Virus record (IMG/VR): IMGVR_UViG_2862178590_000001
Coordinates: 1-64,000 of that record
Length of the DNA: 64,000 nucleotides
Origin: a virus
Taxonomy: Duplodnaviria > Caudoviricetes
Strand: one strand, 5' to 3'
Shown: positions 1 to 64,000 of the stretch, in pieces
Numbering within the stretch: position 1 is the stretch's first letter
Layout of the letters: every line of letters starts with the position of its first letter
Program-made: the position numbers and the translations under genes
The notes under the pieces: model-generated
Told to the model about the DNA's origin: nothing
Seen by the model: only the letters and a program-made list of their open reading frames with translations
The model's database searches: none

Positions 1-924
1 TCAGAAATCACCGTAGTTGACCTGCCAGGTGGGCAGGCCCATGCGGCGCCACACCGCGACGACCCGGTCGCGGTCGTCCAGGCTCACGCGGACGTTGAAC
101 CGGTGGCGCACATGCGCGTCGAAGAGTTCGGCCTTCACCAGGTCGTCCCGCCGCCCGTCGCCGGCCGGCCGCATCCACAGCTCGTCGTACGGCACGTCGT
201 GCGCGGCGAGCCACGCCTGCGTCTGCGGCCGGAACTCCTCGCCCCGCCCCGAGAGCAGCACGATCGTGTCGCCGTGCGCCTGCCGGAAGCCGGTCAGCGC
301 GTCGCGCACACAGCCGTTGAGGCCGTCCTGCTCGCAGCGGGCGAAGTCGTACGGGTTGCGGTTCAGGTTCATCGCGAGCGTGCCGTCGATGTCGCACATC
401 ACCGCGCTGGGCAGCGCCGCGTCCGGCGTGTAGGGCTCGACCTCGGCCAGCACGACGGTGTCGTTCATCCAGGCGTCGGTGAGCCGCCAGCCGCCCCGTA
501 CCGCCTTGGCGTGCTTGTCGGCGAGCAGGCGGATGATGTCCTCGCCGACCGGGACGGCGCGGGCCGCGTCGCGGCGCAGGCACTCCTCGACGGGCACCCC
601 GGTGAAGTCGTGCACGACGAAGCGGGCCCGGCCCGCCACCGCGGCCTTGAGGCGCTTGGGGATGTGCGGGGTCAGATGGGTGTTGTCGACGACGACGTCG
701 AACCCCGCGGCCAGCGTCTCGCGCACCGCCGCGTCCTGGATGGCGAGGACGGACTGCTCGGCGGTGTGCGAGCGGTCGGGTCCCGCGCCCGCGGGGTTGA
801 GCATGGCGCGCAGGTCGTCGAGGTTGACGCGGCGGCACTGGCCGCCGGAGTCCGCGACGAGTTCGCGGGCGGCTGTGGTCTTGCCGGAGGCGGGCAGTCC
901 GGTCATGACGTGCACGGTGGGCAT
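1..924 (-). CDS. Polynucleotide kinase-3' phosphatase (T4 PseT/Pnkp-like: P-loop kinase + HAD)
   Basis: GLPASGKT Walker A, DxxR (NLDDLR), HAD motif DIDGT, C-terminal DDR..V..WR. Start reset to ATG at 924 (MPTVHVMTG); the N-terminus of ORF 1..2166 is a shadow frame. Confidence 0.92.
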   Translation of the reverse strand: MPTVHVMTGLPASGKTTAARELVADSGGQCRRVNLDDLRAMLNPAGAGPDRSHTAEQSVLAIQDAAVRETLAAGFDVVVDNTHLTPHIPKRLKAAVAGRARFVVHDFTGVPVEECLRRDAARAVPVGEDIIRLLADKHAKAVRGGWRLTDAWMNDTVVLAEVEPYTPDAALPSAVMCDIDGTLAMNLNRNPYDFARCEQDGLNGCVRDALTGFRQAHGDTIVLLSGRGEEFRPQTQAWLAAHDVPYDELWMRPAGDGRRDDLVKAELFDAHVRHRFNVRVSLDDRDRVVAVWRRMGLPTWQVNYGDF

Positions 925-932
925 GGAGCGGT

Positions 933-2138
933 TCAGCTTTCGTCGTCGTTCGTGAAGGGGTCGGCGGCCGCCGGTTTGACGGACCGCCAGATCATGAGGT
1001 CGATGCCCCGGCCGTCGAGCAGCTGGAACACGGCCGCGCGGACGGTACGGTCCTCGATTCGCTGGGCGGCGCGGGCGAACGCGCCCCGGTCCTGGGCGAG
1101 CCGGGAGACCTCGGCGAACCGCTCGGCGGCGAGTCGGGACAGTTCGCCGGCCTGTCCGTCCAGCCGCGCCGTCACGGCCCGCACCCAGGCGTCGAACTCG
1201 TCGGGGACCTGCTGGAGCATGGCCTCCAGCGGGTCGGCGCCGTCGGCGGTGAGTTCCGCGATCTCGCCGGGGGCGCAACCCAGCGCCTGGGCGACCCGCT
1301 TGGGGTCCTCGCCGCCGAACCGGCGGATGCCGAGGTAGCGCCAGATGTCGCGTTCGGTGATGCCGGTCAGCACCTTGTGCAGCCGTACGTACTCGCTGAT
1401 CTTCGCCTTGACGCGCAGGCCCGAGGCGTACCGGATGACATAGCCCTCGGCGTCCGTGCCGGTGGCCTCGCCGCCGTCGGCCCAGACGTTCGCCTCGGCG
1501 CGCGCGAGGAGTTCGGCGAGCGGCAGCGCGGGCCAGGACCGGGCCACCGAGCCGACCGGCGCCCAGTCCTCGGCGGCGCGCGAAAGCCCGATCTCCTCGC
1601 CCGTCGCGTCGTACGCGGCGAGCAGCACGAGGTCGCGCCGGCCGCCGTAGTCCACGACGATCCGGTTCTCGGGGTAGAGGATCTCCACGAGGTAGGTGAC
1701 GCCGGGCCGCAGGGTCGCCGTGTCCCGTCCGTCGAGCCAGGCACCGGCCCAGGCGGCCTGTTCGGAGGTGAACGAGCCGCGGGAGGCGACCCGCCACCGG
1801 CCCTCGTAGTGGAAGACGATGCCGAGCGAGCCGTCGACCTTGTCGTACACCTCGAACGGCTCGTCGGGCAGCGGCGGCGCGTAGGGGCGGCCGTGGGTGT
1901 GCTCGCCGACGTTGAAGAACTTGGGCAGGCAGTGCGCCACGATCGTCCCGGTCGCGTCGTCGACCACGAGTCCGCGACAGCGGGTGGTCACCTCGTCCCA
2001 CGCCTGCTCGTACTGGCAGGCCCTCGTGTAGGAGAGGATGGAGAGCGGCAGTGCGGGGTGCGCCTTGCGGACGACGTGGCCGGCGTCGATGGCGGCGGCC
2101 AGGCCTGCGGGCGGGATGAGGCGGTCGAGGTCGATCAC
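933..2138 (-). CDS. T4 Rnl1-family RNA ligase
   Basis: Motif I KVDGS, CRGLVVD, KFFNVGE, EGYV, RVKAK; directly upstream of Pnkp. Confidence 0.9.
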   Translation of the reverse strand: MIDLDRLIPPAGLAAAIDAGHVVRKAHPALPLSILSYTRACQYEQAWDEVTTRCRGLVVDDATGTIVAHCLPKFFNVGEHTHGRPYAPPLPDEPFEVYDKVDGSLGIVFHYEGRWRVASRGSFTSEQAAWAGAWLDGRDTATLRPGVTYLVEILYPENRIVVDYGGRRDLVLLAAYDATGEEIGLSRAAEDWAPVGSVARSWPALPLAELLARAEANVWADGGEATGTDAEGYVIRYASGLRVKAKISEYVRLHKVLTGITERDIWRYLGIRRFGGEDPKRVAQALGCAPGEIAELTADGADPLEAMLQQVPDEFDAWVRAVTARLDGQAGELSRLAAERFAEVSRLAQDRGAFARAAQRIEDRTVRAAVFQLLDGRGIDLMIWRSVKPAAADPFTNDDES

Positions 2139-2217
2139 TGCTTGCTCCTGGAAAGGGTGCTGTCACCTGCAGCTTGACCGATCCCGACCGCGGGGGCGAG
2201 GTATTTTCGATCAGCGC

Positions 2218-2490
2218 TCAGGCGGCGAGCGGCACGCTGGGCGCGATGAAGTAGCCGTCCCGGTCGTACCAGCGGATCTCGGTGACGCGGACTTCGCGGA
2301 CACCGGTGCGCTGGAAGATGGGGTCCATGAGCGCGGCCCCTTCCGGTGCGTCGGCCGGCTCCCACCGCAGGATGGTGACGGTGGGGTTCACCGGGCTGGG
2401 CCGCCGGGCGACCTCGCGGCCGGGCAGCGGGTTCCCCGCCGTGTCCAGGTCGTGCAGGAGAGCGGTGGCGACGTGCAGTTCGACGGTCAT
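2218..2490 (-). CDS. Hypothetical protein, 90 aa
   Basis: Normal composition, same strand as neighbouring genes. Confidence 0.6.
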   Translation of the reverse strand: MTVELHVATALLHDLDTAGNPLPGREVARRPSPVNPTVTILRWEPADAPEGAALMDPIFQRTGVREVRVTEIRWYDRDGYFIAPSVPLAA

Positions 2491-2582
2491 GGCGGTCTCC
2501 GGGGCCGGGCTGCTCCCGCCCGGGTGAGGGCCGGGCGGGTCCGCAGGCGTGTATCTGCTGAGGGTCGCAGACCCTGAGGTGA

Positions 2583-2607
2583 ACGCCTCAAGGCACCCTT
2601 GAGGCGT
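2583..2607. terminator. Perfect 11-bp hairpin
   Basis: ACGCCTCAAGG-CAC-CCTTGAGGCGT downstream of the permease 3' end. Confidence 0.5.
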
Positions 2608-2690
2608 GCTGGAGCCGGGATCGATGTCCGCTCGCGGCCACGCCGAACTCCGGCTGGATTCCGCCTTTCTGACGTTTCGTCAGCCGTACG

Positions 2691-2831
2691 TCACCCCTTG
2701 CTGGAGCCCAGTGTGAGGCCCGCGATGAAGTGCCGTTGCAGCAGCAGGAAGACGACCAGGGTGGGGAGGGCGACGATCACCGAGCCCGCCGCCAGCAGGT
2801 TGTAGTCCGTGAAGAACTGCCCGCGCAGGTT
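2691..2831 (-). pseudogene. Orphan 3' end (46 aa) of a carbohydrate ABC transporter permease; probable prophage attachment junction
   Basis: NLRGQFFTDYNLLAAGSVIVALPTLVVFLLLQRHFIAGLTLGSSKG* is a typical MalG-type C-terminus; upstream in-frame sequence is not permease-like. Confidence 0.8.
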
Positions 2832-3009
2832 GTGCCACCAGCGGATTCGGTCCCCGGAGACCCCAGCAAGGCCCTGAACTGCTGGTATTGACCTCCCCTG
2901 ACTTGCCGCGGGTGACCCTGAGTGAGGCTTTGGGGGCTCCCTGGATGCTCCCCAGCCGCCGCTCGCTCCCCAGATTCTCCCCAGCGTGAGCGCCAGACAG
3001 GCACCCTGT

Positions 3010-3261
3010 TCAGCGCTTTCGCCCTCGCAGGGGATGGGCGACGTGCCCCGCTTCGTAGGGTACGCCGGCCTTCTCGGCCGCGCGGCGCCGGACGCCTTCC
3101 ATCTCAACTACGCAGTCGCGGCAGGCGCGGACTTCCAGTGCGCCGTCGTTTCGCGGGTGAAGCGTCGACACGGGTGTCGTGTCGACCTCTCCGCGGGAGG
3201 GGTGCCGGAAGCACAGTCCGGGGGTCCACTCGTAGAGCGAGAGGATCTCGCGGCTGTCCAT
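3010..3261 (-). CDS. Hypothetical protein (C-x2-H, C-x2-C)
   Basis: MDSREILSLYEW...LCFRHP...RACRDC; divergent from an XRE gene; start reset to 3261. Confidence 0.65.
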   Translation of the reverse strand: MDSREILSLYEWTPGLCFRHPSRGEVDTTPVSTLHPRNDGALEVRACRDCVVEMEGVRRRAAEKAGVPYEAGHVAHPLRGRKR

Positions 3262-3361
3262 GGAAGATCTCCTACTTCCCGCCCGTGCGATGGCATACAT
3301 GGCCTCTCCTGTGCTCTTTCCCCAACGACACACGCAGGCTGGGCCTCGTTCACACGATTAG

Positions 3362-3377
3362 GTGAACTTACGTTCGA
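3362..3377 (-). promoter_or_regulatory. Degenerate LexA-box-like site
   Basis: TCGAAC-GTAA-GTTCAC on the - strand vs actinobacterial TCGAAC-N4-GTTCGA. Confidence 0.35.
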
Positions 3378-3534
3378 TTGCGGACATTAGACCTAGCCCG
3401 ACGGCATATGCCAGCGGGACACAGGACCGTTCAGTGCAGGGTGCCGCCGGGGCGTCTACCGGACTAACTTCAAGATCATTAAATGCCTCAAAGTAGCTGC
3501 TGACTTATGATCATGATCGGCAGAGCGTTTTGGG

Positions 3535-3765
3535 GTGCCAGCCGACCAGCCTCAGTGGATCCTCGACGCCCGTCGAGCCGTCGGCCTACGCGTTCGCGAC
3601 GCCCGCGTCTGGCGCGACATGACCCAGGAGGAGCTAGCCCACGAAGCCGGGATTGACCGGTCGTCGGTCCAGCGCATCGAGCTCGGCCAGAATGACCCGA
3701 GGCTCACTCACCTGCTGCGGATCGCCAGCGCTCTTCACGTCCACGTGCGGGACCTCCTCGGCTAG
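3535..3765 (+). CDS. XRE-family HTH regulator
   Basis: MTQEELAHEAGIDRSSVQRIELGQNDPRL HTH_3 signature. Confidence 0.88.
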   Translation: MPADQPQWILDARRAVGLRVRDARVWRDMTQEELAHEAGIDRSSVQRIELGQNDPRLTHLLRIASALHVHVRDLLG

Positions 3766-4003
3766 GCGGCCACGCTGGGGGCTGGGCCGGAGTTACGTGA
3801 TTGAACCACCGCTTCCGACTGGCGGAAACGGATATGCGCACCTTCGGTGCAACTTGCGGCGACTCAGGAGCGTAGCCCCCGAGCATCCTTACATCGGACA
3901 CCACCTTGCCCCGCATATGCCAGCAGCGGAAGGGTGCGCGCGCATATATGCACAACTCGCGGGCGCGCTCCGTACACACGGGGTGCGATCCGATGACCAA
4001 CCG

Positions 4004-4171
4004 TCAATCTGTGGCCTGAGCTGCGGCGACTGCCCTGCGCCGGTTCGGCCAGCGTTCACCCGTCGCCCAGTTGGAGTGATCCCCGGAATGCCCCGGCTCG
4101 TCCAGACAGTGGGTACCTGTGCGCGGGTGCCGGTCCCAGCAGTGCCCCGGCATGCGGGGCGGCTCGCTCAC
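4004..4171 (-). CDS. Small Cys/His-rich protein
   Basis: GTG overlaps the upstream stop; HCWDRHP..THCLDEPGHSGDH. Confidence 0.5.
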   Translation of the reverse strand: MSEPPRMPGHCWDRHPRTGTHCLDEPGHSGDHSNWATGERWPNRRRAVAAAQATD

Positions 4172-4374
4172 GCCCACGGGAAGGCCATCACCACCGACGG
4201 CTCGTCGGTGACGTGGTACAGCGGCTTGATTCCGTGGTCGGCGGCGCAAGCGGCGTGCGCGAACACGGGCCGCGGCGGCCCGCTCGTTATGGCGGCCAGC
4301 CGGATACAGCAATCGGCCCCGGGCTGGGGGCAGTAGAAGCACGCCCGCGGGGCTTCGCCGCTTGTCTCGGTCAT
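4168..4374 (-). CDS. Small Cys-rich hypothetical protein
   Basis: CFYC..CC..HAAC pattern. Confidence 0.55.
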   Translation of the reverse strand: MTETSGEAPRACFYCPQPGADCCIRLAAITSGPPRPVFAHAACAADHGIKPLYHVTDEPSVVMAFPWA

Positions 4375-4467
4375 GTCGGGTCCCGCCCATCATCGTGATC
4401 AGGTACGGGACCAGCGTGGCGAACACGGGCGGGCTGAATGCTCACAGTTTTGTGAGCGTGTGAGTGT

Positions 4468-5652
4468 TCAGAGGCCGATCCAGGCGGCCATGTGGCCGAG
4501 CGTGTCGGGGGTGCGGCGGTTGAGGTGGACGAGGCCCTTGATGGTCTCCCTCGCGCCAGGGTGGTAGCGGGTCTGCTCCGGGGCCGCGGAGCGGGCTTCC
4601 AGGAGGGACTTGAGCGCGGCGTCGGTCCGGCCGACTTCCATCTCGGCCCTGCCGCGGTCGACGTAGAAGTGGGCGCGCCGGCTGACGGCGAGCGACGGCG
4701 GCAGCTTGATCTTCTTCGCCTGTTTGACTGCCTCGTCGTAGTGGCGCATTTCGACGGCGGCCGACATGCGGTGCAGGGCGACGTTGGTCGGCCCGAACGA
4801 CAGCCAGTGAATCTCTGAGGCGTCGCCGGTCCGCTTCGCGTAGGACACGGCCTCGTCGAGGTGGGCTTCCACGGCGGCGCCGTCTTCCGCACGGGCAGCG
4901 ATGACGGTGGCGCCGAGGTGGAGCTGGCCGGTCACGGCGAGGGATTCGCGCGTGGTGCCGGTCTGGGCGAGATGGCTGTGCCCTGCCGCGATCAGGCGCT
5001 GGCCGATGCGGTACTCGCCCTCGCGGAAATAGACGAGGGCGCGCATGTACTGGCGGACGGCACCGAGGCAGGGGTCCGAGGCGCGTTGGGCTGCCCAGTC
5101 CATGCGGTCCAGGGCTACGGCACTCAGGTCGTAGTAGCCGAGCTTGACGGTGATGTCGTGGGCGGTGCGGTACGTCGAGGCGAGGGCCTGCCACAGCTCT
5201 GTCGTGGGGGTGCGCCAGGCCGCCGTGGTGAGCTCGGAGATTGCGTCGGGCAGGGCGCGGGCGGCTTTCCCGAGATGGGTGGCCCGGACCTGGGCGCACA
5301 GATCGTCAGCGAGGTCGACAAGCTGAGCGACGGGTCTTGTCGTGGCTACGGGGTCGGCGCCGAGGTCGTACAGGTCGAGGGCTTCGCGGATGGGGCGGAC
5401 GAGCGCGGCCAAGCGGTCCTGCTGGAGCTCCGTCATGTAGGGCTGTCCTGTCAGCACTGTCACGTCGATGCGGAGGGCGCGTGCGACAGCCGCAGTGAAA
5501 TCAACGGTGGCCACGCGGGCGCCGCACTCGATCTGGTTGAGGAGGCTGTAGGAGTAGGGGATGATCTCGGCGAGTTGGCGTTGGGTGAGGTGGGCGAGCC
5601 GCCTCTGTTCTTTGATGCGCGCGCCGGTGTGGTCGTCGCCCAGTCTCGGCAT
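4468..5652 (-). CDS. XRE HTH regulator with TPR-like C-terminal domain
   Basis: RIKEQRRLAHLTQRQLA...LNQIECG N-terminal HTH followed by helical repeats; start reset to ATG 5652. Confidence 0.88.
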   Translation of the reverse strand: MPRLGDDHTGARIKEQRRLAHLTQRQLAEIIPYSYSLLNQIECGARVATVDFTAAVARALRIDVTVLTGQPYMTELQQDRLAALVRPIREALDLYDLGADPVATTRPVAQLVDLADDLCAQVRATHLGKAARALPDAISELTTAAWRTPTTELWQALASTYRTAHDITVKLGYYDLSAVALDRMDWAAQRASDPCLGAVRQYMRALVYFREGEYRIGQRLIAAGHSHLAQTGTTRESLAVTGQLHLGATVIAARAEDGAAVEAHLDEAVSYAKRTGDASEIHWLSFGPTNVALHRMSAAVEMRHYDEAVKQAKKIKLPPSLAVSRRAHFYVDRGRAEMEVGRTDAALKSLLEARSAAPEQTRYHPGARETIKGLVHLNRRTPDTLGHMAAWIGL

Positions 5653-5768
5653 AATGGCTCCGTTCCTTGCTCGCACTCGGAACGGTACTCGCGCTGTCCG
5701 GCGCGGGTGAACGCTCCGCCCCCGACTGCCTTCAGTTCGGGGGCGGTTGCGTGTGATCAACTGGGGGC

Positions 5769-6317
5769 ATGACTTCGCGGACCGTGTATCTGTTCTGTTC
5801 GGCGGCCCCTCCTGTTTTCGAGGTCGCCACGGTGATCGAGGCGCTGCAGGCGCGAGGCTGGGATGTCTGTCTCGGCTTGACGCCGACCGCGGCGTCGTGG
5901 CTGGAGGAGTCCCTGTCGGGGCTGGCCACACTGACGGGGCATCCGGTGCGCTCGGAGTACAAGCGGCCCGGGGAGCCGGATGTGTGGCCCCCGGCGGATG
6001 TGATCCTGTTCGCGCCGGCCACCTTCAACAGCGTCAATGCGTGGGCGCTCGGGCTGACTTCCAGCTTCGTCGTCGGCGTCGTCGCGGAGGGCATCGGAAA
6101 GGGCATCCCGACAGCGGTGATGCCGTGCGTGAACGCCGCCTACGCGCAGCACCGGGCTTTCGAGCGGAGCGTCACCGAGCTGCGGGGCATGGGCGTGACG
6201 GTGTTGTACGGCGAGGGCGGCTTCGTGCCGAACCAGCCGGGAGAGAGCCGCCCGGGCGGCTATCCGTGGGCGATCGCTCTTGACGCGGCCGACGCTCTTG
6301 TCCGACCCCGGGAGTAG
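5769..6317 (+). CDS. HFCD-family flavoprotein (PF02441-like)
   Basis: ADVILFAPATFNSVNAWALG and MPCVNAAY (PxMN-like); divergent from XRE-TPR. Confidence 0.85.
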   Translation: MTSRTVYLFCSAAPPVFEVATVIEALQARGWDVCLGLTPTAASWLEESLSGLATLTGHPVRSEYKRPGEPDVWPPADVILFAPATFNSVNAWALGLTSSFVVGVVAEGIGKGIPTAVMPCVNAAYAQHRAFERSVTELRGMGVTVLYGEGGFVPNQPGESRPGGYPWAIALDAADALVRPRE

Positions 6318-6326
6318 CCTTGATCC

Positions 6327-6527
6327 ATGCCTCCCACTCCCCCGCCTGACGGCACCGTGCGCTCGTGGCCGCGTCCGGCCGCGGTGGTGAACCAGGAGAT
6401 CCGTGCCCTGTGGCCGGAGGGTGCGCGGGGTCCGGTTGATGAGGACCGGTACCGGTCGCTGCTGGTGGAGTGGGCTGCGGCGCATCGCGGCGAGGCGGCG
6501 CAGGCCGATGTCAGACCCGCGGCTTAA
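6327..6527 (+). CDS. Hypothetical protein
   Basis: RPAAVVNQEIRALW...YRSLLVEW pattern, recalled as common in Streptomyces prophages. Confidence 0.6.
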   Translation: MPPTPPPDGTVRSWPRPAAVVNQEIRALWPEGARGPVDEDRYRSLLVEWAAAHRGEAAQADVRPAA

Positions 6528-6538
6528 GATCCCGGCTC

Positions 6539-6775
6539 GTGGCTATCGAACTCTCTGATGAACTGATTGAGCTTGAGCGTGCATCTGTGGCTGAGCAGCT
6601 GAAGGCTGAGGCGAGGCCGCATTCGGCGGAGGCGTGGGCGCCGTGGCTGGATGCGGCCGCGAGGGTGCAGGCCGCGATCACCGCGCATGCGGAGGCGACC
6701 GGGCAGAACCGTTTCGACGTGGAGGCGGAGCTCAAGCGGGTTGTGCGGCATCCGGAGGAGCCCGACGAGGGCTGA
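6539..6775 (+). CDS. Hypothetical protein
   Basis: GTG start (MAIELSDELIELER); helical. Confidence 0.6.
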   Translation: MAIELSDELIELERASVAEQLKAEARPHSAEAWAPWLDAAARVQAAITAHAEATGQNRFDVEAELKRVVRHPEEPDEG

Positions 6776-7144
6776 GCTACAGCGCGGACTGGAACGCGGA
6801 AGCGCCCGGCGTGCTCGCCGAGCTGGCCGTCGTGACGCGGTCGAGGACGGCTGATCCGTGGCCCGCGTGTTGGGCTGCGGCCCGCGCGGCGAGCGACGGG
6901 CGGGGGCCTCCGGCCGGGAGAACAACGGTGCGGCGGGCAGCGGCGGAGACGAGCAGGGTGGTCATAGCGCCATTGTGCACGAACTGGGGCGCTGGGCACG
7001 CCAGTTCAGGCAGCGGGCCCGCCGGTCGCTGTTCCGGCGGGCCCCAGCAGCAATCCCCGGCTTCTTCGTAGCCGATGATGAGCGCCACTGTACGGGCGGC
7101 CACTGACAACGGCGGGTCGAACGCGCAGGACCAGCGGATTAGAC

Positions 7145-7160
7145 TCGAACACATGTCCGG
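7145..7160 (+). promoter_or_regulatory. LexA-box-like site overlapping the -10 (TAGACT) and start codon
   Basis: TCGAAC-ACAT-GTCCGG; TAGACT at 7140-7145; ATG at 7153. Confidence 0.5.
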
Positions 7161-7482
7161 TCAGCCGTCTCGCCTCGTCCAGCTCCAGTTCCTGCGCCGC
7201 TACCTCCTCGGCGAGCTGGAGCGAGTCGAACGCTGGATCGCCACCGAGGAACAGCGCGAGGCTGCCGCACGTCCGACACCCCCGCCCGTGCCGGACTGGG
7301 TCCTCTCCTATCCCCGCGCTGGCGCCACCAGCCGCCCGGACGCGGTCCACGTCGGCGACTGCGGCATGGCCGGGAAACGCACTAAGCCGATCACGCGCGA
7401 CCAGGCGCTGCGTGCGCTGGCCGAGGGCGTCGAGGCGTGTCAGTTCTGCCGCCCCGACAGCGAGCTCGGCTGGCTGGACTAG
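7153..7482 (+). CDS. DUF6233-like protein
   Basis: VHVGDC...ALRALAEGVEACQFCRPDSELG signature. Confidence 0.8.
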   Translation: MSGQPSRLVQLQFLRRYLLGELERVERWIATEEQREAAARPTPPPVPDWVLSYPRAGATSRPDAVHVGDCGMAGKRTKPITRDQALRALAEGVEACQFCRPDSELGWLD

Positions 7483-8405
7483 GCGCTGCGCGGCTTCCGG
7501 CCAGCAGTCTTCTTCGCGGGCGCCTTCTTCGCCGTGGTCTTCTTGGCCGCGGTCTTCTTCGCTGCCGCCTTCTTCGCAGTGCGCTTCTTCGGCAGGTCGT
7601 GCACTGAGGCGTCCTCGGTCGACTCGCCGCGGTTGGCCTTCGCTTTCTCCACGCTGGCATTCAGAGCGGCCATCAGGTCGACAAGCTGCCCGCCCGACTC
7701 CGGTGCCGCCTCCACCGCCTTGGGCTGGCGGTGCTCGGCCTTTGCGGCCAGGAGCTCCTCGACGGCCTCCTGGTAGTGGTCGGTGTAGTCGTCGATGTTG
7801 TCGCGGGCCATCGACTCCAGAAGCTGGATCGCCGCGTCGACCTCGTCGTCGGTCAACTCGACCGGCTTCGGGGTCAGAGTCTCGGGGCTGCGGATCTCAT
7901 CGTCCCAGTGCATCGCATGCAGGACGATCACGTCGTCCTTGACCCTCAGGAGACCCAGGCGCTCCCGGTTGTGCCACGCGAACTTCGCCACCGCCACCTT
8001 CGAGCTGCGCTCCAGCGCCATCCGCAGCAGCTTGTACGGTTTCAACGCAACGGGGCCAGCGGCCTCCAGGTAGTAACCGGCGCCCACGCGGACCGGGTCG
8101 ATGGAGTCGGCCGGGATGAACGCGACGATGTCGATAGCCCTTGCTGTGGGAAGCGGCATCGAGTCAAGCTCCGCATCGGTGACCTGCACGATGGCGTCCT
8201 TGGAAACTTCGTAGCCCTTACCGATGTCCTCCTGGAACAGCTCCTGCCCGTCGATCTCGCACACCTTCTTCGTGCGGACGCGTGCCATGTCTTTCAGGTG
8301 GATCTGGTGGAAGGCGATGTTGTGGCTCTCGGTGGCAGCCACCACGCGGCACGGGATGCTCACGAGCCCGAAACTGATGGCGCCGTTCCAGATGGGGCGG
8401 GGCAT
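7479..8405 (-). CDS. ku: Ku NHEJ end-binding protein
   Basis: MPRPIWNGAISFGLVSIP, GKGYE, DLMAAL..S, basic KKAAAKK tail; start reset to 8405. Confidence 0.95.
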   Translation of the reverse strand: MPRPIWNGAISFGLVSIPCRVVAATESHNIAFHQIHLKDMARVRTKKVCEIDGQELFQEDIGKGYEVSKDAIVQVTDAELDSMPLPTARAIDIVAFIPADSIDPVRVGAGYYLEAAGPVALKPYKLLRMALERSSKVAVAKFAWHNRERLGLLRVKDDVIVLHAMHWDDEIRSPETLTPKPVELTDDEVDAAIQLLESMARDNIDDYTDHYQEAVEELLAAKAEHRQPKAVEAAPESGGQLVDLMAALNASVEKAKANRGESTEDASVHDLPKKRTAKKAAAKKTAAKKTTAKKAPAKKTAGRKPRSA

Positions 8406-8505
8406 TTTTCGCGGCCTCCCAGGACCCCCCTGGTCGGACGTCCAGCCTACGGGCGCCGTCGCTCCTCGGCATGCGGTGCCGGGCCGCCGGGACGACTCTG
8501 GGGTC

Positions 8506-8724
8506 ATGGACCCGACGATCATCGTGCACCGGCCCCGCCCGGCAGGCGGTCGGCACGTCACCGTCCTCGGCCAGGACATCGGCGTCGCCTACTCCGACCG
8601 CGACCTGATCGAGTTCCTGCGCCAGTCCGGCCTCGACGAAACCGACGCCGAAGCCATGGTCGACGGCGACTCCCCCGAGATCGAATGGCGAGGCGGCAGG
8701 CCGCACGACTACGCGGCGGCATAA
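8506..8724 (+). CDS. Hypothetical protein
   Basis: GGRHVTVLGQDIGVAYSDRDLIEFLRQSGL; divergent from ku. Confidence 0.7.
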   Translation: MDPTIIVHRPRPAGGRHVTVLGQDIGVAYSDRDLIEFLRQSGLDETDAEAMVDGDSPEIEWRGGRPHDYAAA

Positions 8725-8731
8725 CGAAGGC

Positions 8732-8751
8732 GCCCACCCCGAAGGGTGGGC
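8732..8751. terminator. Hairpin between convergent genes
   Basis: GCCCACCC-CGAA-GGGTGGGC. Confidence 0.55.
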
Positions 8752-8829
8752 ACAGGGTGCTCATCGCCGCGTTTACCGCCGCTCCAGGACCCCGAAGCCA
8801 GCATGGCAGGGCCGGGCGCCGGCGGGAAG

Positions 8830-9399
8830 CTACTTCTTCTCCAGGTGCCGGTAGATGGTGGGGCGGCTGACGCCGAACTCGTCGGCGATCTGCTGCACGG
8901 TGTACCTGCGCTTGCCGTCGGCGCCGGTCTCGTCGTACATCTCCTGGGCCAGCTTTATCTGGCGAGGGCGCAGCTTCGGCTTCTGCCCGCCGGTGCGCCC
9001 GCGGGCTCGGGCGGCTTCGAGGCCTTGCTTGGTGCGTTCGACCATGAGGGAGTGCTCGAACTCGGCGACGGCGCCGAGGATGTGGAAGAACATTTGGCCG
9101 ACGGGGGTCGAGGTATCGATGCCCTGGTCCAGGACGACGAGTTCGACGCCGCGCTCGCGGAGGTCATCGCCGACGTCCATGAGGTTGCGGAGCGAGCGGC
9201 CGAGCCGGTCGAGCTTGGTGATGACGAGGTGGTCGCCGTCGCGGACGGCGACGAGGGCTTTGTCGAGTTCGGGGCGGGAGGCGAGCTTGCCGCTGAGCTT
9301 GTCGACGAATATCTGGTCGCAGTTAGCGGCAGTGAGGGCGTCGCGCTGAGCTTCGGGGTGTTGGTCGGAGGTGGACACGCGTCCGTAGCCGATTCGCAT
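8830..9399 (-). CDS. Small serine recombinase (resolvase/invertase) with C-terminal HTH
   Basis: GYGRVST, RPEL, KLDRLGRS, AEFE..LMVERT..GL, GVSRPTIYR. Confidence 0.95.
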   Translation of the reverse strand: MRIGYGRVSTSDQHPEAQRDALTAANCDQIFVDKLSGKLASRPELDKALVAVRDGDHLVITKLDRLGRSLRNLMDVGDDLRERGVELVVLDQGIDTSTPVGQMFFHILGAVAEFEHSLMVERTKQGLEAARARGRTGGQKPKLRPRQIKLAQEMYDETGADGKRRYTVQQIADEFGVSRPTIYRHLEKK

Positions 9400-9404
9400 A
9401 GCCC

Positions 9405-9545
9405 AGTGTATCGAGAAGGGGGGAGATCGTTACATAGATGCGGACACGGGATGTGTAACAACTCCCGCGCAGGACAGCCGAGTTCGTCGCTACTGGCTCA
9501 CAGACGTTCGTTTGCGGACAGTCGCTATGGGCGGGTTATCGAGAG
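9405..9545. promoter_or_regulatory. Putative res site
   Basis: GTTACA (9429) / TGTAAC (9454) inverted; TATCGAGA and GCGGACA each occur twice, upstream of the recombinase. Confidence 0.4.
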
Positions 9546-9598
9546 TCGTCCATGGTCAACTCCCCACCCCCAACGAGGCGTTAAGCGCCCCCGGCCAA

Positions 9599-9640
9599 CC
9601 TGTAGACGCGACTACAGGTTGACTGTAGAGTGGTCTACAG
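9599..9640 (+). promoter_or_regulatory. Promoter overlapped by two palindromic operators
   Basis: CTGTAG-N6-CTACAG (9600-9617) and CTGTAGA-N4-TCTACAG (9623-9640); -35 TAGACG (9603), 17 bp, -10 TAGAGT (9626). Confidence 0.6.
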
Positions 9641-9673
9641 AAGGGGCGAGGGTCGCACCCAAGAGAGGCCGCC

Positions 9674-10006
9674 ATGCTGACGATCACCACGCGCACCGGC
9701 GACTACTACGGCGACGGCAACCGCTACCACATCTGGGAGACCCACGACGCCGACGGTGAACTCATCGCGGAGCTCTACATCTCCACCGAACGCAACGAGA
9801 TCATGAACATCGAGGTCGGCGAAGACCACCGCGGCGAAGGCCACGCCCGCGCCCTCTACGAGGCCGCCAGCTCTCAAATCCCCGTCTTCCACGCCCCCGT
9901 AGCCCACCGCACCATCGAAGGCAACGCCTTCGCCGAGGCCGTCGGCGGCGAAACCGTCGCCCCCTACCCCTGCGACTGCGACGCCTGCAACTTCACCGAG
10001 GAGTGA
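9674..10006 (+). CDS. GNAT-fold acetyltransferase-like protein
   Basis: IEVGEDHRGEGHARALY acetyl-CoA binding motif A. Confidence 0.75.
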   Translation: MLTITTRTGDYYGDGNRYHIWETHDADGELIAELYISTERNEIMNIEVGEDHRGEGHARALYEAASSQIPVFHAPVAHRTIEGNAFAEAVGGETVAPYPCDCDACNFTEE

Positions 10007-10009
10007 CGC

Positions 10010-10372
10010 ATGCAGCGCTACGAACTCGAAGCCTGGCTCGGCGACAACCACGCCCTCAACGGCAACCAGATCGCCGAACTCCACCGCGCAGCTGACGACA
10101 TCGCGCAGCAGTACCCCGACGCCGATGACCGCGACGATCGTGAAGCCGCCCTAACTGCTGCCTACCGGCTCATGACCGAAGCGCCGGAGGACCTCGTCGC
10201 AGAACTCGGCAGGGAGCGTATCGATGCCCGACTGGCAGAGCGGAAGGCTTTCATCGGCCTGCGACAGATCGCTGTCACCCGCATCAACAACGGCGACGCC
10301 ACCGAGGCCGGGTTCGCGAAGCAGGCCGGTATCGACCGCATGACCGTCCGAAAGTGGCTCGGGAAGCGCTGA
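10010..10372 (+). CDS. Protein with C-terminal HTH
   Basis: EAGFAKQAGIDRMTVRKWLGK. Confidence 0.75.
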   Translation: MQRYELEAWLGDNHALNGNQIAELHRAADDIAQQYPDADDRDDREAALTAAYRLMTEAPEDLVAELGRERIDARLAERKAFIGLRQIAVTRINNGDATEAGFAKQAGIDRMTVRKWLGKR

Positions 10373-10427
10373 CTGCCTGGACGAGCAAGAGATGGCCGCA
10401 CGACCTACCACGTGAAGTGAGGACACC

Positions 10428-10685
10428 ATGTTCAAGCTGTGGCACCGTCCGAAGATCCGTAACGAACCGAAGTGCGACCGGTGCGGCGACCCAACAGGCA
10501 AGCCGTTCCTCTACGACACGCCAAAGACTCCGTGGTGTTGCGATCCGTGCGAGCAGAAGGTCACAGCGATCCTCCTGGGCGACGCCCACGAACGCATGGT
10601 CCACGGCCTCGACAACATCCTGGACGTAGAGGCCGGACTCGCCGACTTGTTCCGCAAGCTCGGCCCGCCACCCGCCGGGAAGTAA
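10428..10685 (+). CDS. Small Zn-ribbon protein
   Basis: CDRC and CCDPC. Confidence 0.6.
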   Translation: MFKLWHRPKIRNEPKCDRCGDPTGKPFLYDTPKTPWCCDPCEQKVTAILLGDAHERMVHGLDNILDVEAGLADLFRKLGPPPAGK

Positions 10686-10746
10686 CGAGCCCCCCGCCTG
10701 CCATCAATAGGCGGGGCCCTCCCCGGAACCTACCCGCACAGCGAAG

Positions 10747-10778
10747 CGGCCCCGCCCCTCCGGAGAGGACGGGGCCGT
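10747..10778. terminator. Hairpin between convergent genes
   Basis: GGCCCCG...CCTC-CGGA-GAGG...CGGGGCC. Confidence 0.5.
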
Positions 10779-10792
10779 CGGGTCGCCGCTCG

Positions 10793-12409
10793 CTACAGCC
10801 AGGGCCAGTTGGCGTCCCGGCCGCGGCTCAGCAGGTCGAGCATCGTGAACAGCTGGTCCGAGAACCCGCCGATCTCGAACCGGTTCGGCTGGCTCGTGTC
10901 GATCGACGACTTGCCGTACCCCGTCGTGTTGATCCCGAACATCGGCACGTGCGCCGGGACCGACTCCGACACTGACAGGCCTCGGTAGCCCGTCGCCCCC
11001 CAGACGGAGCCACGGCCGCCGTGCCCCGGATATGCGAACGCCTGCATGTCCGACACGATGACCACCCGGTCATGGCCCCGGTACGTCGACCGCAGTGCGG
11101 CGACCGTCTCCGTGCCGTGGCCCACCTCGCCGACCCGGGCACAGAACGCCTCGGTCTGCCGAAGCACGCTGCCACCCTTGACCAGCTCGTGCCGGAACAC
11201 TCCGTTCGCGTAGCCGACCAGGTCCACGTCGCAGCCGCGGCCGGCGAGCGCCACCGCGAACAGGGCACCGACGTCGACGTGCCGGATCTGGCTCTTCGCC
11301 GACACTGTGCCGGTCATGGACGCCGAGGTGTCCACGAGGACCAGGGTGCGGCCCGGCAGCGAGGGAATGTTCGCCGTCGACGCGAGCAGCGCCTGCTCCA
11401 GGGCGTGTCCCCAGCGCAACGAGGGGGCTGCGCGGTAAGCAGACAGGAATCGGTAGGGGAACTGCCGCGAGCGGCGCACCTCTTCCGGGTCCGCGAGCCG
11501 GGCCGCAACCAGCGCGGCCACGTCGTCCGGCACGCCAGCCTCGTCGAAGTTCCGCAGATTTCGGGTCAGCGCCATCAGGCCCAAGTGCGGGATGACCGCG
11601 GACCAGGCCGCAGCGTCCATCGGGCCGAGGCTCGACAGCTGCTCCCACGTCATGCCCGCCCGGCCGAGCCGCTCGGGGTCCTCCAGGAACCAGGCGCGCC
11701 GCTCCGCGTCGGGCATGGCCATTGCGGCCCGGTAGGCGGACAGGACAGGCAGCCGGTCGGTGACCCGTATGGTGTCGCGCTTCCACCGCCGGTCGGCGAG
11801 GTAGTCGAACAGGTCGGCCTGCCAGGGTCCTGCCGGTTCCGGCTTAGCGAGCGCGACGACGTCGGCCATGCGCCACTGCGAGGCGCCGCCGTCGTACTTG
11901 AGGGCGGCCCGCTCCTTGTACAGGCGCTGGACGGCGTCGGCGACACCGCGCTGGACGCCGCCGGGCAGGGTCTTCTTGCCGGTGCGGGCCTTCCAGTAGG
12001 CGATGAACTCGGCGGGCTCGTCGGCGCGGAGCATCGCGTCGGCGACCATTTTGCGGACGGAGATCGTCGGTTCGCGGTCCGTGCCTGCCTTGCGGGCGAT
12101 AGCGGACTCGGCGGCCATGACGATCGACGCCGAGCGCATGTTCATCGTCCCGCGCAGGTAGGGCACGAACTGGGCGACCCAGTCCGGGTCCTGGCGGGTC
12201 GCGGCGTGCACGAGTGCCCGGAACCGGTGGTCGCGGTCGGCGGCGCTCTCGTAGAACGTGTCCTCGCCGACCATGTTGACGACGGCGAACAGGAACAGGT
12301 CCGACTTGGCGTCGCGAGTGAAAGCGGCGCCGCCTTCGAAGGTGGTGGTGGTCCCGGTTGTGGTCACGGGGGACGTCGCTGTGCGCGGCGCGGAAGTGAA
12401 CTTGCCCAT
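10793..12409 (-). CDS. rsr: Ro60/TROVE RNA-binding protein (Rsr) with vWA domain
   Basis: N-terminal FEGG..F.RD.K..LF, MRS, ALTRNLRNF, SRQFPYRFLSAY, vWA VLVDTSASM, SDMQ, GFSD. Confidence 0.93.
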   Translation of the reverse strand: MGKFTSAPRTATSPVTTTGTTTTFEGGAAFTRDAKSDLFLFAVVNMVGEDTFYESAADRDHRFRALVHAATRQDPDWVAQFVPYLRGTMNMRSASIVMAAESAIARKAGTDREPTISVRKMVADAMLRADEPAEFIAYWKARTGKKTLPGGVQRGVADAVQRLYKERAALKYDGGASQWRMADVVALAKPEPAGPWQADLFDYLADRRWKRDTIRVTDRLPVLSAYRAAMAMPDAERRAWFLEDPERLGRAGMTWEQLSSLGPMDAAAWSAVIPHLGLMALTRNLRNFDEAGVPDDVAALVAARLADPEEVRRSRQFPYRFLSAYRAAPSLRWGHALEQALLASTANIPSLPGRTLVLVDTSASMTGTVSAKSQIRHVDVGALFAVALAGRGCDVDLVGYANGVFRHELVKGGSVLRQTEAFCARVGEVGHGTETVAALRSTYRGHDRVVIVSDMQAFAYPGHGGRGSVWGATGYRGLSVSESVPAHVPMFGINTTGYGKSSIDTSQPNRFEIGGFSDQLFTMLDLLSRGRDANWPWL

Positions 12410-12457
12410 CGGTCGCTCCAGATACGGGAGGGTTCCGGGCCGACGGACAGACTGCTG

Positions 12458-12587
12458 GGCGCCGCGAGTACCAATCGTGCAGGGGTGCGCCCCCGACGGG
12501 CGCTACATGGTCCAGACCGCGAGGCGGACCGTGCAGGAATCGAACCTGTACTCATGAAGTAGCCCTGCAACATCGCTTCGCGACGCC
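12458..12587 (-). ncRNA. Y RNA-like gene A (divergent YrlA type)
   Basis: 5' GGCGUCGCGAAGCG pairs with 3' GGUACUCGCGGCGCC; T-arm CAGG-UUCGAUU-CCUG, then acceptor-like GGUCCG/UGGACC, then UA-GCGC..GCGC D-like arm. Confidence 0.75.
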
Positions 12588-12646
12588 TTTGCAGTTGTCG
12601 GCCCGGCCGCGAGGCGACCGGAACGAGGATTCAACTGGACACGGGA

Positions 12647-12787
12647 GGCGGGCGAGTACCAGACGCACGAGCTACATAGCGCTCTACCAGCTGAGCTACC
12701 GGCCCCATGGAGGGGGCGCGGGCAGGACTCGAACCTGCGACCTCTCGTTCCTCAAACGAAGTAGGCCCGCACTGCGCTTCGCCAGCC
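12647..12787 (-). ncRNA. Y RNA-like gene B (YrlA type, circularly permuted tRNA mimic)
   Basis: T-arm GCAGG-UUCGAGU-CCUGC precedes an acceptor hairpin closed by CUCCAU and a canonical D-arm UAGCUCAGCUGGUAGAGC; ends GCGAAG / GGUACUCGC pair. Confidence 0.88.
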
Positions 12788-12815
12788 ACCCGTATCCAGT
12801 TGTCTCCCCGAAGGG

Positions 12816-12887
12816 TGCTGCGAGTACCAAGCGCCCGAGGACTGTGTCCGTTGGAAGGGAAGTAACCCCGGGCTGCGCTTCGCGGCA
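12816..12887 (-). ncRNA. Y RNA-like gene C (minimal, no tRNA-like domain)
   Basis: Same GCGAAGCGC / GCGCUUGGUACUCGC terminal helix, with pyrimidine loop UUACUUCCCUUCC. Confidence 0.7.
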
Positions 12888-12962
12888 ACGCCAGCCTACA
12901 GCCGTCCACTGACAACCTGTTGGGATTATCCGACCGTGCCGTGGCGGGCGGCTTGCATGACG

Positions 12963-12987
12963 AAAGCCCCCTCCCGGAGGAGGGGGC
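12963..12987 (-). terminator. Intrinsic terminator at the end of the lysis operon
   Basis: GCCCCCUCC-UCCG-GGAGGGGGC-UUU. Confidence 0.75.
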
Positions 12988-13003
12988 AGTTCGTAGCTTC
13001 GGC

Positions 13004-13051
13004 TCAGCAGAGGTTGAGCGAGACGAGCAGGTTCAGGACGAGCGACAGCAC
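13004..13051 (-). CDS. 15-aa hydrophobic micro-ORF MLSLVLNLLVSLNLC
   Basis: SD GGAGGTGA with GGAGG 7 nt before GTG; followed by the terminator; below the ORF track size cutoff. Confidence 0.55.
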   Translation of the reverse strand: MLSLVLNLLVSLNLC

Positions 13052-13096
13052 ACGATCACCTCCCTCCGGCGCGGCGGGCGGACGGCGGTCAGGCGT

Positions 13097-13648
13097 TCAG
13101 GCCGTGCTCCTCGCTCCGGCTGCGGCTGCGGCTTGCAGCATGTGGGTGTGGATCGCATCGACGCGGGCTCGTGCTTCCGCAGCGACCAGCGGATCCCTCA
13201 GCACCGTGAGCTGGTTGTCCTGGAGGGTTTCCCCGGAGCGGGACCAGTTCGTGGATCCGGTGACGACGTCGAGGCCGTCGACGATGAGCAGCTTCATGTG
13301 CATGATCGCCCCGTGTTCGGAGCGGCCGACCGCCACACTGTTCGCGGGGAACGCCGACTTCGCCAGCAGCTCCCGCTCGTGCACGCCGCCGGCCTGCGAC
13401 GAGTCGAGGGTGACCTGGACGAAGACGTGCTCGTCGTCGAGTTTCTCGTGCAGTGCGGCGGCGAGTTCGTCGTCATCGAAGCCGTACATGGCGCAGACCA
13501 GGCTCGACGTGGCCGACTTGATGATCTCAAGAAGTACGTCGTGGACGGCATCCACGGGTGAGTAGAAGGTGCGGGCGAACGCCGGGTAGCCGGGCGGGAA
13601 TCCGCCGGTCTTGTGTCCGTCCAGGACGGCCAGGTCAGCGAGAGCCAC
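13097..13648 (-). CDS. Phospholipase D-like (single HKD) protein
   Basis: HMKLLIVDG...GSTNWS = HxKxxxxD...GSxN. Confidence 0.9.
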
Positions 13649-13681
13649 AGGGGCCTCCGGGAGAGAGCGGACAGGTGCGGG

Positions 13682-13930
13682 TCAGCCCGTGGGCTGGGAG
13701 TCGCGGATGACGGCCCGGGTCTCGGCGTGCTGCCGGTCCGCATGCCGGCGCAGTGCGACATGCTGGGCGACCAGGGCCGGGGTGCCCCAGATCACCGACG
13801 CCGCCAAGTTCCCGGCGACGTCCGGCCAGTGGAAGACCAGCAGGTAGACGTCCAGGGCCAGCACCGCGAGGGCGGCGAGTATCCACCGGGTGCGGGGCAT
13901 TCGACTCGGCGCTGGGCGATCAATCATCAC
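13682..13930 (-). CDS. Small two-TM membrane protein (lysis cassette)
   Basis: Two hydrophobic segments and a charged tail. Confidence 0.6.
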   Translation of the reverse strand: MMIDRPAPSRMPRTRWILAALAVLALDVYLLVFHWPDVAGNLAASVIWGTPALVAQHVALRRHADRQHAETRAVIRDSQPTG

Positions 13931-14019
13931 TCACCCCCGTATGCCAAATTGCTGGTAAATATGGCCAGTTGATATTCCGTGCGCGCCATTTGGCCCGTGC
14001 GGGCCGGATAGAATTGAGT

Positions 14020-14472
14020 ATGGGAAACCTCACCACTCCCGAAAGGGAGCGATTCATGCTGCGCGTGCGACGCGACAGCGATTGCCTCGTATGGACCGGC
14101 CCTCTCGACAAGGACGGTTACGGGTTCTTCTATCTCCGCCGGAAGAACCGCCGCGCCCACCGCGTCGCCTGGTACGACATGCACGGCGAGATACCTGAAG
14201 GCATGGTCATCAACCACGTCTGCCGGAACCGGGCTTGCGTCAACGCCCAGCACCTCCAGGTCGTCACCATCAGGGAGAACGTCCTCAAGGACTCGGCGGC
14301 CGTGTCCGCGATCAACGCCCGAAAGACCCACTGCAAGCGCGGACACCCGTTTGACCGGGTTTACCGGAAGTCAGGTGACCGCGGGCATCAGCGCTATTGC
14401 AGCATCTGTGAGGCAGCAAAAAGCAGGAGGCTCCAAGCGAAATGGAGGGCCGAGGACAAGCTGAAGGTGTAG
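14020..14472 (+). CDS. HNH endonuclease, antisense to the lysis cassette
   Basis: CLVWTG..GYG, AHRVAW, INHVCRNRACVNAQHL, THCKRGHP; TAGAAT 5 nt before ATG suggests a leaderless mRNA. Confidence 0.9.
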   Translation: MGNLTTPERERFMLRVRRDSDCLVWTGPLDKDGYGFFYLRRKNRRAHRVAWYDMHGEIPEGMVINHVCRNRACVNAQHLQVVTIRENVLKDSAAVSAINARKTHCKRGHPFDRVYRKSGDRGHQRYCSICEAAKSRRLQAKWRAEDKLKV

Positions 14473-14479
14473 CCCGCCG

Positions 14480-15145
14480 CTACCAGCGCCTCCGATTCGG
14501 GTCCAGGGCCGCATTCTGCGGCGCCTTGGGTGCGGATGGTGTTGGCTGAGGCTGGTCGGGCTGGCAGTCGTACCGCGGATGGGCCTCATCGAAATTGGAT
14601 ACCGGTGAGCAGGTGTAATTCACCCCGCCGTAGGTGAAGGTCCATCCTGCGGGAGGAGAGCCCGCACTGCCTTGATCGCCCTTTGCGCCCTGGGGGCCCG
14701 TTGGGCCAGGAACGGTCGAGTCGCGCCCAGGCGCACCGGTAGGGCCGGCCGGGCCTGGCACGGTTGAGTCCTTGCCATCCCTGCCTGGAGGCCCGGAGGG
14801 CCCCACGGGCCCGGTCGAGCCCGGAGCCGGAGTGAGCGTCGGAGCCGCCAGGCCCGGATCGCCCTTGGGCCCTGAAGGGCCGATTGGGCCGGGCGGCCCG
14901 GTGACCGACTGGCCCGGGTCGCCCCGGCTGCCGGGCGGGCCGGCGACGGGTTGGTGCCCGAGCCCCTGCACCTGCCGGGCGAGGGCGTCCCTGGCCCCGT
15001 TGGCGACAGTGAGGTCGCTCTGCAACTGGTAGATGCTGAGGACAATCCCGGCGAGGACCGCGCCAAGGGCGAGCGCCCCGAACACGGCCCAGGTGTCGCC
15101 GCGCCGCCACCGGCGTTCTTCGGCGCGTATTTCGGTGCGGCTCAT
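14480..15145 (-). CDS. Membrane-anchored collagen-like protein
   Basis: N-terminal TM, coiled coil, G-X-Y runs, C-terminal Cys pair. Confidence 0.85.
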   Translation of the reverse strand: MSRTEIRAEERRWRRGDTWAVFGALALGAVLAGIVLSIYQLQSDLTVANGARDALARQVQGLGHQPVAGPPGSRGDPGQSVTGPPGPIGPSGPKGDPGLAAPTLTPAPGSTGPVGPSGPPGRDGKDSTVPGPAGPTGAPGRDSTVPGPTGPQGAKGDQGSAGSPPAGWTFTYGGVNYTCSPVSNFDEAHPRYDCQPDQPQPTPSAPKAPQNAALDPNRRRW

Positions 15146-15435
15146 CCCGTCCCCTTGGTGAGCAGCAGGATCATCGGCAGGAGGACGCTGACCAGCGGGA
15201 CGATGACCGCGCCGATGAGCCAGCGCCTGGTCGCGACGAGCTTCTCGGCGTCTTTCTCGCGCAAGGTCTCCAGGGTGGAGACGCGTGCGGCGAGGCTCTC
15301 GTGCCGCAGGTCGTAGACCCGCTGGTCGACTTTTTCGTCCAGGCGGCGGCCGAGCTGCTGGATGTCCTCGCGGACGTCGGCGAGCCGGTCCTCGAAGCGG
15401 CGGGCGATCTCGCCGAGGGTCGGATCGTCCGGCAC
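15142..15435 (-). CDS. Coiled-coil protein with C-terminal TM (lysis accessory)
   Basis: Heptads followed by WLIGAVIVPLVSVLLPMILLL. Confidence 0.75.
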   Translation of the reverse strand: MPDDPTLGEIARRFEDRLADVREDIQQLGRRLDEKVDQRVYDLRHESLAARVSTLETLREKDAEKLVATRRWLIGAVIVPLVSVLLPMILLLTKGTG

Positions 15436-15447
15436 GTCGTGCTCCGA

Positions 15448-15804
15448 TCAGACAGCCGTCGGACGGCTGATGGCCGGCGCCGGGACCTTCGCGGTGACTT
15501 GGGTGCGCACGAACATCGCGATGCCGATCTGTACGGCCGACAGGACGAGGGCTTGCTGGTCGGCGGACCAGTGCAGGCCGAAGCCGACAGCGAGGGCGAG
15601 GGCGGCCTGCGTGAGGCCGTACAGCGGTGCGGCCAGTGCGTCGTGGGCCATGACCGCGACCACGAGACCAACGGCCGCGGCCGCGACGGCGTTGAGGACG
15701 GCCTGCTGGTCCGAGCTGAGGCCGACGCCGAACGCTGCGAGGAGCTTGATGGCGACGGCGGCGAAGGCCGTGAGGGCCGCCGGTTCCCTTCCGAAGATCT
15801 TCAT
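15448..15804 (-). CDS. Holin
   Basis: MKIFGREPA...VRTQVT, multiple TMs, directly after the endolysin. Confidence 0.8.
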   Translation of the reverse strand: MKIFGREPAALTAFAAVAIKLLAAFGVGLSSDQQAVLNAVAAAAVGLVVAVMAHDALAAPLYGLTQAALALAVGFGLHWSADQQALVLSAVQIGIAMFVRTQVTAKVPAPAISRPTAV

Positions 15805-15805
15805 G

Positions 15806-16735
15806 TCACCACACCTCGATCGAGTAGGAGACGCCCGCGGCGTCGGTCTGGAGGGAGAGCTTCACGTCGGGGGCGGTGATGTCGACGTCGACAACACCCG
15901 CGCCGGCGTCGAGGGCGACGTTCTTGATGCCGTGCCAGGCGGCCCCGTTGTGGAGGGCGACCCGCACCGAACCCTTGACCGGCTTGTCGCTGATCTGGTC
16001 CATGCCGAGGTGCAGCCGCCGGTTGAACTGGTTCCAGGCGGAGCCGTGCGGGAGCAGGACGACGGTGGGCTGTGCGCCCGGTGCGACCGGGCCGGTGATC
16101 CATTGGGGCATGTCGGTCTCCTGAGAGGGCGTGGGAGCGGGGGCCGGGCTGGGCTGGAACGAGAGAGCCCAGGCGCGGAGTTCGGCGGTGGAGGCGAGGT
16201 GGCAGTAGTCGCGGTCGACCCCGTTGTCGCTGTACTGGTGGAACAGCCAAGCGGCTTGGATGCCGGGGTCGCCCGCGTTGCGTCCGGCCGTCGCGATCCA
16301 CAGGAAGTCGCCGTAGTAACCGCTGGTGTCGACGTTGCGCCAGTAGTCCGTGTTGGCGTACATCCCCACCGGGTTGTGGGGAAGGCGGCCCTTCACGTAC
16401 CGGAGCCAGGCCTCCTTGTAGGCGACCTGGGTGCTTTTCGGGACGTTGGCGTTCGCCGAGTCGTAGCCCTCCCAGTCGAGGACGACCAGGTCGCCGGGCT
16501 GCCAGTTGACCTGAGACAGGAAGTAATCCGCCTCGGCCTGCGGCGAGTTACCCATGTGCGGATAGTGATACGCGCCCCACACCAGGCCGTTGGCCTTGGC
16601 GTGGTCGCGCTGGGTGTGCCAGACCGGGTTGATGTACGACAGGCCCTCGGTGACCTTGACGAAGGCGAACGAGATGCCGGAGGTATCCGGCTGTGCGGGC
16701 TGGTACGAGGCCCAGTCCTGGCCGTAGATTCCCAT
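15806..16735 (-). CDS. GH25 muramidase endolysin
   Basis: GQDWASYQ, FVKVTEG, GAYHY, LDWE, QYS; start reset to 16735. Confidence 0.9.
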   Translation of the reverse strand: MGIYGQDWASYQPAQPDTSGISFAFVKVTEGLSYINPVWHTQRDHAKANGLVWGAYHYPHMGNSPQAEADYFLSQVNWQPGDLVVLDWEGYDSANANVPKSTQVAYKEAWLRYVKGRLPHNPVGMYANTDYWRNVDTSGYYGDFLWIATAGRNAGDPGIQAAWLFHQYSDNGVDRDYCHLASTAELRAWALSFQPSPAPAPTPSQETDMPQWITGPVAPGAQPTVVLLPHGSAWNQFNRRLHLGMDQISDKPVKGSVRVALHNGAAWHGIKNVALDAGAGVVDVDITAPDVKLSLQTDAAGVSYSIEVW

Positions 16736-16736
16736 G

Positions 16737-17498
16737 TCAGGCCGCCGTCGCGGTGGTCCAGACGGGCACGGTGACGTCGCCCTGCTGGGACAGCAGCCAC
16801 CGCAGGTCCGGAGTCGTGAGGTAGCCGCGCCCGTCGACGCCCCAACCGGTGCCCCACGAGTTGGTGATCCAGTAGTCGCCGGTCGTCGCGTCGTACTGGG
16901 CGATCTCGACCTCGTGGCCGCCCGCGACGGCCGAGTTCTGGTCGACGACGATCCGGCCGTCACCGTCCGGGTCGAACATCGACTCCAGCCAGACGATTCC
17001 GATCATCACCGGGCCGTGCTGCAGCGCGGAGGTGAGCGCGGGCAGCGAGAAAGCGTGGCTGTAGCCGGTGGCGAGCCCGAGCGCCTTGAGTGCCTTGGCG
17101 ACGCCGAGCCCGGAGCTGCCGGTGTCTGTCGGCGGGTAGTGCCCGGGGATCGAGTCGAGGAGCGTCGCCAGCGAGTACAGGCGGACCGCGAAATCCTCGT
17201 CGGGCGCGTACACGCCGGGGGTGAAAAGCCCGTGCGAGGCGCGTGCGGCAGCCGTCGAGATCGTCACCGACGTGAGGCCCGGCCTTGCGGCACTGTCCGT
17301 GACCAGCAAGCCCGTACCGGCGTTGGCCGTGCACGACCCGAGCTGGCCCTGATCCAAAACGGGAGCGCGCCGGGCCCACGACACGGACTTGATGGCCGTC
17401 TCCGGCAGCACGCCGTGCGCGTACTCCAGCGACCGCGGGTCATGCTCAACGTGCCGCCCGAACCGACCGCGGGCAGGCAGAAGCTCGATATGCGTCAT
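16737..17498 (-). CDS. Papain-like C1 cysteine peptidase
   Basis: DQGQLGSCT (Q/C), GGHEV (H), NSWGTGWG (N). Confidence 0.88.
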
Positions 17499-17547
17499 GA
17501 GCCCTCCCGGGCATGGCGAAGCCGCCGGAGCGGTGAGGGAAAAGGGG

Positions 17548-18078
17548 TCAGCGGGACAGCCAGAACACTCGCAGCGCGCTGTTGAAGTCCGTGCCGGTGT
17601 ACGTCGACAGCGTTCCGCCGGAGTCCTGGCGGGCCTGGAGCTCGACGTAGTCCGTGGTGCCGTTCATGACGAAGAAGTCGATCGCGGTGGCGCACCACCA
17701 GGAGGCGCCCGAGCCGCCGGCGACGGCCGCGCCGATGGACGTGGAGCCGTTCATGGTCAGGCGGGCGGCGCGCTGGGTCGTCGCCGAGCCGGCGAAAGCG
17801 GCGGTGCCGATCACGCAGTAGGTGCCCGCGACGGTCGGCGTGTAGCGGCTGTTGTTGGTGACGTTACTGTGCCCGCCGTCGGAGTCCAGGGTCGAGGTAT
17901 CGATCGCGACGGAGATCCAGGTGGCGTTGGCGGCGGACTGTGAGGACGCCTGGTAGCCGCGGAAGACCGGCACGGCCAGCGCAAAATTATTGAGATCGCG
18001 CACCTGGGCGTTGAACAGGGCGGACGTGTTGAAGTTGCCGGGAACCTCGGTGGGAGGCGACGGTACGGTGCGGGCCAT
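17548..18078 (-). CDS. Minor tail / distal fibre protein (beta-rich, C1q-like)
   Basis: NAQVRD N-terminal motif, beta-strand composition, position after the tail protein. Confidence 0.65.
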
Positions 18079-18089
18079 CGGCCCTCCCC

Positions 18090-20951
18090 TCAGTAGGCGA
18101 ACGCTGTCGCATCGAACGCGGAGGCCGCGTCCCAGGTGGTCGGGTCCGTGATCCCCGCTGGCAACACCTCGTTGATCAGGTCCCCAGCCGTGTGGCTCTT
18201 GGTTGTCGGCGCGGTGAGGGTGAGGACCGCGCTGGTCCAGCCCGTTGAAGTCGCGCCGACCGCCGAGATCGTGATGGTCTCCTGGTTGGCCGTGTTCTGG
18301 CCCAAGACGATCTGCGTCCCCGCGGGCAGCTGCGCAGCCAGGGGGTTGGTGTTGTCCTGGCTGTTGTTGACCGTGATCGACGAGACGCCCGAGGCGACCG
18401 TGGTCTTCAGCGTCGTATGCCAGGCCGAGAAGATCGCATACGGGGTGAGGTCAACGGGCGAGCACTGGAGCGTGCAGAACGCCTCGGCTTGGTCGTCCAT
18501 GTCCCACTGGATCGCCTCGACGAAGCACTCGATCTGAATAGGCGACGCAGGGCTGGGCGGACGGCGCATCACCCGGACCCGGGTGCCGAGTTCCAGGCTG
18601 AGCAGCACCGGCCACAGGGCCGGATTGGCCGACGGATGGAACTTGATCGAGCTGACGCGGATCGCAGGCTGCTTGTACCGGGAGAGCAGGTAGTTAGCAG
18701 CGTCCTGGCATTCCGCGGCTGACGACGAGTTGATGGTGCGGGTCAGCGTGCGCGGGAAGTACGCGGTGATCGAAGCCGAGTCCTGCGCGACGAACTGCTG
18801 GTTGGGGGTCTGCTGCGTGATCGTGACCCGGTTCGCCAGGTGGGTGGAGTCATAGTCCAGCTGACAGTCTTCATAGGGCCACTCGCCGAGGTCGGTCCGC
18901 TCCCCGAAGATGTACATCGGGGTGAGCGAGTTGTAGCGGGCGCCCCGGGAGCGGAAGTTGACGCGTCCGTCGGTGCCGATGAAGTGGCTGCCGTTCTCGG
19001 TGTCGACGACGCCCTGGAGCGCGCTGAGGCCGTCCTGTCCGCCAAATTCGGCCGGGCCCATCGAGGTGGTGAGTCCGGTCTGGAGGTTCGACAGAGCCGT
19101 CCATCCCGCATAGCCGAGAATGCGCTTGTACCGGGTGTCCGACGATTCCCCGGCGAAAGCGTTTTTCCACGCGTTGTAAAGGTTGGTGATGCCGACAGCA
19201 CCGCCGCCTGCGATGCCGTTCCAGTCGGCGAACTCGGCGGCGAAGGCGAGGTCACCCTGGTAGTTGGCTGTGGTGCCGCCCCCGTTGGTGGCATCGACGT
19301 ATCCACCGAGACTGTCGCTGATCAGTCCTGTCGGCGTGTACGTCGAAGGGATAGATCCGTAGAACGCGGCGAGCGCTCCATCCTGGGAGATCACCACCTG
19401 CTGAGTCGTTGTGTTGTAGCCAAAGATCAGAAAATGCCAGTTCCCGTCGGCGCAGTTGGTTGCACCGCCTGCCACATAGGTGCCCCCCGCCCCAGTGGGC
19501 CCCCGAAGATCCATGCTCGGATGCCCCGAGGTATCCAGATAGACAGCGATCAGAGATCCCGAAGGCGAGCCGCCGGAGCGCTGGCCATCCATACAGGACC
19601 ACATGTAAGCACCGCCAGCGATGGCAGGGCCCGTGTAGCAAAAGGCGAGCGTGCGGACCCACAGGGCCGGGTTCGCCGGGCCCGTGATCCCCGACGACGT
19701 CAGTTTCAGATAGGTGGCTGGACCCGTAAGGAACTGGCCGGGGTTGGCGTTGGCGATGGCGACAACGGTGCCACCGGACCCGGTGAACACTCCGGTCGCC
19801 GGGTTCGTCGCTGTGATCTGGGTGCCGAACGTGAGGGACCCCGCCCCGTATTTGGACACAGCGACCTGCGCCTGCGGATAGTTGCCCGTGGCGTCGCTGG
19901 CCCCATTACTGTTCTGCGGGTCGTCCAACTTGAAAAGGAAACGCGGCGAATGGCTGTTGATTTCCTGGGTGAGCGGGTCCGACAACTGGACCTGTGACAG
20001 CAGGGACATGGCATCGACGCAGACAGGTGACGTCGTGCCGTAGGTGCCGTTGTGGGTCCACTGGGCGGGCCAGCGCTCCGTGAACCCCTCGAACATCGGA
20101 TACCAGACCCCCGGCTGGACCCACGCCGAGGCGGTGGAGCCCCTCTCCAGCTGCCAGCCGTCGACCTGCACCGAGCACGTTGCAGCCGCGGTCGCCGCGA
20201 CCATCACGCCGACGTCCATGCCCATCGCCCCCGCGGGGGCTGTCGCTGTCACGATGATCTGCGTCCATGCTGCGGTCGGCGAGCCGGTGAGGGTGACCGT
20301 CGAGCCGTAGGTGAAGCTGCTCGCCGGGGTGGCGTTGGGTGACAGGAACCAGCCGATCCCTGCCTTCACCTGGAGCGACGTGGCTGCGGTGACGTTCCGG
20401 ACCCGCATCTGCATCGTGTACGTCTGGCCGGGCAGTGCGGCGGTCTGCGGGGTGCGGCAGATTTTCGCCGGGGCGGTGGTGCCCGACGGAATGCTGGCCT
20501 GGAGGACGTTGGCGCCCTGCCAGGCCGTCGCCGAGGCGGTGACGATGGCGCTGCCGCTGCTGTCGGTGTCGCTGAAAATGTCGGCGTTGAATGCGCTGGC
20601 GCCGACGGCGTAGCCGCCGAGGTCCCCGCCCGTCGCCTGGATCTGCGACAGGAGGTTGATGGACGGCGGCCACATGGCGCGCTTGCGGTAGGACTGGTAG
20701 GGCGCGATGTGCCCGTAGAACGGGCCGCCCGTGTTCGCCGGGTCGAGGCTGCCGTCCTTGTTGGCGAGCACTGTCTGGTACTCGCCTGAGCGGACCTGGT
20801 CGAGCTCGTACTGGCGGCCCCGCTGGATCGAGGAGCGTCCCCGCGTGGACGGAGTGACCTCGGTGTAGCGGTCCCACGGGGCGCCGGAGGAGCCGTTCCA
20901 GTACGAGCCCCAGCCCTCCTCGACGATGGGCCAGTTCGGATTGATCGCCAC
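18090..20951 (-). CDS. Large tail tip protein with CBM- and LamG-like domains
   Basis: Follows the TMP; DGWQLERG CBM-like segment; DGNWHFLIF LamG-like segment. Confidence 0.8.
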   Translation of the reverse strand: MAINPNWPIVEEGWGSYWNGSSGAPWDRYTEVTPSTRGRSSIQRGRQYELDQVRSGEYQTVLANKDGSLDPANTGGPFYGHIAPYQSYRKRAMWPPSINLLSQIQATGGDLGGYAVGASAFNADIFSDTDSSGSAIVTASATAWQGANVLQASIPSGTTAPAKICRTPQTAALPGQTYTMQMRVRNVTAATSLQVKAGIGWFLSPNATPASSFTYGSTVTLTGSPTAAWTQIIVTATAPAGAMGMDVGVMVAATAAATCSVQVDGWQLERGSTASAWVQPGVWYPMFEGFTERWPAQWTHNGTYGTTSPVCVDAMSLLSQVQLSDPLTQEINSHSPRFLFKLDDPQNSNGASDATGNYPQAQVAVSKYGAGSLTFGTQITATNPATGVFTGSGGTVVAIANANPGQFLTGPATYLKLTSSGITGPANPALWVRTLAFCYTGPAIAGGAYMWSCMDGQRSGGSPSGSLIAVYLDTSGHPSMDLRGPTGAGGTYVAGGATNCADGNWHFLIFGYNTTTQQVVISQDGALAAFYGSIPSTYTPTGLISDSLGGYVDATNGGGTTANYQGDLAFAAEFADWNGIAGGGAVGITNLYNAWKNAFAGESSDTRYKRILGYAGWTALSNLQTGLTTSMGPAEFGGQDGLSALQGVVDTENGSHFIGTDGRVNFRSRGARYNSLTPMYIFGERTDLGEWPYEDCQLDYDSTHLANRVTITQQTPNQQFVAQDSASITAYFPRTLTRTINSSSAAECQDAANYLLSRYKQPAIRVSSIKFHPSANPALWPVLLSLELGTRVRVMRRPPSPASPIQIECFVEAIQWDMDDQAEAFCTLQCSPVDLTPYAIFSAWHTTLKTTVASGVSSITVNNSQDNTNPLAAQLPAGTQIVLGQNTANQETITISAVGATSTGWTSAVLTLTAPTTKSHTAGDLINEVLPAGITDPTTWDAASAFDATAFAY

Positions 20952-20964
20952 AGGTCGCCTCCCG

Positions 20965-23900
20965 TCACCGGTGGTAGGGCTGCCAGGTCTGGGAGTTGCG
21001 GGCGCCGAGCTGGAGCATCTGCCGCTGCATCACGTCGCGCAGGTCGCGCTCGGCGAGGATCGAGCCCTGCGGCGAGATGGTGACGTAGTTGTTGTTGACG
21101 ACGGTGCCGCCCCCGCTACCCGCCAGAGCCAGGGCGGACCCGGACGTGCCGCCGGCCAGGGCAAGTTGGGGGTTGCCGAAACCGCGGGTTGTCGCTGTGG
21201 CCAAGTCGCGGGACGCGCCGACGGCAGCCGGGGCCCCCTGCTGGAGGCCCTGGACAAGTCCGGCGACGATGTTGACGCCGTGGCTCATGAACACCCGCGA
21301 CGGCGAGAAGATCGACAGAACGGACTTGAACGCCCCGGACACGCTTGATCCAATGTTGGAGATGTAGGAGAACAGGGTGCTGGCGGCGGACTCGACGCCG
21401 TGGATCAGGCCCCAGATCAGGTCGGAGCCTGCGCTCCACAGCAGCGAGCCGAGGCTGCCGAGGGCCGACAAAACGCGGCCTGGAATTCCGTTGGCCCAGT
21501 TCATCAGGGTGAGCACGACGTTGATCGCCGCGTGCCAGGCCTGGCTGAATGCGCTGGTGGCCCAGTTCCACAGGCTTGATCCGAGGGACGACAGGGCGTT
21601 GAGGATCTTGCCGGGGAGTTCAATCACCCAGGTGACGTAGGCGGTCGCGACGGTCACGGCTGCGCTTTTCGCCCGGTTCCATGCCTCGGTCGCCCACGTC
21701 CACAGCTGCTTTCCCAAGGACGCCAGCGCGGACAGGATCTTGCCGGGCAGTCCGGCGATCCAGGTGACCAGACTGACCACAGTGTCGATCACTGCGTGGT
21801 AGGCCGTGGAGAACGCGTCGGAGATCTGCCGCCAGTACTTGGTGATCAGCAGGACGGCTATGCCGATCGGCCCGGTCAGGATCGCCAGCAGCAGCGGCCA
21901 GTGGGCCTTGATGAAATCGACGACCCAGCCGACGGCCGTGGCGATCCCGTGGAAGACCGGCTCGAACACGTTGTGCCACAGCCACATCGCGACCGTGGCG
22001 ACCGCCCGGAATGCGGCCTGCACGATCTCGCGGAAGGTCTTTGAGTGGTTGTAGGCGTAGATCAGCACGGCGACCAGGGCCGCGATCGCGATGACGATCA
22101 GCGTGACCGGGTTGGCGTCCATCGCCGCGTTCAGCAGCCACTGGGCTAGCGCAGCCGCCTTCTCGGCGATGGACGTCGCAATCAACGCCACCTTCTCCGC
22201 CGTCCAGGCCACCGCCGCCCGCACGCTGGCAGCCACGGCCGTAGCCGTGGACTTCGCGTATTCGAGCGATGCCAAGGCCGCTGTCTTCATCGCGCCGCCC
22301 ACGGCCTTGACGCCCTTGACGGTGCCCGACCATGCCGCCTCACCGGCCGCCTTCGTCGCGGTGGCCGCCTTCGAGCCGAAATCCGCCACGGCCTTACCCG
22401 CCGTCTGCGCCCCGGACTTCACGCCGTCCCAGGCGTACATGCCCTTGAGGCGCACCGTGTCGAGCGCCGAGACAGCTGCGGTACGCATCCCCGACGCCCC
22501 GGACTTGATCCCGTCCCAGGCATACATGCCCTTCAGGCGAAGGGTGTCGAAGGCGCTGCCCGCGCCCGACGTGATGCCACTCCAGGGAATCTTGCCTATG
22601 ACGGTGCTGATGCCGCTCACGGCCTTGACCAGCGGGCTCAGCGCCCCGGCGATGAACTTGACGACGGCACCGGTCAGGACCACGCCGATCGCGACGGCGA
22701 GACCTTCGGTGATGGTCTTGTGCTTGGTGAAGAAGCCGATCACCGACGAGACAATGGGGATCAGCTTGGTGCCGATGGTGATGCCCGCGACCTCGACGCG
22801 CTCCTTGAGCTGCCCCATCTGCACGTTGAACGTTTTCTGGGTCTTGTCCCAGCCCTCGATGTTCTTGCCCGCGCCCTGCCCGGCCTTGCCGACCGCAGCG
22901 ACGTTGTTCTTGAAGTCGCCCATGTTCTCGCCGCCGAGCATGAGGGCGGTGTTGAGGCCAGTGGCGCCGCCCATCATCTTCTTCATGGCGTCGTTGTAGG
23001 TCTGCTCAGCCGGGCCGCCCGACTTGAGCTGCGTGTTGAAGCCCTTGCTCTTGTTCTCCAGGGTCGCGAACTGGTTGGCGAGGTTGGCCTGGTCGACCGG
23101 CAGGGCCTTGATCTGCTTCTTCCACTCGGTGACGCTGAGGCTTCCGCTCGCATATGACTGTGCGAGCTTCTGCAGCGAGGGCGGCATCTGCGAGATCATC
23201 GCGGTGGCGTCCGCCGCGGCCTGCTTCGACGTGTTGAAGGCGTTGAGCAAAACCGTTCCGGCCGGGCCCATGTGTTGAAGAACGGCCTGCTGGAGCATCT
23301 GGATCGTGCCGGTCAGGCCGCGCTGCCCCAGGTGGGTGGAGACGTCGACACTGGACAGGCCCAGGCGCTGCATCTCCTGCACGGCCACGTTATTGGGGGC
23401 TTGCAGCGACCGGATGGAGAAGGCGAGTTCCTGGGTCGCTTCGCGGGCGCTGGTGCCGTGGTTGGTGAGGGTGGCGATGGCGCCGCCGACCTGGTCGAAG
23501 CCGAGGTGGGCGGAGGATGCGATCGGCAGGACCGTCGACAGCGAGCTGGAGAACTCGCTGAAGGTCATCTTGCCGTGTCCGACCGCCGCGACCATCTGGT
23601 TGGTGATCTGGACGGCGGCCGAGGCGGGCAGGTGGTAGCTCTTGAGCGCCGAGGTGACCGCGTTGGAAACCTCGGCCAGAGGCGCCTGCTCGGCTCGCGC
23701 GCCCTGTGCGGCAGCGGAGAGAACCTTCAAGCCGTCGGCGCCATGGAATCCGGCCGACTCCACCATGTACATGCCGTCAGCCAGCGACTTGGTGGACGTC
23801 CCGGTCTGCACCGCGATGTCCTTGACGCCCTGGGAGACCTTGCCGAGGTTCGCCTGCGACTCGCCGGCCGTCGTCACCAACTTCTGCATGGACGCCTGAA

Positions 23901-24102
23901 AATCACCAGCCATCTTGACGCTGACAACTGCGACGCCGACGCCGACCGCGGCAGTCTCGGCACCAACTTTCGACATGGCCGCCGAGACGCCGCCCATCTT
24001 GGCGGTGAACGACTCGCCCTCGGTCGCGGCCGTGCGCATACCCGAGGCGAACGGCGCGGTTTCTGCCCGCAGAATCACGAACAGGTCGGCGACCTCGGTC
24101 AC
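20965..24102 (-). CDS. Tail tape measure protein (TP901-like)
   Basis: Ala/Gly-rich, 1045 aa, SPSRVF motif, Trp-periodic repeats. Confidence 0.92.
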   Translation of the reverse strand: MTEVADLFVILRAETAPFASGMRTAATEGESFTAKMGGVSAAMSKVGAETAAVGVGVAVVSVKMAGDFQASMQKLVTTAGESQANLGKVSQGVKDIAVQTGTSTKSLADGMYMVESAGFHGADGLKVLSAAAQGARAEQAPLAEVSNAVTSALKSYHLPASAAVQITNQMVAAVGHGKMTFSEFSSSLSTVLPIASSAHLGFDQVGGAIATLTNHGTSAREATQELAFSIRSLQAPNNVAVQEMQRLGLSSVDVSTHLGQRGLTGTIQMLQQAVLQHMGPAGTVLLNAFNTSKQAAADATAMISQMPPSLQKLAQSYASGSLSVTEWKKQIKALPVDQANLANQFATLENKSKGFNTQLKSGGPAEQTYNDAMKKMMGGATGLNTALMLGGENMGDFKNNVAAVGKAGQGAGKNIEGWDKTQKTFNVQMGQLKERVEVAGITIGTKLIPIVSSVIGFFTKHKTITEGLAVAIGVVLTGAVVKFIAGALSPLVKAVSGISTVIGKIPWSGITSGAGSAFDTLRLKGMYAWDGIKSGASGMRTAAVSALDTVRLKGMYAWDGVKSGAQTAGKAVADFGSKAATATKAAGEAAWSGTVKGVKAVGGAMKTAALASLEYAKSTATAVAASVRAAVAWTAEKVALIATSIAEKAAALAQWLLNAAMDANPVTLIVIAIAALVAVLIYAYNHSKTFREIVQAAFRAVATVAMWLWHNVFEPVFHGIATAVGWVVDFIKAHWPLLLAILTGPIGIAVLLITKYWRQISDAFSTAYHAVIDTVVSLVTWIAGLPGKILSALASLGKQLWTWATEAWNRAKSAAVTVATAYVTWVIELPGKILNALSSLGSSLWNWATSAFSQAWHAAINVVLTLMNWANGIPGRVLSALGSLGSLLWSAGSDLIWGLIHGVESAASTLFSYISNIGSSVSGAFKSVLSIFSPSRVFMSHGVNIVAGLVQGLQQGAPAAVGASRDLATATTRGFGNPQLALAGGTSGSALALAGSGGGTVVNNNYVTISPQGSILAERDLRDVMQRQMLQLGARNSQTWQPYHR

Positions 24103-24145
24103 GGCGCCCCCCTTTTGGATGGTCGGGTGGCGCCGGGGCCGTCGG

Positions 24146-24610
24146 TCAGGCGACGCGTGTCCAGCCGGCTCCGTAGGCCTCGGTGTAGATGGTGGCGGCG
24201 GCGATCTTTACCGCGAAGTGGAAGGCCGGAGCGAGGAAGGGATAGACGGCCCCGTTACGCAACCCGGTCTCCAGATAGAGGCCGTACTTGTTGGCCGGGG
24301 TCGGGCGGCGCCCGTAGGGCGGCGTGAAACCAACTCCGGTGCCGACTTTGGTCTCCCAGCCGGTGCCGACCTGCACGATGGGGCTATGGGTGATTGACCG
24401 GCGGAGTGTGCCGGAGATGATGGCGGGCCCCGAGCCCGGCCGCGCGGGGGTGCGCGTGCCGTATGCGTGCCGCCCCGACGATGCATTGATCTTTGCTTGC
24501 TTCTCGACGGCAGCAGCGAGCGGCTCCAGGGCGATACGGCCCCGAATCCGGCCCTCTTCCGACAGCTTCGCGAAGATCGCTGTGAATTCTCCCGGCTTCA
24601 GTTCCGGCAT
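24146..24610 (-). CDS. HK97 gp10-like tail completion protein
   Basis: SGTLRRSI, YGLYLETG, PFLAPA. Confidence 0.7.
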   Translation of the reverse strand: MPELKPGEFTAIFAKLSEEGRIRGRIALEPLAAAVEKQAKINASSGRHAYGTRTPARPGSGPAIISGTLRRSITHSPIVQVGTGWETKVGTGVGFTPPYGRRPTPANKYGLYLETGLRNGAVYPFLAPAFHFAVKIAAATIYTEAYGAGWTRVA

Positions 24611-24613
24611 GGT

Positions 24614-24880
24614 TCACCCCATTCGCTGCGCCCGGTCGGCCTGGCGCTGCATGCGGTCGTTCTCTGCCTGCTCACGCTCGGCCAGTGCGTTGAGGAAGTC
24701 CAACGTGTATCGGCGCACGTACATAGGGGTGGCCTGGAGCTCGTCCCAGGACCATTTCATGCGTTTCATGAGGATGAAGTCGCCCCATTCGGCGGGAGCC
24801 CCGTCGGAACCCCAAGTGCCTTCGATCATCGACTCGACAGGCAGCAGGACGTCCTCGAAGTACTCCGAGCCGGGGCCTAC
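24614..24880 (-). CDS. Tail assembly chaperone, frameshifted C-terminal (T) part
   Basis: -1 frame is open from GAC CCT TCG TAG; WSWDELQATP motif. Confidence 0.65.
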   Translation of the reverse strand, partial: VGPGSEYFEDVLLPVESMIEGTWGSDGAPAEWGDFILMKRMKWSWDELQATPMYVRRYTLDFLNALAEREQAENDRMQRQADRAQRMG

Positions 24881-25293
24881 GAAGGGTCGGCGACCTTCGC
24901 GAGCTCCTCACCGATGCGGTTGATGATGGCCATGGGCAGGCGGGCCACATTCTCCGCGGTGATGTCCGTCATCAGTGTCTGATCTACGGTTTCGAGGGCA
25001 TCCAGCTGCTCCGCAAGGGCCTCGGGGTCGGCGTCGAGATCGATGGTGACCGCGGCGGCCGGTGCGCTTGCGTCGTACACGCGCCACGCGACGATCAGGT
25101 TGGCCATGACCTTGTACATGGCCTCGTTGGCTGCCTGCGGATCGAGCGGGTTGCCTTGGGCGTCGACCGCGATGTCCTGTGGGGTGAGTTCGGACGGGGG
25201 CAGCAGCTTCGGGTTGCGGATCAGGACGCTGACCCGGTCGCCGAGCTTCGGGAAGGCCAACAGGATGACGCGGCTGGTGTATCCGGCGGACAT
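24877..25293 (-). CDS. Tail assembly chaperone (G)
   Basis: Directly after the tail tube gene; ends ADPS*. Confidence 0.75.
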   Translation of the reverse strand: MSAGYTSRVILLAFPKLGDRVSVLIRNPKLLPPSELTPQDIAVDAQGNPLDPQAANEAMYKVMANLIVAWRVYDASAPAAAVTIDLDADPEALAEQLDALETVDQTLMTDITAENVARLPMAIINRIGEELAKVADPS

Positions 25294-25380
25294 GGTTCTC
25301 CTTGCGGGTGAGGGCGTTGAGGGCGTGGTCCCTGGCCAGGCGCGACGCCCTCACGCGCGGCCCGACCAGGGAGTTGATCT

Positions 25381-26526
25381 CTAGTACGAGGTGGTCTGGT
25401 AGTTCTTCAGCACCGCCTGGACGGCACCGCCGTCGGTCGTGTTGTAGATCCCAGAGAGGCTGAAGTCGCCCTGCACGTAGGCCGATCCGAAGTCTCGCTT
25501 GCCCTTGTACCAGCCCGACTTGGACATGGTCAGGGACAGGGACTGGCCGCCGCGGGCCACCGGCTGCGCGAGCGCCGCCGTGGCCGCGGTCTGCGTGTAG
25601 TTGAGGTACAGGTTCATGTCGAGCTGGTTCTCGAAAATGCACTTGTAGGTGCCGTCGACCTCGATCGGCCCGGCGAACACCTCGCGCGGCGTCTGCGTAC
25701 CATCACTGCTGGCGATGGCTTCGGTGGCGCGCTTGACGGTCGCGTCGAACGACAGGCCGCGCGTCGAGCTGGCCCCGCCGTTGGTCATGGTCCAGGACCA
25801 GCCGAGCAGCGGGTCATAGGTGCTGAACGTCTCCGACTGGGTGGTCTGCACGACGGACGGGAACGACACGTACTTCAGCGACGCAGTGACCACACCCTTC
25901 GGGTCAATCTTCAACTGGAGGTCGGAGAGGCGGCAGTACGAGCACGACAGTGTCTGCGTCGTGTCGTAGATCGTCAGCGAGTACGTCGGCAGCGGGGTCG
26001 TGGACTGCTTGAACGTGTGCGTGGTCTGCGACACCACGGTCACCGCCGAGTTGTGTCCCTGCGTCAGGCCCGTCGCCGGGACCGTGATCGGGATCGTGTA
26101 CGGGCCTGAACCCGTCGGCGTCCCGGTGGTGGCGTACTCCACCTTGGTACCGGTATCGATCGCGATGATCGACCCAACGGGAATCGTCGCCGCCGTCGAA
26201 ATCGACGTCGCCCCGGCAATCGTCGACGACGACAGCGTCGTGGACACCCCCGGCGTCACGACGTCCGGGCCGATGATCCCCGCCAGGAAGTGGCCCATCA
26301 GATCGGGATAGGCCATGACGTCCAACTGCCACTCGGCGTGAACGACGCCCTGGTACATGCCCTGCAGCACCGTGTCATTGCCGCGGACGGACTCGTCCTT
26401 CAGCTCGGTGAACATGTCCTCGAAGTCGCCCTTGGTGAAAGGGATTCCGACCGTGGGAGCCAGCCACGTGCCCGGGGTGACCTCCCTGGAGAGGCCGACA
26501 GTAGCGAGACGACTGATCTGGGTCAC
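25381..26526 (-). CDS. Major tail tube protein with inserted domain
   Basis: LATVGLSREVTPGTWLAP N-terminus; position; ends with LKNYQTTSY. Confidence 0.82.
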   Translation of the reverse strand: MTQISRLATVGLSREVTPGTWLAPTVGIPFTKGDFEDMFTELKDESVRGNDTVLQGMYQGVVHAEWQLDVMAYPDLMGHFLAGIIGPDVVTPGVSTTLSSSTIAGATSISTAATIPVGSIIAIDTGTKVEYATTGTPTGSGPYTIPITVPATGLTQGHNSAVTVVSQTTHTFKQSTTPLPTYSLTIYDTTQTLSCSYCRLSDLQLKIDPKGVVTASLKYVSFPSVVQTTQSETFSTYDPLLGWSWTMTNGGASSTRGLSFDATVKRATEAIASSDGTQTPREVFAGPIEVDGTYKCIFENQLDMNLYLNYTQTAATAALAQPVARGGQSLSLTMSKSGWYKGKRDFGSAYVQGDFSLSGIYNTTDGGAVQAVLKNYQTTSY

Positions 26527-26738
26527 GGCTGCGGCTCCTCACCGACGGGCGCCGACTCGGCGGGCGCGGCCTTCTTGCTGCGGGTGGTCTTGGGGGCATC
26601 CGCCTCGCCGGGCGGCGCGTCCTCGACGGGTTCGAAACCGGCGATCGGGTGGGGCCAGTCGACGGTGTCGCCGGGCTGGACGGTCGCCGGGATGTCCGGC
26701 ACGTCCACCGCGGCCTCGTGGGTACTGCGCTGAAGCAC
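26523..26738 (-). CDS. Small virion-module protein
   Basis: Overlaps the tube gene start; Pro/Ala-rich tail. Confidence 0.6.
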   Translation of the reverse strand: MLQRSTHEAAVDVPDIPATVQPGDTVDWPHPIAGFEPVEDAPPGEADAPKTTRSKKAAPAESAPVGEEPQP

Positions 26739-26797
26739 GGGGGCCTCCGGGCATGCGAAAGACCCCCGCGACAGCAGGGGCCAGAACGGGGTGAAGG

Positions 26798-27280
26798 TCA
26801 GCCGGTGATCTCGGTGTCGTCGGCGAAGTAGGTGATTTCGGCGTGGAATTCGGCGAAGCCGAGCGTCTGCTCGGGGTCGGTGAACCGCACCGTCACGTAC
26901 TCGGGGTTCTCGGCCACGGACAGGAACCGACCGCCGTGGGACTTGTCGCCGACAAAGCCGCCGATGCGGGTCAGCAGCAGGTCGACGGCTGTATCGAAGG
27001 CCCGCTGATCGTCCTCGGCACGGCCCTGGCCGCTACTCAGCGGCCAGACCAGCTTGAGGGCGAACTCGTAGGTGGGCATCCTTCGGACGTGCGCGAACCG
27101 TTTCTCGTGGATCTGACGCCTGAGGACGAACACGTTCGAGGAGCGCTTGCCGGGGGTTCTCGGCTGGTACGCCTGGATGTTGCCCCACGGGCCGCCCACA
27201 CTGGCCAACAGCGCCGGCAGGCCGTCGCCGGACGCGTTCAGCCAGGCGACCTCGCGGTCCACCGCGTCAGCAGTCGACAC
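26798..27280 (-). CDS. Tail terminator-like protein
   Basis: Position and size; alternating beta/alpha pattern. Confidence 0.6.
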   Translation of the reverse strand: MSTADAVDREVAWLNASGDGLPALLASVGGPWGNIQAYQPRTPGKRSSNVFVLRRQIHEKRFAHVRRMPTYEFALKLVWPLSSGQGRAEDDQRAFDTAVDLLLTRIGGFVGDKSHGGRFLSVAENPEYVTVRFTDPEQTLGFAEFHAEITYFADDTEITG

Positions 27281-27283
27281 GCC

Positions 27284-27808
27284 TCACCTCCTGCGGCGTC
27301 GTGTGCGGATGCGGGTGGACTTCTTTACGTGGTGGCGGCCGAAGTGCGTGCCCCGGTGGTGTCGCAGCCCGAACCGAGTCGTGCGGTTGTGGTGGTGGCG
27401 GAGCCCGAAATGAGTGGCCATGCGGCTGACGCGCTTCCGTCCGCTACGGGTGCGGTGCGCTGTGGTGGTCCTGTGCCCGGCCACCCGTGGATGCGTCGTC
27501 CCGGGACGTCGCCCGGCCGTCGGGTGATGCCGCCCTTTCAGCCGGGACGAGATCTTCGCCCGTGTCGCCGCGGACACCGCGTGCCCTTTGTGGTGGCGGC
27601 CCTTGAGCTTGGCGGAGATCTTCGCCCGGGTGGTTGCCGAGAGGCGGTGTCCCTTGTGGCGGGGGTGTTTGCCCCTGAGGGCGCGGGCGATCTTGGCGCG
27701 TGCCGCTGCCGAGATCTTGTGGCCCTTGTGGGGGTGTTTCTTGCCCTTCATGCGGGCCGAGAGTTTCGCCCGGGTTGCGGCCGACACCACCCGCTTGCGG
27801 CGGGCCAC
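27284..27808 (-). CDS. Extremely basic R/H/K protein with four NUMOD3-like repeats
   Basis: S-AATRAKIS-x2-LKG-x-H repeated four times; no Asp or Glu; in operon with 2-3 nt gaps. Confidence 0.75.
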   Translation of the reverse strand: MARRKRVVSAATRAKLSARMKGKKHPHKGHKISAAARAKIARALRGKHPRHKGHRLSATTRAKISAKLKGRHHKGHAVSAATRAKISSRLKGRHHPTAGRRPGTTHPRVAGHRTTTAHRTRSGRKRVSRMATHFGLRHHHNRTTRFGLRHHRGTHFGRHHVKKSTRIRTRRRRR

Positions 27809-27810
27809 GG

Positions 27811-28473
27811 TCAGCGCCGGGTGTACGGGGCGAGCATCTCCAGCGCGTCCGACCTGAGCGCGTCCGGGTCATGCCCGGAGCGTCCGTCGACGGGGTCGAG
27901 CTGCTTCACCGCCATCGACGCGGCCATGTACTGGCACGCCTGCACGAGGTCGGCGGGCACCGTGCTGTAGCCGCCCGAATAGACCACCTGAATTGTGGTG
28001 CCCGGCGGGACGAACGTGCCCAAGGCGAAACGCACATGCCCGGTGTCAGGCTCGTACTGGATCGCCGAGACGGACACGGACTGCTGCCCGGAGAATGACC
28101 TGAACAGGCTGATTGAGGAGATGCTGCCCGTCCACAACTCCGGGTAGCGGGGCGGGTGCTCGCGGACCCAGAAATGCCGGGTCAGCAGCGTCGAGCCGAG
28201 CGACTGGGCGCGGGAGAAGCCGAGTTGCGACGTCGGATCGAGGGGGACGTAGGCGTCCATCGCATCCTCAATGTCCATCGCGTCCGCGCGCTGCGTCTCC
28301 ACCACCCCCGTAAACGGCGCCAGGCGCCGGTCGCATGCCGACTCGCAGGCGCGCGTGGCCTGGAGCATCAAGTTCGACTGGGCCGTGGTCGAGTAGCCGG
28401 ACACCAGGTTCGCGAACGGGCCTTCAGTGAAGGACGCCACTGACGCAAGAGGGGTCGGATTGTCGACAGCCAA
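27811..28473 (-). CDS. Head-tail adaptor (gp6/gp15-like)
   Basis: VVYSGGYSTVPADLVQAC; ends LAPYTRR. Confidence 0.78.
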   Translation of the reverse strand: MAVDNPTPLASVASFTEGPFANLVSGYSTTAQSNLMLQATRACESACDRRLAPFTGVVETQRADAMDIEDAMDAYVPLDPTSQLGFSRAQSLGSTLLTRHFWVREHPPRYPELWTGSISSISLFRSFSGQQSVSVSAIQYEPDTGHVRFALGTFVPPGTTIQVVYSGGYSTVPADLVQACQYMAASMAVKQLDPVDGRSGHDPDALRSDALEMLAPYTRR

Positions 28474-28516
28474 GCCCGCTCACCCCCTTCTTCCGTAGGC
28501 GGACGGGCGGTTGCTG

Positions 28517-28846
28517 CTACTCGGAGTTCTCGGACTGCGCCGTCTTGCGGGGGCGCCCACGTTTCGTCCGGGCCGGCGCCTCGACGACCTCGGCATCGGC
28601 CTCCGCCGCAGCCGTCTCACCGTCGTCGGCGGGTGCCTCGATCACCTCAGCAGGTGCCTCGGCGGCGGCCCCGTCCTGCTTGCCGCCGCTGGCGGCCGGC
28701 GCTTCGGCTTCGACGAAACCTGCGTCGGGGATGGCCATGAGATCGAGACCGAGGTCGTCAGGGACCTCCACCACGTCCTGATCCGTGTTCCACACCAGAT
28801 CACCGGGGGCCGTGCCCGGCACCAGCCGGGTCTTGCGAAGCCACAT
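28517..28846 (-). CDS. Acidic protein with C-terminal AT-hook (KRGRPRK)
   Basis: Motif seen directly; usual post-capsid position. Confidence 0.7.
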   Translation of the reverse strand: MWLRKTRLVPGTAPGDLVWNTDQDVVEVPDDLGLDLMAIPDAGFVEAEAPAASGGKQDGAAAEAPAEVIEAPADDGETAAAEADAEVVEAPARTKRGRPRKTAQSENSE

Positions 28847-29093
28847 CTGCCTGCCCTCCTGTCGTCTTCGCTGTCTTCTTCACGGATTTCAGCAGCTTCT
28901 TGAGGAGCTTCTTCTCCGTCTTGTCCAGCTGCTTGGGGTCCTGGATGGCTTCCCAGCGGCGGAAGAAGTCCTCCTCGAAGGAGACGTGCGCTGGGCACAC
29001 CATGTAGCCCTTGACGATCGTCTGCGCCGGAACCTGGTCGCCGTGGAACAAGTCCACGACACACAGACCGGGCGGGGGCGGCATGTCCGCCAC
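28800..29093 (-). CDS. Hypothetical protein
   Basis: GGAGG upstream of GTG; Lys-rich helix. Confidence 0.55.
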   Translation of the reverse strand: MADMPPPPGLCVVDLFHGDQVPAQTIVKGYMVCPAHVSFEEDFFRRWEAIQDPKQLDKTEKKLLKKLLKSVKKTAKTTGGQADVASQDPAGAGHGPR

Positions 29094-29169
29094 AGGAGAC
29101 CTCCAGGAATGGCGAGAGGCCCGCGCGCGGCGCGGGCCTCTCGGGGGGGGGCGAACCGTCGACCGGCCC

Positions 29170-30534
29170 TTACAGGGCTGCGGCCACTCGCGAGAGCCTC
29201 CCGACGTACTTAGGCGCCCGGACAGCGAGCGTCGAGTCCGTCAATACAGCGAACGGGAGCGAGTCGGGGCTGGTGACGGTAGGCGCCAGCGGCAGGATCT
29301 GCATGTCGCGCACGTAGGGGCGGACCAGGAAGTTCGGGTCCCTCGGCACGAGGTAGATGTCCTCCTGTGCGGCGTTGCCCGAGGAGCGGGGCAGCGCACC
29401 GGTGTTGGTGCCCTGGTAGCCGGTCGCGCCGGTGTTGCCGGAACTGTTGGTGAGCAGGTTCGACCCGATGTCGATGATCGAGGTGACCGCAGTGCCGGTC
29501 GTGTCGAATGCGTCGACGGTACCGAGGAGGGACTCGGTGCCGGTCGACGTGGACCGGTAGACCTTGTACAGGATCGGGGAGGCGCCGTCCGGCAGGCCGG
29601 TCGGCGTGGAGAAGCTCAGGGTCACGGTGGAGGTGGTGCCGGTGGTGACCTGGGAGACCTCAGTGGACGCACCGATCTCACCGAACCGCGCCACGACAGC
29701 GGAGACCTTGTAGTAGTAGGTCGCCGCCGCGAGGCTGCCGCCGGTGGTGGCGGTCGCCGTGGCGACGGTGCTCATGGTGTTGGTGCGCGGCGACAGGAAC
29801 GACGACCTGATGATGGGGATGTCGCGGTACGTCGGCACGTTCAGGCCGCCGCCGAGCGCGGTGGTGGGTGCGGTGAATCGCTGCTGGGCGACGAACGCCT
29901 GCGACACGGCCGAGGCCATGCGCGGCGACATGACGAGCATGAAGTTCGAGCCGGGCAACATCGCGGCGTTGGTGTCCACCAGGTCGATGAGCTGGTCGAG
30001 GTAGTGCAGCGAAAAGCTGCTGTTGACGTCGATGGCGTTGACGTAGTTGTTGGAGCCGGCGCCCGCCGTCCAGTTGCTGACGAGGTAGTCCAGGCCGGAG
30101 CAGATCGGGTACTGGCCGTTCGCGGTGGCGCCGTCGCTGCCCCAGATGAACGAGTTCTCCAGGGTGTACAGCATTGACGTGACGGTGCCGTCGAGTTCGA
30201 TCTGCCGGAGGTCACCTACGACGTCCCTCGTGACCGCCTGGGCGAAGCCGGTCACGGCGCCGACGGCCTGGAACAAGCGGATGTTGAACACGGCCTGCTC
30301 GTAGGTGCTGTTGCCGATCGGGCGGGCGCCGCCGTCGACGACACCACCGGAGTCCGGGCGGGACACGCGGCGGTTGAAGAAGTACTGCGTGCTGTTCCAG
30401 GCGCGGGTGGGGATCACCGCGAGGAGCGGCGAGTACCGGCGCTGGTATTCCAGGAGCAGTGGGTCGATGCTCTTGGGGATAAGCGGACTTACGGCACCTG
30501 CCGTAGTGATGGCTTCTTCCAGCTCAGTGGGCAT
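29170..30534 (-). CDS. Major capsid protein (HK97 fold, SU10/Twort-like) with Ig/Fn3-like insertion
   Basis: After the scaffold; C-terminal LPLA...FAVL....LAVRAPK; insertion TYYYKVSAV...YKVYRS. Confidence 0.85.
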   Translation of the reverse strand: MPTELEEAITTAGAVSPLIPKSIDPLLLEYQRRYSPLLAVIPTRAWNSTQYFFNRRVSRPDSGGVVDGGARPIGNSTYEQAVFNIRLFQAVGAVTGFAQAVTRDVVGDLRQIELDGTVTSMLYTLENSFIWGSDGATANGQYPICSGLDYLVSNWTAGAGSNNYVNAIDVNSSFSLHYLDQLIDLVDTNAAMLPGSNFMLVMSPRMASAVSQAFVAQQRFTAPTTALGGGLNVPTYRDIPIIRSSFLSPRTNTMSTVATATATTGGSLAAATYYYKVSAVVARFGEIGASTEVSQVTTGTTSTVTLSFSTPTGLPDGASPILYKVYRSTSTGTESLLGTVDAFDTTGTAVTSIIDIGSNLLTNSSGNTGATGYQGTNTGALPRSSGNAAQEDIYLVPRDPNFLVRPYVRDMQILPLAPTVTSPDSLPFAVLTDSTLAVRAPKYVGRLSRVAAAL

Positions 30535-30650
30535 GGAAGCGCCTCCTTTTCATGCGAAAGCCCCGCACCGTGGTGGCCGGGCGGGGCTGGAAGTGACGGG
30601 GGATGCGAAAGGCCCCACCGGGGGTGAGGCCTTGGAGGAGGTGCTGCTGC

Positions 30651-32663
30651 CTACTGGGCGGCGTTCTGGGGGGCTGCGGGGATGCCGATGGCGCCGAGGA
30701 GGATGCTCGCCCGGTCCTCGAACAGGTCGGCTGCGGTGTCGGGGGCCTTGTCGTTCTCGTGGACGCGGTAGCCCTGGCGCGCGGGGAGGCCGTTCTCGCG
30801 GAGGAGGGTCTCGCGCAGTTCGTCGCGCTGCTGGGTGAGCGCTTCGGTGAGCTTGGCGTCGAAGGAGGCCTGGAGATCGGCGACGGTCTCTGCGAGGGCG
30901 GCCTTGCGTGCCTTCTTCGACTCCTTGGCCTCCTTGGCGGGCTTCGCCTCGGCGGTCTCCTTGGCTTCGGTCTGCGGCTGTGCGGGGGCCTTCTCGCCGA
31001 CGGCGGCGAGGACCGGGGCCATGGCTTCCTTGAGGCTGTTGCCGAAGATCGCGCCGAGAGCTGCGAGGTCGGCGTCGGTGAGAGACCGGGCGGGGGCTGC
31101 CTCGGCCTGGGTGGATTCCTTGGTGGGCTCGCCCATGGCGGCCTCCTCCTCGGTGTTGGTGGTGGCCGCGCCCTGGGCGGGCGGGGCGGTCTCTGCGGGG
31201 GCGTCGGTCGCGGGGCGATCGGCCGGGAAGGGCCGGTATGACCCCGCTCCCTTCGCCTCCTGGCGCAGGAGGATGCGTAGGACGGCCTCATCGAGGCCAT
31301 CCAGGTCCGAGGGCCTCGGGCGCATCTGATTCGACACGAGGTTCTGCAGAGCGCTATCTGTGAGGGCGCCTTCTCCGGCCTGGATGCGTACCTCGTTGAC
31401 GGTTTGGAAGCCAGCCGGGGCGGATTCCATGCTGTCGTCCGCGCTCACGCCTTCGTCGCCGCTGTCGCCGTCGGTGTCGGCGTGGGGGGCGCCGTCGATG
31501 TCGATGTCGGCGTCCATGTCGGGGTCCATCGCCTGGAGGGCGTCGACGGCGGCGGTCATGGCGGCGGCGGTGATGACGCGGAGTTCGGCGGGGTCGATGC
31601 CGCAGGCGCGCATGGTGAGGGAGATCGGGCCGTTGTAGGCGTCGATGCAGAATCCTGCGCCGCCGCCGGGTCCGTCGGGGTAGTACTCGCGGATCTCCCC
31701 GAGCCGGGTACTGGCGGTCTCCTTCATGCTGCCGTCCTTGTTCCAGGTGTCGGGGATCATGCCGGTGAGGCCGAGGGCCTTGGCGCGGGCGATGATGTGG
31801 GCGCGGATCCGGTCGTGGTCGGCGCCGCCCCGGCCAACTGCCTTGATGGCCTTGCGGAGATCCGACTTGGACTTGATGGGGTACGACGGATCGCCCTGGG
31901 CGTTGGTCATCGCCTGGCCCTTGTCGGCCATGTCGCGCTTCTGCTTCGCCGAGTACGCCTCGTTCGCGACGATCGTGCGGGCGGCTGCCGCGATCTGCTG
32001 CCCCCAGGTCGGGTCAACCCGTTCCTGGTTCCAGGTGAGCGCAAGCTCTCCGACCGGGCCGTCTGCGGTGATGCGGTGGAACTCGTGCGGGCCCGCAGGC
32101 GGCGCCTCTTCGGTGATGGGCTCGACGGTGGCTTCGATGCTTTCGCTGATCGGCGTGCGCCCGGCCATCGACTCGGCCGGTGCACGACCATCCAGGTACG
32201 AGGCTGCGGCCACCGACGCGCCAGGCACACCGGGGGTCGCCGTGAAGTCCAGCGCGTCGATCTCCAGGTCGTCTCCGGTGGTGACGCTCTCGCCGTCGTG
32301 CTTGACCTGCTTGACCGGGCCGAGCCAGTAACCGTGGATAGACACGGACTTGAGAGCGGGTTCCTTGCCGGTGATGAGGGCCGCGATGTCGCGCCCGGCC
32401 GCCGTGTCGTAGAGGTCGGCGCGGTAGCGGGCCGCGCCGTCTTCGCCGACCTTGACGTCGGTGAGGCGGCCGACGATGCGGGTGCTGTCATCCCCGGCCT
32501 CGTGGTGCGAACGCATGACGATGGGCAGACCGTCGGGGTCGGCGATCCGCTCGGACATCCGCGCAGCCGCCTTGGCGATCAACTCGGCTGAGTACAGGCG
32601 TCGGTTACGGGACACGCCGGGGGTGAGCATCGTGCCCGAGATGGTGGCGATCCGCTTGTCCAC
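30651..32663 (-). CDS. Prohead protease - DUF6582-like - scaffold fusion
   Basis: SHH, VSIHG, DFTATPG protease motifs; SYPIKSKSDLRKAI..GRG..HII.RAKALG..IP.TW; C-terminal coiled coil. Confidence 0.8.
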   Translation of the reverse strand: MDKRIATISGTMLTPGVSRNRRLYSAELIAKAAARMSERIADPDGLPIVMRSHHEAGDDSTRIVGRLTDVKVGEDGAARYRADLYDTAAGRDIAALITGKEPALKSVSIHGYWLGPVKQVKHDGESVTTGDDLEIDALDFTATPGVPGASVAAASYLDGRAPAESMAGRTPISESIEATVEPITEEAPPAGPHEFHRITADGPVGELALTWNQERVDPTWGQQIAAAARTIVANEAYSAKQKRDMADKGQAMTNAQGDPSYPIKSKSDLRKAIKAVGRGGADHDRIRAHIIARAKALGLTGMIPDTWNKDGSMKETASTRLGEIREYYPDGPGGGAGFCIDAYNGPISLTMRACGIDPAELRVITAAAMTAAVDALQAMDPDMDADIDIDGAPHADTDGDSGDEGVSADDSMESAPAGFQTVNEVRIQAGEGALTDSALQNLVSNQMRPRPSDLDGLDEAVLRILLRQEAKGAGSYRPFPADRPATDAPAETAPPAQGAATTNTEEEAAMGEPTKESTQAEAAPARSLTDADLAALGAIFGNSLKEAMAPVLAAVGEKAPAQPQTEAKETAEAKPAKEAKESKKARKAALAETVADLQASFDAKLTEALTQQRDELRETLLRENGLPARQGYRVHENDKAPDTAADLFEDRASILLGAIGIPAAPQNAAQ

Positions 32664-32881
32664 TAGGCCCTCCCCTTGCGCGTGGTGATGGTCGGCCTCG
32701 GTTGGCGGCGGGTTCCGGCGACGAGGCGCAGGATCGCGGCCCGCACGCGCGGGTTGGTGTCGATCGCTTCGAGGAGCCGTTCAGTGAACTCGGCCTCGTC
32801 GGCTGCGGCTTCAACGTCGGCGAGCGTCACGGCCTTGCGGGTAGCGCGCTTCTTGGGCGGGATCTCGTACACGTTGATCAC
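32663..32881 (-). CDS. Hypothetical protein
   Basis: GTG overlaps the upstream stop; TAG overlaps the downstream GTG. Confidence 0.55.
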   Translation of the reverse strand: MINVYEIPPKKRATRKAVTLADVEAAADEAEFTERLLEAIDTNPRVRAAILRLVAGTRRQPRPTITTRKGRA

Positions 32882-33384
32882 CGCCCGACCACCGACGCCG
32901 AGAACGTGATCGCCGTTGGGCTCCCTGTGCTGCTCCACCCGAAGCGAGCCGTGCCCGTGAGCACCGCGGTGACGACGCCGGTAGCGGCCGGGAACGGGCC
33001 GATCTGCACGCTGGTCACCCCGGCGCTGGTCAGGGATCCGCTCGTCCACACCCGGTACCAGACGCCGTCGGAGCCGAGCCGGTCCGCGAAGAAGGTGACA
33101 GCTGGGCTGCTGCCGCCGGTGAAGCCCACGAGGGTGATGTCGACTGCGAGCGCGGACACGGCCGCGGTCGAGAAGGACACCCCGGCGTTGCTCACCGCCT
33201 GAGCGCCAGACAGGTAGGTGATGAACGTCGTGGTCGTCGTGGACGTGGTCACCGGCACGCTCGTGCCGCCCACCACGCCCTGGATCGACGTGACGCTGGA
33301 CGCCGGACTGCCCGCCGTACCGGAGGCGGAGCCGATCACGTTGCCGTTGTTGTCGACCGGCGTGAACACCGGATTTGTAGGCAT
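32878..33384 (-). CDS. Beta-rich virion protein (decoration-like)
   Basis: S/T/G/V-rich, inside the head module. Confidence 0.6.
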   Translation of the reverse strand: MPTNPVFTPVDNNGNVIGSASGTAGSPASSVTSIQGVVGGTSVPVTTSTTTTTFITYLSGAQAVSNAGVSFSTAAVSALAVDITLVGFTGGSSPAVTFFADRLGSDGVWYRVWTSGSLTSAGVTSVQIGPFPAATGVVTAVLTGTARFGWSSTGSPTAITFSASVVGR

Positions 33385-33399
33385 CAGATCCTCCAGGTC

Positions 33400-34176
33400 T
33401 CAGAGCGGCACCAGGCAGCAGCGGCAGCGGGCGTGAGCGGGCAACGTCGGCGCGCCGAGCAGGCTGTAGGGGCTGGCGGTCTCTCGGGACAGGCAGAGCT
33501 CGCAGACGCGTGCGTCGCCTGCGGTCATCCAGACCACCGCTTGGGCGCCGGCGCCGAGGTAGGCGGCGAGCATTCCGGCCCCGTAGGCGGCGGAAACTGT
33601 GACGTCGGCGGCGAGCTCCACGTCGAGTCCCTCATCGAGGGTGACCTCGGCGTCACCCGCAGGGTCTTCGTCGCTGTCGGCCATGGAGCGTCCGGCCCGG
33701 GTGGCGCCGGCTGTCAAGGCGGAGGAGAGGACGGCGGTCGCGGTGGCGTCGGCTCTGTCGTCGCTCAAGTCGGGTGAGCCGATGGCGTAGGGGTTCTCGG
33801 GTTCGTCGAGGTCGCTGTCGTCGGCCTCGTCGCGGGTGACGAGGGCATGTCCGGCGGTCCATCCGGCTCGGTGGGCGCGCTGCGCGGCGAGAGCGAGGGC
33901 GGCTCGGGTGCGGCGCCAACTGCGGGCGGCGAGCGTCGCGGCGACGGCTTGGGCTGCCGCTTGCCGCCGGTGCCGCTCCGCAGGGGTGAGCGCTTCGCCG
34001 ATTGCGAGCCGCCAGGCGTCGACGGCCGGACCCAGGTTGAGGCCGTGCAGGTCGGCCCGCCAGGCCGCGCTGACGATCGCGTCAGCGGTGGCGTGCAGGG
34101 CGAGGCGGCGGGCGTAAACCGGCCGCCAGATGCCTTGGAGGCTGCCGATCTGGAGGGTGGCGTCAGGCACGGCCAC
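33400..34176 (-). CDS. Minor head protein (Mu F / SPP1 gp7-like)
   Basis: WMTAGDARVCELC...PAHARCRC. Confidence 0.8.
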   Translation of the reverse strand: MAVPDATLQIGSLQGIWRPVYARRLALHATADAIVSAAWRADLHGLNLGPAVDAWRLAIGEALTPAERHRRQAAAQAVAATLAARSWRRTRAALALAAQRAHRAGWTAGHALVTRDEADDSDLDEPENPYAIGSPDLSDDRADATATAVLSSALTAGATRAGRSMADSDEDPAGDAEVTLDEGLDVELAADVTVSAAYGAGMLAAYLGAGAQAVVWMTAGDARVCELCLSRETASPYSLLGAPTLPAHARCRCCLVPL

Positions 34177-34256
34177 CCCCTCAACTCAGCCGATCCGCTT
34201 GGCGATCAGCGGCCCTACGTCCTGCGCGCGCGTCGGATGCCCGGGTCCCATAGAGG

Positions 34257-34454
34257 TCACCATCCCTCCTGCTCGATGGGGGCGAGGAATTCGTCGGGGC
34301 CCGGCAGGCCGTGGCAGGCCATGTAGTCGGCGAGTTCCTCCATAGAAAGGAACGGGCCCGCGAGATGGCCCGCGTTGTGGGCGTACCAGCGGACGTGGAA
34401 GCCGCCGAGCCGGTCGGCATCCAGCTCATTGGCGTGTCCTCGCAGCGCGGTCAC
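34257..34454 (-). CDS. Hypothetical protein
   Basis: GTG overlaps the portal stop. Confidence 0.5.
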   Translation of the reverse strand: MTALRGHANELDADRLGGFHVRWYAHNAGHLAGPFLSMEELADYMACHGLPGPDEFLAPIEQEGW

Positions 34455-35977
34455 AGTTTGGCCAGGGCTTCGTCGAGACAGCGCCGGTACAGGTCGTCCC
34501 ACAGTTCCTCCGGCGGTTCACCTTGCGCGGCGTCCTTGGCGAGGCCGGGGCCGTCCTCGGGGTCCTGGGGGCCGTCGCCGGTGGGCGGTGGCACCAGATC
34601 GTTCGGGTCGGGCGGAGCCTCGCCGGGCGCCGGGGCTTGTGCCTGGGAGCCGAGATTCTTGGTGATGAACGACTTGGCGAGGTCGCCCATGTTCGACCAG
34701 TCGGCGATGAACGTGCGCTCCATGAAGATCGCGTCGTCACCGCCGTCGACGGGGGGTTCGCCGATCTCGGCACGCCACCGGTTGAGGGTGTACGCGCCGT
34801 TGCGCAGCCTCGTCTCCCGGATATCCTCGACGATCTTCGAGTCCCGGAAGTCGATCTCCTCGAATTCCAGGTGCCAGTCGGTGATCCCGAACCCGAGCTG
34901 GAGCAGGTGGAAGTTCAGCTTCTCCAGGATCAGGTTGGCGATCGGGATGATCGTGTTGACGCGGAACGTCTTGTCCTGCGCCTCGCCTGTACCGCCGCCG
35001 AGGTTGCCGGTCTCGATGATCCCCAACTTCGCTGGGGGCACTCCGAACGACGCGATGATCTGGTCGCGCAGCTGCCTGTCGGCGTCCAGGTAGTCGGTTA
35101 CCTTCCGCTGGTCCAGGACGCCAACCACGCCGTTCCCGGTCGTGACCACCGGCTCGCCGACAGCCTTCGGGCCGAGGTTGAAGACGCGGTACATCTCGCG
35201 CCATTTCTGCACGTCGCTGTCGCTGTAGTGCCCCAGGTCGACATGCAACCGGGGCGGATCGCCGCGCCGGAAACACTCCTTGAGCGTGGCCATGGTGAAC
35301 AACCACGCAGTCACGGGCAACAGCACCTTCTGCGCTGGGCTGACGCCGTACAGGCCGCCGCGGGGAGCGTCGAGGCTGATGTGGATGACCTGGTCCGCGT
35401 CGAAGCGCGCGATACGGACGCCGTCGACGTCCTGGATGTAGCCGGACACCTCGCCGTGCTCGTCGGACACCACGGTCATCGTGGTGGCGTCCAGCGTGTA
35501 CAGGGCAACCGGCTCCCCCAGGAGAGCAACGACCTCCAGGTAAGCGTCGCCGAACAGCAGCAGGTCCGTCGCGACGTTCCGCAGCAGCTGGACCATGTCC
35601 TCGCGGGCGTTGCAGAACCGCATCAGCCGCCGCAACCGCGCCACCTGCGGGGTCTCGGGCGCAGTTCCGGCCCCGGCAGGGTCGTTCTCCGGTACGGCCT
35701 GGAGGCCGCCGGCGGTGACGGTCCGCGCGATCAGGTCGACGCAGGCGGAGACCCAGTTGCACGACATGTAGGCCTGGTGGAGCTGGGCGAGAACCTGCTG
35801 CCGCTCCGACGTCGCCGACGTCAGGCTGCTCGTGTTCTGGATGTTGAGTGGGAGACCGTACTCGTAACCGACCCGCCGTACCTGCGCCGGGGTCGGCGCC
35901 TCCAGCGACTCGACGACCGCCTGCTCGGCGACGGGGGTGCGCCCGAGGCGCTCGCGCAGCCAGCTCACAGCGCCCAC
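34451..35977 (-). CDS. Portal protein
   Basis: After TerL; LLLFGDAY, YGVSP, FGVPPAKLG, TLNRWR. Confidence 0.92.
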   Translation of the reverse strand: MGAVSWLRERLGRTPVAEQAVVESLEAPTPAQVRRVGYEYGLPLNIQNTSSLTSATSERQQVLAQLHQAYMSCNWVSACVDLIARTVTAGGLQAVPENDPAGAGTAPETPQVARLRRLMRFCNAREDMVQLLRNVATDLLLFGDAYLEVVALLGEPVALYTLDATTMTVVSDEHGEVSGYIQDVDGVRIARFDADQVIHISLDAPRGGLYGVSPAQKVLLPVTAWLFTMATLKECFRRGDPPRLHVDLGHYSDSDVQKWREMYRVFNLGPKAVGEPVVTTGNGVVGVLDQRKVTDYLDADRQLRDQIIASFGVPPAKLGIIETGNLGGGTGEAQDKTFRVNTIIPIANLILEKLNFHLLQLGFGITDWHLEFEEIDFRDSKIVEDIRETRLRNGAYTLNRWRAEIGEPPVDGGDDAIFMERTFIADWSNMGDLAKSFITKNLGSQAQAPAPGEAPPDPNDLVPPPTGDGPQDPEDGPGLAKDAAQGEPPEELWDDLYRRCLDEALAKL

Positions 35978-37470
35978 GGGTCACCCCCTGTCAGGATCGG
36001 GAAGCTGCCGATCGACGGGACCGCCGGTACGGGCCTGTTGCTGCTCGTGGCGTTCGGGTCGAGAACTGGGGCCACCGGATCCGGCGCCGGGAAGTGGAAG
36101 CGCGCCCCGCCACCCAAGTTGATCAACAGGTAGCGGCCCGCGTCGTATGCATGGTCCTCGGCGTTGGTGTCGACGTCCTCCGGGTTGCCGCTCATGGCAT
36201 GTGGCAGGACCGGCAGCGTGCGGATCAGATTCGCGCAGGTCGTGAACACGTGCACCTTCGGGCACGTCTCCCAGCCCTGGGCACGGTGGTGCGGGCAGGC
36301 CGGGGCTTCCGCAAGGTAGGAGTGCCAGCGCTGCAGCCCGGACAGGCGGGAGCCAGGCCCCTTGCCTGCCGGGGTGAGCGGCACGCCGTGCTGGCCATAG
36401 ACGTCGGCAACAGCCTGCGCGTCGCCCCGGGTTGCCCACATCGAATCGTCGGCGTAGCGGGCCGCAACCTGCTCGTCCGACCCTTCGGCGGCCAGGATCC
36501 GGCGGGCCTGTTCGGCCTCGCCGACCTGGGTGGCGTACAGCTCGCGGTAGAACCAGACCCGACCGTCCTCGTCGACAGCCGCCCACAGCACACACCAGGG
36601 AGCGGTGTAGCCCCAGTCGATACCGACATAGCGACGCCACGATGCGGGAAGGGCGATCGGGGCGATGGTGTGGCGGTCGTGCCGCCATTCGCTGAGGGCC
36701 TGTCCCATGAAAGAGTCCCAGTCCCCGTCGAGGAAGGCCCGGCGGAGCTTGTCCGGGAGCGCTTTGAGGTCGTCGGCGTACTCGGGATTGATGTGCGGGT
36801 TGTCGGTGAGCTTGGACGGGATGAAGCGGACCGTCCTGCCGCGCTCGTCGATGACGACACGCTGCCCGTAGCCGGTGGCGTCGACATACCGCTGCTTGAC
36901 CGTGCCGTGTCCTGGGCCGCCGGGGTTGGTGCCGGCTCGCACTCCGATGACCGGTACGTCGCCGCGGCCGGTGCGCAGCCGCGACTCCAGGAACGCGACT
37001 ACGTCGGGCGGGGTCAGTGTCAGCTCGTCGAACATCAGCAGCTGGTACTGGCCGCCCTGGCGGCGGGTGGAGTCCTTGAGGGACTCGGCGTAGCGGAACA
37101 TCAGGAGACTGCCGTTGGGGAAGCGCAGTTCGTATTCGGTGCCGTTCCAGGAGGCCCCGAGAGCTCCGGCGTAGCCGACCGCCGCGAGTTCGGCGAGCAG
37201 GGATTCCTTGAGCTCGCCGTAGGTGCGGCGGAATGCCCCGACGCGGATTCCGGGGTAGCGGACGCAGGCCCGGATCGCCTCCATGGTCAGTGCCTTCGAC
37301 TTGCCCCCGCCGGCCGCGCCGCCCATGAGGACGGCGAATTCCTCGGCGTCGTGGAACAGCTGCTGCCGGGCGGTGGGGGTGTAGTCGAGGAGGCCGAACA
37401 CGTCGATGCGGCGGAGCCGTTCGGCCTCGCGTCGCCGGACTTCAGCCTGGAGGGCTTTCAGCTCCTCCAT
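35965..37470 (-). CDS. Terminase large subunit
   Basis: GGAAGGGKS Walker A, LMFDELT Walker B, TNPGG, GIDWG, DHAYDAGRY; start reset to 37470. Confidence 0.95.
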   Translation of the reverse strand: MEELKALQAEVRRREAERLRRIDVFGLLDYTPTARQQLFHDAEEFAVLMGGAAGGGKSKALTMEAIRACVRYPGIRVGAFRRTYGELKESLLAELAAVGYAGALGASWNGTEYELRFPNGSLLMFRYAESLKDSTRRQGGQYQLLMFDELTLTPPDVVAFLESRLRTGRGDVPVIGVRAGTNPGGPGHGTVKQRYVDATGYGQRVVIDERGRTVRFIPSKLTDNPHINPEYADDLKALPDKLRRAFLDGDWDSFMGQALSEWRHDRHTIAPIALPASWRRYVGIDWGYTAPWCVLWAAVDEDGRVWFYRELYATQVGEAEQARRILAAEGSDEQVAARYADDSMWATRGDAQAVADVYGQHGVPLTPAGKGPGSRLSGLQRWHSYLAEAPACPHHRAQGWETCPKVHVFTTCANLIRTLPVLPHAMSGNPEDVDTNAEDHAYDAGRYLLINLGGGARFHFPAPDPVAPVLDPNATSSNRPVPAVPSIGSFPILTGGDPWAL

Positions 37471-37975
37471 CTTCTGAATCTTGAGCTTCAATAGCGGCGA
37501 GCTGTTCCCGGGCTTCGATGAGGGCGTGGTCGAGGGCATCGACGGTGAACACCCCCTCGATCCTGGTGGCGGCGTCAAGACCTCGCAGCTTTGCCACCCG
37601 GTCGCCGATCTTCACAAGCCGGTCCATGGCCGCCAGCTTCGGCCCCGGATCGAGCAGTGGCTGACCCGTCTCAGGGTCCTCGACGAGCCTCCCGCCAGGC
37701 GTGATCACGTAGTGCCGGGCGCGCATCACCACGTGAGCTTCTTCGGCGAGGTGCTCCAGCTCGGCGAGCTGTTCTTCGCGGTACACCTCGACACCGATGC
37801 GGAGTCCGGCGATGTTCTCTTCCAGCGTCCGGTAGAAATCCTTGGACGCGGCGTTGGCGTTGGCGTACCCAAGTTCCTCGTAGATCTGCGAATACGGGAC
37901 TTTACGGCGCCGGTACTCGACGAGCTTGGCGCGCCGGTCGGCGGTCGCGGCGCGTTCAGCGCGGGGACGTGGCAT
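37442..37975 (-). CDS. Terminase small subunit-like protein
   Basis: N-terminal HTH (YSQIYEELGY), KLRGLDA; overlaps the TerL start. Confidence 0.75.
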   Translation of the reverse strand: MPRPRAERAATADRRAKLVEYRRRKVPYSQIYEELGYANANAASKDFYRTLEENIAGLRIGVEVYREEQLAELEHLAEEAHVVMRARHYVITPGGRLVEDPETGQPLLDPGPKLAAMDRLVKIGDRVAKLRGLDAATRIEGVFTVDALDHALIEAREQLAAIEAQDSEDGGAESPPG

Positions 37976-37990
37976 CGGATCCCCCCTTGC

Positions 37991-38404
37991 TCAGTGCCAG
38001 CCGGGTGGGAGTTCCTGCGGCGCGGGGTCCGGTTCGGGTGCGGGGAGCGGCTCGGGCGTGCAGTCGCAGGCGGGCAGCGTCTTCGCGTTGGGTGCGGTGC
38101 ACGCTTTGGTGTGGATGCGGGCGGCGGCGTCCTGGCCGATGGCGTGGTGGATGCAGGCGCCGACGGCCCGTGTGACGTCCGTCTGCGTGGGCAGCGGTCC
38201 GAAGTCGGGCGGCTGCTGCTGCGGGTCGGCGAGGAGGGTGAGTTCGTCGCGGCGGGTCTGGATGGCGTGCAGGTAGTCGGCGAACTCCGGGTCGGTGAGG
38301 CGGCGTTGCCAGTGCACGAGAGCTTCGCCGCCGCACAGCCCGCAGGCGAGCGGCGGCGACACCGGGCCGGGAGCCGGGATGGGCGCGGCCAGGGGCTCCG
38401 TCAT
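37991..38404 (-). CDS. Cys/His-rich fibre-chaperone-like protein
   Basis: CGLC, ACIHH, HTKAC, CDC; start 38404. Confidence 0.6.
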   Translation of the reverse strand: MTEPLAAPIPAPGPVSPPLACGLCGGEALVHWQRRLTDPEFADYLHAIQTRRDELTLLADPQQQPPDFGPLPTQTDVTRAVGACIHHAIGQDAAARIHTKACTAPNAKTLPACDCTPEPLPAPEPDPAPQELPPGWH

Positions 38405-38414
38405 GTCGGCCTCC

Positions 38415-38741
38415 TCAGGTGATGGTGAGCAGGCCGACGTTGATGACCGGGATCTCGGGACTGTCCATGATTTTGATCCATATGGTGTAGGTGCCCGGGG
38501 TGAGCGTGACCGTGCCGCCGGGCCCGACCAGGCACTGTGCCAAGTAAGCGTTGCCGGGCGGGCGGGGCTGGGTGCCGTCCCAGGACCCGGCTTTCCAGTC
38601 GGGCCCGGTGGGGGTTCCACTGCCGGTGAGGAACGCGAACTGCACGACGTCACCGGTCGGGTTGAGGGGGTTCCCGCCGACGGTCGCGATGACCGACGCC
38701 TGGACGTACTGGAGGCTTGCCGCGGACTGTGTGATCGTCAC
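38415..38741 (-). CDS. BppU N-terminal-like Ig-fold virion protein
   Basis: GTG overlaps the upstream stop; PGTYTIWIKIMDSPEIPV. Confidence 0.65.
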   Translation of the reverse strand: MTITQSAASLQYVQASVIATVGGNPLNPTGDVVQFAFLTGSGTPTGPDWKAGSWDGTQPRPPGNAYLAQCLVGPGGTVTLTPGTYTIWIKIMDSPEIPVINVGLLTIT

Positions 38742-40477
38742 TTGCCCCCCTTGGCGCGCCATCGGTGAATCATGCGCGTGATCCGCCAGCGCGGGTCGGG
38801 GTCCGGGCCCGTCTGCCAGCGGCCCTGCCCCTGGCCCACCTGCCACCGGCCGGGCCCCGCAGATACGGCCCACCGCAGGAGCGGGCCGACGGCCCGGACC
38901 ACGAGATCGCCGGAGCGCGCGAGGAGCATCGTGGTGGCCGAGTTGGTGGCGACGGTCGCGGCGAGCCGCTGGATGTAGCGGCGGGCGCTGACGATGCCTG
39001 TCGTCACCGTTACGGTGGCCTGGCGGGTGATGGCCGCCGCCCGGGCGGCCGTGCCGGTGGCCGTCACGGCTGCCTGCCGGATCAGCATGGTCGAGCGCTG
39101 CACCGCCGGAGCCGCGTCCACCGCCGCGGTGCGCCGCAGGCCGACCACCCTGCCGATGCTGCCGGTAAGCCCGGCGACCGCCGCGAGGGCGATGGTGCGC
39201 GCACCTTGCAGCGCCACGCTGCCGGTGGTGGAGGTGGTGGCAGCCAGGGTCCGCAGGAAGTGGCGGGCGCTGGCCGCCGCAGCAGTCACGGCCACGGCGG
39301 CCGGGCGGGCGAGCGCGGTTGCGCGTTGCAGGGTCGCCCTGTTCGTCGCGGCGGCAGCCCGGCCGAGGCCGGTGGCGCGCAGCACCGACGGGCTGCTGGT
39401 CGCGGTGGCCGTGAGCGTCGTCGCCCACGCGCGGACGGCACTCACGCCGGTCGCGGCGATGGCGGTACGTCGGAGTGCCGCAGCCCGCAGCGCTGTTGCG
39501 CCTGCCGCCATGCTGGCCGTCAGGACTGTCGTCGAGGTACGGACGGCGTTCGCGCTCGTCGAGACCGTGGCCGTCAGCCTGGTGGTCAGGGCCCGCTGTA
39601 CACCGGCCGCTGTGTTCGCCGTCGCCGCCAAGGTCTTGGCCGTCATCCGGCCGACTGTGGAGAGCGTCGTCGCCGTGGCGGTGCGGGCCAGTCCGGCAAG
39701 CCGCTGGGCGCCGGCGGCGGTCGAGGCGGTTGCGGCCAGGGCGCGGGACCATGTCATCCGTATCGCGGCCGTGGCGCCGGCACTGACTGTCGCCGTTCTG
39801 GCCAGGCCTGCGGCGCGCGCCGCAGAGGCCGTGCCGGTGACCGCCGCCGCTTTGGCCAGCGCCGCAGCGCGCGCCAGGGACACGCTGGTGGTGGCCGTGG
39901 CCGTAAGCGCCTTGGTCACTGCCCGGACCAGGCTGGTCGCCGTGGCGAGGGTTGTCAACCGTGGCAGAGTCGTGGCTCGCCGTGAGCCGCCCGTTGTTCC
40001 GGCGGTGCCCTGGCGGCTGAGCGTCCCGGTGCGAGTCACGCCCGCCGCCGTCGCGGCCGTGACCGTGCGGGCGAGTGCTGCGGTGCGGGTGACGCTGAGG
40101 GTGGTCGTGGTCGTGGCGGCGCGGGGCAATGCCGTGGCGCGCTGGGGTGTCGCGGTGCTGGCGATGCTCGAAGTCCGGGGCAGGCCCGTCTGTCGCAGCG
40201 TCCCGGCGAGCGTACCGGTCGTTCCCGCCCGCTGAAGTCCAGTGAGCCGCTGAACTGTCGAGGTCGTGGCTGCCGCCGCCGATCGGGGCAGCCCCGCCAG
40301 CCGCAGGACCGTGGCGCTGGTGAGTGCCGTTGCCGTTCTGGGCAGTGCCGTCAGCCGCACGAGGTTGCCGCCGGTCGACACGGTCGCCGTGGCGCTAATG
40401 TTGTAGTTGTGGGGGCCTGTGGTGAGGTCGGTTCCGAGGCGGATCCGGTCTGGGATCGACCGCCCGAGACGTGCCAC
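38738..40477 (-). CDS. A/T/R-rich 18-aa repeat protein (putative beta-solenoid fibre)
   Basis: LVRLTALPRTATALTSAT / VLRLAGLPRSAAAATTST / VQRLTGLQRAGTTGTLAG etc.; in operon with its neighbours. Confidence 0.72.
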   Translation of the reverse strand: MARLGRSIPDRIRLGTDLTTGPHNYNISATATVSTGGNLVRLTALPRTATALTSATVLRLAGLPRSAAAATTSTVQRLTGLQRAGTTGTLAGTLRQTGLPRTSSIASTATPQRATALPRAATTTTTLSVTRTAALARTVTAATAAGVTRTGTLSRQGTAGTTGGSRRATTLPRLTTLATATSLVRAVTKALTATATTSVSLARAAALAKAAAVTGTASAARAAGLARTATVSAGATAAIRMTWSRALAATASTAAGAQRLAGLARTATATTLSTVGRMTAKTLAATANTAAGVQRALTTRLTATVSTSANAVRTSTTVLTASMAAGATALRAAALRRTAIAATGVSAVRAWATTLTATATSSPSVLRATGLGRAAAATNRATLQRATALARPAAVAVTAAAASARHFLRTLAATTSTTGSVALQGARTIALAAVAGLTGSIGRVVGLRRTAAVDAAPAVQRSTMLIRQAAVTATGTAARAAAITRQATVTVTTGIVSARRYIQRLAATVATNSATTMLLARSGDLVVRAVGPLLRWAVSAGPGRWQVGQGQGRWQTGPDPDPRWRITRMIHRWRAKGGK

Positions 40478-40489
40478 GGCAGCCCCCGC

Positions 40490-41002
40490 TTAGATGAGTT
40501 CGATCCAGCGGGCGTAGATGATCGCGTTGACGGTGGCCGCGGTGTTGATGCGGAACTGCAGGTACTGGGCCGATGATCCGCCGAAGCGCGGGTAGTCCTC
40601 CAGCGGCCAGATCTTCGCGTAGGCCGAGAAGACCTGCTGCCGGTCGACGGGCCGCAACGTCGTGTTGGAGGTGATCGCGCCGTTGCCGAAGCCGGTCGCA
40701 CCCGTGCCCATCGTCAGGCGGCTGTTCGACAGGGTGTAGTTGTCGATCGCCGGAAACACCGTCGTCGTGGTGTGCGCGGTGGTCACCGTCGACGCGGTGG
40801 CCGTCGAGGCGACCTCAAGGACTGCGGCAGTGGTCTGCACCGCAGCCAGCGACACGCCCCACTCGACGAGAGCGATCTGTCCGTTCGCGGGGATGCCCAG
40901 CTGCAAGGCGACCTTGGCGCCTGCGGCGTAGGAGGTGCCGCCGTCGACGTTCGTCGTCGTCGACAGGGCCGAGTTGTAGGCCTGGAACTGGGAGCCGGCC
41001 AC
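40490..41002 (-). CDS. Beta-rich virion protein
   Basis: Composition and operon context. Confidence 0.65.
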   Translation of the reverse strand: MAGSQFQAYNSALSTTTNVDGGTSYAAGAKVALQLGIPANGQIALVEWGVSLAAVQTTAAVLEVASTATASTVTTAHTTTTVFPAIDNYTLSNSRLTMGTGATGFGNGAITSNTTLRPVDRQQVFSAYAKIWPLEDYPRFGGSSAQYLQFRINTAATVNAIIYARWIELI

Positions 41003-41011
41003 CGGAGCCTC

Positions 41012-41530
41012 CTACCAGACGTGGGAGCGGACGATGGCCGGGGCCCGGTTGAGGAGGGCCTGTTCCGGGGGGTAGCCGAAGAACATTTCGTCGCAGTAGT
41101 ACAGCTGGCTGCCTGCGGTGGCGGTGATGACGATGATCGGGATGCACTGCTGGGTCGTGGCGACCGGGGTCATGGGGGCGCCGATCTGGGTCCAGACGCT
41201 GGCGGGGGCGGTGGTGTCCGCGCCGACGCCGGTGGAGATGTACGTCGTGGCGGTGTACCAGTCGACCTCGATGTGCGCGGTGACCTGCACAGGTGGGTAG
41301 AGCCAGTAGGACGCCGTGTACTGGGCGCTCACGCTGAGTCCGGTGATGCGGTTGGCGGTGTTGGCGGAGATGGTGCCCGATGCGGTGGAGGTGAGGCGGA
41401 GGCTGTGGGTGCCGTCGCGGGCCTGGGTGGTGGACTGGGCGATGGTCGTGTTGCCTCCGGCAGCCCAGCCGGTGATGTCGGTCTCGACGCTCTCGTCGTT
41501 GTACGTCAGCAGGTTGCCGGTCAGCGCCAC
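41012..41530 (-). CDS. CBM4/9-like carbohydrate-binding protein
   Basis: NLL...SVETDITGW...QARDGTHSLRL...YCDEMFF. Confidence 0.7.
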   Translation of the reverse strand: MALTGNLLTYNDESVETDITGWAAGGNTTIAQSTTQARDGTHSLRLTSTASGTISANTANRITGLSVSAQYTASYWLYPPVQVTAHIEVDWYTATTYISTGVGADTTAPASVWTQIGAPMTPVATTQQCIPIIVITATAGSQLYYCDEMFFGYPPEQALLNRAPAIVRSHVW

Positions 41531-42162
41531 TACGTGATCTTCACGGTCAAGGTATAGGTCACAGCGTCATTGATCGCCAAGGTCTGCGACCCGTGATCCG
41601 CATGAAAGAACAGCGTCCCGTTCGTGCCAGCCGTCGACCCCGGAATGTTCCCCAGCGTCACCGTGTCGCCGTTCGACTGCGTCACCGCCGTCGACCCGTT
41701 CGCCGCCCGCGCCAGGGTCAGTGCCGTCGACCCGGACCCGGCGGTCACCTGCATGACCTCGCCCCGGCACTGGATGTAGGTGCCGTTGGCGGGGGTGTAG
41801 GACGCCGACGCCGTACCCGACGTGCCGCCGGTACCGGTCGGAGCGGTCGCCCACGTGAAGCTGAAGGGCTTCGACGAGGCGTCGGACAGGGCGACTTCGG
41901 CGATCGTCTGCCCCGAGGCGGACGTGAACGTGCCCGTCACCTGGTACGTGTCGTTCGCCGTGGTCGTGGTCTGCTGCGAACTGGTGCCCGCAACCCTGGC
42001 CTCGGCGGCTTCCTTGTACAGGGCGACGTCCGTGACCGCGGCAGTCAGCGAGTTGGGGTTGTTGCCCCACGCGAGGTTGAGGGGCTCGGCCTGCGTCGGT
42101 GACGAGCCGCGCATCCGGCCCGTCATGATGTCGCGGCCCTTGGATGTGACCACAGCGGCCAT
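41530..42162 (-). CDS. Tail-collar fibre N-terminal-like (DUF3751-type) protein
   Basis: VVTSKGR...AWG...TDVALYKE..R...IAEVAL...GTLFFH...YTLTV. Confidence 0.6.
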   Translation of the reverse strand: MAAVVTSKGRDIMTGRMRGSSPTQAEPLNLAWGNNPNSLTAAVTDVALYKEAAEARVAGTSSQQTTTTANDTYQVTGTFTSASGQTIAEVALSDASSKPFSFTWATAPTGTGGTSGTASASYTPANGTYIQCRGEVMQVTAGSGSTALTLARAANGSTAVTQSNGDTVTLGNIPGSTAGTNGTLFFHADHGSQTLAINDAVTYTLTVKIT

Positions 42163-42167
42163 TGAGG

Positions 42168-42368
42168 TCAGCCCCTTCCTGTCGTGCGATTGGACTTGGC
42201 GATACGCCGGTTAGCGAGCGGCCTGCCGATCAGACGCCACCAGGCCCGTTTGATCGGGTTGTTGAACGTGGCCTCGACGAGCCCGTGGTCGTGGACGGTC
42301 CCGTCGGCGCGGGTTACGACCATGTACAGCCGGGACTCGGGCGCCTGCTCGGCGCGCTGCTCGCCCAC
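42168..42368 (-). CDS. Hypothetical protein
   Basis: In operon; VVTRADGTV. Confidence 0.6.
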   Translation of the reverse strand: MGEQRAEQAPESRLYMVVTRADGTVHDHGLVEATFNNPIKRAWWRLIGRPLANRRIAKSNRTTGRG

Positions 42369-42373
42369 GACGG

Positions 42374-42625
42374 TCAGGCCTGCGGTGCCGGCGGTTCGAC
42401 CGGCGCGTTGCCAAGGAGCTTGGCGATTTCGGCGGCGAGCTTGGCTTCGTCGGTCTTCATGTCGGCGATCAGCTTCTGGAGGTCGGCGAGGAGCTCGGTG
42501 CGGGCTTGGTCGAGGAGCGGCGCGAGGTGTTCCTCAACGGCGGTGACGACCTGCTCGATGTCGGCCTTACCGATCGAAGCGAAGCGGCTGAGCAGGTTGT
42601 GGAGGTGGTCGACGAGTGCGGACAT
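42374..42625 (-). CDS. Helical hypothetical protein
   Basis: RBS GGAG; coiled-coil character. Confidence 0.65.
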   Translation of the reverse strand: MSALVDHLHNLLSRFASIGKADIEQVVTAVEEHLAPLLDQARTELLADLQKLIADMKTDEAKLAAEIAKLLGNAPVEPPAPQA

Positions 42626-42655
42626 GGGGGGGGTCTCCTGCGAGTGAGGGCGAGT

Positions 42656-42850
42656 TCAGGGAACGTCGACGGTCGCGGCGGTGATGAACACGTGCCGCGC
42701 GCCGGTGACGGCTTTCAGCACGGCGATCGGGTCGTAGTCGAGCAGCTCGTTCGCGGCGATCAGATCCTGGGCCTGATCGAGGATCAGCACGAACGGGGCG
42801 ATCTCGTCGATCGAGTCCGGGAGTTGGAGCACCTGGATCCGCGCCACCAC
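42656..42850 (-). CDS. Hypothetical protein
   Basis: GGGGGAG before GTG; IQVLQLP...PFVLILD. Confidence 0.55.
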   Translation of the reverse strand: MVARIQVLQLPDSIDEIAPFVLILDQAQDLIAANELLDYDPIAVLKAVTGARHVFITAATVDVP

Positions 42851-43029
42851 TCCCCCGTCCAGAGGTTCCGCCGCCCGGCGTGCTGGCGCACCATGACCCG
42901 GCCAGCCTTCGGGCCCTGCCCCGGCCCGGCCGGGCGACGGAAGTTGGGGTCCCGCTGCCCAGCGGGGGTCCGGGCGGGGCAGCGGGACGTCGGGGCCGGC
43001 TGGGGGACGGACAGCCCCGAGATGGAGGG

Positions 43030-43260
43030 TCAGGCAGCCTGTGCGGTGTACGTGCGGCGGGCTCGTTCGCGGGTGGCCTTCTCGGCGCGGATCACGTCGA
43101 TCGCCAGGAAGAGCGGGCGTCCCTTGCGGTCTCGGCCAGCTATCGAGAGTCGACCGCGGTAGCGCCAGTTGTGGACGACATTCGGGGCGACCCCGGCAGC
43201 TTCGGCCGCTTCGGTGACGTTCCACAGTGCGGTCTGCAGGTCGGCGGTCAGGTCGACCAT
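43030..43260 (-). CDS. MerR-like HTH protein
   Basis: VTEAAEAAGVAPNVVHNWRYRG. Confidence 0.78.
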   Translation of the reverse strand: MVDLTADLQTALWNVTEAAEAAGVAPNVVHNWRYRGRLSIAGRDRKGRPLFLAIDVIRAEKATRERARRTYTAQAA

Positions 43261-43374
43261 GAGGCGTCCTCCCCGGATACGACGAAAGGCCCCGACGAGT
43301 GGGACTCGTGAGGGCCTTGGGCACGTATGGGCATGCGGTTCCGTCGAAAAGTCTCACGCGTGAAAGCGAAAAAA

Positions 43375-44121
43375 TCAAGCCGCCTGAGCGACAACTGCCG
43401 CCAGAGCCTTGACATACACGTCGTACTCCGCCGACGTGAGGATCCGCTGACAGTCCGGGTCCCGGCACTCGATGTACGGCCGATCATCGACCAGCCGCAG
43501 ATCACGGGACTCGGCCAGATACGGCCCCTTGCAGCGCGGGCAGGGCGCGAGCTTGCGGACGTCGAACTGCGGATGCGCCTTGATGAACCTGGTTGCCGCC
43601 GCATGCCAGCCCCTGATCTGGCCGCCAGGGTTGGCGTTGCCCCGGTCGTGGAGCTCGGTGGCGGCGGGGTGGTTTTGCATCATCCAGTCGAGGTGGGCGT
43701 CGAGGATGTGCGCACAGTCGCTGATCCGCCGGCCCTCGGTGATGCCGTCGCGGCTGGGTTGATGGTCGTCGCGCCAAATGCCGCGCAACGTCAGTACGTC
43801 CGTGGCAAGTTCTTCCATCTCGTCGAGGATCGTCTCGGTGAGGAGGCGGGCGGCTTGTCCGGGCCAGGCGGGGGCGTCGCTGGACCTGGTGTGGATGGTG
43901 GCCGTGCTCGGGGAACGGGTGGCGTGCAGCGCTTCCAGGTGGGCGGCCGCGAGGAGTTCCGGTATCTCGACCAGGCGCTGTCGCGCGTGGGCGACGCAGC
44001 CGTCGCATTGCACGGGCTGGCCCCAGGCGGGGGTCAGGTGGTGTTCGGTGCCGGTTTCGGCGAGGACTTCTTCGGCGCGGCGCCAGGCGTTGTTGCACGG
44101 ACCAGGGCAGGGAGTGGGCAC
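43375..44121 (-). CDS. Zn-finger protein upstream of late genes (putative late regulator)
   Basis: CPGPC, CDGC, CPRC, CRDPDC; position. Confidence 0.65.
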   Translation of the reverse strand: MPTPCPGPCNNAWRRAEEVLAETGTEHHLTPAWGQPVQCDGCVAHARQRLVEIPELLAAAHLEALHATRSPSTATIHTRSSDAPAWPGQAARLLTETILDEMEELATDVLTLRGIWRDDHQPSRDGITEGRRISDCAHILDAHLDWMMQNHPAATELHDRGNANPGGQIRGWHAAATRFIKAHPQFDVRKLAPCPRCKGPYLAESRDLRLVDDRPYIECRDPDCQRILTSAEYDVYVKALAAVVAQAA

Positions 44122-44188
44122 AGCGGGCCTCCCGGGGCGGGTGCGGGTGCTGAGGCCAGTATGCAACTCTGCGTTACGGAACCGGGAT

Positions 44189-44437
44189 TCAGACGCGATC
44201 CCGCTCCCGCTCGCAGACCTCGCCCTCCAGATGCATCTTCAGGCAGGGCTGGCACCATCGATTGACGGGGCCGTCCCAGTCCTCGCCGTAGAAGATGGCA
44301 CCGCTCGGGTCGGGGGCGTAGCAGCAGCCGCCGCAGTAGTGCTTCCCCATGTGGCCGCGCTGCTTGGAGCAGCCGTGTGATCCCCAGTAGACGCGGCAGG
44401 AGCCTTTCCTGGCGAGCTTCTGAGCCTTCTTCCTCAC
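44189..44437 (-). CDS. Cys/His-rich small protein
   Basis: Eight Cys in 82 aa. Confidence 0.55.
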   Translation of the reverse strand: MRKKAQKLARKGSCRVYWGSHGCSKQRGHMGKHYCGGCCYAPDPSGAIFYGEDWDGPVNRWCQPCLKMHLEGEVCERERDRV

Positions 44438-44448
44438 GGGTTCTCCTT

Positions 44449-44604
44449 TCAGTTGTGCCCGTCGATGGTTTGCCGCAAGAGTGCCTCGGTCTTCGCCTGC
44501 TCGTCAGCCCTGCATTGCACGGTGAGGGCGCGTTCCCGCCGCCAGTTCCGGGCAATGGAGACGGCACCGTAGGCGACGGCCACGACCGCGAAAACGGCCC
44601 ACAT
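44449..44604 (-). CDS. Small TM protein
   Basis: MWAVFAVVAVAYGAVS. Confidence 0.5.
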   Translation of the reverse strand: MWAVFAVVAVAYGAVSIARNWRRERALTVQCRADEQAKTEALLRQTIDGHN

Positions 44605-44630
44605 CCGGGCGTTCACGATGCCTCTGCGGT

Positions 44631-45350
44631 TCAGCGCGTGCAGTGGCAGCCGGGTTTGACGTGGATCCAGCCCCACGACGCCTGGTAGCAGCTGTCGGAC
44701 ACGGCGGGCCGGTCCGCACGGCCGGGATAGCAGGAGGGCCGTGTGATCGAGTCGGCGGCGGACTCCAGGAGATTGGCCACTGGGTGCCCGGCCGGCATCG
44801 TGTCGACGGTCCGTCGGAGACTTTCTTTCAGGGCTTCAGCGACTGCCGCATAGTTGCGGAGGTCGGCGTCGTGGATGTCCCCGGTCACGTCCTCGGTCCA
44901 TCCCCAGGCTTCGGCGAGCAGGCGCACCGTGTCGCAGGGGTAGGGCAGCGGTTGATGGAAGGCGCAGCCCAGTTCGTTCGTCTCCTCGCCCTCCTTGGCG
45001 CAGGTCGTGCAGTCGTGACAGCCGTCGTCTGCATGGAGTTCGAGGAGCTTTCGGTCGGCGGCGATCCGGCGCAGTACGGCGTTGGGGTCGGCGTGCGTTG
45101 CGATCAGGCGCATGTTGGCCAGCGTCCGGCCGGACTTCCCGCGATACTCCTGGCCGCGCACGTAGGCGACGACCTCGCCGAACAGATCGCCATGCTCGCC
45201 GTCGTGCTCGGTGTACACCTCGTCGTCCCCCGGATCCGCGGCCTTCGGCGCCCACGGTCCGGGCGTCGCCGCTTCCGCGTCACGCTGTGCCGCGTCCATG
45301 GCGTCCCGCAGCCACGCCAGCATGCGATCCGTGGCCGTCACCGGTGCCAC
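44631..45350 (-). CDS. DUF6221-like protein with C-terminal extension
   Basis: TPGPW, AVLRRIAADRKLL, YPCDTVRLLAEAWG. Confidence 0.7.
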   Translation of the reverse strand: MAPVTATDRMLAWLRDAMDAAQRDAEAATPGPWAPKAADPGDDEVYTEHDGEHGDLFGEVVAYVRGQEYRGKSGRTLANMRLIATHADPNAVLRRIAADRKLLELHADDGCHDCTTCAKEGEETNELGCAFHQPLPYPCDTVRLLAEAWGWTEDVTGDIHDADLRNYAAVAEALKESLRRTVDTMPAGHPVANLLESAADSITRPSCYPGRADRPAVSDSCYQASWGWIHVKPGCHCTR

Positions 45351-45568
45351 CCCAGGTGCTGGAAGAGGAGGGCGAGGCGCCTACCCCGCCTGGCGACCCC
45401 GAAGCGGGTGAAGAGCAGGCAGTTCACGGATCGCTCCCACCGATTGCCCGGATTGCAGGCGGCGCAGTGGTAAATGCCGTCCCGGTCGCGACGCAGGCGC
45501 GGCGGGTGCGCCTTGTGGGCTTCGACCCCGTCCAGGTACGCCGCTTCCAGCAGTTCCCGTTCGCTCAC
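45338..45568 (-). CDS. Hypothetical protein
   Basis: GTG start SERELLEAAY; HCAAC. Confidence 0.5.
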   Translation of the reverse strand: MSERELLEAAYLDGVEAHKAHPPRLRRDRDGIYHCAACNPGNRWERSVNCLLFTRFGVARRGRRLALLFQHLGWHR

Positions 45569-45650
45569 TGCTCCTCCGCCGACTCGATCCGCATCCCGGC
45601 GGCACACAGGTCCGCAGGGAGCATGCTCCCGCCAGTATGCGTGCCCCGGT

Positions 45651-45779
45651 TCAGCGCTCGGCGGCGATCTCCTCGTCGTCCTCGGGGTCGTCTTCGTCGT
45701 CGTGGTCGTAGGCGGCGAGCCAGTAACACTCGTCAGCCTGCGCGGCCTCGGCGACCGTCTCCTCCCAGGGCGTGGTCTA
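45651..45779 (-). pseudogene. Acidic small gene lacking a start codon (ATGA overlap read as ATAGA)
   Basis: TTPWEETVAEAAQADECYW...EIAAER* follows GCATAGACC in frame. Confidence 0.45.
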
Positions 45780-46163
45780 TGCGACCTCCGAGAGTTCGAC
45801 GGCGACCAGGTGACGGGTCCCCTTGTAGGTGCGCAGCCCGACGTACAGCGCAGCATCGGCCGGGGAGTAGACGTACACGCGAATCCAGCAGCCGGTGGTG
45901 CGGTGCTGCACCCAGGCACGGGGCGCGTCCTGCCCGTCGTGCGCGGCCCGGTAGGCCTTGGCGACGTGGCGGCCGTACCAGCTCTTCTGTCCGTCGGAGA
46001 GGTCGCCGGCGCCGAGCCGGTCGAGCATGTCGCCGGTGCGAATGAGGCGGCCGTCGGCGAGTTGGGTGCCGATGTCGCCGTTGAGGGCGGCGTAGCCGAG
46101 GGCACGGGTGGTGCGGAGTGCGGCGGCGATGGTGCGGCAGATCGAGCGGAGCTTGCGGAACAT
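45777..46163 (-). CDS. Hypothetical phage protein
   Basis: SWYGRHVAKAYR...WIRVYVY. Confidence 0.7.
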   Translation of the reverse strand: MFRKLRSICRTIAAALRTTRALGYAALNGDIGTQLADGRLIRTGDMLDRLGAGDLSDGQKSWYGRHVAKAYRAAHDGQDAPRAWVQHRTTGCWIRVYVYSPADAALYVGLRTYKGTRHLVAVELSEVA

Positions 46164-46175
46164 CAGATCCCCCTG

Positions 46176-46259
46176 GTGTCTATTTTCTAGACACTACGGT
46201 CGCACCGCACCCTGCCCACTGTCTACCGTTTAGACAAAACTCGGCTATCGGATAGACAC
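46176..46259. promoter_or_regulatory. Three TGTCTA-N5-TAGACA operators between divergent genes
   Basis: 46176-46194, 46220-46236, degenerate 46243-46259. Confidence 0.65.
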
Positions 46260-46281
46260 CCCGCCGTGAGACTCTGAAGCC

Positions 46282-46500
46282 ATGACCGACTGGGAGAAGC
46301 AGCTCAACCGCCGCGCCACTACCATCGACAAGGCCGAGCTGGCGCGCGACAACGACATCGCCGCCGCACGCCTCGACGGCCACAGCTTCCGCGAGCTCGG
46401 CAAGTGGACTCGCATCAACCACGAAAGCGCCCGCAAAATCTGCCTCAGGATCAACGGGCACACCCAGACCCGGAAAGAACGCGAGGCGGGCTCCAAGTGA
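46282..46500 (+). CDS. Small HTH protein
   Basis: GHSFRELGKWTRINHESARKI. Confidence 0.7.
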   Translation: MTDWEKQLNRRATTIDKAELARDNDIAAARLDGHSFRELGKWTRINHESARKICLRINGHTQTRKEREAGSK

Positions 46501-46931
46501 CCGACGACCTGGTGCAGTTCATCCGCGACCGGCTCGACGAGCGCGTGGCACGGCTGCGTGCGCTACCCGCCGGTCCGTGGGAATGGCGCAGGTTCGATGA
46601 AGTCACGGAACCTGAGTGGCGGGATTGCCTGGTGGGGCAAGACGGCAGCCCGCTGCTGTCCTCGGAGGACGTCGAGGGCTACCAGTCATGGATCAGGCGT
46701 CACGAAGCCTTCGACGGCTACCTCCAGGACATCCAGCCAGAATGCGTCCTCGCCGACATCCAAGCCAAGCGGTCGATCGTCGCTGCCTACGAAGAGGCTG
46801 TGGCCTGGTACGACGCCCCCGAGAATCGGCACCACCTGGCAGGCGAAGTGACGGGCCTGTACAGCGCGGTGCGCCTCCTCGCCCTGCCGTTCGCCACCCA
46901 CCCGGACTACCGGGAGGAATGGCGGCCCTGA
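46497..46931 (+). CDS. DUF6221-like protein
   Basis: DDLVQFIRDRLDE...LLALPFATHPDYREEWRP. Confidence 0.8.
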   Translation: MTDDLVQFIRDRLDERVARLRALPAGPWEWRRFDEVTEPEWRDCLVGQDGSPLLSSEDVEGYQSWIRRHEAFDGYLQDIQPECVLADIQAKRSIVAAYEEAVAWYDAPENRHHLAGEVTGLYSAVRLLALPFATHPDYREEWRP

Positions 46932-47022
46932 GCCGTCCTCCGATCGGGCGGCCTGCCGCACTTCAGGCTCCGCCCGGCTGGTTCGGCTCTACGCTGAGCG
47001 CCCACTGCATTGAGGGGGCCCT

Positions 47023-47388
47023 GTGCGTCGTATCGTCCTGCCTGTCGCCGCGATCCTGCTGACCGCTGCCTGCTCCAGTAGCGGGGGCGACTCGACGCCG
47101 CCGTCCAAGCCTGCCGGTTCGCACGCCTTCGATGCGGCGGGCGACACGCAGTGCAGCATCACCTACCAGGATCGTGGCGATTCCATGTCGTGGACGGTGA
47201 CGACGACGGTCGCCGGGGAGCTGGTCACCCACGCGACCGGGGACCAGACGTACCGGCACGACGACCAGATCGGCGCCGGCCACCGGACGTACACGGCGCC
47301 CGTGCCGCTCTCCCAGGTCCACGACATTGGCGGCGTTCTCCACATCAGCGGCACACAGTACGGGTGCTCTATCGGCCCGCAGAAATAG
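47023..47388 (+). CDS. Lipoprotein
   Basis: Lipobox LTAA-C. Confidence 0.75.
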   Translation: MRRIVLPVAAILLTAACSSSGGDSTPPSKPAGSHAFDAAGDTQCSITYQDRGDSMSWTVTTTVAGELVTHATGDQTYRHDDQIGAGHRTYTAPVPLSQVHDIGGVLHISGTQYGCSIGPQK

Positions 47389-47461
47389 CGGCGGGCACGA
47401 CTGCGGCCCCGGCCGGTGAAGGCGCGGGGCCGCAAGGGCGGGCTGAACTCGGCTGTACTGG

Positions 47462-47641
47462 CTATGTGTTGCTCCAGCGGCCGATCGTCCAGGCGAGGCT
47501 CGATGAGGTGGCGATGGCCGCGATTCCCGCGACGGCCATGCGGGTTCCGCTCAACTCCGGCGGGCCGGTGAGGATCACGGCGGCGAACACCGCGAGGCCG
47601 ATCAGACTCGCCAGGCCGACAGTCCTGATGTACAGGGCCAT
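47462..47641 (-). CDS. Small two-TM protein
   Basis: Two hydrophobic helices. Confidence 0.55.
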   Translation of the reverse strand: MALYIRTVGLASLIGLAVFAAVILTGPPELSGTRMAVAGIAAIATSSSLAWTIGRWSNT

Positions 47642-47643
47642 GG

Positions 47644-47982
47644 TCAGTTCCCTTCCGGGCGGGCCAGGCGTCGGCACTTCTCGGCGTGTGCCTGGGCCCA
47701 GGTGTCGGCGTCGTGGTCGGCGGTCTGCCGGTCCTCGACTTCCCAGTCCGCGATGGTGCCGCGGCGCTTCCTCCAGTGCGAAAACTCCATGACCGCCGAG
47801 CAGCCGGCGCAGGCGGCCCTGGTCGAGTTGCGGGTTCCGACAATCCCGTCCGGGAACCGGTGCGTGTGCTCGACGACCGTGAGATCGACGGTGGTACGAC
47901 GGTCGACGGTGCCCGCGATGGTGACGTAGCGGGCGATGACGCCCTCAGGCCAGGCCGCAGTCGGCTGTTCGGTGACGGTCAT
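47644..47982 (-). CDS. Hypothetical protein
   Basis: CAGC, AQAHAEKCR. Confidence 0.65.
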   Translation of the reverse strand: MTVTEQPTAAWPEGVIARYVTIAGTVDRRTTVDLTVVEHTHRFPDGIVGTRNSTRAACAGCSAVMEFSHWRKRRGTIADWEVEDRQTADHDADTWAQAHAEKCRRLARPEGN

Positions 47983-47984
47983 GG

Positions 47985-48173
47985 CTACTCCCTGACGAGT
48001 GGGGGTTCGGTGATGATGCCGTTGGCGTCGGTGCTGAGTTCGAGGTCGTCGTCGAGGCAGACGAGCCGGTAGCCGCCCGCCTCCGCCCAGACCTTCATCG
48101 GCATGCCGCAGTGCTCAGGCGGGTTCGTGACGTCGACCCTGTCGTCGATCCACAGGTCATCGATGTCGGGCAT
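47985..48173 (-). CDS. Hypothetical protein
   Basis: HCGMPM...VC; RBS AAGGAG. Confidence 0.55.
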   Translation of the reverse strand: MPDIDDLWIDDRVDVTNPPEHCGMPMKVWAEAGGYRLVCLDDDLELSTDANGIITEPPLVRE

Positions 48174-48184
48174 TTTGATCTCCT

Positions 48185-48403
48185 TCAGTTCGGGTAGGCG
48201 GGGCCGTCGTATTCGACGGCGACGATGCGGGCGTTGGGGTGCTCGGCGGCGGTCCGGAGCACGTCGGTGACGATGCAGTCCAGGCTGTTCGTCGAGTTGA
48301 AGCTGATCAAGGCGCGCGTGCGGCGGTCGTACAGCCGGTAGTGGATCTCGGTGTACTTCCTGCCGCGATCGGGCAACGGCTCGCCGTTCCACACGTCGGT
48401 CAT
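48185..48403 (-). CDS. Hypothetical protein
   Basis: ATG overlaps the upstream stop. Confidence 0.6.
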   Translation of the reverse strand: MTDVWNGEPLPDRGRKYTEIHYRLYDRRTRALISFNSTNSLDCIVTDVLRTAAEHPNARIVAVEYDGPAYPN

Positions 48404-48636
48404 GGGATCCAGTTCTCCAGGTCGTCGGGGTAGGTGTCGGGGTGGTGGCGGGCCATGTCGGCGAGGCGTCGATACCGGGCGGCCACCTTCTGCAGGTGGG
48501 CGCGGCCGTCGTCGGTGGCTTTGTCTGCGGCTCGTTCAAACGCCGCGGCTTCCGTTTCGTGGGAGCGGATCACGTAGGCGCGCTTCCTGGCGGCCATCCG
48601 CACACGCACCGCCTCCCCGCTCCACTCATCGGTCAT
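48400..48636 (-). CDS. Hypothetical protein
   Basis: RBS GGAG; helical. Confidence 0.55.
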   Translation of the reverse strand: MTDEWSGEAVRVRMAARKRAYVIRSHETEAAAFERAADKATDDGRAHLQKVAARYRRLADMARHHPDTYPDDLENWIP

Positions 48637-48688
48637 GACGGTCTCCTCAGATGCTGGTGTTGGAGCGGCTGCGGTTGTCGGGGTCTGG

Positions 48689-48922
48689 TCAGCCGTGCCA
48701 GTCGACGCTGCCGGGCCCGTTGTCGCGCTCGTAGTCGGCCCAGAAACGGGCGCCACGTTCCTTGCTGGCTCGCTCAGCGTCCTGCCAGCTCTGCTTCATT
48801 GCGGCGTCCACGCGCTCTCGGGATTCGCGGTGCTTGCGGTCGGCCCGGGACTCCCGACGCTGCGGGTCGGCTCCGGGGGTATCGGACTTCGGGTACTTGG
48901 GCGTGAACAGGCCCATGGTCAT
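48689..48922 (-). CDS. Hypothetical protein
   Basis: RBS AAGGAG; MGLFT N-terminus. Confidence 0.6.
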   Translation of the reverse strand: MTMGLFTPKYPKSDTPGADPQRRESRADRKHRESRERVDAAMKQSWQDAERASKERGARFWADYERDNGPGSVDWHG

Positions 48923-48929
48923 TACTCCT

Positions 48930-49469
48930 TCACTGCTGGTTGTTGGTCTTGGCCCAGACGCCGATGGTCTTGCTCTGGCGCTGGTCCTGGTGGACGTGGG
49001 CGTCGCCGTTGAAGTGGTTGTGGACCTCGGCGGGAGCCGCCTCGCCGGCCTCCGTGGCGCCGCGGATCAGCCGGGCGATGGCGAGGATCGGCACGGCGAC
49101 CGCGGCGGGCGCTGCGCAAATCCAGGCGACCACCGTCGGGTTGGCCTGCCCGGAGGCGAGCAGTGTGCCGATCAAAATCAGGCCGGGCGGGACGGTCGCA
49201 ACTCCGCAGAACAGGGCGGTGCGGCCGATGTCCGTCGAGCGCTGCGACATGGGCGGAATCCCTGGTTGCGGCACCGGCAGGGCGGTGCCGATTTGGGGGC
49301 CGTCCGTCCACGACGGGACGGTCGGGTCAGCGGTGCGGTACGACGTCTGCAAGCCCTCGGCGAGAGCGGCCTCGACGGCTGCGGCGGTGAGGCGGGCGAG
49401 GTCACGGTCGGCGGGGGTGGGGTGCCGCTGCCCGGCTGTGGGGCGCGGCTCGGGCAGCGGCATGTTCAT
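48930..49469 (-). CDS. Spd-like two-TM membrane protein
   Basis: Pro-rich N-terminus, two TMs, VHNHFNG; downstream of traB. Confidence 0.6.
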   Translation of the reverse strand: MNMPLPEPRPTAGQRHPTPADRDLARLTAAAVEAALAEGLQTSYRTADPTVPSWTDGPQIGTALPVPQPGIPPMSQRSTDIGRTALFCGVATVPPGLILIGTLLASGQANPTVVAWICAAPAAVAVPILAIARLIRGATEAGEAAPAEVHNHFNGDAHVHQDQRQSKTIGVWAKTNNQQ

Positions 49470-50056
49470 CAGGGACCGACCTTGCTCGGCACTTTGGCCG
49501 TCGTGGGCGTGCTGGGGGTGGTGTTCTTCGGCGTGGTGTCGGCGACTTGGGCGTACCAGGCGCCGCCGACGGTCTTCCCGCTGTGTTTCTGGCGTTCGTG
49601 GGTACGCAGCGCGGCGGTTGCGGCTTTGGCATCGCGGTAGCGGGGCTTCTCCTTCTTCCCGCAGGGGCAGGCCCAGCCGACGAGGCCGGAGTGCTTGTCG
49701 GGCCCGAAGCGGGCGGCCATCGCGACGCGCATCCGTCCGGCCTTGGCCTTGGTCGGTTTGGCGGGGCAGGGCTTGGAGCCGGTGAACGAGCCGTCCTTGC
49801 CCTTGGTGAAGATCTGCCCGTTGCCCTTGCAGCGCGGGCATCCCTCGTGGGTCATGCGGAGGATTGCGGCGTCCTTGCGGGAGTTGACGGCCTGGAGGTG
49901 CTTTTCGCCGTGCTTGGCGACGAAGAACGCGAGCCAGGTAGCAGCCCGCCGTCCGAGCGGGCCGCCGCGGGGCCGGCGCGTGCTGCGGGCGCGGGACACC
50001 GGCTTGCGGCGGCGTGGTGCGGTCCGTTTACGGGGGGCCGGCTTCCTCGTGGCCAT
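49469..50056 (-). CDS. Basic Zn-finger protein
   Basis: CPRCKGNG, CPC...HERQKH; Arg-rich N-terminus. Confidence 0.65.
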   Translation of the reverse strand: MATRKPAPRKRTAPRRRKPVSRARSTRRPRGGPLGRRAATWLAFFVAKHGEKHLQAVNSRKDAAILRMTHEGCPRCKGNGQIFTKGKDGSFTGSKPCPAKPTKAKAGRMRVAMAARFGPDKHSGLVGWACPCGKKEKPRYRDAKAATAALRTHERQKHSGKTVGGAWYAQVADTTPKNTTPSTPTTAKVPSKVGP

Positions 50057-50100
50057 GATCGGCAACTCCCTTTCTAGAACTTCACATATATGGATCAATA

Positions 50101-50250
50101 GGGCGTCCAGAGGGCGTCCCGACCCCGTCCACGCCCCGTCCAGAGGGCGTCCCACCTGCGGACCTGGACAGCAACTGGACAGCCCCAGGGCGGGCCTGGG
50201 ACGGACCTGGGACGGGAGCAGGACGGGGGTCAGGACGGGGCAATCAGGAC
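50101..50250. repeat. Two opposed arrays of 8-bp repeats with 11-bp period (clt-like)
   Basis: GGGCGTCC/CCCCGTCC at 50101, 50112, 50123, 50134, 50145; GGAC cores at 50166, 50177, (GGGC 50188), 50199, 50210, 50221, 50233, 50247. Confidence 0.85.
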
Positions 50251-52287
50251 AGAGGCCGCCTGCTCGACGATCTCCCGATCCCAGCCGCGGACCCGCCGGT
50301 CCCCGGCGTAGTCCCGCCGCGAAACGGCGTTGGCCACGAGACTGTCGAGCAGGCCCTGCAACTCGCCGCCGTCGGCTGCAACACCGAACTCGACGATCAC
50401 TGCGGTCGGGAGCCAGTCGGCTCCCTTGTCATCGAAGAGCTTGAGCAGCTGATGGAGGGTGATCGCGTCTTCCTTCATCGTTTCCCGCGCGAACTCGGCG
50501 AGCTGCTCGGTGAGCGACCGTCGCTGGCTGCCCGCCGTCAGGCCCTCGCCGGCTTCGAGGAGCGTGTCGGCGTCCAGCCGGTTGGCGCCCGCCTTAATTC
50601 GGGCGGGTACCGCTTCGAGGATCTGGTCGCGGGTGAAACCGTTGAAGCGGTGCCGGATGGCCCGGTTGAAGCCGCCGCCCATGATGAACGACTGCCCGGC
50701 ATCATTGACGATCTCTCCGACGGCGGGTTCGAGCCGGTCCGGCCGCCAGCCGACGGCGCCCTTGCCGGGGCCGAACAGGAGGCGGATGTCCTCGAAGCGG
50801 CAGGCCATGCCAATGCGGAACGGCACGATGCCGGCGATGGCGTCGCCGAGGGCATCCTCAGTGGCTTCCTGCCCGGCAAAGATCAGGTAGATGCCGTACT
50901 GCCGTCCCGTGCGCAGGAGCTGGATGGCTCGCTCCTTGCCGCGCGGTGACAGCTGGAGGAACTCGTCAATGAAGATGTACAGGTGAGGGTGCTTGGCGCT
51001 GGCCTTCCACCGGTCACCCATCTTCAGACGGGCCATGACCTTGGACCGTGCGGTAACGAACTTCAGAGCCCGCTCCAGCGCCTCCTCGCAGGCCTTGGGG
51101 TCACGAGCCCGCAACTCCATGAGGTCGCCGAATTCGTCGAGGCCGCCCTTGAGGGGATCAAGGTCCCAGCACACGGCGTCGATGCAGGCGGTGAGGGCCT
51201 CAGCGACGGTACGCAGGGCGCCCAGAGTCTTGCCTGCACCCATGGCGCCGATGATGAGGGCGCAGAACCCGTCGAGGGTGAGCTCGAACGTCGAGCCGTC
51301 CATAGCCCGCCCCATGACGATGTTGTCGTGGACGGACAGCGAGTGGGGGGCATGGATGCTCGGGCGTGCCATGTCGGCGAACGGGTCAGATTGGACGAGC
51401 CGCATCGTGAGGTGGGCGGCGCGCTGGGGGTCGGTCTCGAACATGGTGCCGCCCTGCGGGATGTCGAAGAGGGCGTCGAGGTCATCGAGGACAGCGCTGA
51501 CCGCTGCGGGTTTGCTGGCGTTGAGGACGACGTCGAGTTCCCAGCCCCAGCCGCGGTATCCGAGAACCTGCACGCTGCGTGTGCCAATGCCCTTGTGGGC
51601 GAGCGCGCGGGAGACGCACTCTTCGACCTGGCCCGGCGACTGGCACATGGCGAGCGGGAACGGCTCGTCGGAGTCGGGGTTGTCGGGGTCGGCGATGATC
51701 TGCTCGGGCGCGATGCTGGGGCTGTTGAGCCGGTAGCGGCCGTACAGGGTGAGCAGCGTTCCGGCGACCAGGCCGGTGAACGCGGGGGTGACGGTCCACG
51801 ACCAGTCGAGGGCGGTCAGGCCGCCGAACTTGACGAGCGCCCACCAGCCGGCCAGATTCAGCGCGGCTGTGGCGCCGGCGGTCCAGCCGAGCGTCCACCA
51901 GCGCTTGCGGCGGACGATTTCGACCTTGTTCCAGTGCCCGGAGTTCGACATGCCGCCGAGGACTTCCTGGAGATCGTGGGCGCGGGCGTAGCGGTAGCCG
52001 AGGACGCAGGACGACTTCAGCCCGTGACCGAACCAGCCGGCCGCCATCCACGTGCCGCGGGCGGACAGGCCGAGCATCCGGCCCGTCACCGAGGCGACGA
52101 CCATGGCCGCCCCGCCAGCCTGATACAGGACCGGGCGACGGTACGGACGGACCTCGATCACACCCGGGGCAATGTCGTCCTCAGGCTCGTCGGCATCCGC
52201 GGGTGCGGCGTCTACAACCTCGCCGGGGATCACCTTCGTCAGGTCCCAGTCGGCGGGGAGCTGCGGGCGGGCTTCGGTCGTCATCAC
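50230..52287 (-). CDS. traB: TraB-like FtsK/SpoIIIE DNA translocase
   Basis: N-terminal TMs, Walker A GAMGAGKT, Walker B YIFIDEF, RQYGIYLIFAGQ, C-terminal wHTH-like domain. Confidence 0.85.
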   Translation of the reverse strand: MMTTEARPQLPADWDLTKVIPGEVVDAAPADADEPEDDIAPGVIEVRPYRRPVLYQAGGAAMVVASVTGRMLGLSARGTWMAAGWFGHGLKSSCVLGYRYARAHDLQEVLGGMSNSGHWNKVEIVRRKRWWTLGWTAGATAALNLAGWWALVKFGGLTALDWSWTVTPAFTGLVAGTLLTLYGRYRLNSPSIAPEQIIADPDNPDSDEPFPLAMCQSPGQVEECVSRALAHKGIGTRSVQVLGYRGWGWELDVVLNASKPAAVSAVLDDLDALFDIPQGGTMFETDPQRAAHLTMRLVQSDPFADMARPSIHAPHSLSVHDNIVMGRAMDGSTFELTLDGFCALIIGAMGAGKTLGALRTVAEALTACIDAVCWDLDPLKGGLDEFGDLMELRARDPKACEEALERALKFVTARSKVMARLKMGDRWKASAKHPHLYIFIDEFLQLSPRGKERAIQLLRTGRQYGIYLIFAGQEATEDALGDAIAGIVPFRIGMACRFEDIRLLFGPGKGAVGWRPDRLEPAVGEIVNDAGQSFIMGGGFNRAIRHRFNGFTRDQILEAVPARIKAGANRLDADTLLEAGEGLTAGSQRRSLTEQLAEFARETMKEDAITLHQLLKLFDDKGADWLPTAVIVEFGVAADGGELQGLLDSLVANAVSRRDYAGDRRVRGWDREIVEQAASVLIAPS

Positions 52288-53612
52288 TGGTCCTTCTGGC
52301 GGCTGTCGGCGGCTGCGTGGCGGGCGGTGATGGAGGCCTGCTTACGGGCGGCCTTCACGTACCTGGGGGTGTCGCCGCGGCTGCGTACACCGCGCACTTT
52401 CGGCCCCGTCCTGGGAGTGGGGGGCATTTGTGCAGCACGCTGCGTGTTCTTGACCTTGGCGGCGGTGTTCACGGTGGTGTTCTGGCGGGCCGCTTCGACC
52501 CGGGTTTCGGCGGCGTTGCGGGCCCGGATCACCTCGGCGGATTCGCCCGGGTCGGTGCCCTCGATGTCGCGGTGCGCGCGCCGCCAGACAGTCTCGGTGA
52601 CGGTCGTCTCCCCGACCGCCGCGGCGAGCTTCAGGGCGTGCTCCCACACCTTCGGGAACTGCCGGGCGCGGGATTCGGCCAGCTGCTCTATGGCTTCGGC
52701 TGCGGCCTTGTCGGCGGCTTCCTTCTCGGCCTGGCTCCGCGCCTCCTCGGCAGCCTTGCGGACGGCCTCGGCGCGCTCAGTCTTCCGCTGCTCCCGCCGC
52801 TGCTTGCGGGTCGGGATGCCGTCGCGCTTCCGGATCCGGCCGTGCTCGTGGAGATCCCATACGCCGGGTCCGGCGATCGACGCGAACGCGGTTCCGATCG
52901 CGGTGGCCGGGTCGAACGCGTTGAGGCCGTGCCACAGGTTGATGCCGGCCGCGATGAACGCGAACAGCCAGGCGATCAGCCGGTAGTGCCAGCACGCCCG
53001 GCGGGCGGCAGAAGCTGCAGCCGCACCCTTCTGGACGACCCAGGCGGCGCCTTCGAGCATGAGGGGGGCGGCCATCAGCCAGACGGCGTGCGGGTTGTAG
53101 AACGCGGCGATCTGCACGGGCAGGGCGACGATGGCGCACACGATGTAGAAGCCGCGGGCGTATCCGCGCCACTGCGACTCGGCCGCCTCGGACTCCATCG
53201 CGTCTTTGGCGTCGGCGGCCTCCTGTTCGGCGGCCTGCCGGGCTGCATCTTGGCGAGCCCGGTCGGCGTCCTCGCGGCGCCGGTTGTGGTCGGCGATCCG
53301 CGCGTCCGAGGCGGCTTCCTCCTCGCGGGCCTTGCGTTCGGCCCGGTCGTTGGCCAGCCGCAGCTTGCGGGCCTCCTCCTCCGCCCTGACGATCTCTGCC
53401 TGGGCGGCGGCTTCGGCGGCGATACGAATGGCTTCGGCGTCGGCCCACGCCTGGGCGCGGATCGCTTCGGCCTGGGCCTGTGCCACGACGTCCGGCAGGG
53501 GGGCCGTGTCGGGCTCGTCGGCAGGTTTCGGGTCGGTGGTGACGGCCCGCCAGTCCCCGAGTACGGGCATGGCCGGCCGCTGGTGGCCGTTCAGAGGCGG
53601 GCTGACAGTCAT
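52284..53612 (-). CDS. DUF2637 / Spd-like membrane and coiled-coil protein
   Basis: Long E/A/R coiled coil, 4 TMs (APLMLEG, AAGINLWHG, GPGVWD), basic tail; overlaps the traB start. Confidence 0.75.
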   Translation of the reverse strand: MTVSPPLNGHQRPAMPVLGDWRAVTTDPKPADEPDTAPLPDVVAQAQAEAIRAQAWADAEAIRIAAEAAAQAEIVRAEEEARKLRLANDRAERKAREEEAASDARIADHNRRREDADRARQDAARQAAEQEAADAKDAMESEAAESQWRGYARGFYIVCAIVALPVQIAAFYNPHAVWLMAAPLMLEGAAWVVQKGAAAASAARRACWHYRLIAWLFAFIAAGINLWHGLNAFDPATAIGTAFASIAGPGVWDLHEHGRIRKRDGIPTRKQRREQRKTERAEAVRKAAEEARSQAEKEAADKAAAEAIEQLAESRARQFPKVWEHALKLAAAVGETTVTETVWRRAHRDIEGTDPGESAEVIRARNAAETRVEAARQNTTVNTAAKVKNTQRAAQMPPTPRTGPKVRGVRSRGDTPRYVKAARKQASITARHAAADSRQKDQ

Positions 53613-53633
53613 GGCGCGCGGTGTCCTTCCGGT

Positions 53634-53864
53634 TCAGTGGTGGGTGTGGCGGCGTGCGGTGTGGCGGGCGTTGCTGCGGGTCAGGACCGTGCGGGTGATC
53701 ACGAACGCGGAGATTGCGGCGGCGACGGCGAGGAGCCCGTTCGCGCCGAGGTGGGCTGCGCCGTGTCCGGCCAGGTAGCCGGTGGTGCAGGCGGTGATGA
53801 ACGTCAGCAGGTCGACGACGCTGGACGTCCGGCGTGTGGCGGGCTGCCGGGCTGGCCGGTTCAA
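53634..53864 (-). CDS. Small membrane protein
   Basis: Two TMs. Confidence 0.55.
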   Translation of the reverse strand: MNRPARQPATRRTSSVVDLLTFITACTTGYLAGHGAAHLGANGLLAVAAAISAFVITRTVLTRSNARHTARRHTHH

Positions 53865-53938
53865 CTGACGCCCCGGTACGCGGCGAAGGCGAGAGCGGCG
53901 AACGAAGCGAAGATCGCGAAGGCGGAGAACAGACGCAT
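53861..53938 (-). CDS. 25-aa TM peptide MRLFSAFAIFASFAALAFAAYRGVS
   Basis: RBS TAAGGA; hydrophobic; stop overlaps the downstream gene. Confidence 0.5.
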   Translation of the reverse strand: MRLFSAFAIFASFAALAFAAYRGVS

Positions 53939-53970
53939 GACTTGGTCCTTACGGGCTGGGTGCGGGATGG

Positions 53971-54156
53971 TCAGTAGTGGTCGAGGTCGTTCGCGGCGCG
54001 GCGGGTCTTGGCGGCCCAGTCCTCGCAGACCTCGGCCTTCTCCGTCTCGCCCTTGGCACGGAACTCCTGGGCTTGGCGTTCGGCGTCGGCGGCGGCGTCG
54101 CGCTTGCCCTGCGGCGTGTCAAACGGGTCGGACGACTTGCGGCTGAACAGGCCCAT
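53971..54156 (-). CDS. Hypothetical protein
   Basis: RBS GGGAG; MGLFSRK. Confidence 0.6.
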   Translation of the reverse strand: MGLFSRKSSDPFDTPQGKRDAAADAERQAQEFRAKGETEKAEVCEDWAAKTRRAANDLDHY

Positions 54157-54172
54157 GGCGGGCTCCCTCGGG

Positions 54173-54478
54173 TCAGGTGGTTTCGGTGGCCGGGCGGTCC
54201 CAGCCCTTGCGGAACTCGTTCATGAACTCGGCGGTGACCTGCGCCCCGACGACCGCGCCGAGCGGCGGCAGCCCGGTGCGTTCGGCGGCCCAGAACTCGA
54301 TGCGCATCACCACCTCGGCGAGGTAGATGACGGCCGGCCGGGTGCAGCGGACCGCGAACGTGACCGCGCCGATCAGGACCATCACGCTCATCGCGGCGAG
54401 GCGCACCGTCCACGCCCACCCGGCGGCGAGCAGTCGCTGCCATGCCGCAGGCTTCGCGGTGATCACATAGGCGTGCAC
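54173..54478 (-). CDS. Membrane protein
   Basis: RBS GGGAGG; hydrophobic core. Confidence 0.6.
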   Translation of the reverse strand: MHAYVITAKPAAWQRLLAAGWAWTVRLAAMSVMVLIGAVTFAVRCTRPAVIYLAEVVMRIEFWAAERTGLPPLGAVVGAQVTAEFMNEFRKGWDRPATETT

Positions 54479-54572
54479 GGTGAACCTCCCTCAGATCAGG
54501 CGTGCGGGTTGCGATGGAAACGCTGTCCTGGCCCCTCGCCGCCGGTACGGGGACCGGCAGTGAGGGCAGCCG

Positions 54573-54746
54573 TCAGCGGCCGTTGATCTCGGTGACTCGG
54601 GCGTGCTCGCCCCATCCGTCTCGGAGACGGACGACCGTGAAGTAGTTGCCGCCGACGTCCGTGATGCGGTGCGGCTCGCCCTTGTACTCGACGTCCGTGC
54701 CGACCTGGTCGACGTTCGGGTGCTTCGGGTTGGTGATCCGGTGCAT
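54573..54746 (-). CDS. Small SH3-like protein
   Basis: GTDVEYKGEPHRITDV; RBS GAAGGGA. Confidence 0.55.
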   Translation of the reverse strand: MHRITNPKHPNVDQVGTDVEYKGEPHRITDVGGNYFTVVRLRDGWGEHARVTEINGR

Positions 54747-54833
54747 GCGGTTCCCTTCTCGGTTCGGGCCGGACTGTCCGGCCGCCGCACCCCACACCCG
54801 GACGACGGTGTGGAGCACAGCGGGCGGACAGCG

Positions 54834-54923
54834 TCAGCGGGGGTCGGCGGCGAGCACGTAGACGGTGAAGGCGACCATGGCGACGATCCACAACATCGAC
54901 GCGGCGATCAGGACGTAGACCAC
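54834..54923 (-). CDS. 29-aa TM peptide
   Basis: MVYVLIAASMLWIVAMVAFTVYVLAADPR. Confidence 0.45.
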   Translation of the reverse strand: MVYVLIAASMLWIVAMVAFTVYVLAADPR

Positions 54924-54926
54924 GGG

Positions 54927-55250
54927 TCACACCACCCCACCGTCGCCGGTCTTGACGAGCACCCCGGACGGGGACCGCCGGTAGACGCGGGCTGCGTTGG
55001 CGCGGAGCTTCGCCTCGACCGCCTCGCCCAGGTCGATGCCCGTCATCTCGGCGAGCCCGACGAGGTACAGCTGCACGTCGGCCAGCTCCGCACCGAAGCC
55101 GGGCAGGCCCTGGCGCCATGCCGTGAACGCTTCGCCGACCTCGGCGGTCAGCAGACCGAACTCCAGCGGCACGTCCGTGACGTTGAAGCCCTTCGCGAGC
55201 TTGTTGTCCCAGGCCGCAGCCTGGATCTCCGGCAGCGTCAGCGCCATCAC
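54927..55250 (-). CDS. MazG-like nucleotide pyrophosphohydrolase
   Basis: LLTAEVGEAF...GAELADV..YL..LA...GIDL. Confidence 0.85.
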   Translation of the reverse strand: MMALTLPEIQAAAWDNKLAKGFNVTDVPLEFGLLTAEVGEAFTAWRQGLPGFGAELADVQLYLVGLAEMTGIDLGEAVEAKLRANAARVYRRSPSGVLVKTGDGGVV

Positions 55251-55399
55251 GCCTCACCCCCGTCGTCGGCCAGGTCGTGACTGCCGGGCTCGCACTCGTC
55301 GACCCAGCAGCGATGGACAGGGCAGACGTCCGGGTCCGGAGTGAACAGCCCGTGCCACGAGCCTTCCGGCCTCGTCGGCGCCAGGGTCGCGGCGGTCAC
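55247..55399 (-). CDS. Small Cys/His protein
   Basis: CPVHRCWVDEC; overlapping start/stop. Confidence 0.5.
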   Translation of the reverse strand: MTAATLAPTRPEGSWHGLFTPDPDVCPVHRCWVDECEPGSHDLADDGGEA

Positions 55400-55599
55400 G
55401 ACTCGTCCCCGGGCTCGACGTCGGCGAGGACGTCTCCTCCGAAGAGGTGCAGCAGGCCGTCGGCCAAAACCTCCAGGCGGCCGTTCATCTTCGCCACCGC
55501 GCTGGCGTCGCCCGTGGGTTGCGCCTTGGACTCGGCCACAACTCCAGCCGCCCACAGGAGACATCGACGCTCGGCGTCCGTCAGATCGGGGCGGCTCAT
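55396..55599 (-). CDS. Hypothetical protein
   Basis: ATGA overlaps. Confidence 0.55.
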   Translation of the reverse strand: MSRPDLTDAERRCLLWAAGVVAESKAQPTGDASAVAKMNGRLEVLADGLLHLFGGDVLADVEPGDES

Positions 55600-55862
55600 G
55601 ACCTCTCACCGCCGCCGCGGAGGAGGGCCTCCGCCTCAGCCACGAGCTCGCCAGCGTCCACGGCGTGCGCCTCGGCACCCGCCTCCGCCGCCAACCGCAG
55701 CCGCTCCACATCCGCCTCAGTCAGGCGGACCGTGCCGACCAGATCCCCACCCGGAGTGAGGACGATCAGACGGACCGCCGTCCCCGTGTCGGGGCTCATC
55801 CCGCCCAGCGCCAACTGCAACTCGATCGCCCGCAGCGCATCGTGTCCCAGCCCGGCCATCAC
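55596..55862 (-). CDS. Hypothetical protein
   Basis: Overlapping start/stop in operon. Confidence 0.55.
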   Translation of the reverse strand: MMAGLGHDALRAIELQLALGGMSPDTGTAVRLIVLTPGGDLVGTVRLTEADVERLRLAAEAGAEAHAVDAGELVAEAEALLRGGGERS

Positions 55863-55996
55863 GCCTCCTCCTCACCGGAGGACGCCCGAAGCTGCGCGTC
55901 GAACAGCTCGGCCTCGACATCGACACAGTCACCGGACAAGATCCGCTGATAGACCTGCTCGCTCTCGGCGGACATACGGTCCTGGAAGTCAGCCAT
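55859..55996 (-). CDS. Small acidic protein
   Basis: MADFQDRMSAESEQVYQRIL; TGATG overlap. Confidence 0.5.
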   Translation of the reverse strand: MADFQDRMSAESEQVYQRILSGDCVDVEAELFDAQLRASSGEEEA

Positions 55997-56304
55997 CACG
56001 CCACCTCGCTGTACTGCGCGCCGAACAGCTCGATCGCGTGCAGCTCGTCATACAGCGACGGCTCAACGGGGTGCGCCTTGTCGTAGCGGGAGGCCTCGTT
56101 GAGAAGCTGGATCTCAACGTCCCAGTCGCCGCGAGCCAGGGCGTACAACTCGATCAGCCGGGCACGGTAGGCGGAGTCATCGGCGTCGAGCTCGGCCTTC
56201 GTCGGGGCCGGGGTGCCGAGGACGCGGCGCAGAGGCTCGCGGGATGCGGCGGTGGAGAGGGGGGTGTACTGGTGATCGCTACCCGGGCGGAGAGTGATAG
56301 TCAT
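55996..56304 (-). CDS. Hypothetical protein
   Basis: RBS GAAGAAGGA; ATGA overlap. Confidence 0.6.
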   Translation of the reverse strand: MTITLRPGSDHQYTPLSTAASREPLRRVLGTPAPTKAELDADDSAYRARLIELYALARGDWDVEIQLLNEASRYDKAHPVEPSLYDELHAIELFGAQYSEVA

Positions 56305-56993
56305 GACCGGTCCTTCTTCCTTGCTTCGTAGCGGCTTTGAGCAGCGGCTCGGCAAGCACGGCAGTGCTTGTAGCCCTTCGGGTCTACGTAGGTGTTGAGG
56401 AGGTCGAGGGCGTGCCCCTTCGCGCAGGACTCGGCGCCGCGGTGGCGCCTTGGCGCGGTGGGCGCATCCAGGTCGATCGGTGCTTGCTGAAGAGGAGCAC
56501 CAGTCGCAGCGGCGTACCGCTCGCGCCCCAGCGTTATGGCGCAAGTGCGGCAGCTACGGCCGCCATCAGGCGTCACCTGGACGTTGCTGCCGGACAGCGG
56601 GTGTCCGCGCTTGCAGTGGGTCTTGTTCGCATTGATCGCAGCCGGAGCGATCGGGGAGCGCATGATGTTCTCGCGGCAGGTGACGGGCTCCAGGTGCTCC
56701 GGGTTGCAGCACGGCGGGTTACGGCAGAGGTGATCTGTGTGTAGCCCCTGCTCGATCGGGCCCGTCGTGATCATGTACATCAGGCGGTGCGAATAGACCA
56801 CCGTCCCCGCGAGCCTGTATCGCCCGTATCCCGTCGGGAATCGGCGACCGTTCCAGATCCAGCAACCGCTCGCGTCGAGCGAAACGAGCGACCACACGTG
56901 GTCGAACTGCTCCTGGGTCAGCTGCACTTCACGGCCGTCCGGGAGTCGCATGGGCTTCAGCGTCTTGAAGTTGGGCTTCGTCGGGGTGTTCAT
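56301..56993 (-). CDS. HNH endonuclease with duplicated C-terminal Zn module
   Basis: CWIWNG, SHRLMY, DHLCRNPPCCNPEHL; C-x-x-GH...C-x2-C twice. Confidence 0.9.
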   Translation of the reverse strand: MNTPTKPNFKTLKPMRLPDGREVQLTQEQFDHVWSLVSLDASGCWIWNGRRFPTGYGRYRLAGTVVYSHRLMYMITTGPIEQGLHTDHLCRNPPCCNPEHLEPVTCRENIMRSPIAPAAINANKTHCKRGHPLSGSNVQVTPDGGRSCRTCAITLGRERYAAATGAPLQQAPIDLDAPTAPRRHRGAESCAKGHALDLLNTYVDPKGYKHCRACRAAAQSRYEARKKDRS

Positions 56994-57220
56994 CAGGCCA
57001 CTTCACCCGCAGCAACCCGCGACTTGTGCAGGTACTCGACGACGGCGGACTCCGGGATGCGCAGTCCGCGCCGTCGCACCGACCCACCGCCGATGCGGTG
57101 GGCGCGCAGGTCCCCGTTGTCGATGAGTCTGTAGATCGTGGATACGTGAACGGTGAGGCGCCGCGCCAGTTGACCGGCAGTGTGGAACTGCTCTGCCTGC
57201 GGCGGTACTTCTTCGCACAT
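56993..57220 (-). CDS. Excisionase / Cro-like HTH_17 protein
   Basis: TAGQLARRLTVHVSTIYRLIDNGDLRAHRIG..LRIP; RBS GGAG before ATG 57220. Confidence 0.85.
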   Translation of the reverse strand: MCEEVPPQAEQFHTAGQLARRLTVHVSTIYRLIDNGDLRAHRIGGGSVRRRGLRIPESAVVEYLHKSRVAAGEVA

Positions 57221-57260
57221 GCGGGCTCCATCGGAAAGTGGGACCCGGTGGGTCGCCAAG

Positions 57261-57304
57261 TTCTACGTAGAAGCCAGTGAAGCCATGTTCTACGTAGAAG
57301 TCAA
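57261..57304 (-). promoter_or_regulatory. Leftward early promoter with two TTCTACGTAGAA operators
   Basis: Palindromes at 57261-57272 and 57288-57299; -35 TTGACT, 17 bp, -10 TTCACT. Confidence 0.8.
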
Positions 57305-57320
57305 GCTCTCCCGAGGAACC

Positions 57321-57349
57321 AAAAAAGCCCCCACCGAAAGGTGGGGGCT
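57321..57349 (-). terminator. Intrinsic terminator after gntR
   Basis: AGCCCCCACC-UUUC-GGUGGGGGCU-UUUUU. Confidence 0.85.
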
Positions 57350-57363
57350 GCGGGCCGGAACTC

Positions 57364-58122
57364 CTAGGACTTGAAGGCGTATTCAAGGATGTACTTGGCC
57401 GAGCTGAGGGTCATCTCATTGGTCTCAACGACCCGCCCCTCAGCGTCCATCGCATAGCGAGCGATGATCACAACAGGGGTTCCCGGGCCCAGCGCCAAGT
57501 CCTCAGCCTCTTGCGGCCGTGGCATCCGAACCCGAATCTCCTCTCGGAAGTCGACCGGCCCGTGCCCAACATCCGCAAGCCGCCCATAGATGCCGCCAGC
57601 TCCCGTATCCAACTCGGCGATGGGCGTCCCGGAGGCGAGGTCGGCCGGGATGTAAGAGACCGCCCTCATGACCGGCTCTCCGTCAACGCAGTAGCGCCGC
57701 GAGCGGCGCCAAGCCGTTGCACCCTCCTCAAGATCGAGGGCCGCAGCAACGAGGGCGGGCGGCTGGACCTCGTCAACCGAGAGGTCTTCAACGGTGCGCG
57801 GCCGATCCGGGGCGTCGATGTCCCACATCGAGACCCCGTCGCCCCAGACCTCGACCGAGAGCCGCTTCGTCGCATTGCGACGAATGGGCATGAAGTCACG
57901 CACCACGGTGCCGACACCTTGTCTTGCTTCGGTCAGGCCTTCATTGGCGAGTTCGGCCAGCACCTTACGGGCCGTGTCGGCGGACACCTCCCAGCGCTTG
58001 GCGATCTCAGGCTCGCTCGGAACCTGATCACCGGGAGCGAGTGCGTGGCTGTAAATCTTCTCGCGCAGTTCACCAGCGATGACCACGTGCTTGGCAGGCT
58101 TCCGCGGTGCCCGATCTGCCAC
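57364..58122 (-). CDS. GntR/HutC (wHTH + UTRA) repressor, KorSA-like
   Basis: PSEPEIAKRWEVSADTARKVL...GVGTVV, UTRA C-terminus; start GTG 58122. Confidence 0.92.
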   Translation of the reverse strand: MADRAPRKPAKHVVIAGELREKIYSHALAPGDQVPSEPEIAKRWEVSADTARKVLAELANEGLTEARQGVGTVVRDFMPIRRNATKRLSVEVWGDGVSMWDIDAPDRPRTVEDLSVDEVQPPALVAAALDLEEGATAWRRSRRYCVDGEPVMRAVSYIPADLASGTPIAELDTGAGGIYGRLADVGHGPVDFREEIRVRMPRPQEAEDLALGPGTPVVIIARYAMDAEGRVVETNEMTLSSAKYILEYAFKS

Positions 58123-58140
58123 TTTCCCTCCTCGATCAAC

Positions 58141-58235
58141 TTCTACGTAGATCAGGCTAGTGCCCGCATGCGAATACAGCGAACATGGCGACTCTTGCAA
58201 GACTCCTTGACTTCTACGTAGAACCTCGGGAGCCT
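58141..58235. promoter_or_regulatory. Two further operators and a rightward promoter
   Basis: TTCTACGTAGAT (58141), TTCTACGTAGAA (58212); -35 TTGACT (58207). Confidence 0.75.
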
Positions 58236-58280
58236 GAGTGTGCACCGCTCGCTGAGTAAGCAGGGTGCATGTACAGCGAC

Positions 58281-58331
58281 GCCCGGACGGCTGTCACCGT
58301 CCGGGCGGACAACCAGCGGCTGTCACCGCTG
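58281..58331 (+). repeat. Twin hairpins with identical CTGTCA loop
   Basis: GCCCGGACGG-CTGTCA-CCGTCCGGGC and CAGCGG-CTGTCA-CCGCTG. Confidence 0.75.
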
Positions 58332-58371
58332 ATCAAGAGAGATCCCACCTGCGTGGAAGGAGCGCTCAGAT

Positions 58372-58827
58372 ATGAGCGTAGCAAGCGAGCACGCAAGCCC
58401 CCAGCCTGTCTCCACCCCGACGTCCCCCGCCTCGCGACTGGTCCCTGCTCTGGTCCACGGCCAGCGGATCTTTGTTGAATGTCCGTCGTGGTGCATCGTC
58501 GATCACGTCAAGCTGCACACCGGCGCGGTCGAGGACATCACGCACTGGTCGGAGGGGGCGGGCATGCAGGTGTTGACGATGCTCGATCCTCGGGCGGCGC
58601 ATTCGGACCTGTTCGCCCGGGTCAATTCTGATCCTGCGCACGGCGATCCACGGATGCGGGCTGCGCATGTTCTGGTGGGCAACGAGTCGGCGGTGGACGC
58701 GTTCCTGACGCCGGACATGGCGGACGAGCTGGCGGCCGATCTGGTCGCGTTCGCTGCGGCGGTTCGTCGTGCGGCTCGGACGGCGCGGCGGGCGAACGAG
58801 GCCAGCGGCGTGGAGGTGCCAGCATGA
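58372..58827 (+). CDS. DUF6907-like protein
   Basis: CPSWCIVDH...ITH; LTPDMADELAADL. Confidence 0.75.
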   Translation: MSVASEHASPQPVSTPTSPASRLVPALVHGQRIFVECPSWCIVDHVKLHTGAVEDITHWSEGAGMQVLTMLDPRAAHSDLFARVNSDPAHGDPRMRAAHVLVGNESAVDAFLTPDMADELAADLVAFAAAVRRAARTARRANEASGVEVPA

Positions 58828-58994
58828 GCCAGCTGGTGATCGAGTCGTTCCCTGCGGGTGGTCCGCGTGGCTCCTGGCCTGCGGAGGAGTTCGCGCGTGA
58901 TCGCCGCAAAGAGGGCGTCAAGGCCGAGGTCGTGATGGACATGGACGCCGATGCGTTCCTCGTCATCGTGCCGCAGCGGCGGGACGCTGGCTGA
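58824..58994 (+). CDS. Hypothetical protein
   Basis: ATGA overlap; RBS GGAGG. Confidence 0.55.
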   Translation: MSQLVIESFPAGGPRGSWPAEEFARDRRKEGVKAEVVMDMDADAFLVIVPQRRDAG

Positions 58995-59083
58995 CGGCCC
59001 TGTCTCGTCCCCGGCCTGTCGTGGCTGGGGGTGTACGGCGGTGCGGGGTCGGCTCGTGCCGGGCTTCAAAAGCGGAGGTGGAC

Positions 59084-59164
59084 ATGCTCAGCAATTGTGA
59101 TCACGAGTGGGTGCCGTGGAGTGGTCAGCCGCGGTGTCGTAAGTGTGGTGCGACGCAGGGCTGA
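59084..59164 (+). CDS. 26-aa peptide MLSNCDHEWVPWSGQPRCRKCGATQG
   Basis: GGAGG 5 nt upstream; C-x-H and C-x2-C. Confidence 0.5.
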   Translation: MLSNCDHEWVPWSGQPRCRKCGATQG

Positions 59165-59249
59165 TTGCTCTGGGTGAAGGGTGCGGGGTTGCTTGTGCGG
59201 TCCCGCACTGCTGTTGGAGCCTGTGGTCAGGATTGCCGGAAGGGGTGTC

Positions 59250-60044
59250 ATGAACTCTCGTACCGACTGGGCCGACCTGCCTGCGCCTGTCCGGGCCCAG
59301 GCGGTGGCTGAGGTGGGCCCGGTCGTGGACTGGGAGCCGGTTGGCAGCGGCCTGAACTGCAGGCTCGCCGTCCACCTCTACACGGAAGACGGGTCCTGCC
59401 GGTTCGTGAAGGGCGTGCCGGAGGATGATGCGCACGGCGTGGCAGGGCAGGGCCGGGAGGTGGCCGTTTCTCGGGTTGCGGCTGGCGTCGTCGCGCCGGT
59501 GCTGTGGTCCCGGTTGTGCGGCGGCTGGGATCTGCTGGTGTTCCAGTGTGTGGGCGACCAGCATGTTGATCTGACGGCCGGGTCGCGGGACGTGGATCTG
59601 GTCGCCGAGACGCTGCACCGTGCGCAGGGGCTGAAGGCAACGGGCCTGGCGGTGCCGCGTCTCGCTGAGCGTTTCGAGGGGTTCCTCGACGAGGACGGGC
59701 TGCGGCTGCTCGACGGGGAGGCGTTGCTGCACACGGACACGAACCCGCACAACATGATCCCGTACCTGTCGCAGGTCTATCTGGTCGACTGGGCGATGGC
59801 CGCGTCGGGCCCGGCCTGGGTGGATGTGGCGTACACGGCGGTGCGGCTGATGGAGGCCGGCTGGCCCGCGGCCGGCGCGCTGGAGTGGGCTGCCGGGTTC
59901 CGGTCGTGGCGGGAGGCGGATCCGCGGGCGGTGGCGGCCTTCGTGTCGGCGTCGTGCCGTCAGTGGGAGGCGATGGTCGGGCCGGTGGACTGCCGGCCGT
60001 CGAACCGCCGCTTCGAGGCCCTGTTGACCGCGGTCCACGCCTAG
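59250..60044 (+). CDS. APH-like phosphotransferase
   Basis: FVKG, HTDTNPHN catalytic loop, VDW; start reset to 59250. Confidence 0.85.
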   Translation: MNSRTDWADLPAPVRAQAVAEVGPVVDWEPVGSGLNCRLAVHLYTEDGSCRFVKGVPEDDAHGVAGQGREVAVSRVAAGVVAPVLWSRLCGGWDLLVFQCVGDQHVDLTAGSRDVDLVAETLHRAQGLKATGLAVPRLAERFEGFLDEDGLRLLDGEALLHTDTNPHNMIPYLSQVYLVDWAMAASGPAWVDVAYTAVRLMEAGWPAAGALEWAAGFRSWREADPRAVAAFVSASCRQWEAMVGPVDCRPSNRRFEALLTAVHA

Positions 60045-60102
60045 CCCCGCACAGACGACAGCGCCCCCGACCGTGAGGTCGGGGGCGCTTGTGTTTGCCT
60101 GG

Positions 60103-60645
60103 CTACTTTCCGGCGGCTACCTGGTCGGCGTCTTTGTCGGCTTCGGAGAGGGCCTTGTCGATGTCGGTGGTGGCGGGGGCGGGCTGGGTCGCAGTGTCGA
60201 TGGTGTTCTTCTCGGCCCACTGCTTGATCGCGTCGGCGGCGTTGGCGATGTCGTCGCGCCAGGTGTTGATGCTGTCGGGTTCGGTGTCGGCGGTGAACTG
60301 CTTGTCGGCCTTGGTGAACGCGCCCTGATAGGTGAGGTCGAGGAGGGCTTGCTGCTTCCAGGGCCCGAACTTGCTGCTCCCCCAGGTGTTGCGGCCGGCG
60401 GCGAGACTGTCACGGTAGTGCTGCACGTTGGCGTGGAGGATCTTCGCGGCGGCGGTGCGGTTGGCGGCGGGTGCGGGCTTCTTCGGTCCGTCGGGCGGGA
60501 GCCTCACGTCGACGGTCCCCGTGGCGGTGCCGGGGTTGGCGGCATCGGCGGTCTTGGCTGGCGCGGGGTCGTTGCTGGAGCATCCGGCGAGGAGCAGTCC
60601 GACGGCGGCGAGGACAACGACGGTGGCAGTGCGTTTGTGGTTCAT
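60103..60645 (-). CDS. Lipoprotein
   Basis: Lipobox LLAG-C. Confidence 0.8.
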   Translation of the reverse strand: MNHKRTATVVVLAAVGLLLAGCSSNDPAPAKTADAANPGTATGTVDVRLPPDGPKKPAPAANRTAAAKILHANVQHYRDSLAAGRNTWGSSKFGPWKQQALLDLTYQGAFTKADKQFTADTEPDSINTWRDDIANAADAIKQWAEKNTIDTATQPAPATTDIDKALSEADKDADQVAAGK

Positions 60646-60722
60646 GGGGCCCCCAACGAGATGAGGGAGCTATGACACCGCTTGATCTCGTTGGGGCGCT
60701 GCGGTGTTGCCGTTTCGTGACG

Positions 60723-60971
60723 CTACCGTCCGCCGACCTGCCCGTTGTCCTCGTTGTCGGCCATGGTCCCGACCTCGCCGGTGCCCTGGCAGTTCGAGCA
60801 CTGCACGGTGGTTTCGTTGCCGTCTTCGTCGCGGATGGTGATGGTGCCGCCGTTGCAGTTGCCGCAGCGGGGCACGCGTTCCTCCAGCAGGCGTTGGGTG
60901 AGGTTGAGGAGCCGGGTGTACCGGTGGTCTTGTTGGAGTACGGGGATGTACTCGGGGTCTACCCAGCTCAT
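60723..60971 (-). CDS. DnaJ-type Zn-finger small protein
   Basis: CGNCNGG and CSNCQGTG. Confidence 0.65.
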   Translation of the reverse strand: MSWVDPEYIPVLQQDHRYTRLLNLTQRLLEERVPRCGNCNGGTITIRDEDGNETTVQCSNCQGTGEVGTMADNEDNGQVGGR

Positions 60972-61067
60972 GACGGCCCCCCTTTCGGCTTGGGATTCAG
61001 CGTTGCGCTGCGGGGAGGGGCGGGTCAAGGCGCGTAACCCCGTGCGCCGTCGGGGAGTTGACCGGTC

Positions 61068-61262
61068 ATGGACGCTCTCTCCTCCCCCGTGACCGGTACG
61101 TATTCGGATGCTCCGCGCGAGCCGTTGGTCACTTTGGTGGAGGCGCGGGAGGCGGTGCGGCTGCTGATGCATTTCGCTGAGGCCGGCGACGGGGACTCCG
61201 ACGAGGAGCTGGACGCGTACCAGCTGGCCACAGACATCGCCGGACGGCTGCCGTCAGAGTGA
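61068..61262 (+). CDS. DUF6417-like small protein
   Basis: LVTLVEAREAVRLL...IAGRLPS. Confidence 0.55.
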   Translation: MDALSSPVTGTYSDAPREPLVTLVEAREAVRLLMHFAEAGDGDSDEELDAYQLATDIAGRLPSE

Positions 61263-61278
61263 CCGGTGGCGCCGCCGT

Positions 61279-61632
61279 TCACGGCCCGGAAGGACCATAG
61301 GGTCCGAGGATCTCGTCGTTGCCGTCGATGTAGTAGTCCCACACCGCTACCCACTCCGGTTTGAAGCCGGGCCTGTCCTGGTCTTTCTCGCTGTCCGCGA
61401 GGAGCAGGACGGTCCGGTTCCATTGGACGGCGGCGGCAAGGACCTCGGGTGTCGGGTCGGGCTGTTCCGTGACCATGCGGGCGAAGCGGTCCCGGTCGTC
61501 GAGGATGAGGCCCTTCGACAGTTGGTCGTGGCCTTTGGGGTAGTAGGTGGTGATGATGTCCCTGTACCAGGCGGCGATCTCGTCCATGTAGCGGGCGAAC
61601 GGATAGTCGGCGTCGGGGTCGTCGATGCTCAT
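61279..61632 (-). CDS. Acidic hypothetical protein
   Basis: RBS GAGG; start 61632. Confidence 0.6.
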   Translation of the reverse strand: MSIDDPDADYPFARYMDEIAAWYRDIITTYYPKGHDQLSKGLILDDRDRFARMVTEQPDPTPEVLAAAVQWNRTVLLLADSEKDQDRPGFKPEWVAVWDYYIDGNDEILGPYGPSGP

Positions 61633-61830
61633 GTCCTCATGCTGGCGGGGCAGGGCGCGTGCTGGTACAGCGCACGGGCGCATCCAGTCAGCGGCGGTGG
61701 CTGTGGGGGTTGCCGTTCCAGGCGCGCCGTACAACGCGCCGGTGGGCGGTGGGGAGTGCGAGGGCGGCGCCGATGCAGATCCCGGCGAGGACCCCGGTGA
61801 CCGTGCAGGCCGCGGCGAGCAGGGTGGGGA

Positions 61831-61935
61831 TCATCGGTCCTCCTCGGTTGGCTTGAACAGCAGGTTGGCGAGCATTCCGGAGGGCACGGAGGCGACCGCG
61901 ATGACCATGCCGACGTACAGGAACACGCAGCTCAC
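61831..61935 (-). CDS. Small TM peptide
   Basis: GTG overlaps the upstream stop; hydrophobic. Confidence 0.45.
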   Translation of the reverse strand: MSCVFLYVGMVIAVASVPSGMLANLLFKPTEEDR

Positions 61936-62228
61936 GGGGTCTCCGTCCTGGCCGGATTGTTGGCGGGGGTGCCGTGCCCGTTGGGGATTTCGATTGCCTG
62001 GCAGCAGGCGGTACAGCGGCGCCGTCCGAACCGGGAGCCGAGGCCGGGGTAGTCCCAGGCGCGGCGTAGGCGGCAGGCGGCGCGGGCGGGCAGGAGTACG
62101 CATTCGTCGATCGCGTCGCGCATTTCGTCGCGGCTGATCGCCGTCCCGGGGATGGCGTGCAGGCGGCGCCATTTCCCGCAGGTGAGCCACCAGTGGTTGT
62201 GGTTCTCGGGGATGGGGTGCGACGTCAC
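61932..62228 (-). CDS. Hypothetical protein
   Basis: RRLHAI, RRRCTACC. Confidence 0.6.
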   Translation of the reverse strand: MTSHPIPENHNHWWLTCGKWRRLHAIPGTAISRDEMRDAIDECVLLPARAACRLRRAWDYPGLGSRFGRRRCTACCQAIEIPNGHGTPANNPARTETP

Positions 62229-63340
62229 GGGGTCTCCGGTCCGTTCAGGGCGTCGTTGAGGCGCTGGTCGAGGATCGTGTCAGCCTGCCGGGCACGCCAG
62301 TTGGCGAGGCTGATGACGTCGCTCACGGCCTCGCCGAACGGTGTGCCGCCCTCTACCGCGCGGTCGATCTCGGCCAGGTCGTCGGCGGTGATCCGGACGC
62401 CGGGTGGTGGGGGCCGGTAGCCGTTCGTCTGGCAGATCGTGGTCAGGATGTAGTGTGCGGCGGCGTCCTCGTTGGGCTGACCAGCAGCAGGGGCGGGGAG
62501 CCGCCCGATCCACCGCGTCCGGCACAACGGGCCTCCGCACGACGCGCCATGGTCGCAGCTGAGCCGTTGCTTGCCGGTGGTGGGGCAGCGGGCGACGTCG
62601 CAGCCGTCGGCGTGTTCGGCACCGGGCCGTACTCCACAGTCGGGGCAAGTGGACACGGTGCAGCGCCCGTCGGGGAGGCCGCAGTCGCATTCGCTGCAGT
62701 GCGCGCAGAACGGGTTGTCCTCGAAGTTCCTGTAGACGATCGGGCCGCCTCCGCAGGCGCAGCAAACCTCGGCGTCGCCGCTGGCGGGCGGGTTGTTCGG
62801 GGTTGTCCGGGGGTTGTCTGCCTGCCGGATGGCCTGGTCGAGGAGGTGGGCGGCCTGGGTCCATACGGCGGCCGTGGTGTGGTGGTCCGGGCGAGTGTCG
62901 TCGTCGGCGTCGCGTTCGGCACGGGCGGCCTGGACCGCGGCAGCTGTGGCCTGATCGAGGAGGGCCCGGAACGGGGCGAGCGGGTCGGTGTCGCCGGTTC
63001 GGTGCCACGTGGCTCCGTTGGCGTCCTGGTGGACGGGCCCGTCGTGCTGGTGGCGGAGGATGCACGGGCCGAGCGGCTGGCGCATGGCGCCGAGGTCCGA
63101 AGCGCCGCAGGGCGGTGGTTGGGCTGCCCAGTAGTCGGGGCGGACGGGCTCCCAGTCGCCGTAGGTGATCCGGCGGCGGATGACGGGCCGGTTGCCCGCC
63201 TTGAACCCCTCGTTGTCGCCGGGGACGACCCCGTACCGGGTGGGGTCCGGGTAGGCGCCGAGGACGGTGTGGAACTCCCACTCGGGCGGCGGGACGGGCG
63301 GCAGGAGATCCTTGCGGACGGGCTCGGGCTGGTCAGACAT
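62225..63340 (-). CDS. Cys-rich multidomain hypothetical protein
   Basis: CCAC, CAHC, CDC, CPDC..HADGCDVARC..CDH; start 63340. Confidence 0.65.
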   Translation of the reverse strand: MSDQPEPVRKDLLPPVPPPEWEFHTVLGAYPDPTRYGVVPGDNEGFKAGNRPVIRRRITYGDWEPVRPDYWAAQPPPCGASDLGAMRQPLGPCILRHQHDGPVHQDANGATWHRTGDTDPLAPFRALLDQATAAAVQAARAERDADDDTRPDHHTTAAVWTQAAHLLDQAIRQADNPRTTPNNPPASGDAEVCCACGGGPIVYRNFEDNPFCAHCSECDCGLPDGRCTVSTCPDCGVRPGAEHADGCDVARCPTTGKQRLSCDHGASCGGPLCRTRWIGRLPAPAAGQPNEDAAAHYILTTICQTNGYRPPPPGVRITADDLAEIDRAVEGGTPFGEAVSDVISLANWRARQADTILDQRLNDALNGPETP

Positions 63341-63596
63341 GGTCGTCTCCGTCGTGGGTGTCGGGCTGCGGGCAGAGTTCGAAGTCGTCCTGCCGTCCAC
63401 CGGCGAAGCGACCGTGTTCGTCGATCAGCCCGGCGTCCCGCAGCGCGGCGTGGAGGACGGTGGCCTGGGCGATCAGTGCTTGAACGGCGGGCGCGGCGGC
63501 TTGGAGCATCCGCTGGGCAGCCGCCCCGAACTCGGCCGCGGCCTGCACGTACTCGTCCCGCTGCTCGTCAGTCAGCGGCTCAGGCTGGTCGGTCAC
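63333..63596 (-). CDS. Hypothetical protein
   Basis: Overlapping start/stop in operon. Confidence 0.55.
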   Translation of the reverse strand: MTDQPEPLTDEQRDEYVQAAAEFGAAAQRMLQAAAPAVQALIAQATVLHAALRDAGLIDEHGRFAGGRQDDFELCPQPDTHDGDDHV

Positions 63597-63772
63597 GGCT
63601 GACTCCCAGGTTCGGTGAGGGGCAGGGCGGGTTGTTCGGCGCCGCCGCAGCGCGGGGACCGGTACCAGGCGTGCGATTGGCGGGGCTTGAGGTGGTGGCG
63701 GATCTTTCCGTCGACGCGGACGTCGAACTCGCGGCGGCAGACCGGGCAGATACCACGGCGGCGGGCGGTCAT
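63593..63772 (-). CDS. Small Zn-finger protein
   Basis: CPVC...IRHH...RCGG. Confidence 0.55.
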   Translation of the reverse strand: MTARRRGICPVCRREFDVRVDGKIRHHLKPRQSHAWYRSPRCGGAEQPALPLTEPGSQP

Positions 63773-63996
63773 CGCGGGCTCCCGGTGTCGAGGGCGTATC
63801 CGGTGCGGCGCGGCTTGCCGTTGCAGGTAGTCGCAGTGGCGTGGAGCTGGGCGACGAGGATCCATCGGGGGCGCTTGCCGGTGATGGCGTCGACGACGTA
63901 GGCGTGATCGTGGCCAGAGGTGTAGGCGTCGATGCGGATCGGTGATCCGCCGCGCGGGTCGCAGGAGCGGTAGATCTGGCCGAGCTCGATGGGCAT
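63769..63996 (-). CDS. Hypothetical phage protein (DUF6354-like)
   Basis: GQIYRSCDPRG...LHAT...RRTGYAL. Confidence 0.6.
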   Translation of the reverse strand: MPIELGQIYRSCDPRGGSPIRIDAYTSGHDHAYVVDAITGKRPRWILVAQLHATATTCNGKPRRTGYALDTGSPR

Positions 63997-64000
63997 GTCG

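Follow-up and report, generated by a model that had tools for sequence, protein, structure and literature searches.

The presence of a Ro60 (Rsr) gene next to phage genes raises the question of whether the short units encoded directly upstream of it are true Y RNAs, and whether gene and units together form one module carried by the phage. The stretch of DNA analysed, called the window here, has a length of 64,000 nucleotides and corresponds to C11:590521-654520 of an 8.58-Mb, 77-contig genome (68.7% G+C). An initial annotation of this DNA had proposed a prophage-borne Ro60 gene preceded by three different Y-RNA-like genes (its units C, B and A, named here U1, U2 and U3), and this proposal is supported by homology, synteny, covariation and the phage genes found on both sides of the cassette. 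The features of the locus are displayed in Table 1.

Table 1. Features of the rsr cassette and its borders, from upstream to downstream (window coordinates; R1 is the covariance model described in the text)
Feature	Position	Strand	Evidence or remarks
Upstream GC hairpin followed by UUUCGU, terminator-like	12962..12990	(-)	Between the PLD-like gene and the array; -29.3 kcal/mol, z -5.2
Candidate -10 box TAGGCT (TAnnnT type)	12893..12898	(-)	Hexamer at the same place in 7/8 aligned loci
U1, minimal Y RNA, 64-nt hairpin	12820..12883	(-)	R1 48.5 bits, E 1.3e-10
U2 with ~20-bp basal extension	12632..12802	(-)	CAACUGGAUACGGGUGGCUG pairs with CCGCCUCCCGUGUCCAGUUG; MFE -96.5 kcal/mol
U2, YrlA-type Y RNA	12652..12782	(-)	R1 132.6 bits; partial Rfam YrlA match
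U2 V arm	12744-12760	(-)	
U2 T arm	12722-12738	(-)	Loop UUCGAGU
U2 acceptor-like stem	12699-12721	(-)	8 bp, loop-closed; followed by UA
U2 D arm	12681-12696	(-)	GG in loop
U3 with extended basal helix	12432..12624	(-)	10 bp + 4 bp + 6 bp with internal loops; fold and covariation
Small hairpin adjoining extended U3	12605-12619	(-)	
U3, proximal Y RNA, YrlB-like by position	12464..12581	(-)	R1 41.1 bits, E 1.5e-8
Ribosome-binding site of rsr	12416-12419	(-)	GGAG
rsr (Ro60/Rsr)	10793..12409	(-)	538 aa; TROVE HEAT-repeat ring and vWA domain
Downstream GC hairpin, terminator-like	10740..10790	(-)	Directly after the rsr stop, between convergent genes; -39.1 kcal/mol, z -3.2

Concerning the protein, Pfam identified the TROVE domain in the rsr product (PF05731, 57.6 bits, E 1.7e-15, cut-off 23). 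The best match of Rsr to a solved structure in phmmer is the Ro60 of the Thermus phage phiLo (PDB 9KOP/9L5Y, E 1.3e-25), which is near full-length over residues 18-532, with aligned segments at residues 18-205 and 252-532. No Pfam vWA domain match was listed for Rsr at E ≤ 1e-3; in the phmmer alignment, the DxSxS MIDAS-type motif VDTSAS lies opposite VDVSGS of 9KOP. Judging by this homology, Rsr would fold into a ring whose outer surface binds Y RNA. The source genome encodes a single rsr copy in the 8.58 Mb searched, and relatives of the protein were found 220 times in species genomes and 44 times in IMG/VR viral contigs.

The three units lie 5' of rsr on its strand, 55-475 nt away from it, inside the range of about 4 kb that is characteristic of bacterial Y RNA genes. 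Read on the minus strand, all of them present a 5' GCGAAGCG, an internal YUACUUC located directly after the 5' strand of the stem, and a 3' UGGUACUCGC. The common motifs that had been claimed upstream of the TROVE gene are indeed there and are unique to the cassette: the pattern GCGAAGCG-N(20-140)-TGGTACUCGC has three matches in the 8.58-Mb genome, all of them at this place, and 0 in the reversed control. The exact ends of U1, U2 and U3 were set by the pattern search GCGAAGCG...TGGTACTCGC. In their closing helix, GCGA/UCGC is followed by an internal loop and then by a GC-rich stem. The loop is small and asymmetric, with A opposite AC (5' and 3' strand, respectively), and is accompanied by a weak G-U pair; in 94 of 146 relatives the bases at this G-U position do not pair. 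The pairing of the ends stands as first described, but the "GGUAC bulge" assigned to it is in fact this internal loop with its weak G-U.

One feature of the Y RNA group is the published motif GNCGAAN0-1G near the 5' end, in the 5' strand of the terminal helix. U2 carries GGCGAAG, a full match to the GNCGAAG form given in the initial annotation, whereas U1 and U3 carry CGCGAAG, in which the first G is replaced and the CGAAG core is kept. The stem-and-internal-loop module with CGAAG that is common to the three units is of the known Ro60-binding type.

To place these units among their relatives, 80 rsr loci were fetched from species-representative (actinobacterial) genomes. In the 8 closest loci all three units are syntenic and alignable. 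A simple regular expression (GNCGAAG/GGTAC) was too strict for the distant loci and was replaced by a covariance model, R1, built from 12 U2/U3 sequences. The search with such a model near TROVE genes, as had been suggested, gave R1 units upstream of rsr across the actinobacterial loci: 149 matches in 81 sources, nearly all in the orientation of rsr and at most about 700 nt upstream of it. At E ≤ 1e-3, in 65 fetched loci and the window, the number of units per source was one in 21, two in 27, three in 16 and four in 2. Within the 64-kb window, R1 gave no match beyond U1, U2 and U3. The element UACUUC is present in 129 of the 149 matches. At the position of the 5' motif, this lineage has CGAAG, and the more distant relatives mostly have CGGUG. 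R1 also matches IMG/VR viral contigs and isolated actinophages, among them Satis, VanLee and Alone3, where at least two matches adjoin a Ro-like gene.

In the R1 alignment, 91.9% of the cells are paired, versus 72% in shuffles and about 40% with slid partners. Compensatory changes were found in 27 of the 30 modelled pairs, a count to be read knowing that the alignment is fitted to the model and that related sequences inflate such numbers. The absence of covariation in the terminal helix had been set beforehand as a refutation of the Y RNA reading; this helix covaries across homologs, with compensatory changes in 6 of its 7 pairs and 97.4% of its cells paired.

U2 is the unit most similar to a tRNA. 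Its arms follow a permuted tRNA order (V arm, T arm, acceptor-like stem, UA, D arm), and each of the four arms either covaries or is invariant. Its architecture is that of a tRNA which has been opened at the anticodon and in which the Ro-binding stem replaces the anticodon arm. The extended form of U2 (-96.5 kcal/mol, z -5.5) was equalled by 0 of 200 shuffles, and U2 without the extension folds no better than shuffles. With RNAalifold, 24 of 50 predicted pairs of extended U2 showed compensatory changes in 14 loci, including pairs of the acceptor-like stem and of the basal extension, and in the latter GG/CC is replaced by UC/GA and GU/AC in loci L004 and L003. The basal extension is likely a helix for processing of the precursor.

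U3 is composed of the Ro-binding stem, a UACUU mini-hairpin, a canonical T arm (CAGG-UUCGAUU-CCUG) and an acceptor-like hairpin, and it has a GC hairpin at the place of the D arm. The long V arm is absent, its position being taken by the 5-bp mini-hairpin. Since only the T arm and the acceptor-like hairpin are present, U3 is not a full YrlA. The same reduced form of about 111 nt exists in loci L003 and L004. Extended U3 ends about 23 nt 5' of the rsr start codon, and its fold (MFE -104.4 kcal/mol, z -4.5) was matched by 0 of 200 shuffles. RNAalifold gave compensatory changes in 17 of 48 pairs in 8 loci, basal pairs included, and in 16 of 31 pairs in 18 loci. The units of the initial annotation are sound as defined by their motifs, but they fall short of the full extent of the RNAs, as the basal helices of U2 and U3 reach about 20-30 bp further and these extensions covary.

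U1 is simpler, with the Ro-binding stem, an 8-bp upper stem and a pyrimidine-rich loop of about 25 nt beginning UUACUUCCCUUCC. No tRNA-like arms were found in it. Among 21 orthologous or similar sequences, 8 of 15 pairs of U1-type units showed compensatory changes (RNAalifold). Regarding the claim that permuted tRNA arms occur in units A and B and not in C, it applies to U2 and U1 as stated; for U3 it holds for the T arm and the acceptor but not for the D arm.

With Rfam at gathering thresholds, no family was called over the whole window. The YrlA model (RF02553) search proposed earlier recovered the core of U2 with 34.4 bits (E 1.3e-5; model positions 24-84, covering the T arm, acceptor-like stem and D arm), but the gathering score of 69 was reached by none of U1, U2 and U3. 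Standard Rfam annotation misses them because the terminal stems of YrlA do not align; the RF02553 seed model does not fit actinobacterial terminal stems. Furthermore, pieces of these RNAs are called tRNAs by tRNA finders and in deposited phage records. One such call in the window, tRNA-Ser(act) at 12712-12796 by ARAGORN, is an artefact of U2 that mixes the Ro-binding stem with the T arm.

As for the location of the cassette, the genes for the large terminase, portal, major capsid, tape measure and endolysin precede it in this order on the same strand, together with a PLD-like nuclease. Downstream of it there are genes for a DNA invertase, Ku, a DUF6233 protein and a phage-type regulator; replication-initiation, ParB-like and exonuclease genes lie past the right end of the window. 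Ordinary metabolic genes begin about 3-10 kb to the left of the window. The phage genes on both sides and the metabolic genes at the left therefore place the cassette inside a large prophage, near its left end. A comparison of the two prophage flanks for direct repeats of att type (17 bp or more) found none.

Nucleotide homology to other cassettes (76-79% identity) begins at 12886-12920 and ends at the rsr stop (10793-10799), with locus L095 as the only exception, where it extends to 10672. This block always comprises the array and rsr together. In the 80 genome loci, the flanking genes of the window do not travel with the cassette, a single small ORF in L002 being the exception. The chromosomal copies closest to it (L004, L006 and L007) have aldo-keto reductase, LacI, pectate lyase, MFS, permease and fucosidase genes as neighbours. 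Viral contigs L094-L096 carry a short+long+long array and an Rsr with 80-82% protein identity, and in L096 and L097 the array-rsr block again follows an endolysin gene; lysis-module genes recur only in some of the viral contigs. A search for the portal protein of this prophage gave no match in L094-L097 and only a very weak one (24% identity) in L098. The cassette is therefore common to phages whose portals are not closely related. Moreover, the chromosomal rsr genes of the same genus are only about 50% identical to the prophage rsr. These values, together with the sharp homology borders and the unrelated flanks, indicate that the block is a discrete unit which has moved between chromosomes and phages.

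At the upstream border, the candidate -10 box would place the transcription start at the first paired base of U1, if its position is read as that of a promoter. A sigma-70 consensus scan called no promoter at the cassette. The initial annotation had the cassette bounded by terminators, and strong GC hairpins do stand at both borders; however, their U tracts are poor and a simple terminator scan called neither of them.

There is no terminator between U3 and rsr, and therefore part of the array could act in cis. This leads to the best surviving rival explanation, in which the array would serve mainly in cis, as a 5' leader of the rsr mRNA (with Rsr-binding sites for autoregulation or mRNA stabilisation, for example), and not as a source of stable trans-acting RNAs. 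The way the array abuts rsr, the proximity of the U3 basal helix to the ATG, the uninterrupted path between them and a homology block that always takes in array and gene are all compatible with it. Nevertheless, the M. smegmatis equivalents are discrete Rsr-bound species processed from a precursor (PMC4201824), and the conserved T loop UUCGAGU, D-loop GG and 8-bp acceptor-like stem would be needless in a mere leader, which makes this explanation improbable. The cis-leader and trans-RNA roles are not exclusive.

The second rival explanation, suggested in the initial annotation, is that the tRNA-like units are decoys or sponges for host defence nucleases that target tRNA. It draws on the mimicry of the tRNA T arm, D arm and acceptor stem by U2, on the phage-borne nature of the cassette and on a T4 Rnl1-family RNA ligase gene located 8.6 kb from it. 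This ligase, however, was not found in five related viral contigs carrying the cassette, and closely related cassettes occur in ordinary chromosomal contexts without phage genes. According to the fold anatomy, an anticodon stem-loop is absent from U1, U2 and U3. In U2 and U3 the Ro-binding stem occupies the place of the anticodon arm, so that anticodon nucleases would be left without a loop to cut. An anticodon-nuclease decoy role is thus unlikely, and the decoy explanation as a whole appears very unlikely. Finally, a reading of the units as degenerate tRNA genes, or as leftovers of a tRNA integration site, can practically be dismissed: it has in its favour the ARAGORN call and Rfam tRNA model scores of 25.9 and 23 bits (neither of which reaches the gathering score of 29), but the arms stand in a permuted order, a covarying loop closes the acceptor stem, and the conservation of the units together with rsr extends over many genera and phages.

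The cassette is very probably a self-contained module of Rsr and Y RNAs, accessory to a temperate Streptomyces-type phage. In the mechanism that we propose for this module, after its characterised homologues, a promoter immediately 5' of U1, possibly with the TAnnnT box at 12893-12898, would drive transcription of the array and rsr into a single precursor. A nuclease specific for double strands, such as RNase III, would then release the Y RNAs, the long basal helices of U2 and U3 being the probable cleavage sites, and U2 may additionally be cut by RNase P. Each Y RNA would bind the outer face of the Rsr ring via the common stem, leaving the variable heads to gate the ring or to tether it to host factors, of which PNPase is the documented one. 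The result could be a change in which structured RNAs are degraded and which are protected while the prophage is resident or induced. That multiple Y RNAs serve as interchangeable adaptors for different effectors is a standing hypothesis (Chen et al. 2014, PMC4201824), and such a role is plausible here.

A bolder version can be offered as a speculation that we regard as doubtful. The 2.1-kb block (promoter, three Y RNA classes and rsr) might be a horizontally exchanged plug-in RNP module with which temperate and lytic actinophages redirect the RNA-decay or tRNA-handling enzymes of the host, each head recruiting a different host factor and the basal helices serving as RNase III release sites. 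If this were true, the cassette would be a phage counter-defence or host-takeover device and not a stress-response system.

In any case, the locus is a clean and compact case of the Ro60/Y-RNA particle in a temperate phage, and the genus is genetically tractable. Its three structurally distinct partner RNAs and its clear borders make it a convenient system for studying the roles of different Y RNAs and the reasons for which phages carry Ro60, a matter that the phiLo study leaves to future work in infection models (PMC12135203).

Regarding the known systems, the rsr-yrlBA-rtcBA RNA repair operon of Salmonella Typhimurium (Chen 2013/2014; Hughes 2020, PMC7790460) resembles the prophage locus in its linkage to an RNA ligase. 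There, the Y RNA genes are no more than 2 kb away from rsr and share with RtcB and RtcA an operon that is controlled by RtcR/sigma-54 (PMC7790460). The prophage locus, in contrast, is without RtcB or RtcR, and its nearby ligase is of the Rnl1 family, 8.6 kb away and not conserved with the cassette.

The likeness to Mycobacterium smegmatis is closer. In this actinobacterium, YrlA and YrlB are encoded 5' of rsr, arise by processing of a common precursor and are recovered with Rsr in co-precipitation (Chen et al. 2014, RNA 20:1715, PMC4201824); YrlA is a tRNA mimic, and YrlB, located between YrlA and rsr, has a T arm. Both loci are actinobacterial and have the Y RNAs upstream of rsr on the same strand, with a distal tRNA mimic whose acceptor-like stem has about 7-8 bp and a proximal RNA that keeps the T arm. 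They also share a CGAA-type motif in the 5' strand of the terminal helix and ACUUC after the stem (M. smegmatis sequence taken from the probes in PMC4201824). The differences are the third, minimal unit U1 at the first position, the prophage location and the long basal extensions at U2 and U3.

The phage phiLo provides the second precedent. According to the available text of Hu et al. (2025, NAR 53:gkaf470, PMC12135203), its Ro60 binds two upstream Yrl RNAs through a CGAA motif, which is needed for binding, and forms ternary complexes with the host PNPase. In both cases Ro60 is phage-encoded, with tandem Y-like RNAs directly upstream. Unlike the prophage locus with its three RNAs, phiLo has Thermus as a host and two RNAs (Yrl1 and Yrl2), described as hairpins in that text, which mentions no tRNA-like domain for them and reports binding and the PNPase complex in vitro. 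Because the arrangement matches those of M. smegmatis and phiLo, U2 is taken as YrlA, U3 as YrlB-type and U1 as an extra minimal Y RNA. The biology is not new, since this protein-RNA system has already been described and the cassette is a further example of it. To these precedents it makes modest additions: a third minimal class of Y RNA, covarying basal extensions of U2 and U3, sharp borders with evidence of exchange between chromosomes and phages, and the gap that Rfam and tRNA calls leave in the annotation of such RNAs.

The matches of R1, a covariance model built from 12 U2 and U3 sequences, were aligned, and the resulting alignment (A6) comprises 149 units from 81 sources. UACUUC is present in 129 of these units and the T loop in 130, so that both are equally conserved. 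The hexamer lies immediately 3' of the 5' strand of the stem and is kept even in minimal units that carry no tRNA-like domain. On the other hand, the Ro-binding motif alternates by lineage between CGAAG and CGGUG. In the middle unit of a metagenome-assembled genome locus (L015:887-1064), CGAAGCG is replaced by ACACGCG while the tRNA-like domain is retained; Ro binding may have been lost in this unit.

Regarding the spacers of the array, each contains a small conserved hairpin, and the word GACAACUG recurs where each of the two extended stems, the basal helices of U2 and U3 that reach beyond the unit ends, begins. The hairpins and this repeated word may be processing signals. The coordinates of these and the remaining features are displayed in the table.

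Features of the Y RNA array, its surroundings and related phage loci
Feature	Location	Strand	Remarks
Conserved hairpin CCC-UUCG-GGG	window 12805-12816	-	spacer U1/U2
Conserved hairpin GGUCGC-CUC-GCGGCC	window 12605-12619	-	spacer before U3
PLD-family nuclease-like gene	window 13097-13681	-	PLDc_2; weak similarity to NucT and DISARM DrmC
DUF6233, Ku (PF02735; phrog_4873) and small serine DNA invertase (phrog_125) genes	window 7072-9429		between cassette and phage regulator
RNA-repair-like trio	window 933-2162 and L138:17686-19988 (= G000:C11:588206-590508, immediately left of the window)	- (window part)	
Annotated tRNA-Arg(tct)	L085:4366-4437 (Gordonia phage VanLee)		overlaps full-length R1 match, 70.7 bits
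Annotated tRNA-Ser(gct)	L086:3855-3928 (Streptomyces phage Alone3)		overlaps R1 match, 31.1 bits
Annotated 91-nt tRNA-Pro	L087:4279-4369 (Streptomyces phage Frankenweenie)		overlaps partial R1 match

The PLD-like gene adjoins the array on its upstream side, with a strong hairpin between them; its position beside the cassette showed no conservation at other loci. About 8.6-12 kb from rsr there is also a possible RNA-repair trio, which may be part of either the prophage or the host, formed by an RNA ligase of the T4 Rnl1 family (PF09511; phrog_562, E 3.6e-54), a single protein combining a P-loop kinase (AAA_33) with NUDIX, and an 'Oxygenase-NA' gene (PF09859). This ligase was absent from the hits in the five related viral records searched. 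As for Ku, that a temperate Streptomyces phage encodes it points to a role in protecting ends or in NHEJ.

ARAGORN reported a tRNA-Ser(act) in the array (window 12712-12796, minus strand), which was rejected as a false positive pieced together from the Ro-binding stem, V arm and T arm of U2. In the phages VanLee, Alone3 and Frankenweenie, the annotated tRNA genes each immediately adjoin a Ro-like gene, and they are probably the tRNA-like domains of Y RNAs rather than tRNAs.

Follow-up and report, generated by a model that had tools for sequence, protein, structure and literature searches.

An intact, integrated temperate siphovirus of Streptomyces, 85 kb long, carries a set of genes between its early genes and its terminase that resembles the transfer region of Streptomyces plasmids. 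Our preferred reading, to which we give a probability of about 0.55, is that these genes form a plasmid-type module for double-stranded DNA transfer held as a fixed part of the phage genome, whose TraB-like pump would provide a route of spread independent of virions. This reading is built on the observed anatomy of the locus, its homology to plasmid tra genes, its conservation through prophage lineages and the match between its repeat motif and the TraB C-terminus, and it implies that TraB-mediated transfer may be a second means of spread for the phage besides its virions.

Most of the window (the whole stretch of DNA analysed, positions 1-64,000) lies within a discrete prophage of 85,003 bp on a contig of 893 kb; attR and the integrase lie beyond the right end of the window and their coordinates are given on an extended scale. 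The prophage is a GC island bounded by a perfect 141-bp direct repeat, with attL at 2693..2833 and attR at extended positions 87696-87836 (141/141 identity by blastn of the flanks), and a tyrosine integrase gene (extended 86241-87680, plus strand; Pfam Phage_integrase) has attR just downstream. An ABC permease gene provides attB at its 3' end. In another strain, 99.7% identical, one contig joins window positions 1500-2833 directly to the DNA right of attR, and since both host flanks are thereby joined across a single repeat copy, the attachment site is empty in that strain. Contig depths (host 96 and 94, prophage 85 and 82, core unitig 247) are not interpretable as excision. Phage-plasmids are extrachromosomal elements with Rep/ParAB, and here the element is integrated and only ParB-like domains were found. 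A megablast search of window positions 40000-64000 against phages and plasmids gave no match.

The head, tail and lysis genes originally predicted to lie intact to the left of the module were recognised by PHROGs matches, all on the minus strand: an endolysin (15806..16735; phrog_291, E 1e-31) in a lysis cassette that runs on to 15142, the tail tape measure protein (20965..24102; phrog_2723, E 2e-61), the major head protein (29170..30417; phrog_752, E 4e-25), the portal protein (34451..35968; phrog_12, E 1e-40; 49% identical to the portal of the plasmid-prophage pAmyja1) and the terminase large subunit (35965..37578; phrog_979, E 7e-38). The terminase large subunit is 70-71% identical to those of pAmyja1 and of the closest related prophage, in genome G209, and the terminase, portal, major capsid, tape measure and lysis genes are intact, with lengths comparable to their homologues in these two elements. 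The module genes all lie on the same strand, as had been claimed.

At the centre of the module is a predicted FtsK-family dsDNA translocase of 685 residues, TraB-like in its layout (50230..52287, minus strand), with putative N-terminal membrane helices, a motor and a C-terminal winged-helix-like domain. The description of this protein as a TraB-type FtsK ATPase holds in part. It matches phrog_12531 (E 4e-83), a family filed by PHROGs under 'moron, auxiliary metabolic gene and host takeover', and an AF2 model finds FtsK motor structures as its top Foldseek matches (6t8b and 2ius; E 1e-12, TM about 0.6 on the target). The Walker A/B residues G347, G350, K353, T354, D441 and E442 are invariant in 35 homologous sequences. 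However, the match to the NCBIfam plasmid_TraB profile NF041214 is weak (42.6 bits, E 2.8e-11, residues 261-479 only) and falls below the equivalog cut-off of 800 bits, and a Pfam search of the protein gave nothing at E 0.01, PF01580 (FtsK_SpoIIIE) being absent. A six-frame PF01580 search of the genome detects the host FtsK and misses this protein. By sequence the ATPase is far from the characterised TraB proteins. Its identity to host FtsK, about 17%, is too low for a reliable phylogeny rooted on the host protein, and it is about 34% identical to an unannotated tra gene of plasmid pFP1 (E 4e-57). As to the predicted transmembrane segments and winged-helix end, long hydrophobic helices occupy residues 61-188 of the AF2 model (a strict Kyte-Doolittle threshold calls none), and the modelled C-terminal domain (pLDDT 90.5) has the topology H-H-S-H-H-S-S, a helix and strand order typical of a winged helix. 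Winged-helix-type DNA-binding proteins make up almost all of the top Foldseek rows for this domain, though with E values of 0.1 or worse, and the VIA scores (Z up to 6.2) define fold class only; neither search returned a specific relative such as FtsK gamma.

The repeat array predicted at the 3' end of traB is present at 50095..50250 as a clt-like array overlapping the traB stop codon. Its units, 7-8 bp long and helically phased (CCCGTCC/GGACGGG type), are arranged head to head in arrays with CCGCAGGT at the centre. Five CGTCC units at 50105-50149 are spaced by exactly 11 bp and are faced by GGAC units on an 11-bp lattice at 50166-50221, with two further units at 50233 and 50247; five of the 25 copies of CCCGTCC in the window fall within a span of 116 bp. 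Just downstream of the array come a conserved promoter-like box and the following gene. Plasmid pFP1 and almost all of 57 related loci have an array of this architecture, with motifs that differ by lineage, about ten helically phased head-to-head units being retained in nearly every lineage. Across 58 loci the unit motif tracks the C-terminal signature of TraB, with RVRGW paired with CCGTCC, QVRGW with CCGTCT and YLRGW with GACCCGG, and a second C-terminal class paired with TGCTCR. The GACCCGG class presumably resembles the recognition motif of pSVH1 TraB. A motif that changes in step with the TraB C-terminus is, as far as sequence can tell, the signature of a putative cognate loading site; the co-variation could also partly reflect linkage instead of recognition, because the array and the coding region for the C-terminus are adjacent. 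The experimentally defined clt of pWTY27, which comprises 16 bp inside traA plus 159 bp and holds four 7-bp direct repeats plus inverted repeats (PMC3583192), is built in the same way as the prophage array, from short repeats overlapping a tra gene.

The ATPase gene is flanked on both sides by small genes of the same operon-like run, all on the minus strand. Directly after the array comes a zinc-ribbon protein of 195 residues (49469..50056) with a basic N-terminus and CxxC/CxC motifs, which starts at ATG 50056 behind a GGGAG ribosome-binding site and is 61-75% conserved in all five relatives within the genus. It is followed by a protein of 179 residues (48930..49469; phrog_19266, E 6e-39), whose homologues come after the tra core in many related loci; two transmembrane helices (residues 84-138) are called in it by hydropathy. 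This is the Spd-like TM gene of the original prediction, Spd proteins being a group for which usable family models do not exist. On the other side of the ATPase gene, a membrane protein of 442 residues with a coiled-coil N-terminus and a transmembrane core (52284..53612) had been called DUF2637-like. The Pfam profile PF10935 does not match it, and one homologue reaches only 15.7 bits against a cut-off of 22.8, but hhalign pairs it with the DUF2637 protein of pFP1 at 98.7% probability (E 3e-16), and on the strength of this profile match we treat it as a divergent DUF2637 relative; it is 35-55% identical in relatives. Beyond it lie a small membrane protein of 76 residues (53634..53864; frame plot and hydropathy), a membrane protein of about 77-101 residues with a TM segment (54173..54478), which is the fourth conserved gene of the tra core and is found in genomes G158, G310, G209 and G359 and most related loci, and a MazG-like pyrophosphatase (54927..55250; phrog_3301, E 1e-14). 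The excisionase-like gene of the original prediction was not recovered, no small ORF in 53634-55250 matching an excisionase or HTH protein in profile libraries or on inspection.

Upstream of these genes, the claimed GntR-UTRA regulator with four operators was confirmed at 57364..58245 (minus strand), as a GntR/HutC-type protein with a GntR HTH (PF00392, 55 bits, E 5e-15) and a UTRA domain (PF07702, 91 bits, E 6e-26) that matches phrog_10724 (E 7e-52); its true start probably lies downstream of 58141. The operator palindrome TTCTACGTAGAA occurs at 57261, 57288, 58141 (11/12) and 58212, and at one mismatch or fewer these are the only four copies in the 8.58-Mb genome, all beside gntR. The left candidate pair (57261..57299, two copies) lies within a leftward promoter-like unit (CTTGAC plus operator), and the right candidate pair (58141..58223, the 58212 copy exact) lies at the gntR promoter and a rightward promoter. 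An intrinsic terminator with a 10-bp stem, eight GC pairs and a T run (57326..57349, minus strand) directly follows gntR. The predicted GntR-controlled operon includes an HNH endonuclease (56301..56993, minus strand; Pfam HNH_3, E 1e-10), and in the opposite orientation a DUF6907 gene and an APH-like kinase gene (58372..60044, plus strand; Pfam) form a unit closed by a terminator at 60060-60089. From this layout, gntR is a terminator-insulated unit with predicted control of two outward-facing local promoters. In both G158 and G310 a gntR homologue is found 5 kb upstream of traB, and in G158 the same operator design surrounds the gene with a different palindrome. The suggestion of a Kor-type rather than a CI-type switch is not supported. 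The prophage also encodes a conserved Xre-type phage transcriptional regulator of 394 residues (4468..5652, minus strand; Pfam HTH_31/HTH_3; phrog_5823, E 2.6e-63), a candidate CI-like repressor with homologues in G209, G310, pAmyja1 and an S. silvisoli contig, while gntR would control local promoters and G209 has no GntR homologue adjacent to its tra core.

The four-gene tra core is present in 5 of the 399 other genomes searched in the genus, and a genome collection for the species holds 17 loci, 16 of them with the full core (three of these 16 duplicate genus genomes already counted). Overall it was found in 16 further genomes and in 39 IMG/VR viral contigs, many of them 80-93 kb; an 82-kb S. 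silvisoli contig showed no terminal overlap in a circularity check. Counted at 49% identity or above, the TraB-like family numbers over 120 protein clusters. The core keeps its position in prophages with three unrelated virion modules, standing in G209, G158 and G310 beside non-orthologous terminase, portal and capsid sets, and in all related prophages the module lies just upstream of the packaging genes.

This distribution bears on whether the module is an AICE or plasmid remnant inserted in the prophage by chance, a candidate that we considered and rejected as very improbable. Its gene content is like that of an AICE transfer and control block, and its nearest non-phage homologues are on plasmids. 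By the definition applied, however, an AICE is a 9-24-kb element with its own integrase and att sites and a replication initiator, and profile searches of the region 48.9-58.3 kb gave no integrase or Rep match, nor are there flanking direct repeats or internal att-like repeats; the sole integrase and att pair are those at the borders of the complete 85-kb phage. The base composition of the module equals that of the rest of the prophage, and the same core occupies the same position in G209, G158 and G310 with different virion modules and recurs in 13 further genomes and 39 viral contigs. The module thus belongs to the complete siphovirus, as the original prediction had it. A second alternative, which we regard as improbable, is that the module moves no phage DNA at all and that GntR restrains in it a function in host takeover, exclusion or 'kil'-type toxicity, which might for example disturb host FtsK, septation during sporulation or plasmids entering the cell. 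On this view the repeats would be sites of regulation or would serve the downstream gene as a terminator. Such a role is consistent with the PHROGs category of the ATPase family, with phage papers that group FtsK-like genes with those for WhiB and Lsr2 among host mimics related to development (PMC13587820; bioRxiv 10.1101/2024.02.16.580700), with the toxicity of unregulated traB (PMC4447253) and with the position of the array just upstream of the conserved promoter-like box and next gene. It sits poorly with the retention of some ten phased head-to-head units whose sequence follows the TraB C-terminus, an array that a terminator or single operator would not require.

It is harder to set apart a pump that serves only the phage life cycle, moving replicating DNA across septa to neighbouring compartments or prespores without true conjugation, and that would enlarge the burst or secure vertical carriage by intramycelial spread and spore entrapment; we judge this rather unlikely as the whole explanation. 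FtsK/SpoIIIE proteins pump DNA across septa, relatives of the ATPase occur in 120-135-kb phages of the Peebs/NootNoot type that are not known to have a conjugative life style, and the module's place just upstream of the packaging genes in all related prophages would suit such a role. Phage homologues of SpdB2 have also been suggested to spread phage DNA (PMC4447253). On the other hand, the GntR regulator, the DUF2637-like protein and the CCGCAGGT-centred array match pFP1 more closely than the large phages, which are without the DUF2637-like gene, Peebs also being without the array. Plasmid TraB performs both primary transfer and spreading, and the two roles are for that reason hard to separate. 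The ATPase may also have a phage-specific role other than transfer, given that Peebs/NootNoot-type relatives exist and that Peebs has no array, and the tra operon, which lies in the main leftward run towards the late genes, may be expressed only in cells about to lyse.

Under the preferred reading of a transfer module fixed in the phage genome, the GntR-UTRA protein would bind the four palindromic operators flanking its own insulated gene and so shut the leftward promoter into the tra operon. Derepression would yield the TraB-like ATPase together with the DUF2637-like protein and the small membrane proteins. In the membrane, hexamers of the ATPase may use their C-terminal winged helix to recognise the phased array at the 3' end of traB, and may pump the excised or replicating phage genome as double-stranded DNA across hyphal cross-walls or into a touching hypha. 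The downstream zinc-ribbon and two-TM proteins may assist, like plasmid Spd proteins. The outcome would be virion-free passage between compartments and mycelia besides infection, and the conservation of a plasmid-type pump together with its putative loading site suggests that this phage family may move DNA between hyphae without virions.

For phages of mycelial bacteria the host is compartmented and multicellular, which poses the question of how infection, or a lysogen, travels through a mycelium. The FtsK-like genes of Streptomyces phages have so far merely been listed as development-related host mimics, and the present locus links a whole clade of them to the TraB-clt machinery of Streptomyces plasmids by way of a recognisable cis site and a sequence code. 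Should the pump function, such prophages would be conjugative phages whose host range is not set by receptors alone, and DNA could be mobilised between strains without lysis. More broadly, and only tentatively, as a possibility somewhat short of an even chance, we propose a large, undescribed family of 80-93-kb temperate Streptomyces phages that spread horizontally both in virions and by a TraB-clt pump of plasmid origin, with a lineage-specific winged-helix/repeat 'address code'. Were this true, phage spread in a multicellular bacterium would be partly receptor-independent, and such a code would mean that co-resident phages and plasmids are not cross-mobilised. The set available for experiments spans some 60 loci and several motif classes, and it includes a prophage for which a close strain offers an empty attachment site.

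Among known systems, the transfer region of pFP1 (NC_006912) is the closest non-phage relative of the module. The gene order is the same (GntR, small genes, DUF2637 protein, TraB-like ATPase, then array), as is the design of the array, with direct and inverted 6-7-bp repeats around a CCGCAGGT centre followed by a basic protein. In contrast to the prophage, the plasmid pFP1 is circular and 39 kb long, carries Rep/Par functions but no virion genes and has CTCTAC as its repeat unit, and the proteins share only about 30-34% identity. The closest phage-borne relatives of the ATPase belong to large Streptomyces phages (120-135 kb, Peebs/NootNoot type) that we take to be lytic. The phrog_12531 FtsK-like translocases of Peebs, NootNoot and Coruscant are 33-37% identical over residues 160-670, C-terminal domain included. 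Unlike the prophage, Peebs/NootNoot-type phages are without the DUF2637-like partner, and in Peebs, the one large phage examined, there is no repeat array after the FtsK-like gene and no GntR gene annotated within 7 kb of it. The closest known virion module is that of pAmyja1 of Amycolatopsis japonica (NZ_CP008954; TerL 70%, tail tube 57%, portal 49%, capsid 47%), which shares the Xre-type regulator with the prophage but is a 92.5-kb circular plasmid-prophage without the TraB core.

In pSVH1, pIJ101, pWTY27 and AICEs such as pSAM2, TraB is a lone FtsK-like ATPase of the membrane whose C-terminal winged helix recognises short clt repeats adjoining or overlapping the traB gene itself, and these plasmids and AICEs carry a GntR-type Kor/TraR repressor and small membrane proteins of the Spd type (PMC4447253, PMC3583192). 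In these systems traB and traR form kil-kor pairs, and the cognate TraB reads 8-bp clt repeats. The prophage ATPase shows marginal similarity to these proteins (NF041214, 42.6 bits), and whereas the TraB/clt systems are housed in plasmids or AICEs of 9-40 kb, here the host element is an 85-kb phage and the module is without its own Rep or integrase. A similar layout is found in the plasmid-phage pZL12 (phage ZL12; GQ919031), which at about 90 kb has siphovirus genes and, directly upstream of them, genes for a GntR regulator and a membrane protein together with an FtsK-like tra gene. As homologues the two do not hold: tblastn of the prophage proteins in the window, the TraB-like ATPase included, against the pZL12 FtsK-like gene gave nothing at E 1e-4, and the elements share only a few lysis and small genes, so that the layout is analogous with no detected similarity between the tra genes. 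pZL12 is also an autonomous circular plasmid with ParAB, unlike the prophage, which is integrated and has a tyrosine integrase. Transfer of pZL12 is reported, in a passage of PMC3583192, to require tra and two adjacent genes, and passages of PMC3583192 and PMC4487206 describe for it both a phage cycle and a tra locus. The idea of a conjugating phage therefore has a precedent in pZL12, and the present locus extends this single precedent to integrated prophages.

The prophage is inserted as a discrete element of 85,003 bp, approximately 24 kb of which lie beyond the right end of the window. The window (G000:C11:590521-654520, in an 893-kb contig of the 8.58-Mb Streptomyces genome) has a G+C content of 66-70% and nearly all of its genes on the minus strand; flanking DNA is 73-75% G+C, and the lower-GC island extends from about 1500 to about 91000 when window coordinates are continued rightward. 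On this extended scale, a perfect 141-bp direct repeat, formed by the 3'-terminal part of an ABC-transporter permease gene, is present at 2693-2833 and 87696-87836, and a tyrosine integrase gene (86241-87680) ends 15 bp short of the right copy. In a public run from another strain, one 21.6-kb contig matches window positions 1500-2833 with four mismatches, and past 2833 carries on into the same 30 bases as lie immediately beyond the right repeat copy in our genome; the site is therefore empty in that strain. Host DNA just outside attL (window 1-2138, L007:11275-11991) carries an RNA-repair pair, a polynucleotide kinase-phosphatase and a T4 Rnl1-type RNA ligase, together with an 'Oxygenase-NA' DNA-repair-type gene.

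By gene content, the element is a complete siphovirus genome. PHROGs profile matches identified the large terminase (35965-37578), portal (34451-35968), major head protein (29170-30417), tape measure (20965-24102), endolysin (15806-16735), a head-tail adaptor and a peptidase, while a 953-aa protein in the minor-tail position (18090-20951) belongs to a PHROG family of unknown function. No isolated phage had a portal more than 25% identical to that of the prophage, and the nearest virion module is that of pAmyja1 (NZ_CP008954.1), a 92.5-kb circular Amycolatopsis plasmid typed as non-mobilizable (TerL 70%, portal 49% identity). This plasmid contains a full siphovirus virion module with a GntR and an Xre regulator, lacks the TraB core, and is likely to be an unrecognised phage-plasmid. 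The left arm of the prophage encodes an Xre-type regulator (4468-5652; phrog_5823, E 3e-63), a PLD-like protein and an HNH endonuclease, as well as Ku, a small serine resolvase, a Ro/TROVE RNA-binding protein and a tRNA-Ser whose anticodon, ACT, is unusual (these four within 7479-12796); Ro-like proteins also occur in Peebs, a large FtsK-bearing Streptomyces phage. The right arm encodes ParB-like proteins, a PD-(D/E)XK nuclease, an exonuclease and a methylase. Two HNH_3 endonuclease genes are present, one (14056-14472, plus strand) where the left-arm genes give way to the lysis cassette and one in the GntR-controlled operon (56301-56993). Between the tra module and the terminase lie two DUF6221 paralogues in opposite orientation (44631-45323, minus; 46497-46931, plus) and a small plus-strand island (46282-47388).

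The anatomy of the putative transfer module is real. In minus-strand order (58245 to 48930), it comprises gntR, a strong terminator (57349-57326), operators, an HNH endonuclease, several small ORFs, a MazG-like pyrophosphatase, two small membrane proteins, the 442-aa P0002 (52284-53612), the 685-aa P0001 (50230-52287), a 173-bp spacer packed with repeats, a basic zinc-ribbon protein of 195 aa (ATG at 50056) and, as the last gene, a 179-aa 2-TM protein. The gntR product has GntR HTH and UTRA domains, and the palindrome TTCTACGTAGAA occurs twice after gntR (57261, 57288) and twice upstream of it (58141, 58212), these being its only copies genome-wide at up to one mismatch. The operator forms a 19-bp unit with CTTGAC on both strands, facing outward, and therefore a single GntR repressor could shut the leftward tra operon, a rightward DUF6907/kinase pair and its own gene. 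The oppositely oriented DUF6907 and APH-like kinase genes (58372-60089) follow the rightward operator-promoter and are closed by a strong terminator, an arrangement suggestive of an accessory pair that is lysogeny-expressed or GntR-controlled. A related prophage in the same genus, in G158, has the same gntR design with a different palindrome, GCTCTAGAGC, in two copies after and one before its gntR. The original prediction of a Kor-type rather than CI-type switch is unsupported, because the GntR switch is local and is not the sole one in the phage: the related prophage in G209 has no GntR homologue adjacent to its core, and the Xre-type regulator adjoining attL is conserved across relatives.

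P0001 is predicted to be a TraB-like pump of the FtsK family. A Pfam search with it found nothing, and it was also missed when the genome was searched in six frames with PF01580; it matched phrog_12531 'FtsK/SpoIIIE-like' at E 4e-83, and NCBIfam plasmid_TraB at 42.6 bits, far under the cut-off. An AlphaFold model built with 35 homologues as input matched the FtsK motor domain best among PDB structures (E 1e-12), with the TcpA coupling protein and EccC next, and the residues of Walker A (G347, G350, K353, T354) and Walker B (D441, E442) do not vary among these 35 homologues. The modelled N-terminus consists of long hydrophobic helices, and the last 100 residues form, at high model confidence, a helix-helix-strand-helix-helix-strand-strand domain (pLDDT 90.5) whose top Foldseek matches, with weak scores, were nearly all winged-helix-type DNA-binding proteins. 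P0002 was out of Pfam's reach and had no match among 50,697 phage records; a five-sequence profile aligned with the DUF2637 protein of the Streptomyces plasmid pFP1 (98.7% probability, 181 columns), which makes P0002 a divergent DUF2637-like protein. Elsewhere in the host genome, a 753-aa ORF with a weak FtsK_SpoIIIE match (G000:C44:313538-313849; 32.9 bits) may encode TraB for a distinct AICE.

The repeats at the traB 3' end contain five plus-strand CGTCC-core units spaced exactly 11 bp apart (50105-50149), separated by a CACCTGCGGACC centre from facing GGAC-core units on an 11-bp lattice (50166, 50177, 50199, 50210, 50221) and two extra GGAC-core units (50233, 50247). The traB stop codon lies within the array, with the first unit inside the last codons, and 5 of the 25 copies of CCCGTCC in the window fall in 116 bp. 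This layout matches the experimentally defined clt of the Streptomyces plasmid pWTY27, which spans 16 bp in traA plus 159 bp, has four 7-bp direct repeats and inverted repeats, and is bound by TraA (PMC3583192). As a general rule clt loci contain short direct repeats that the cognate TraB recognises (PMC4447253), and the prophage array fits this rule. All full-length family members examined carry an array at the 3' end of traB, with about ten units in each, and across 58 loci the unit tracks the TraB C-terminus: xRVRGW with CCGTCC (3 loci), (P)QVRGW or QARGW with CCGTCT (about 17), YLRGW with GACCCGG (11), and a second, unrelated class ending NPRGY/FKLEALT, in which similarity to P0001 is lost at residue 580, the end of the motor domain, with TGCTCG or TGCTCA (about 26). 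Linkage contributes to this pattern because the array and the C-terminus coding region are adjacent; uniformity of units within lineages and difference between them is what selection by a sequence-specific loader would be expected to produce. A CCGCAGGT-like centre (window 50160-50175) is conserved between the facing arrays of most prophage lineages and of pFP1, despite their differing units.

The module belongs to the genome of a widespread prophage family as an integral part. An independent AICE inserted in the prophage would have brought its own att ends or integrase; the module has no integrase, Rep or flanking repeats, and its core (small TM protein, P0002-like, TraB-like and zinc-ribbon proteins) is retained in relatives with other virion families, ruling out a passenger. 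P0001 relatives at E <=1e-20 occur in 28 of 399 other genomes of the genus, and all five that are full-length (48-54% identity) retain the core. The prophage in G209 is collinear along its whole length but has no adjacent GntR; its TerL is 71% identical and, as in the window, lies 13 kb downstream of traB. G158 and G310 share the core, GntR 5 kb upstream and recombination genes (in G310 also the integrase), with terminase, portal and capsid from other PHROG families. Scanning a single genome for each species yielded 17 loci, 3 of them repeats of genus genomes already counted; the full core is present in 16, often with the 2-TM protein after it, and five of these have a terminase within 10 kb. 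IMG/VR holds 39 viral contigs with a P0001-type gene, many of 80-93 kb, and the family forms more than 120 clusters at >=49% identity, nearly all from Streptomyces and mostly annotated as hypothetical. An 81,972-bp contig of Streptantibioticus silvisoli (G400:C66; L055-L058, L030) is a syntenic phage relative end to end, including tra core and GntR, in which host flanks, a homologue of the window integrase and terminal overlap are all absent; it could represent a free replicon, or the assembly may have broken at att repeats.

The simplest interpretation is that the pump would load on the array and move phage dsDNA between compartments or hyphae, like plasmid TraB with Spd proteins, a mechanism that we infer from strong comparative signals. 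The idea that Spd homologues of phages spread phage DNA has already been published (PMC4447253). Such movement may be true conjugation, or it may be spread confined to the mycelium or directed at spores. The pump may also have a phage-internal role, as relatives of P0001 occur in large phages: tblastn found them in 89 Streptomyces phages of 120-135 kb, annotated 'FtsK-like DNA translocase' (33-37% identity), and in 49 actinomycete plasmids (about 31-36%). An array of this kind was not found in Peebs, one of these large phages.

Two known replicons carry a comparable gene block. pFP1 has the same layout as the prophage, with GntR, small genes, a DUF2637 protein, an unannotated TraB-like gene, repeats (CTCTAC/GTAGAG around a CCGCAGGT centre) and a basic protein. 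In pZL12 (phage ZL12; 90,435 bp, circular), similarity to P0001 is undetectable, and analogous GntR, membrane protein, FtsK-like and small genes lie directly upstream of the virion genes. Given pZL12 and the annotated phage FtsK-like genes, the prophage module is not categorically new; it is a well-defined, testable system, for which pZL12 is the experimental precedent.
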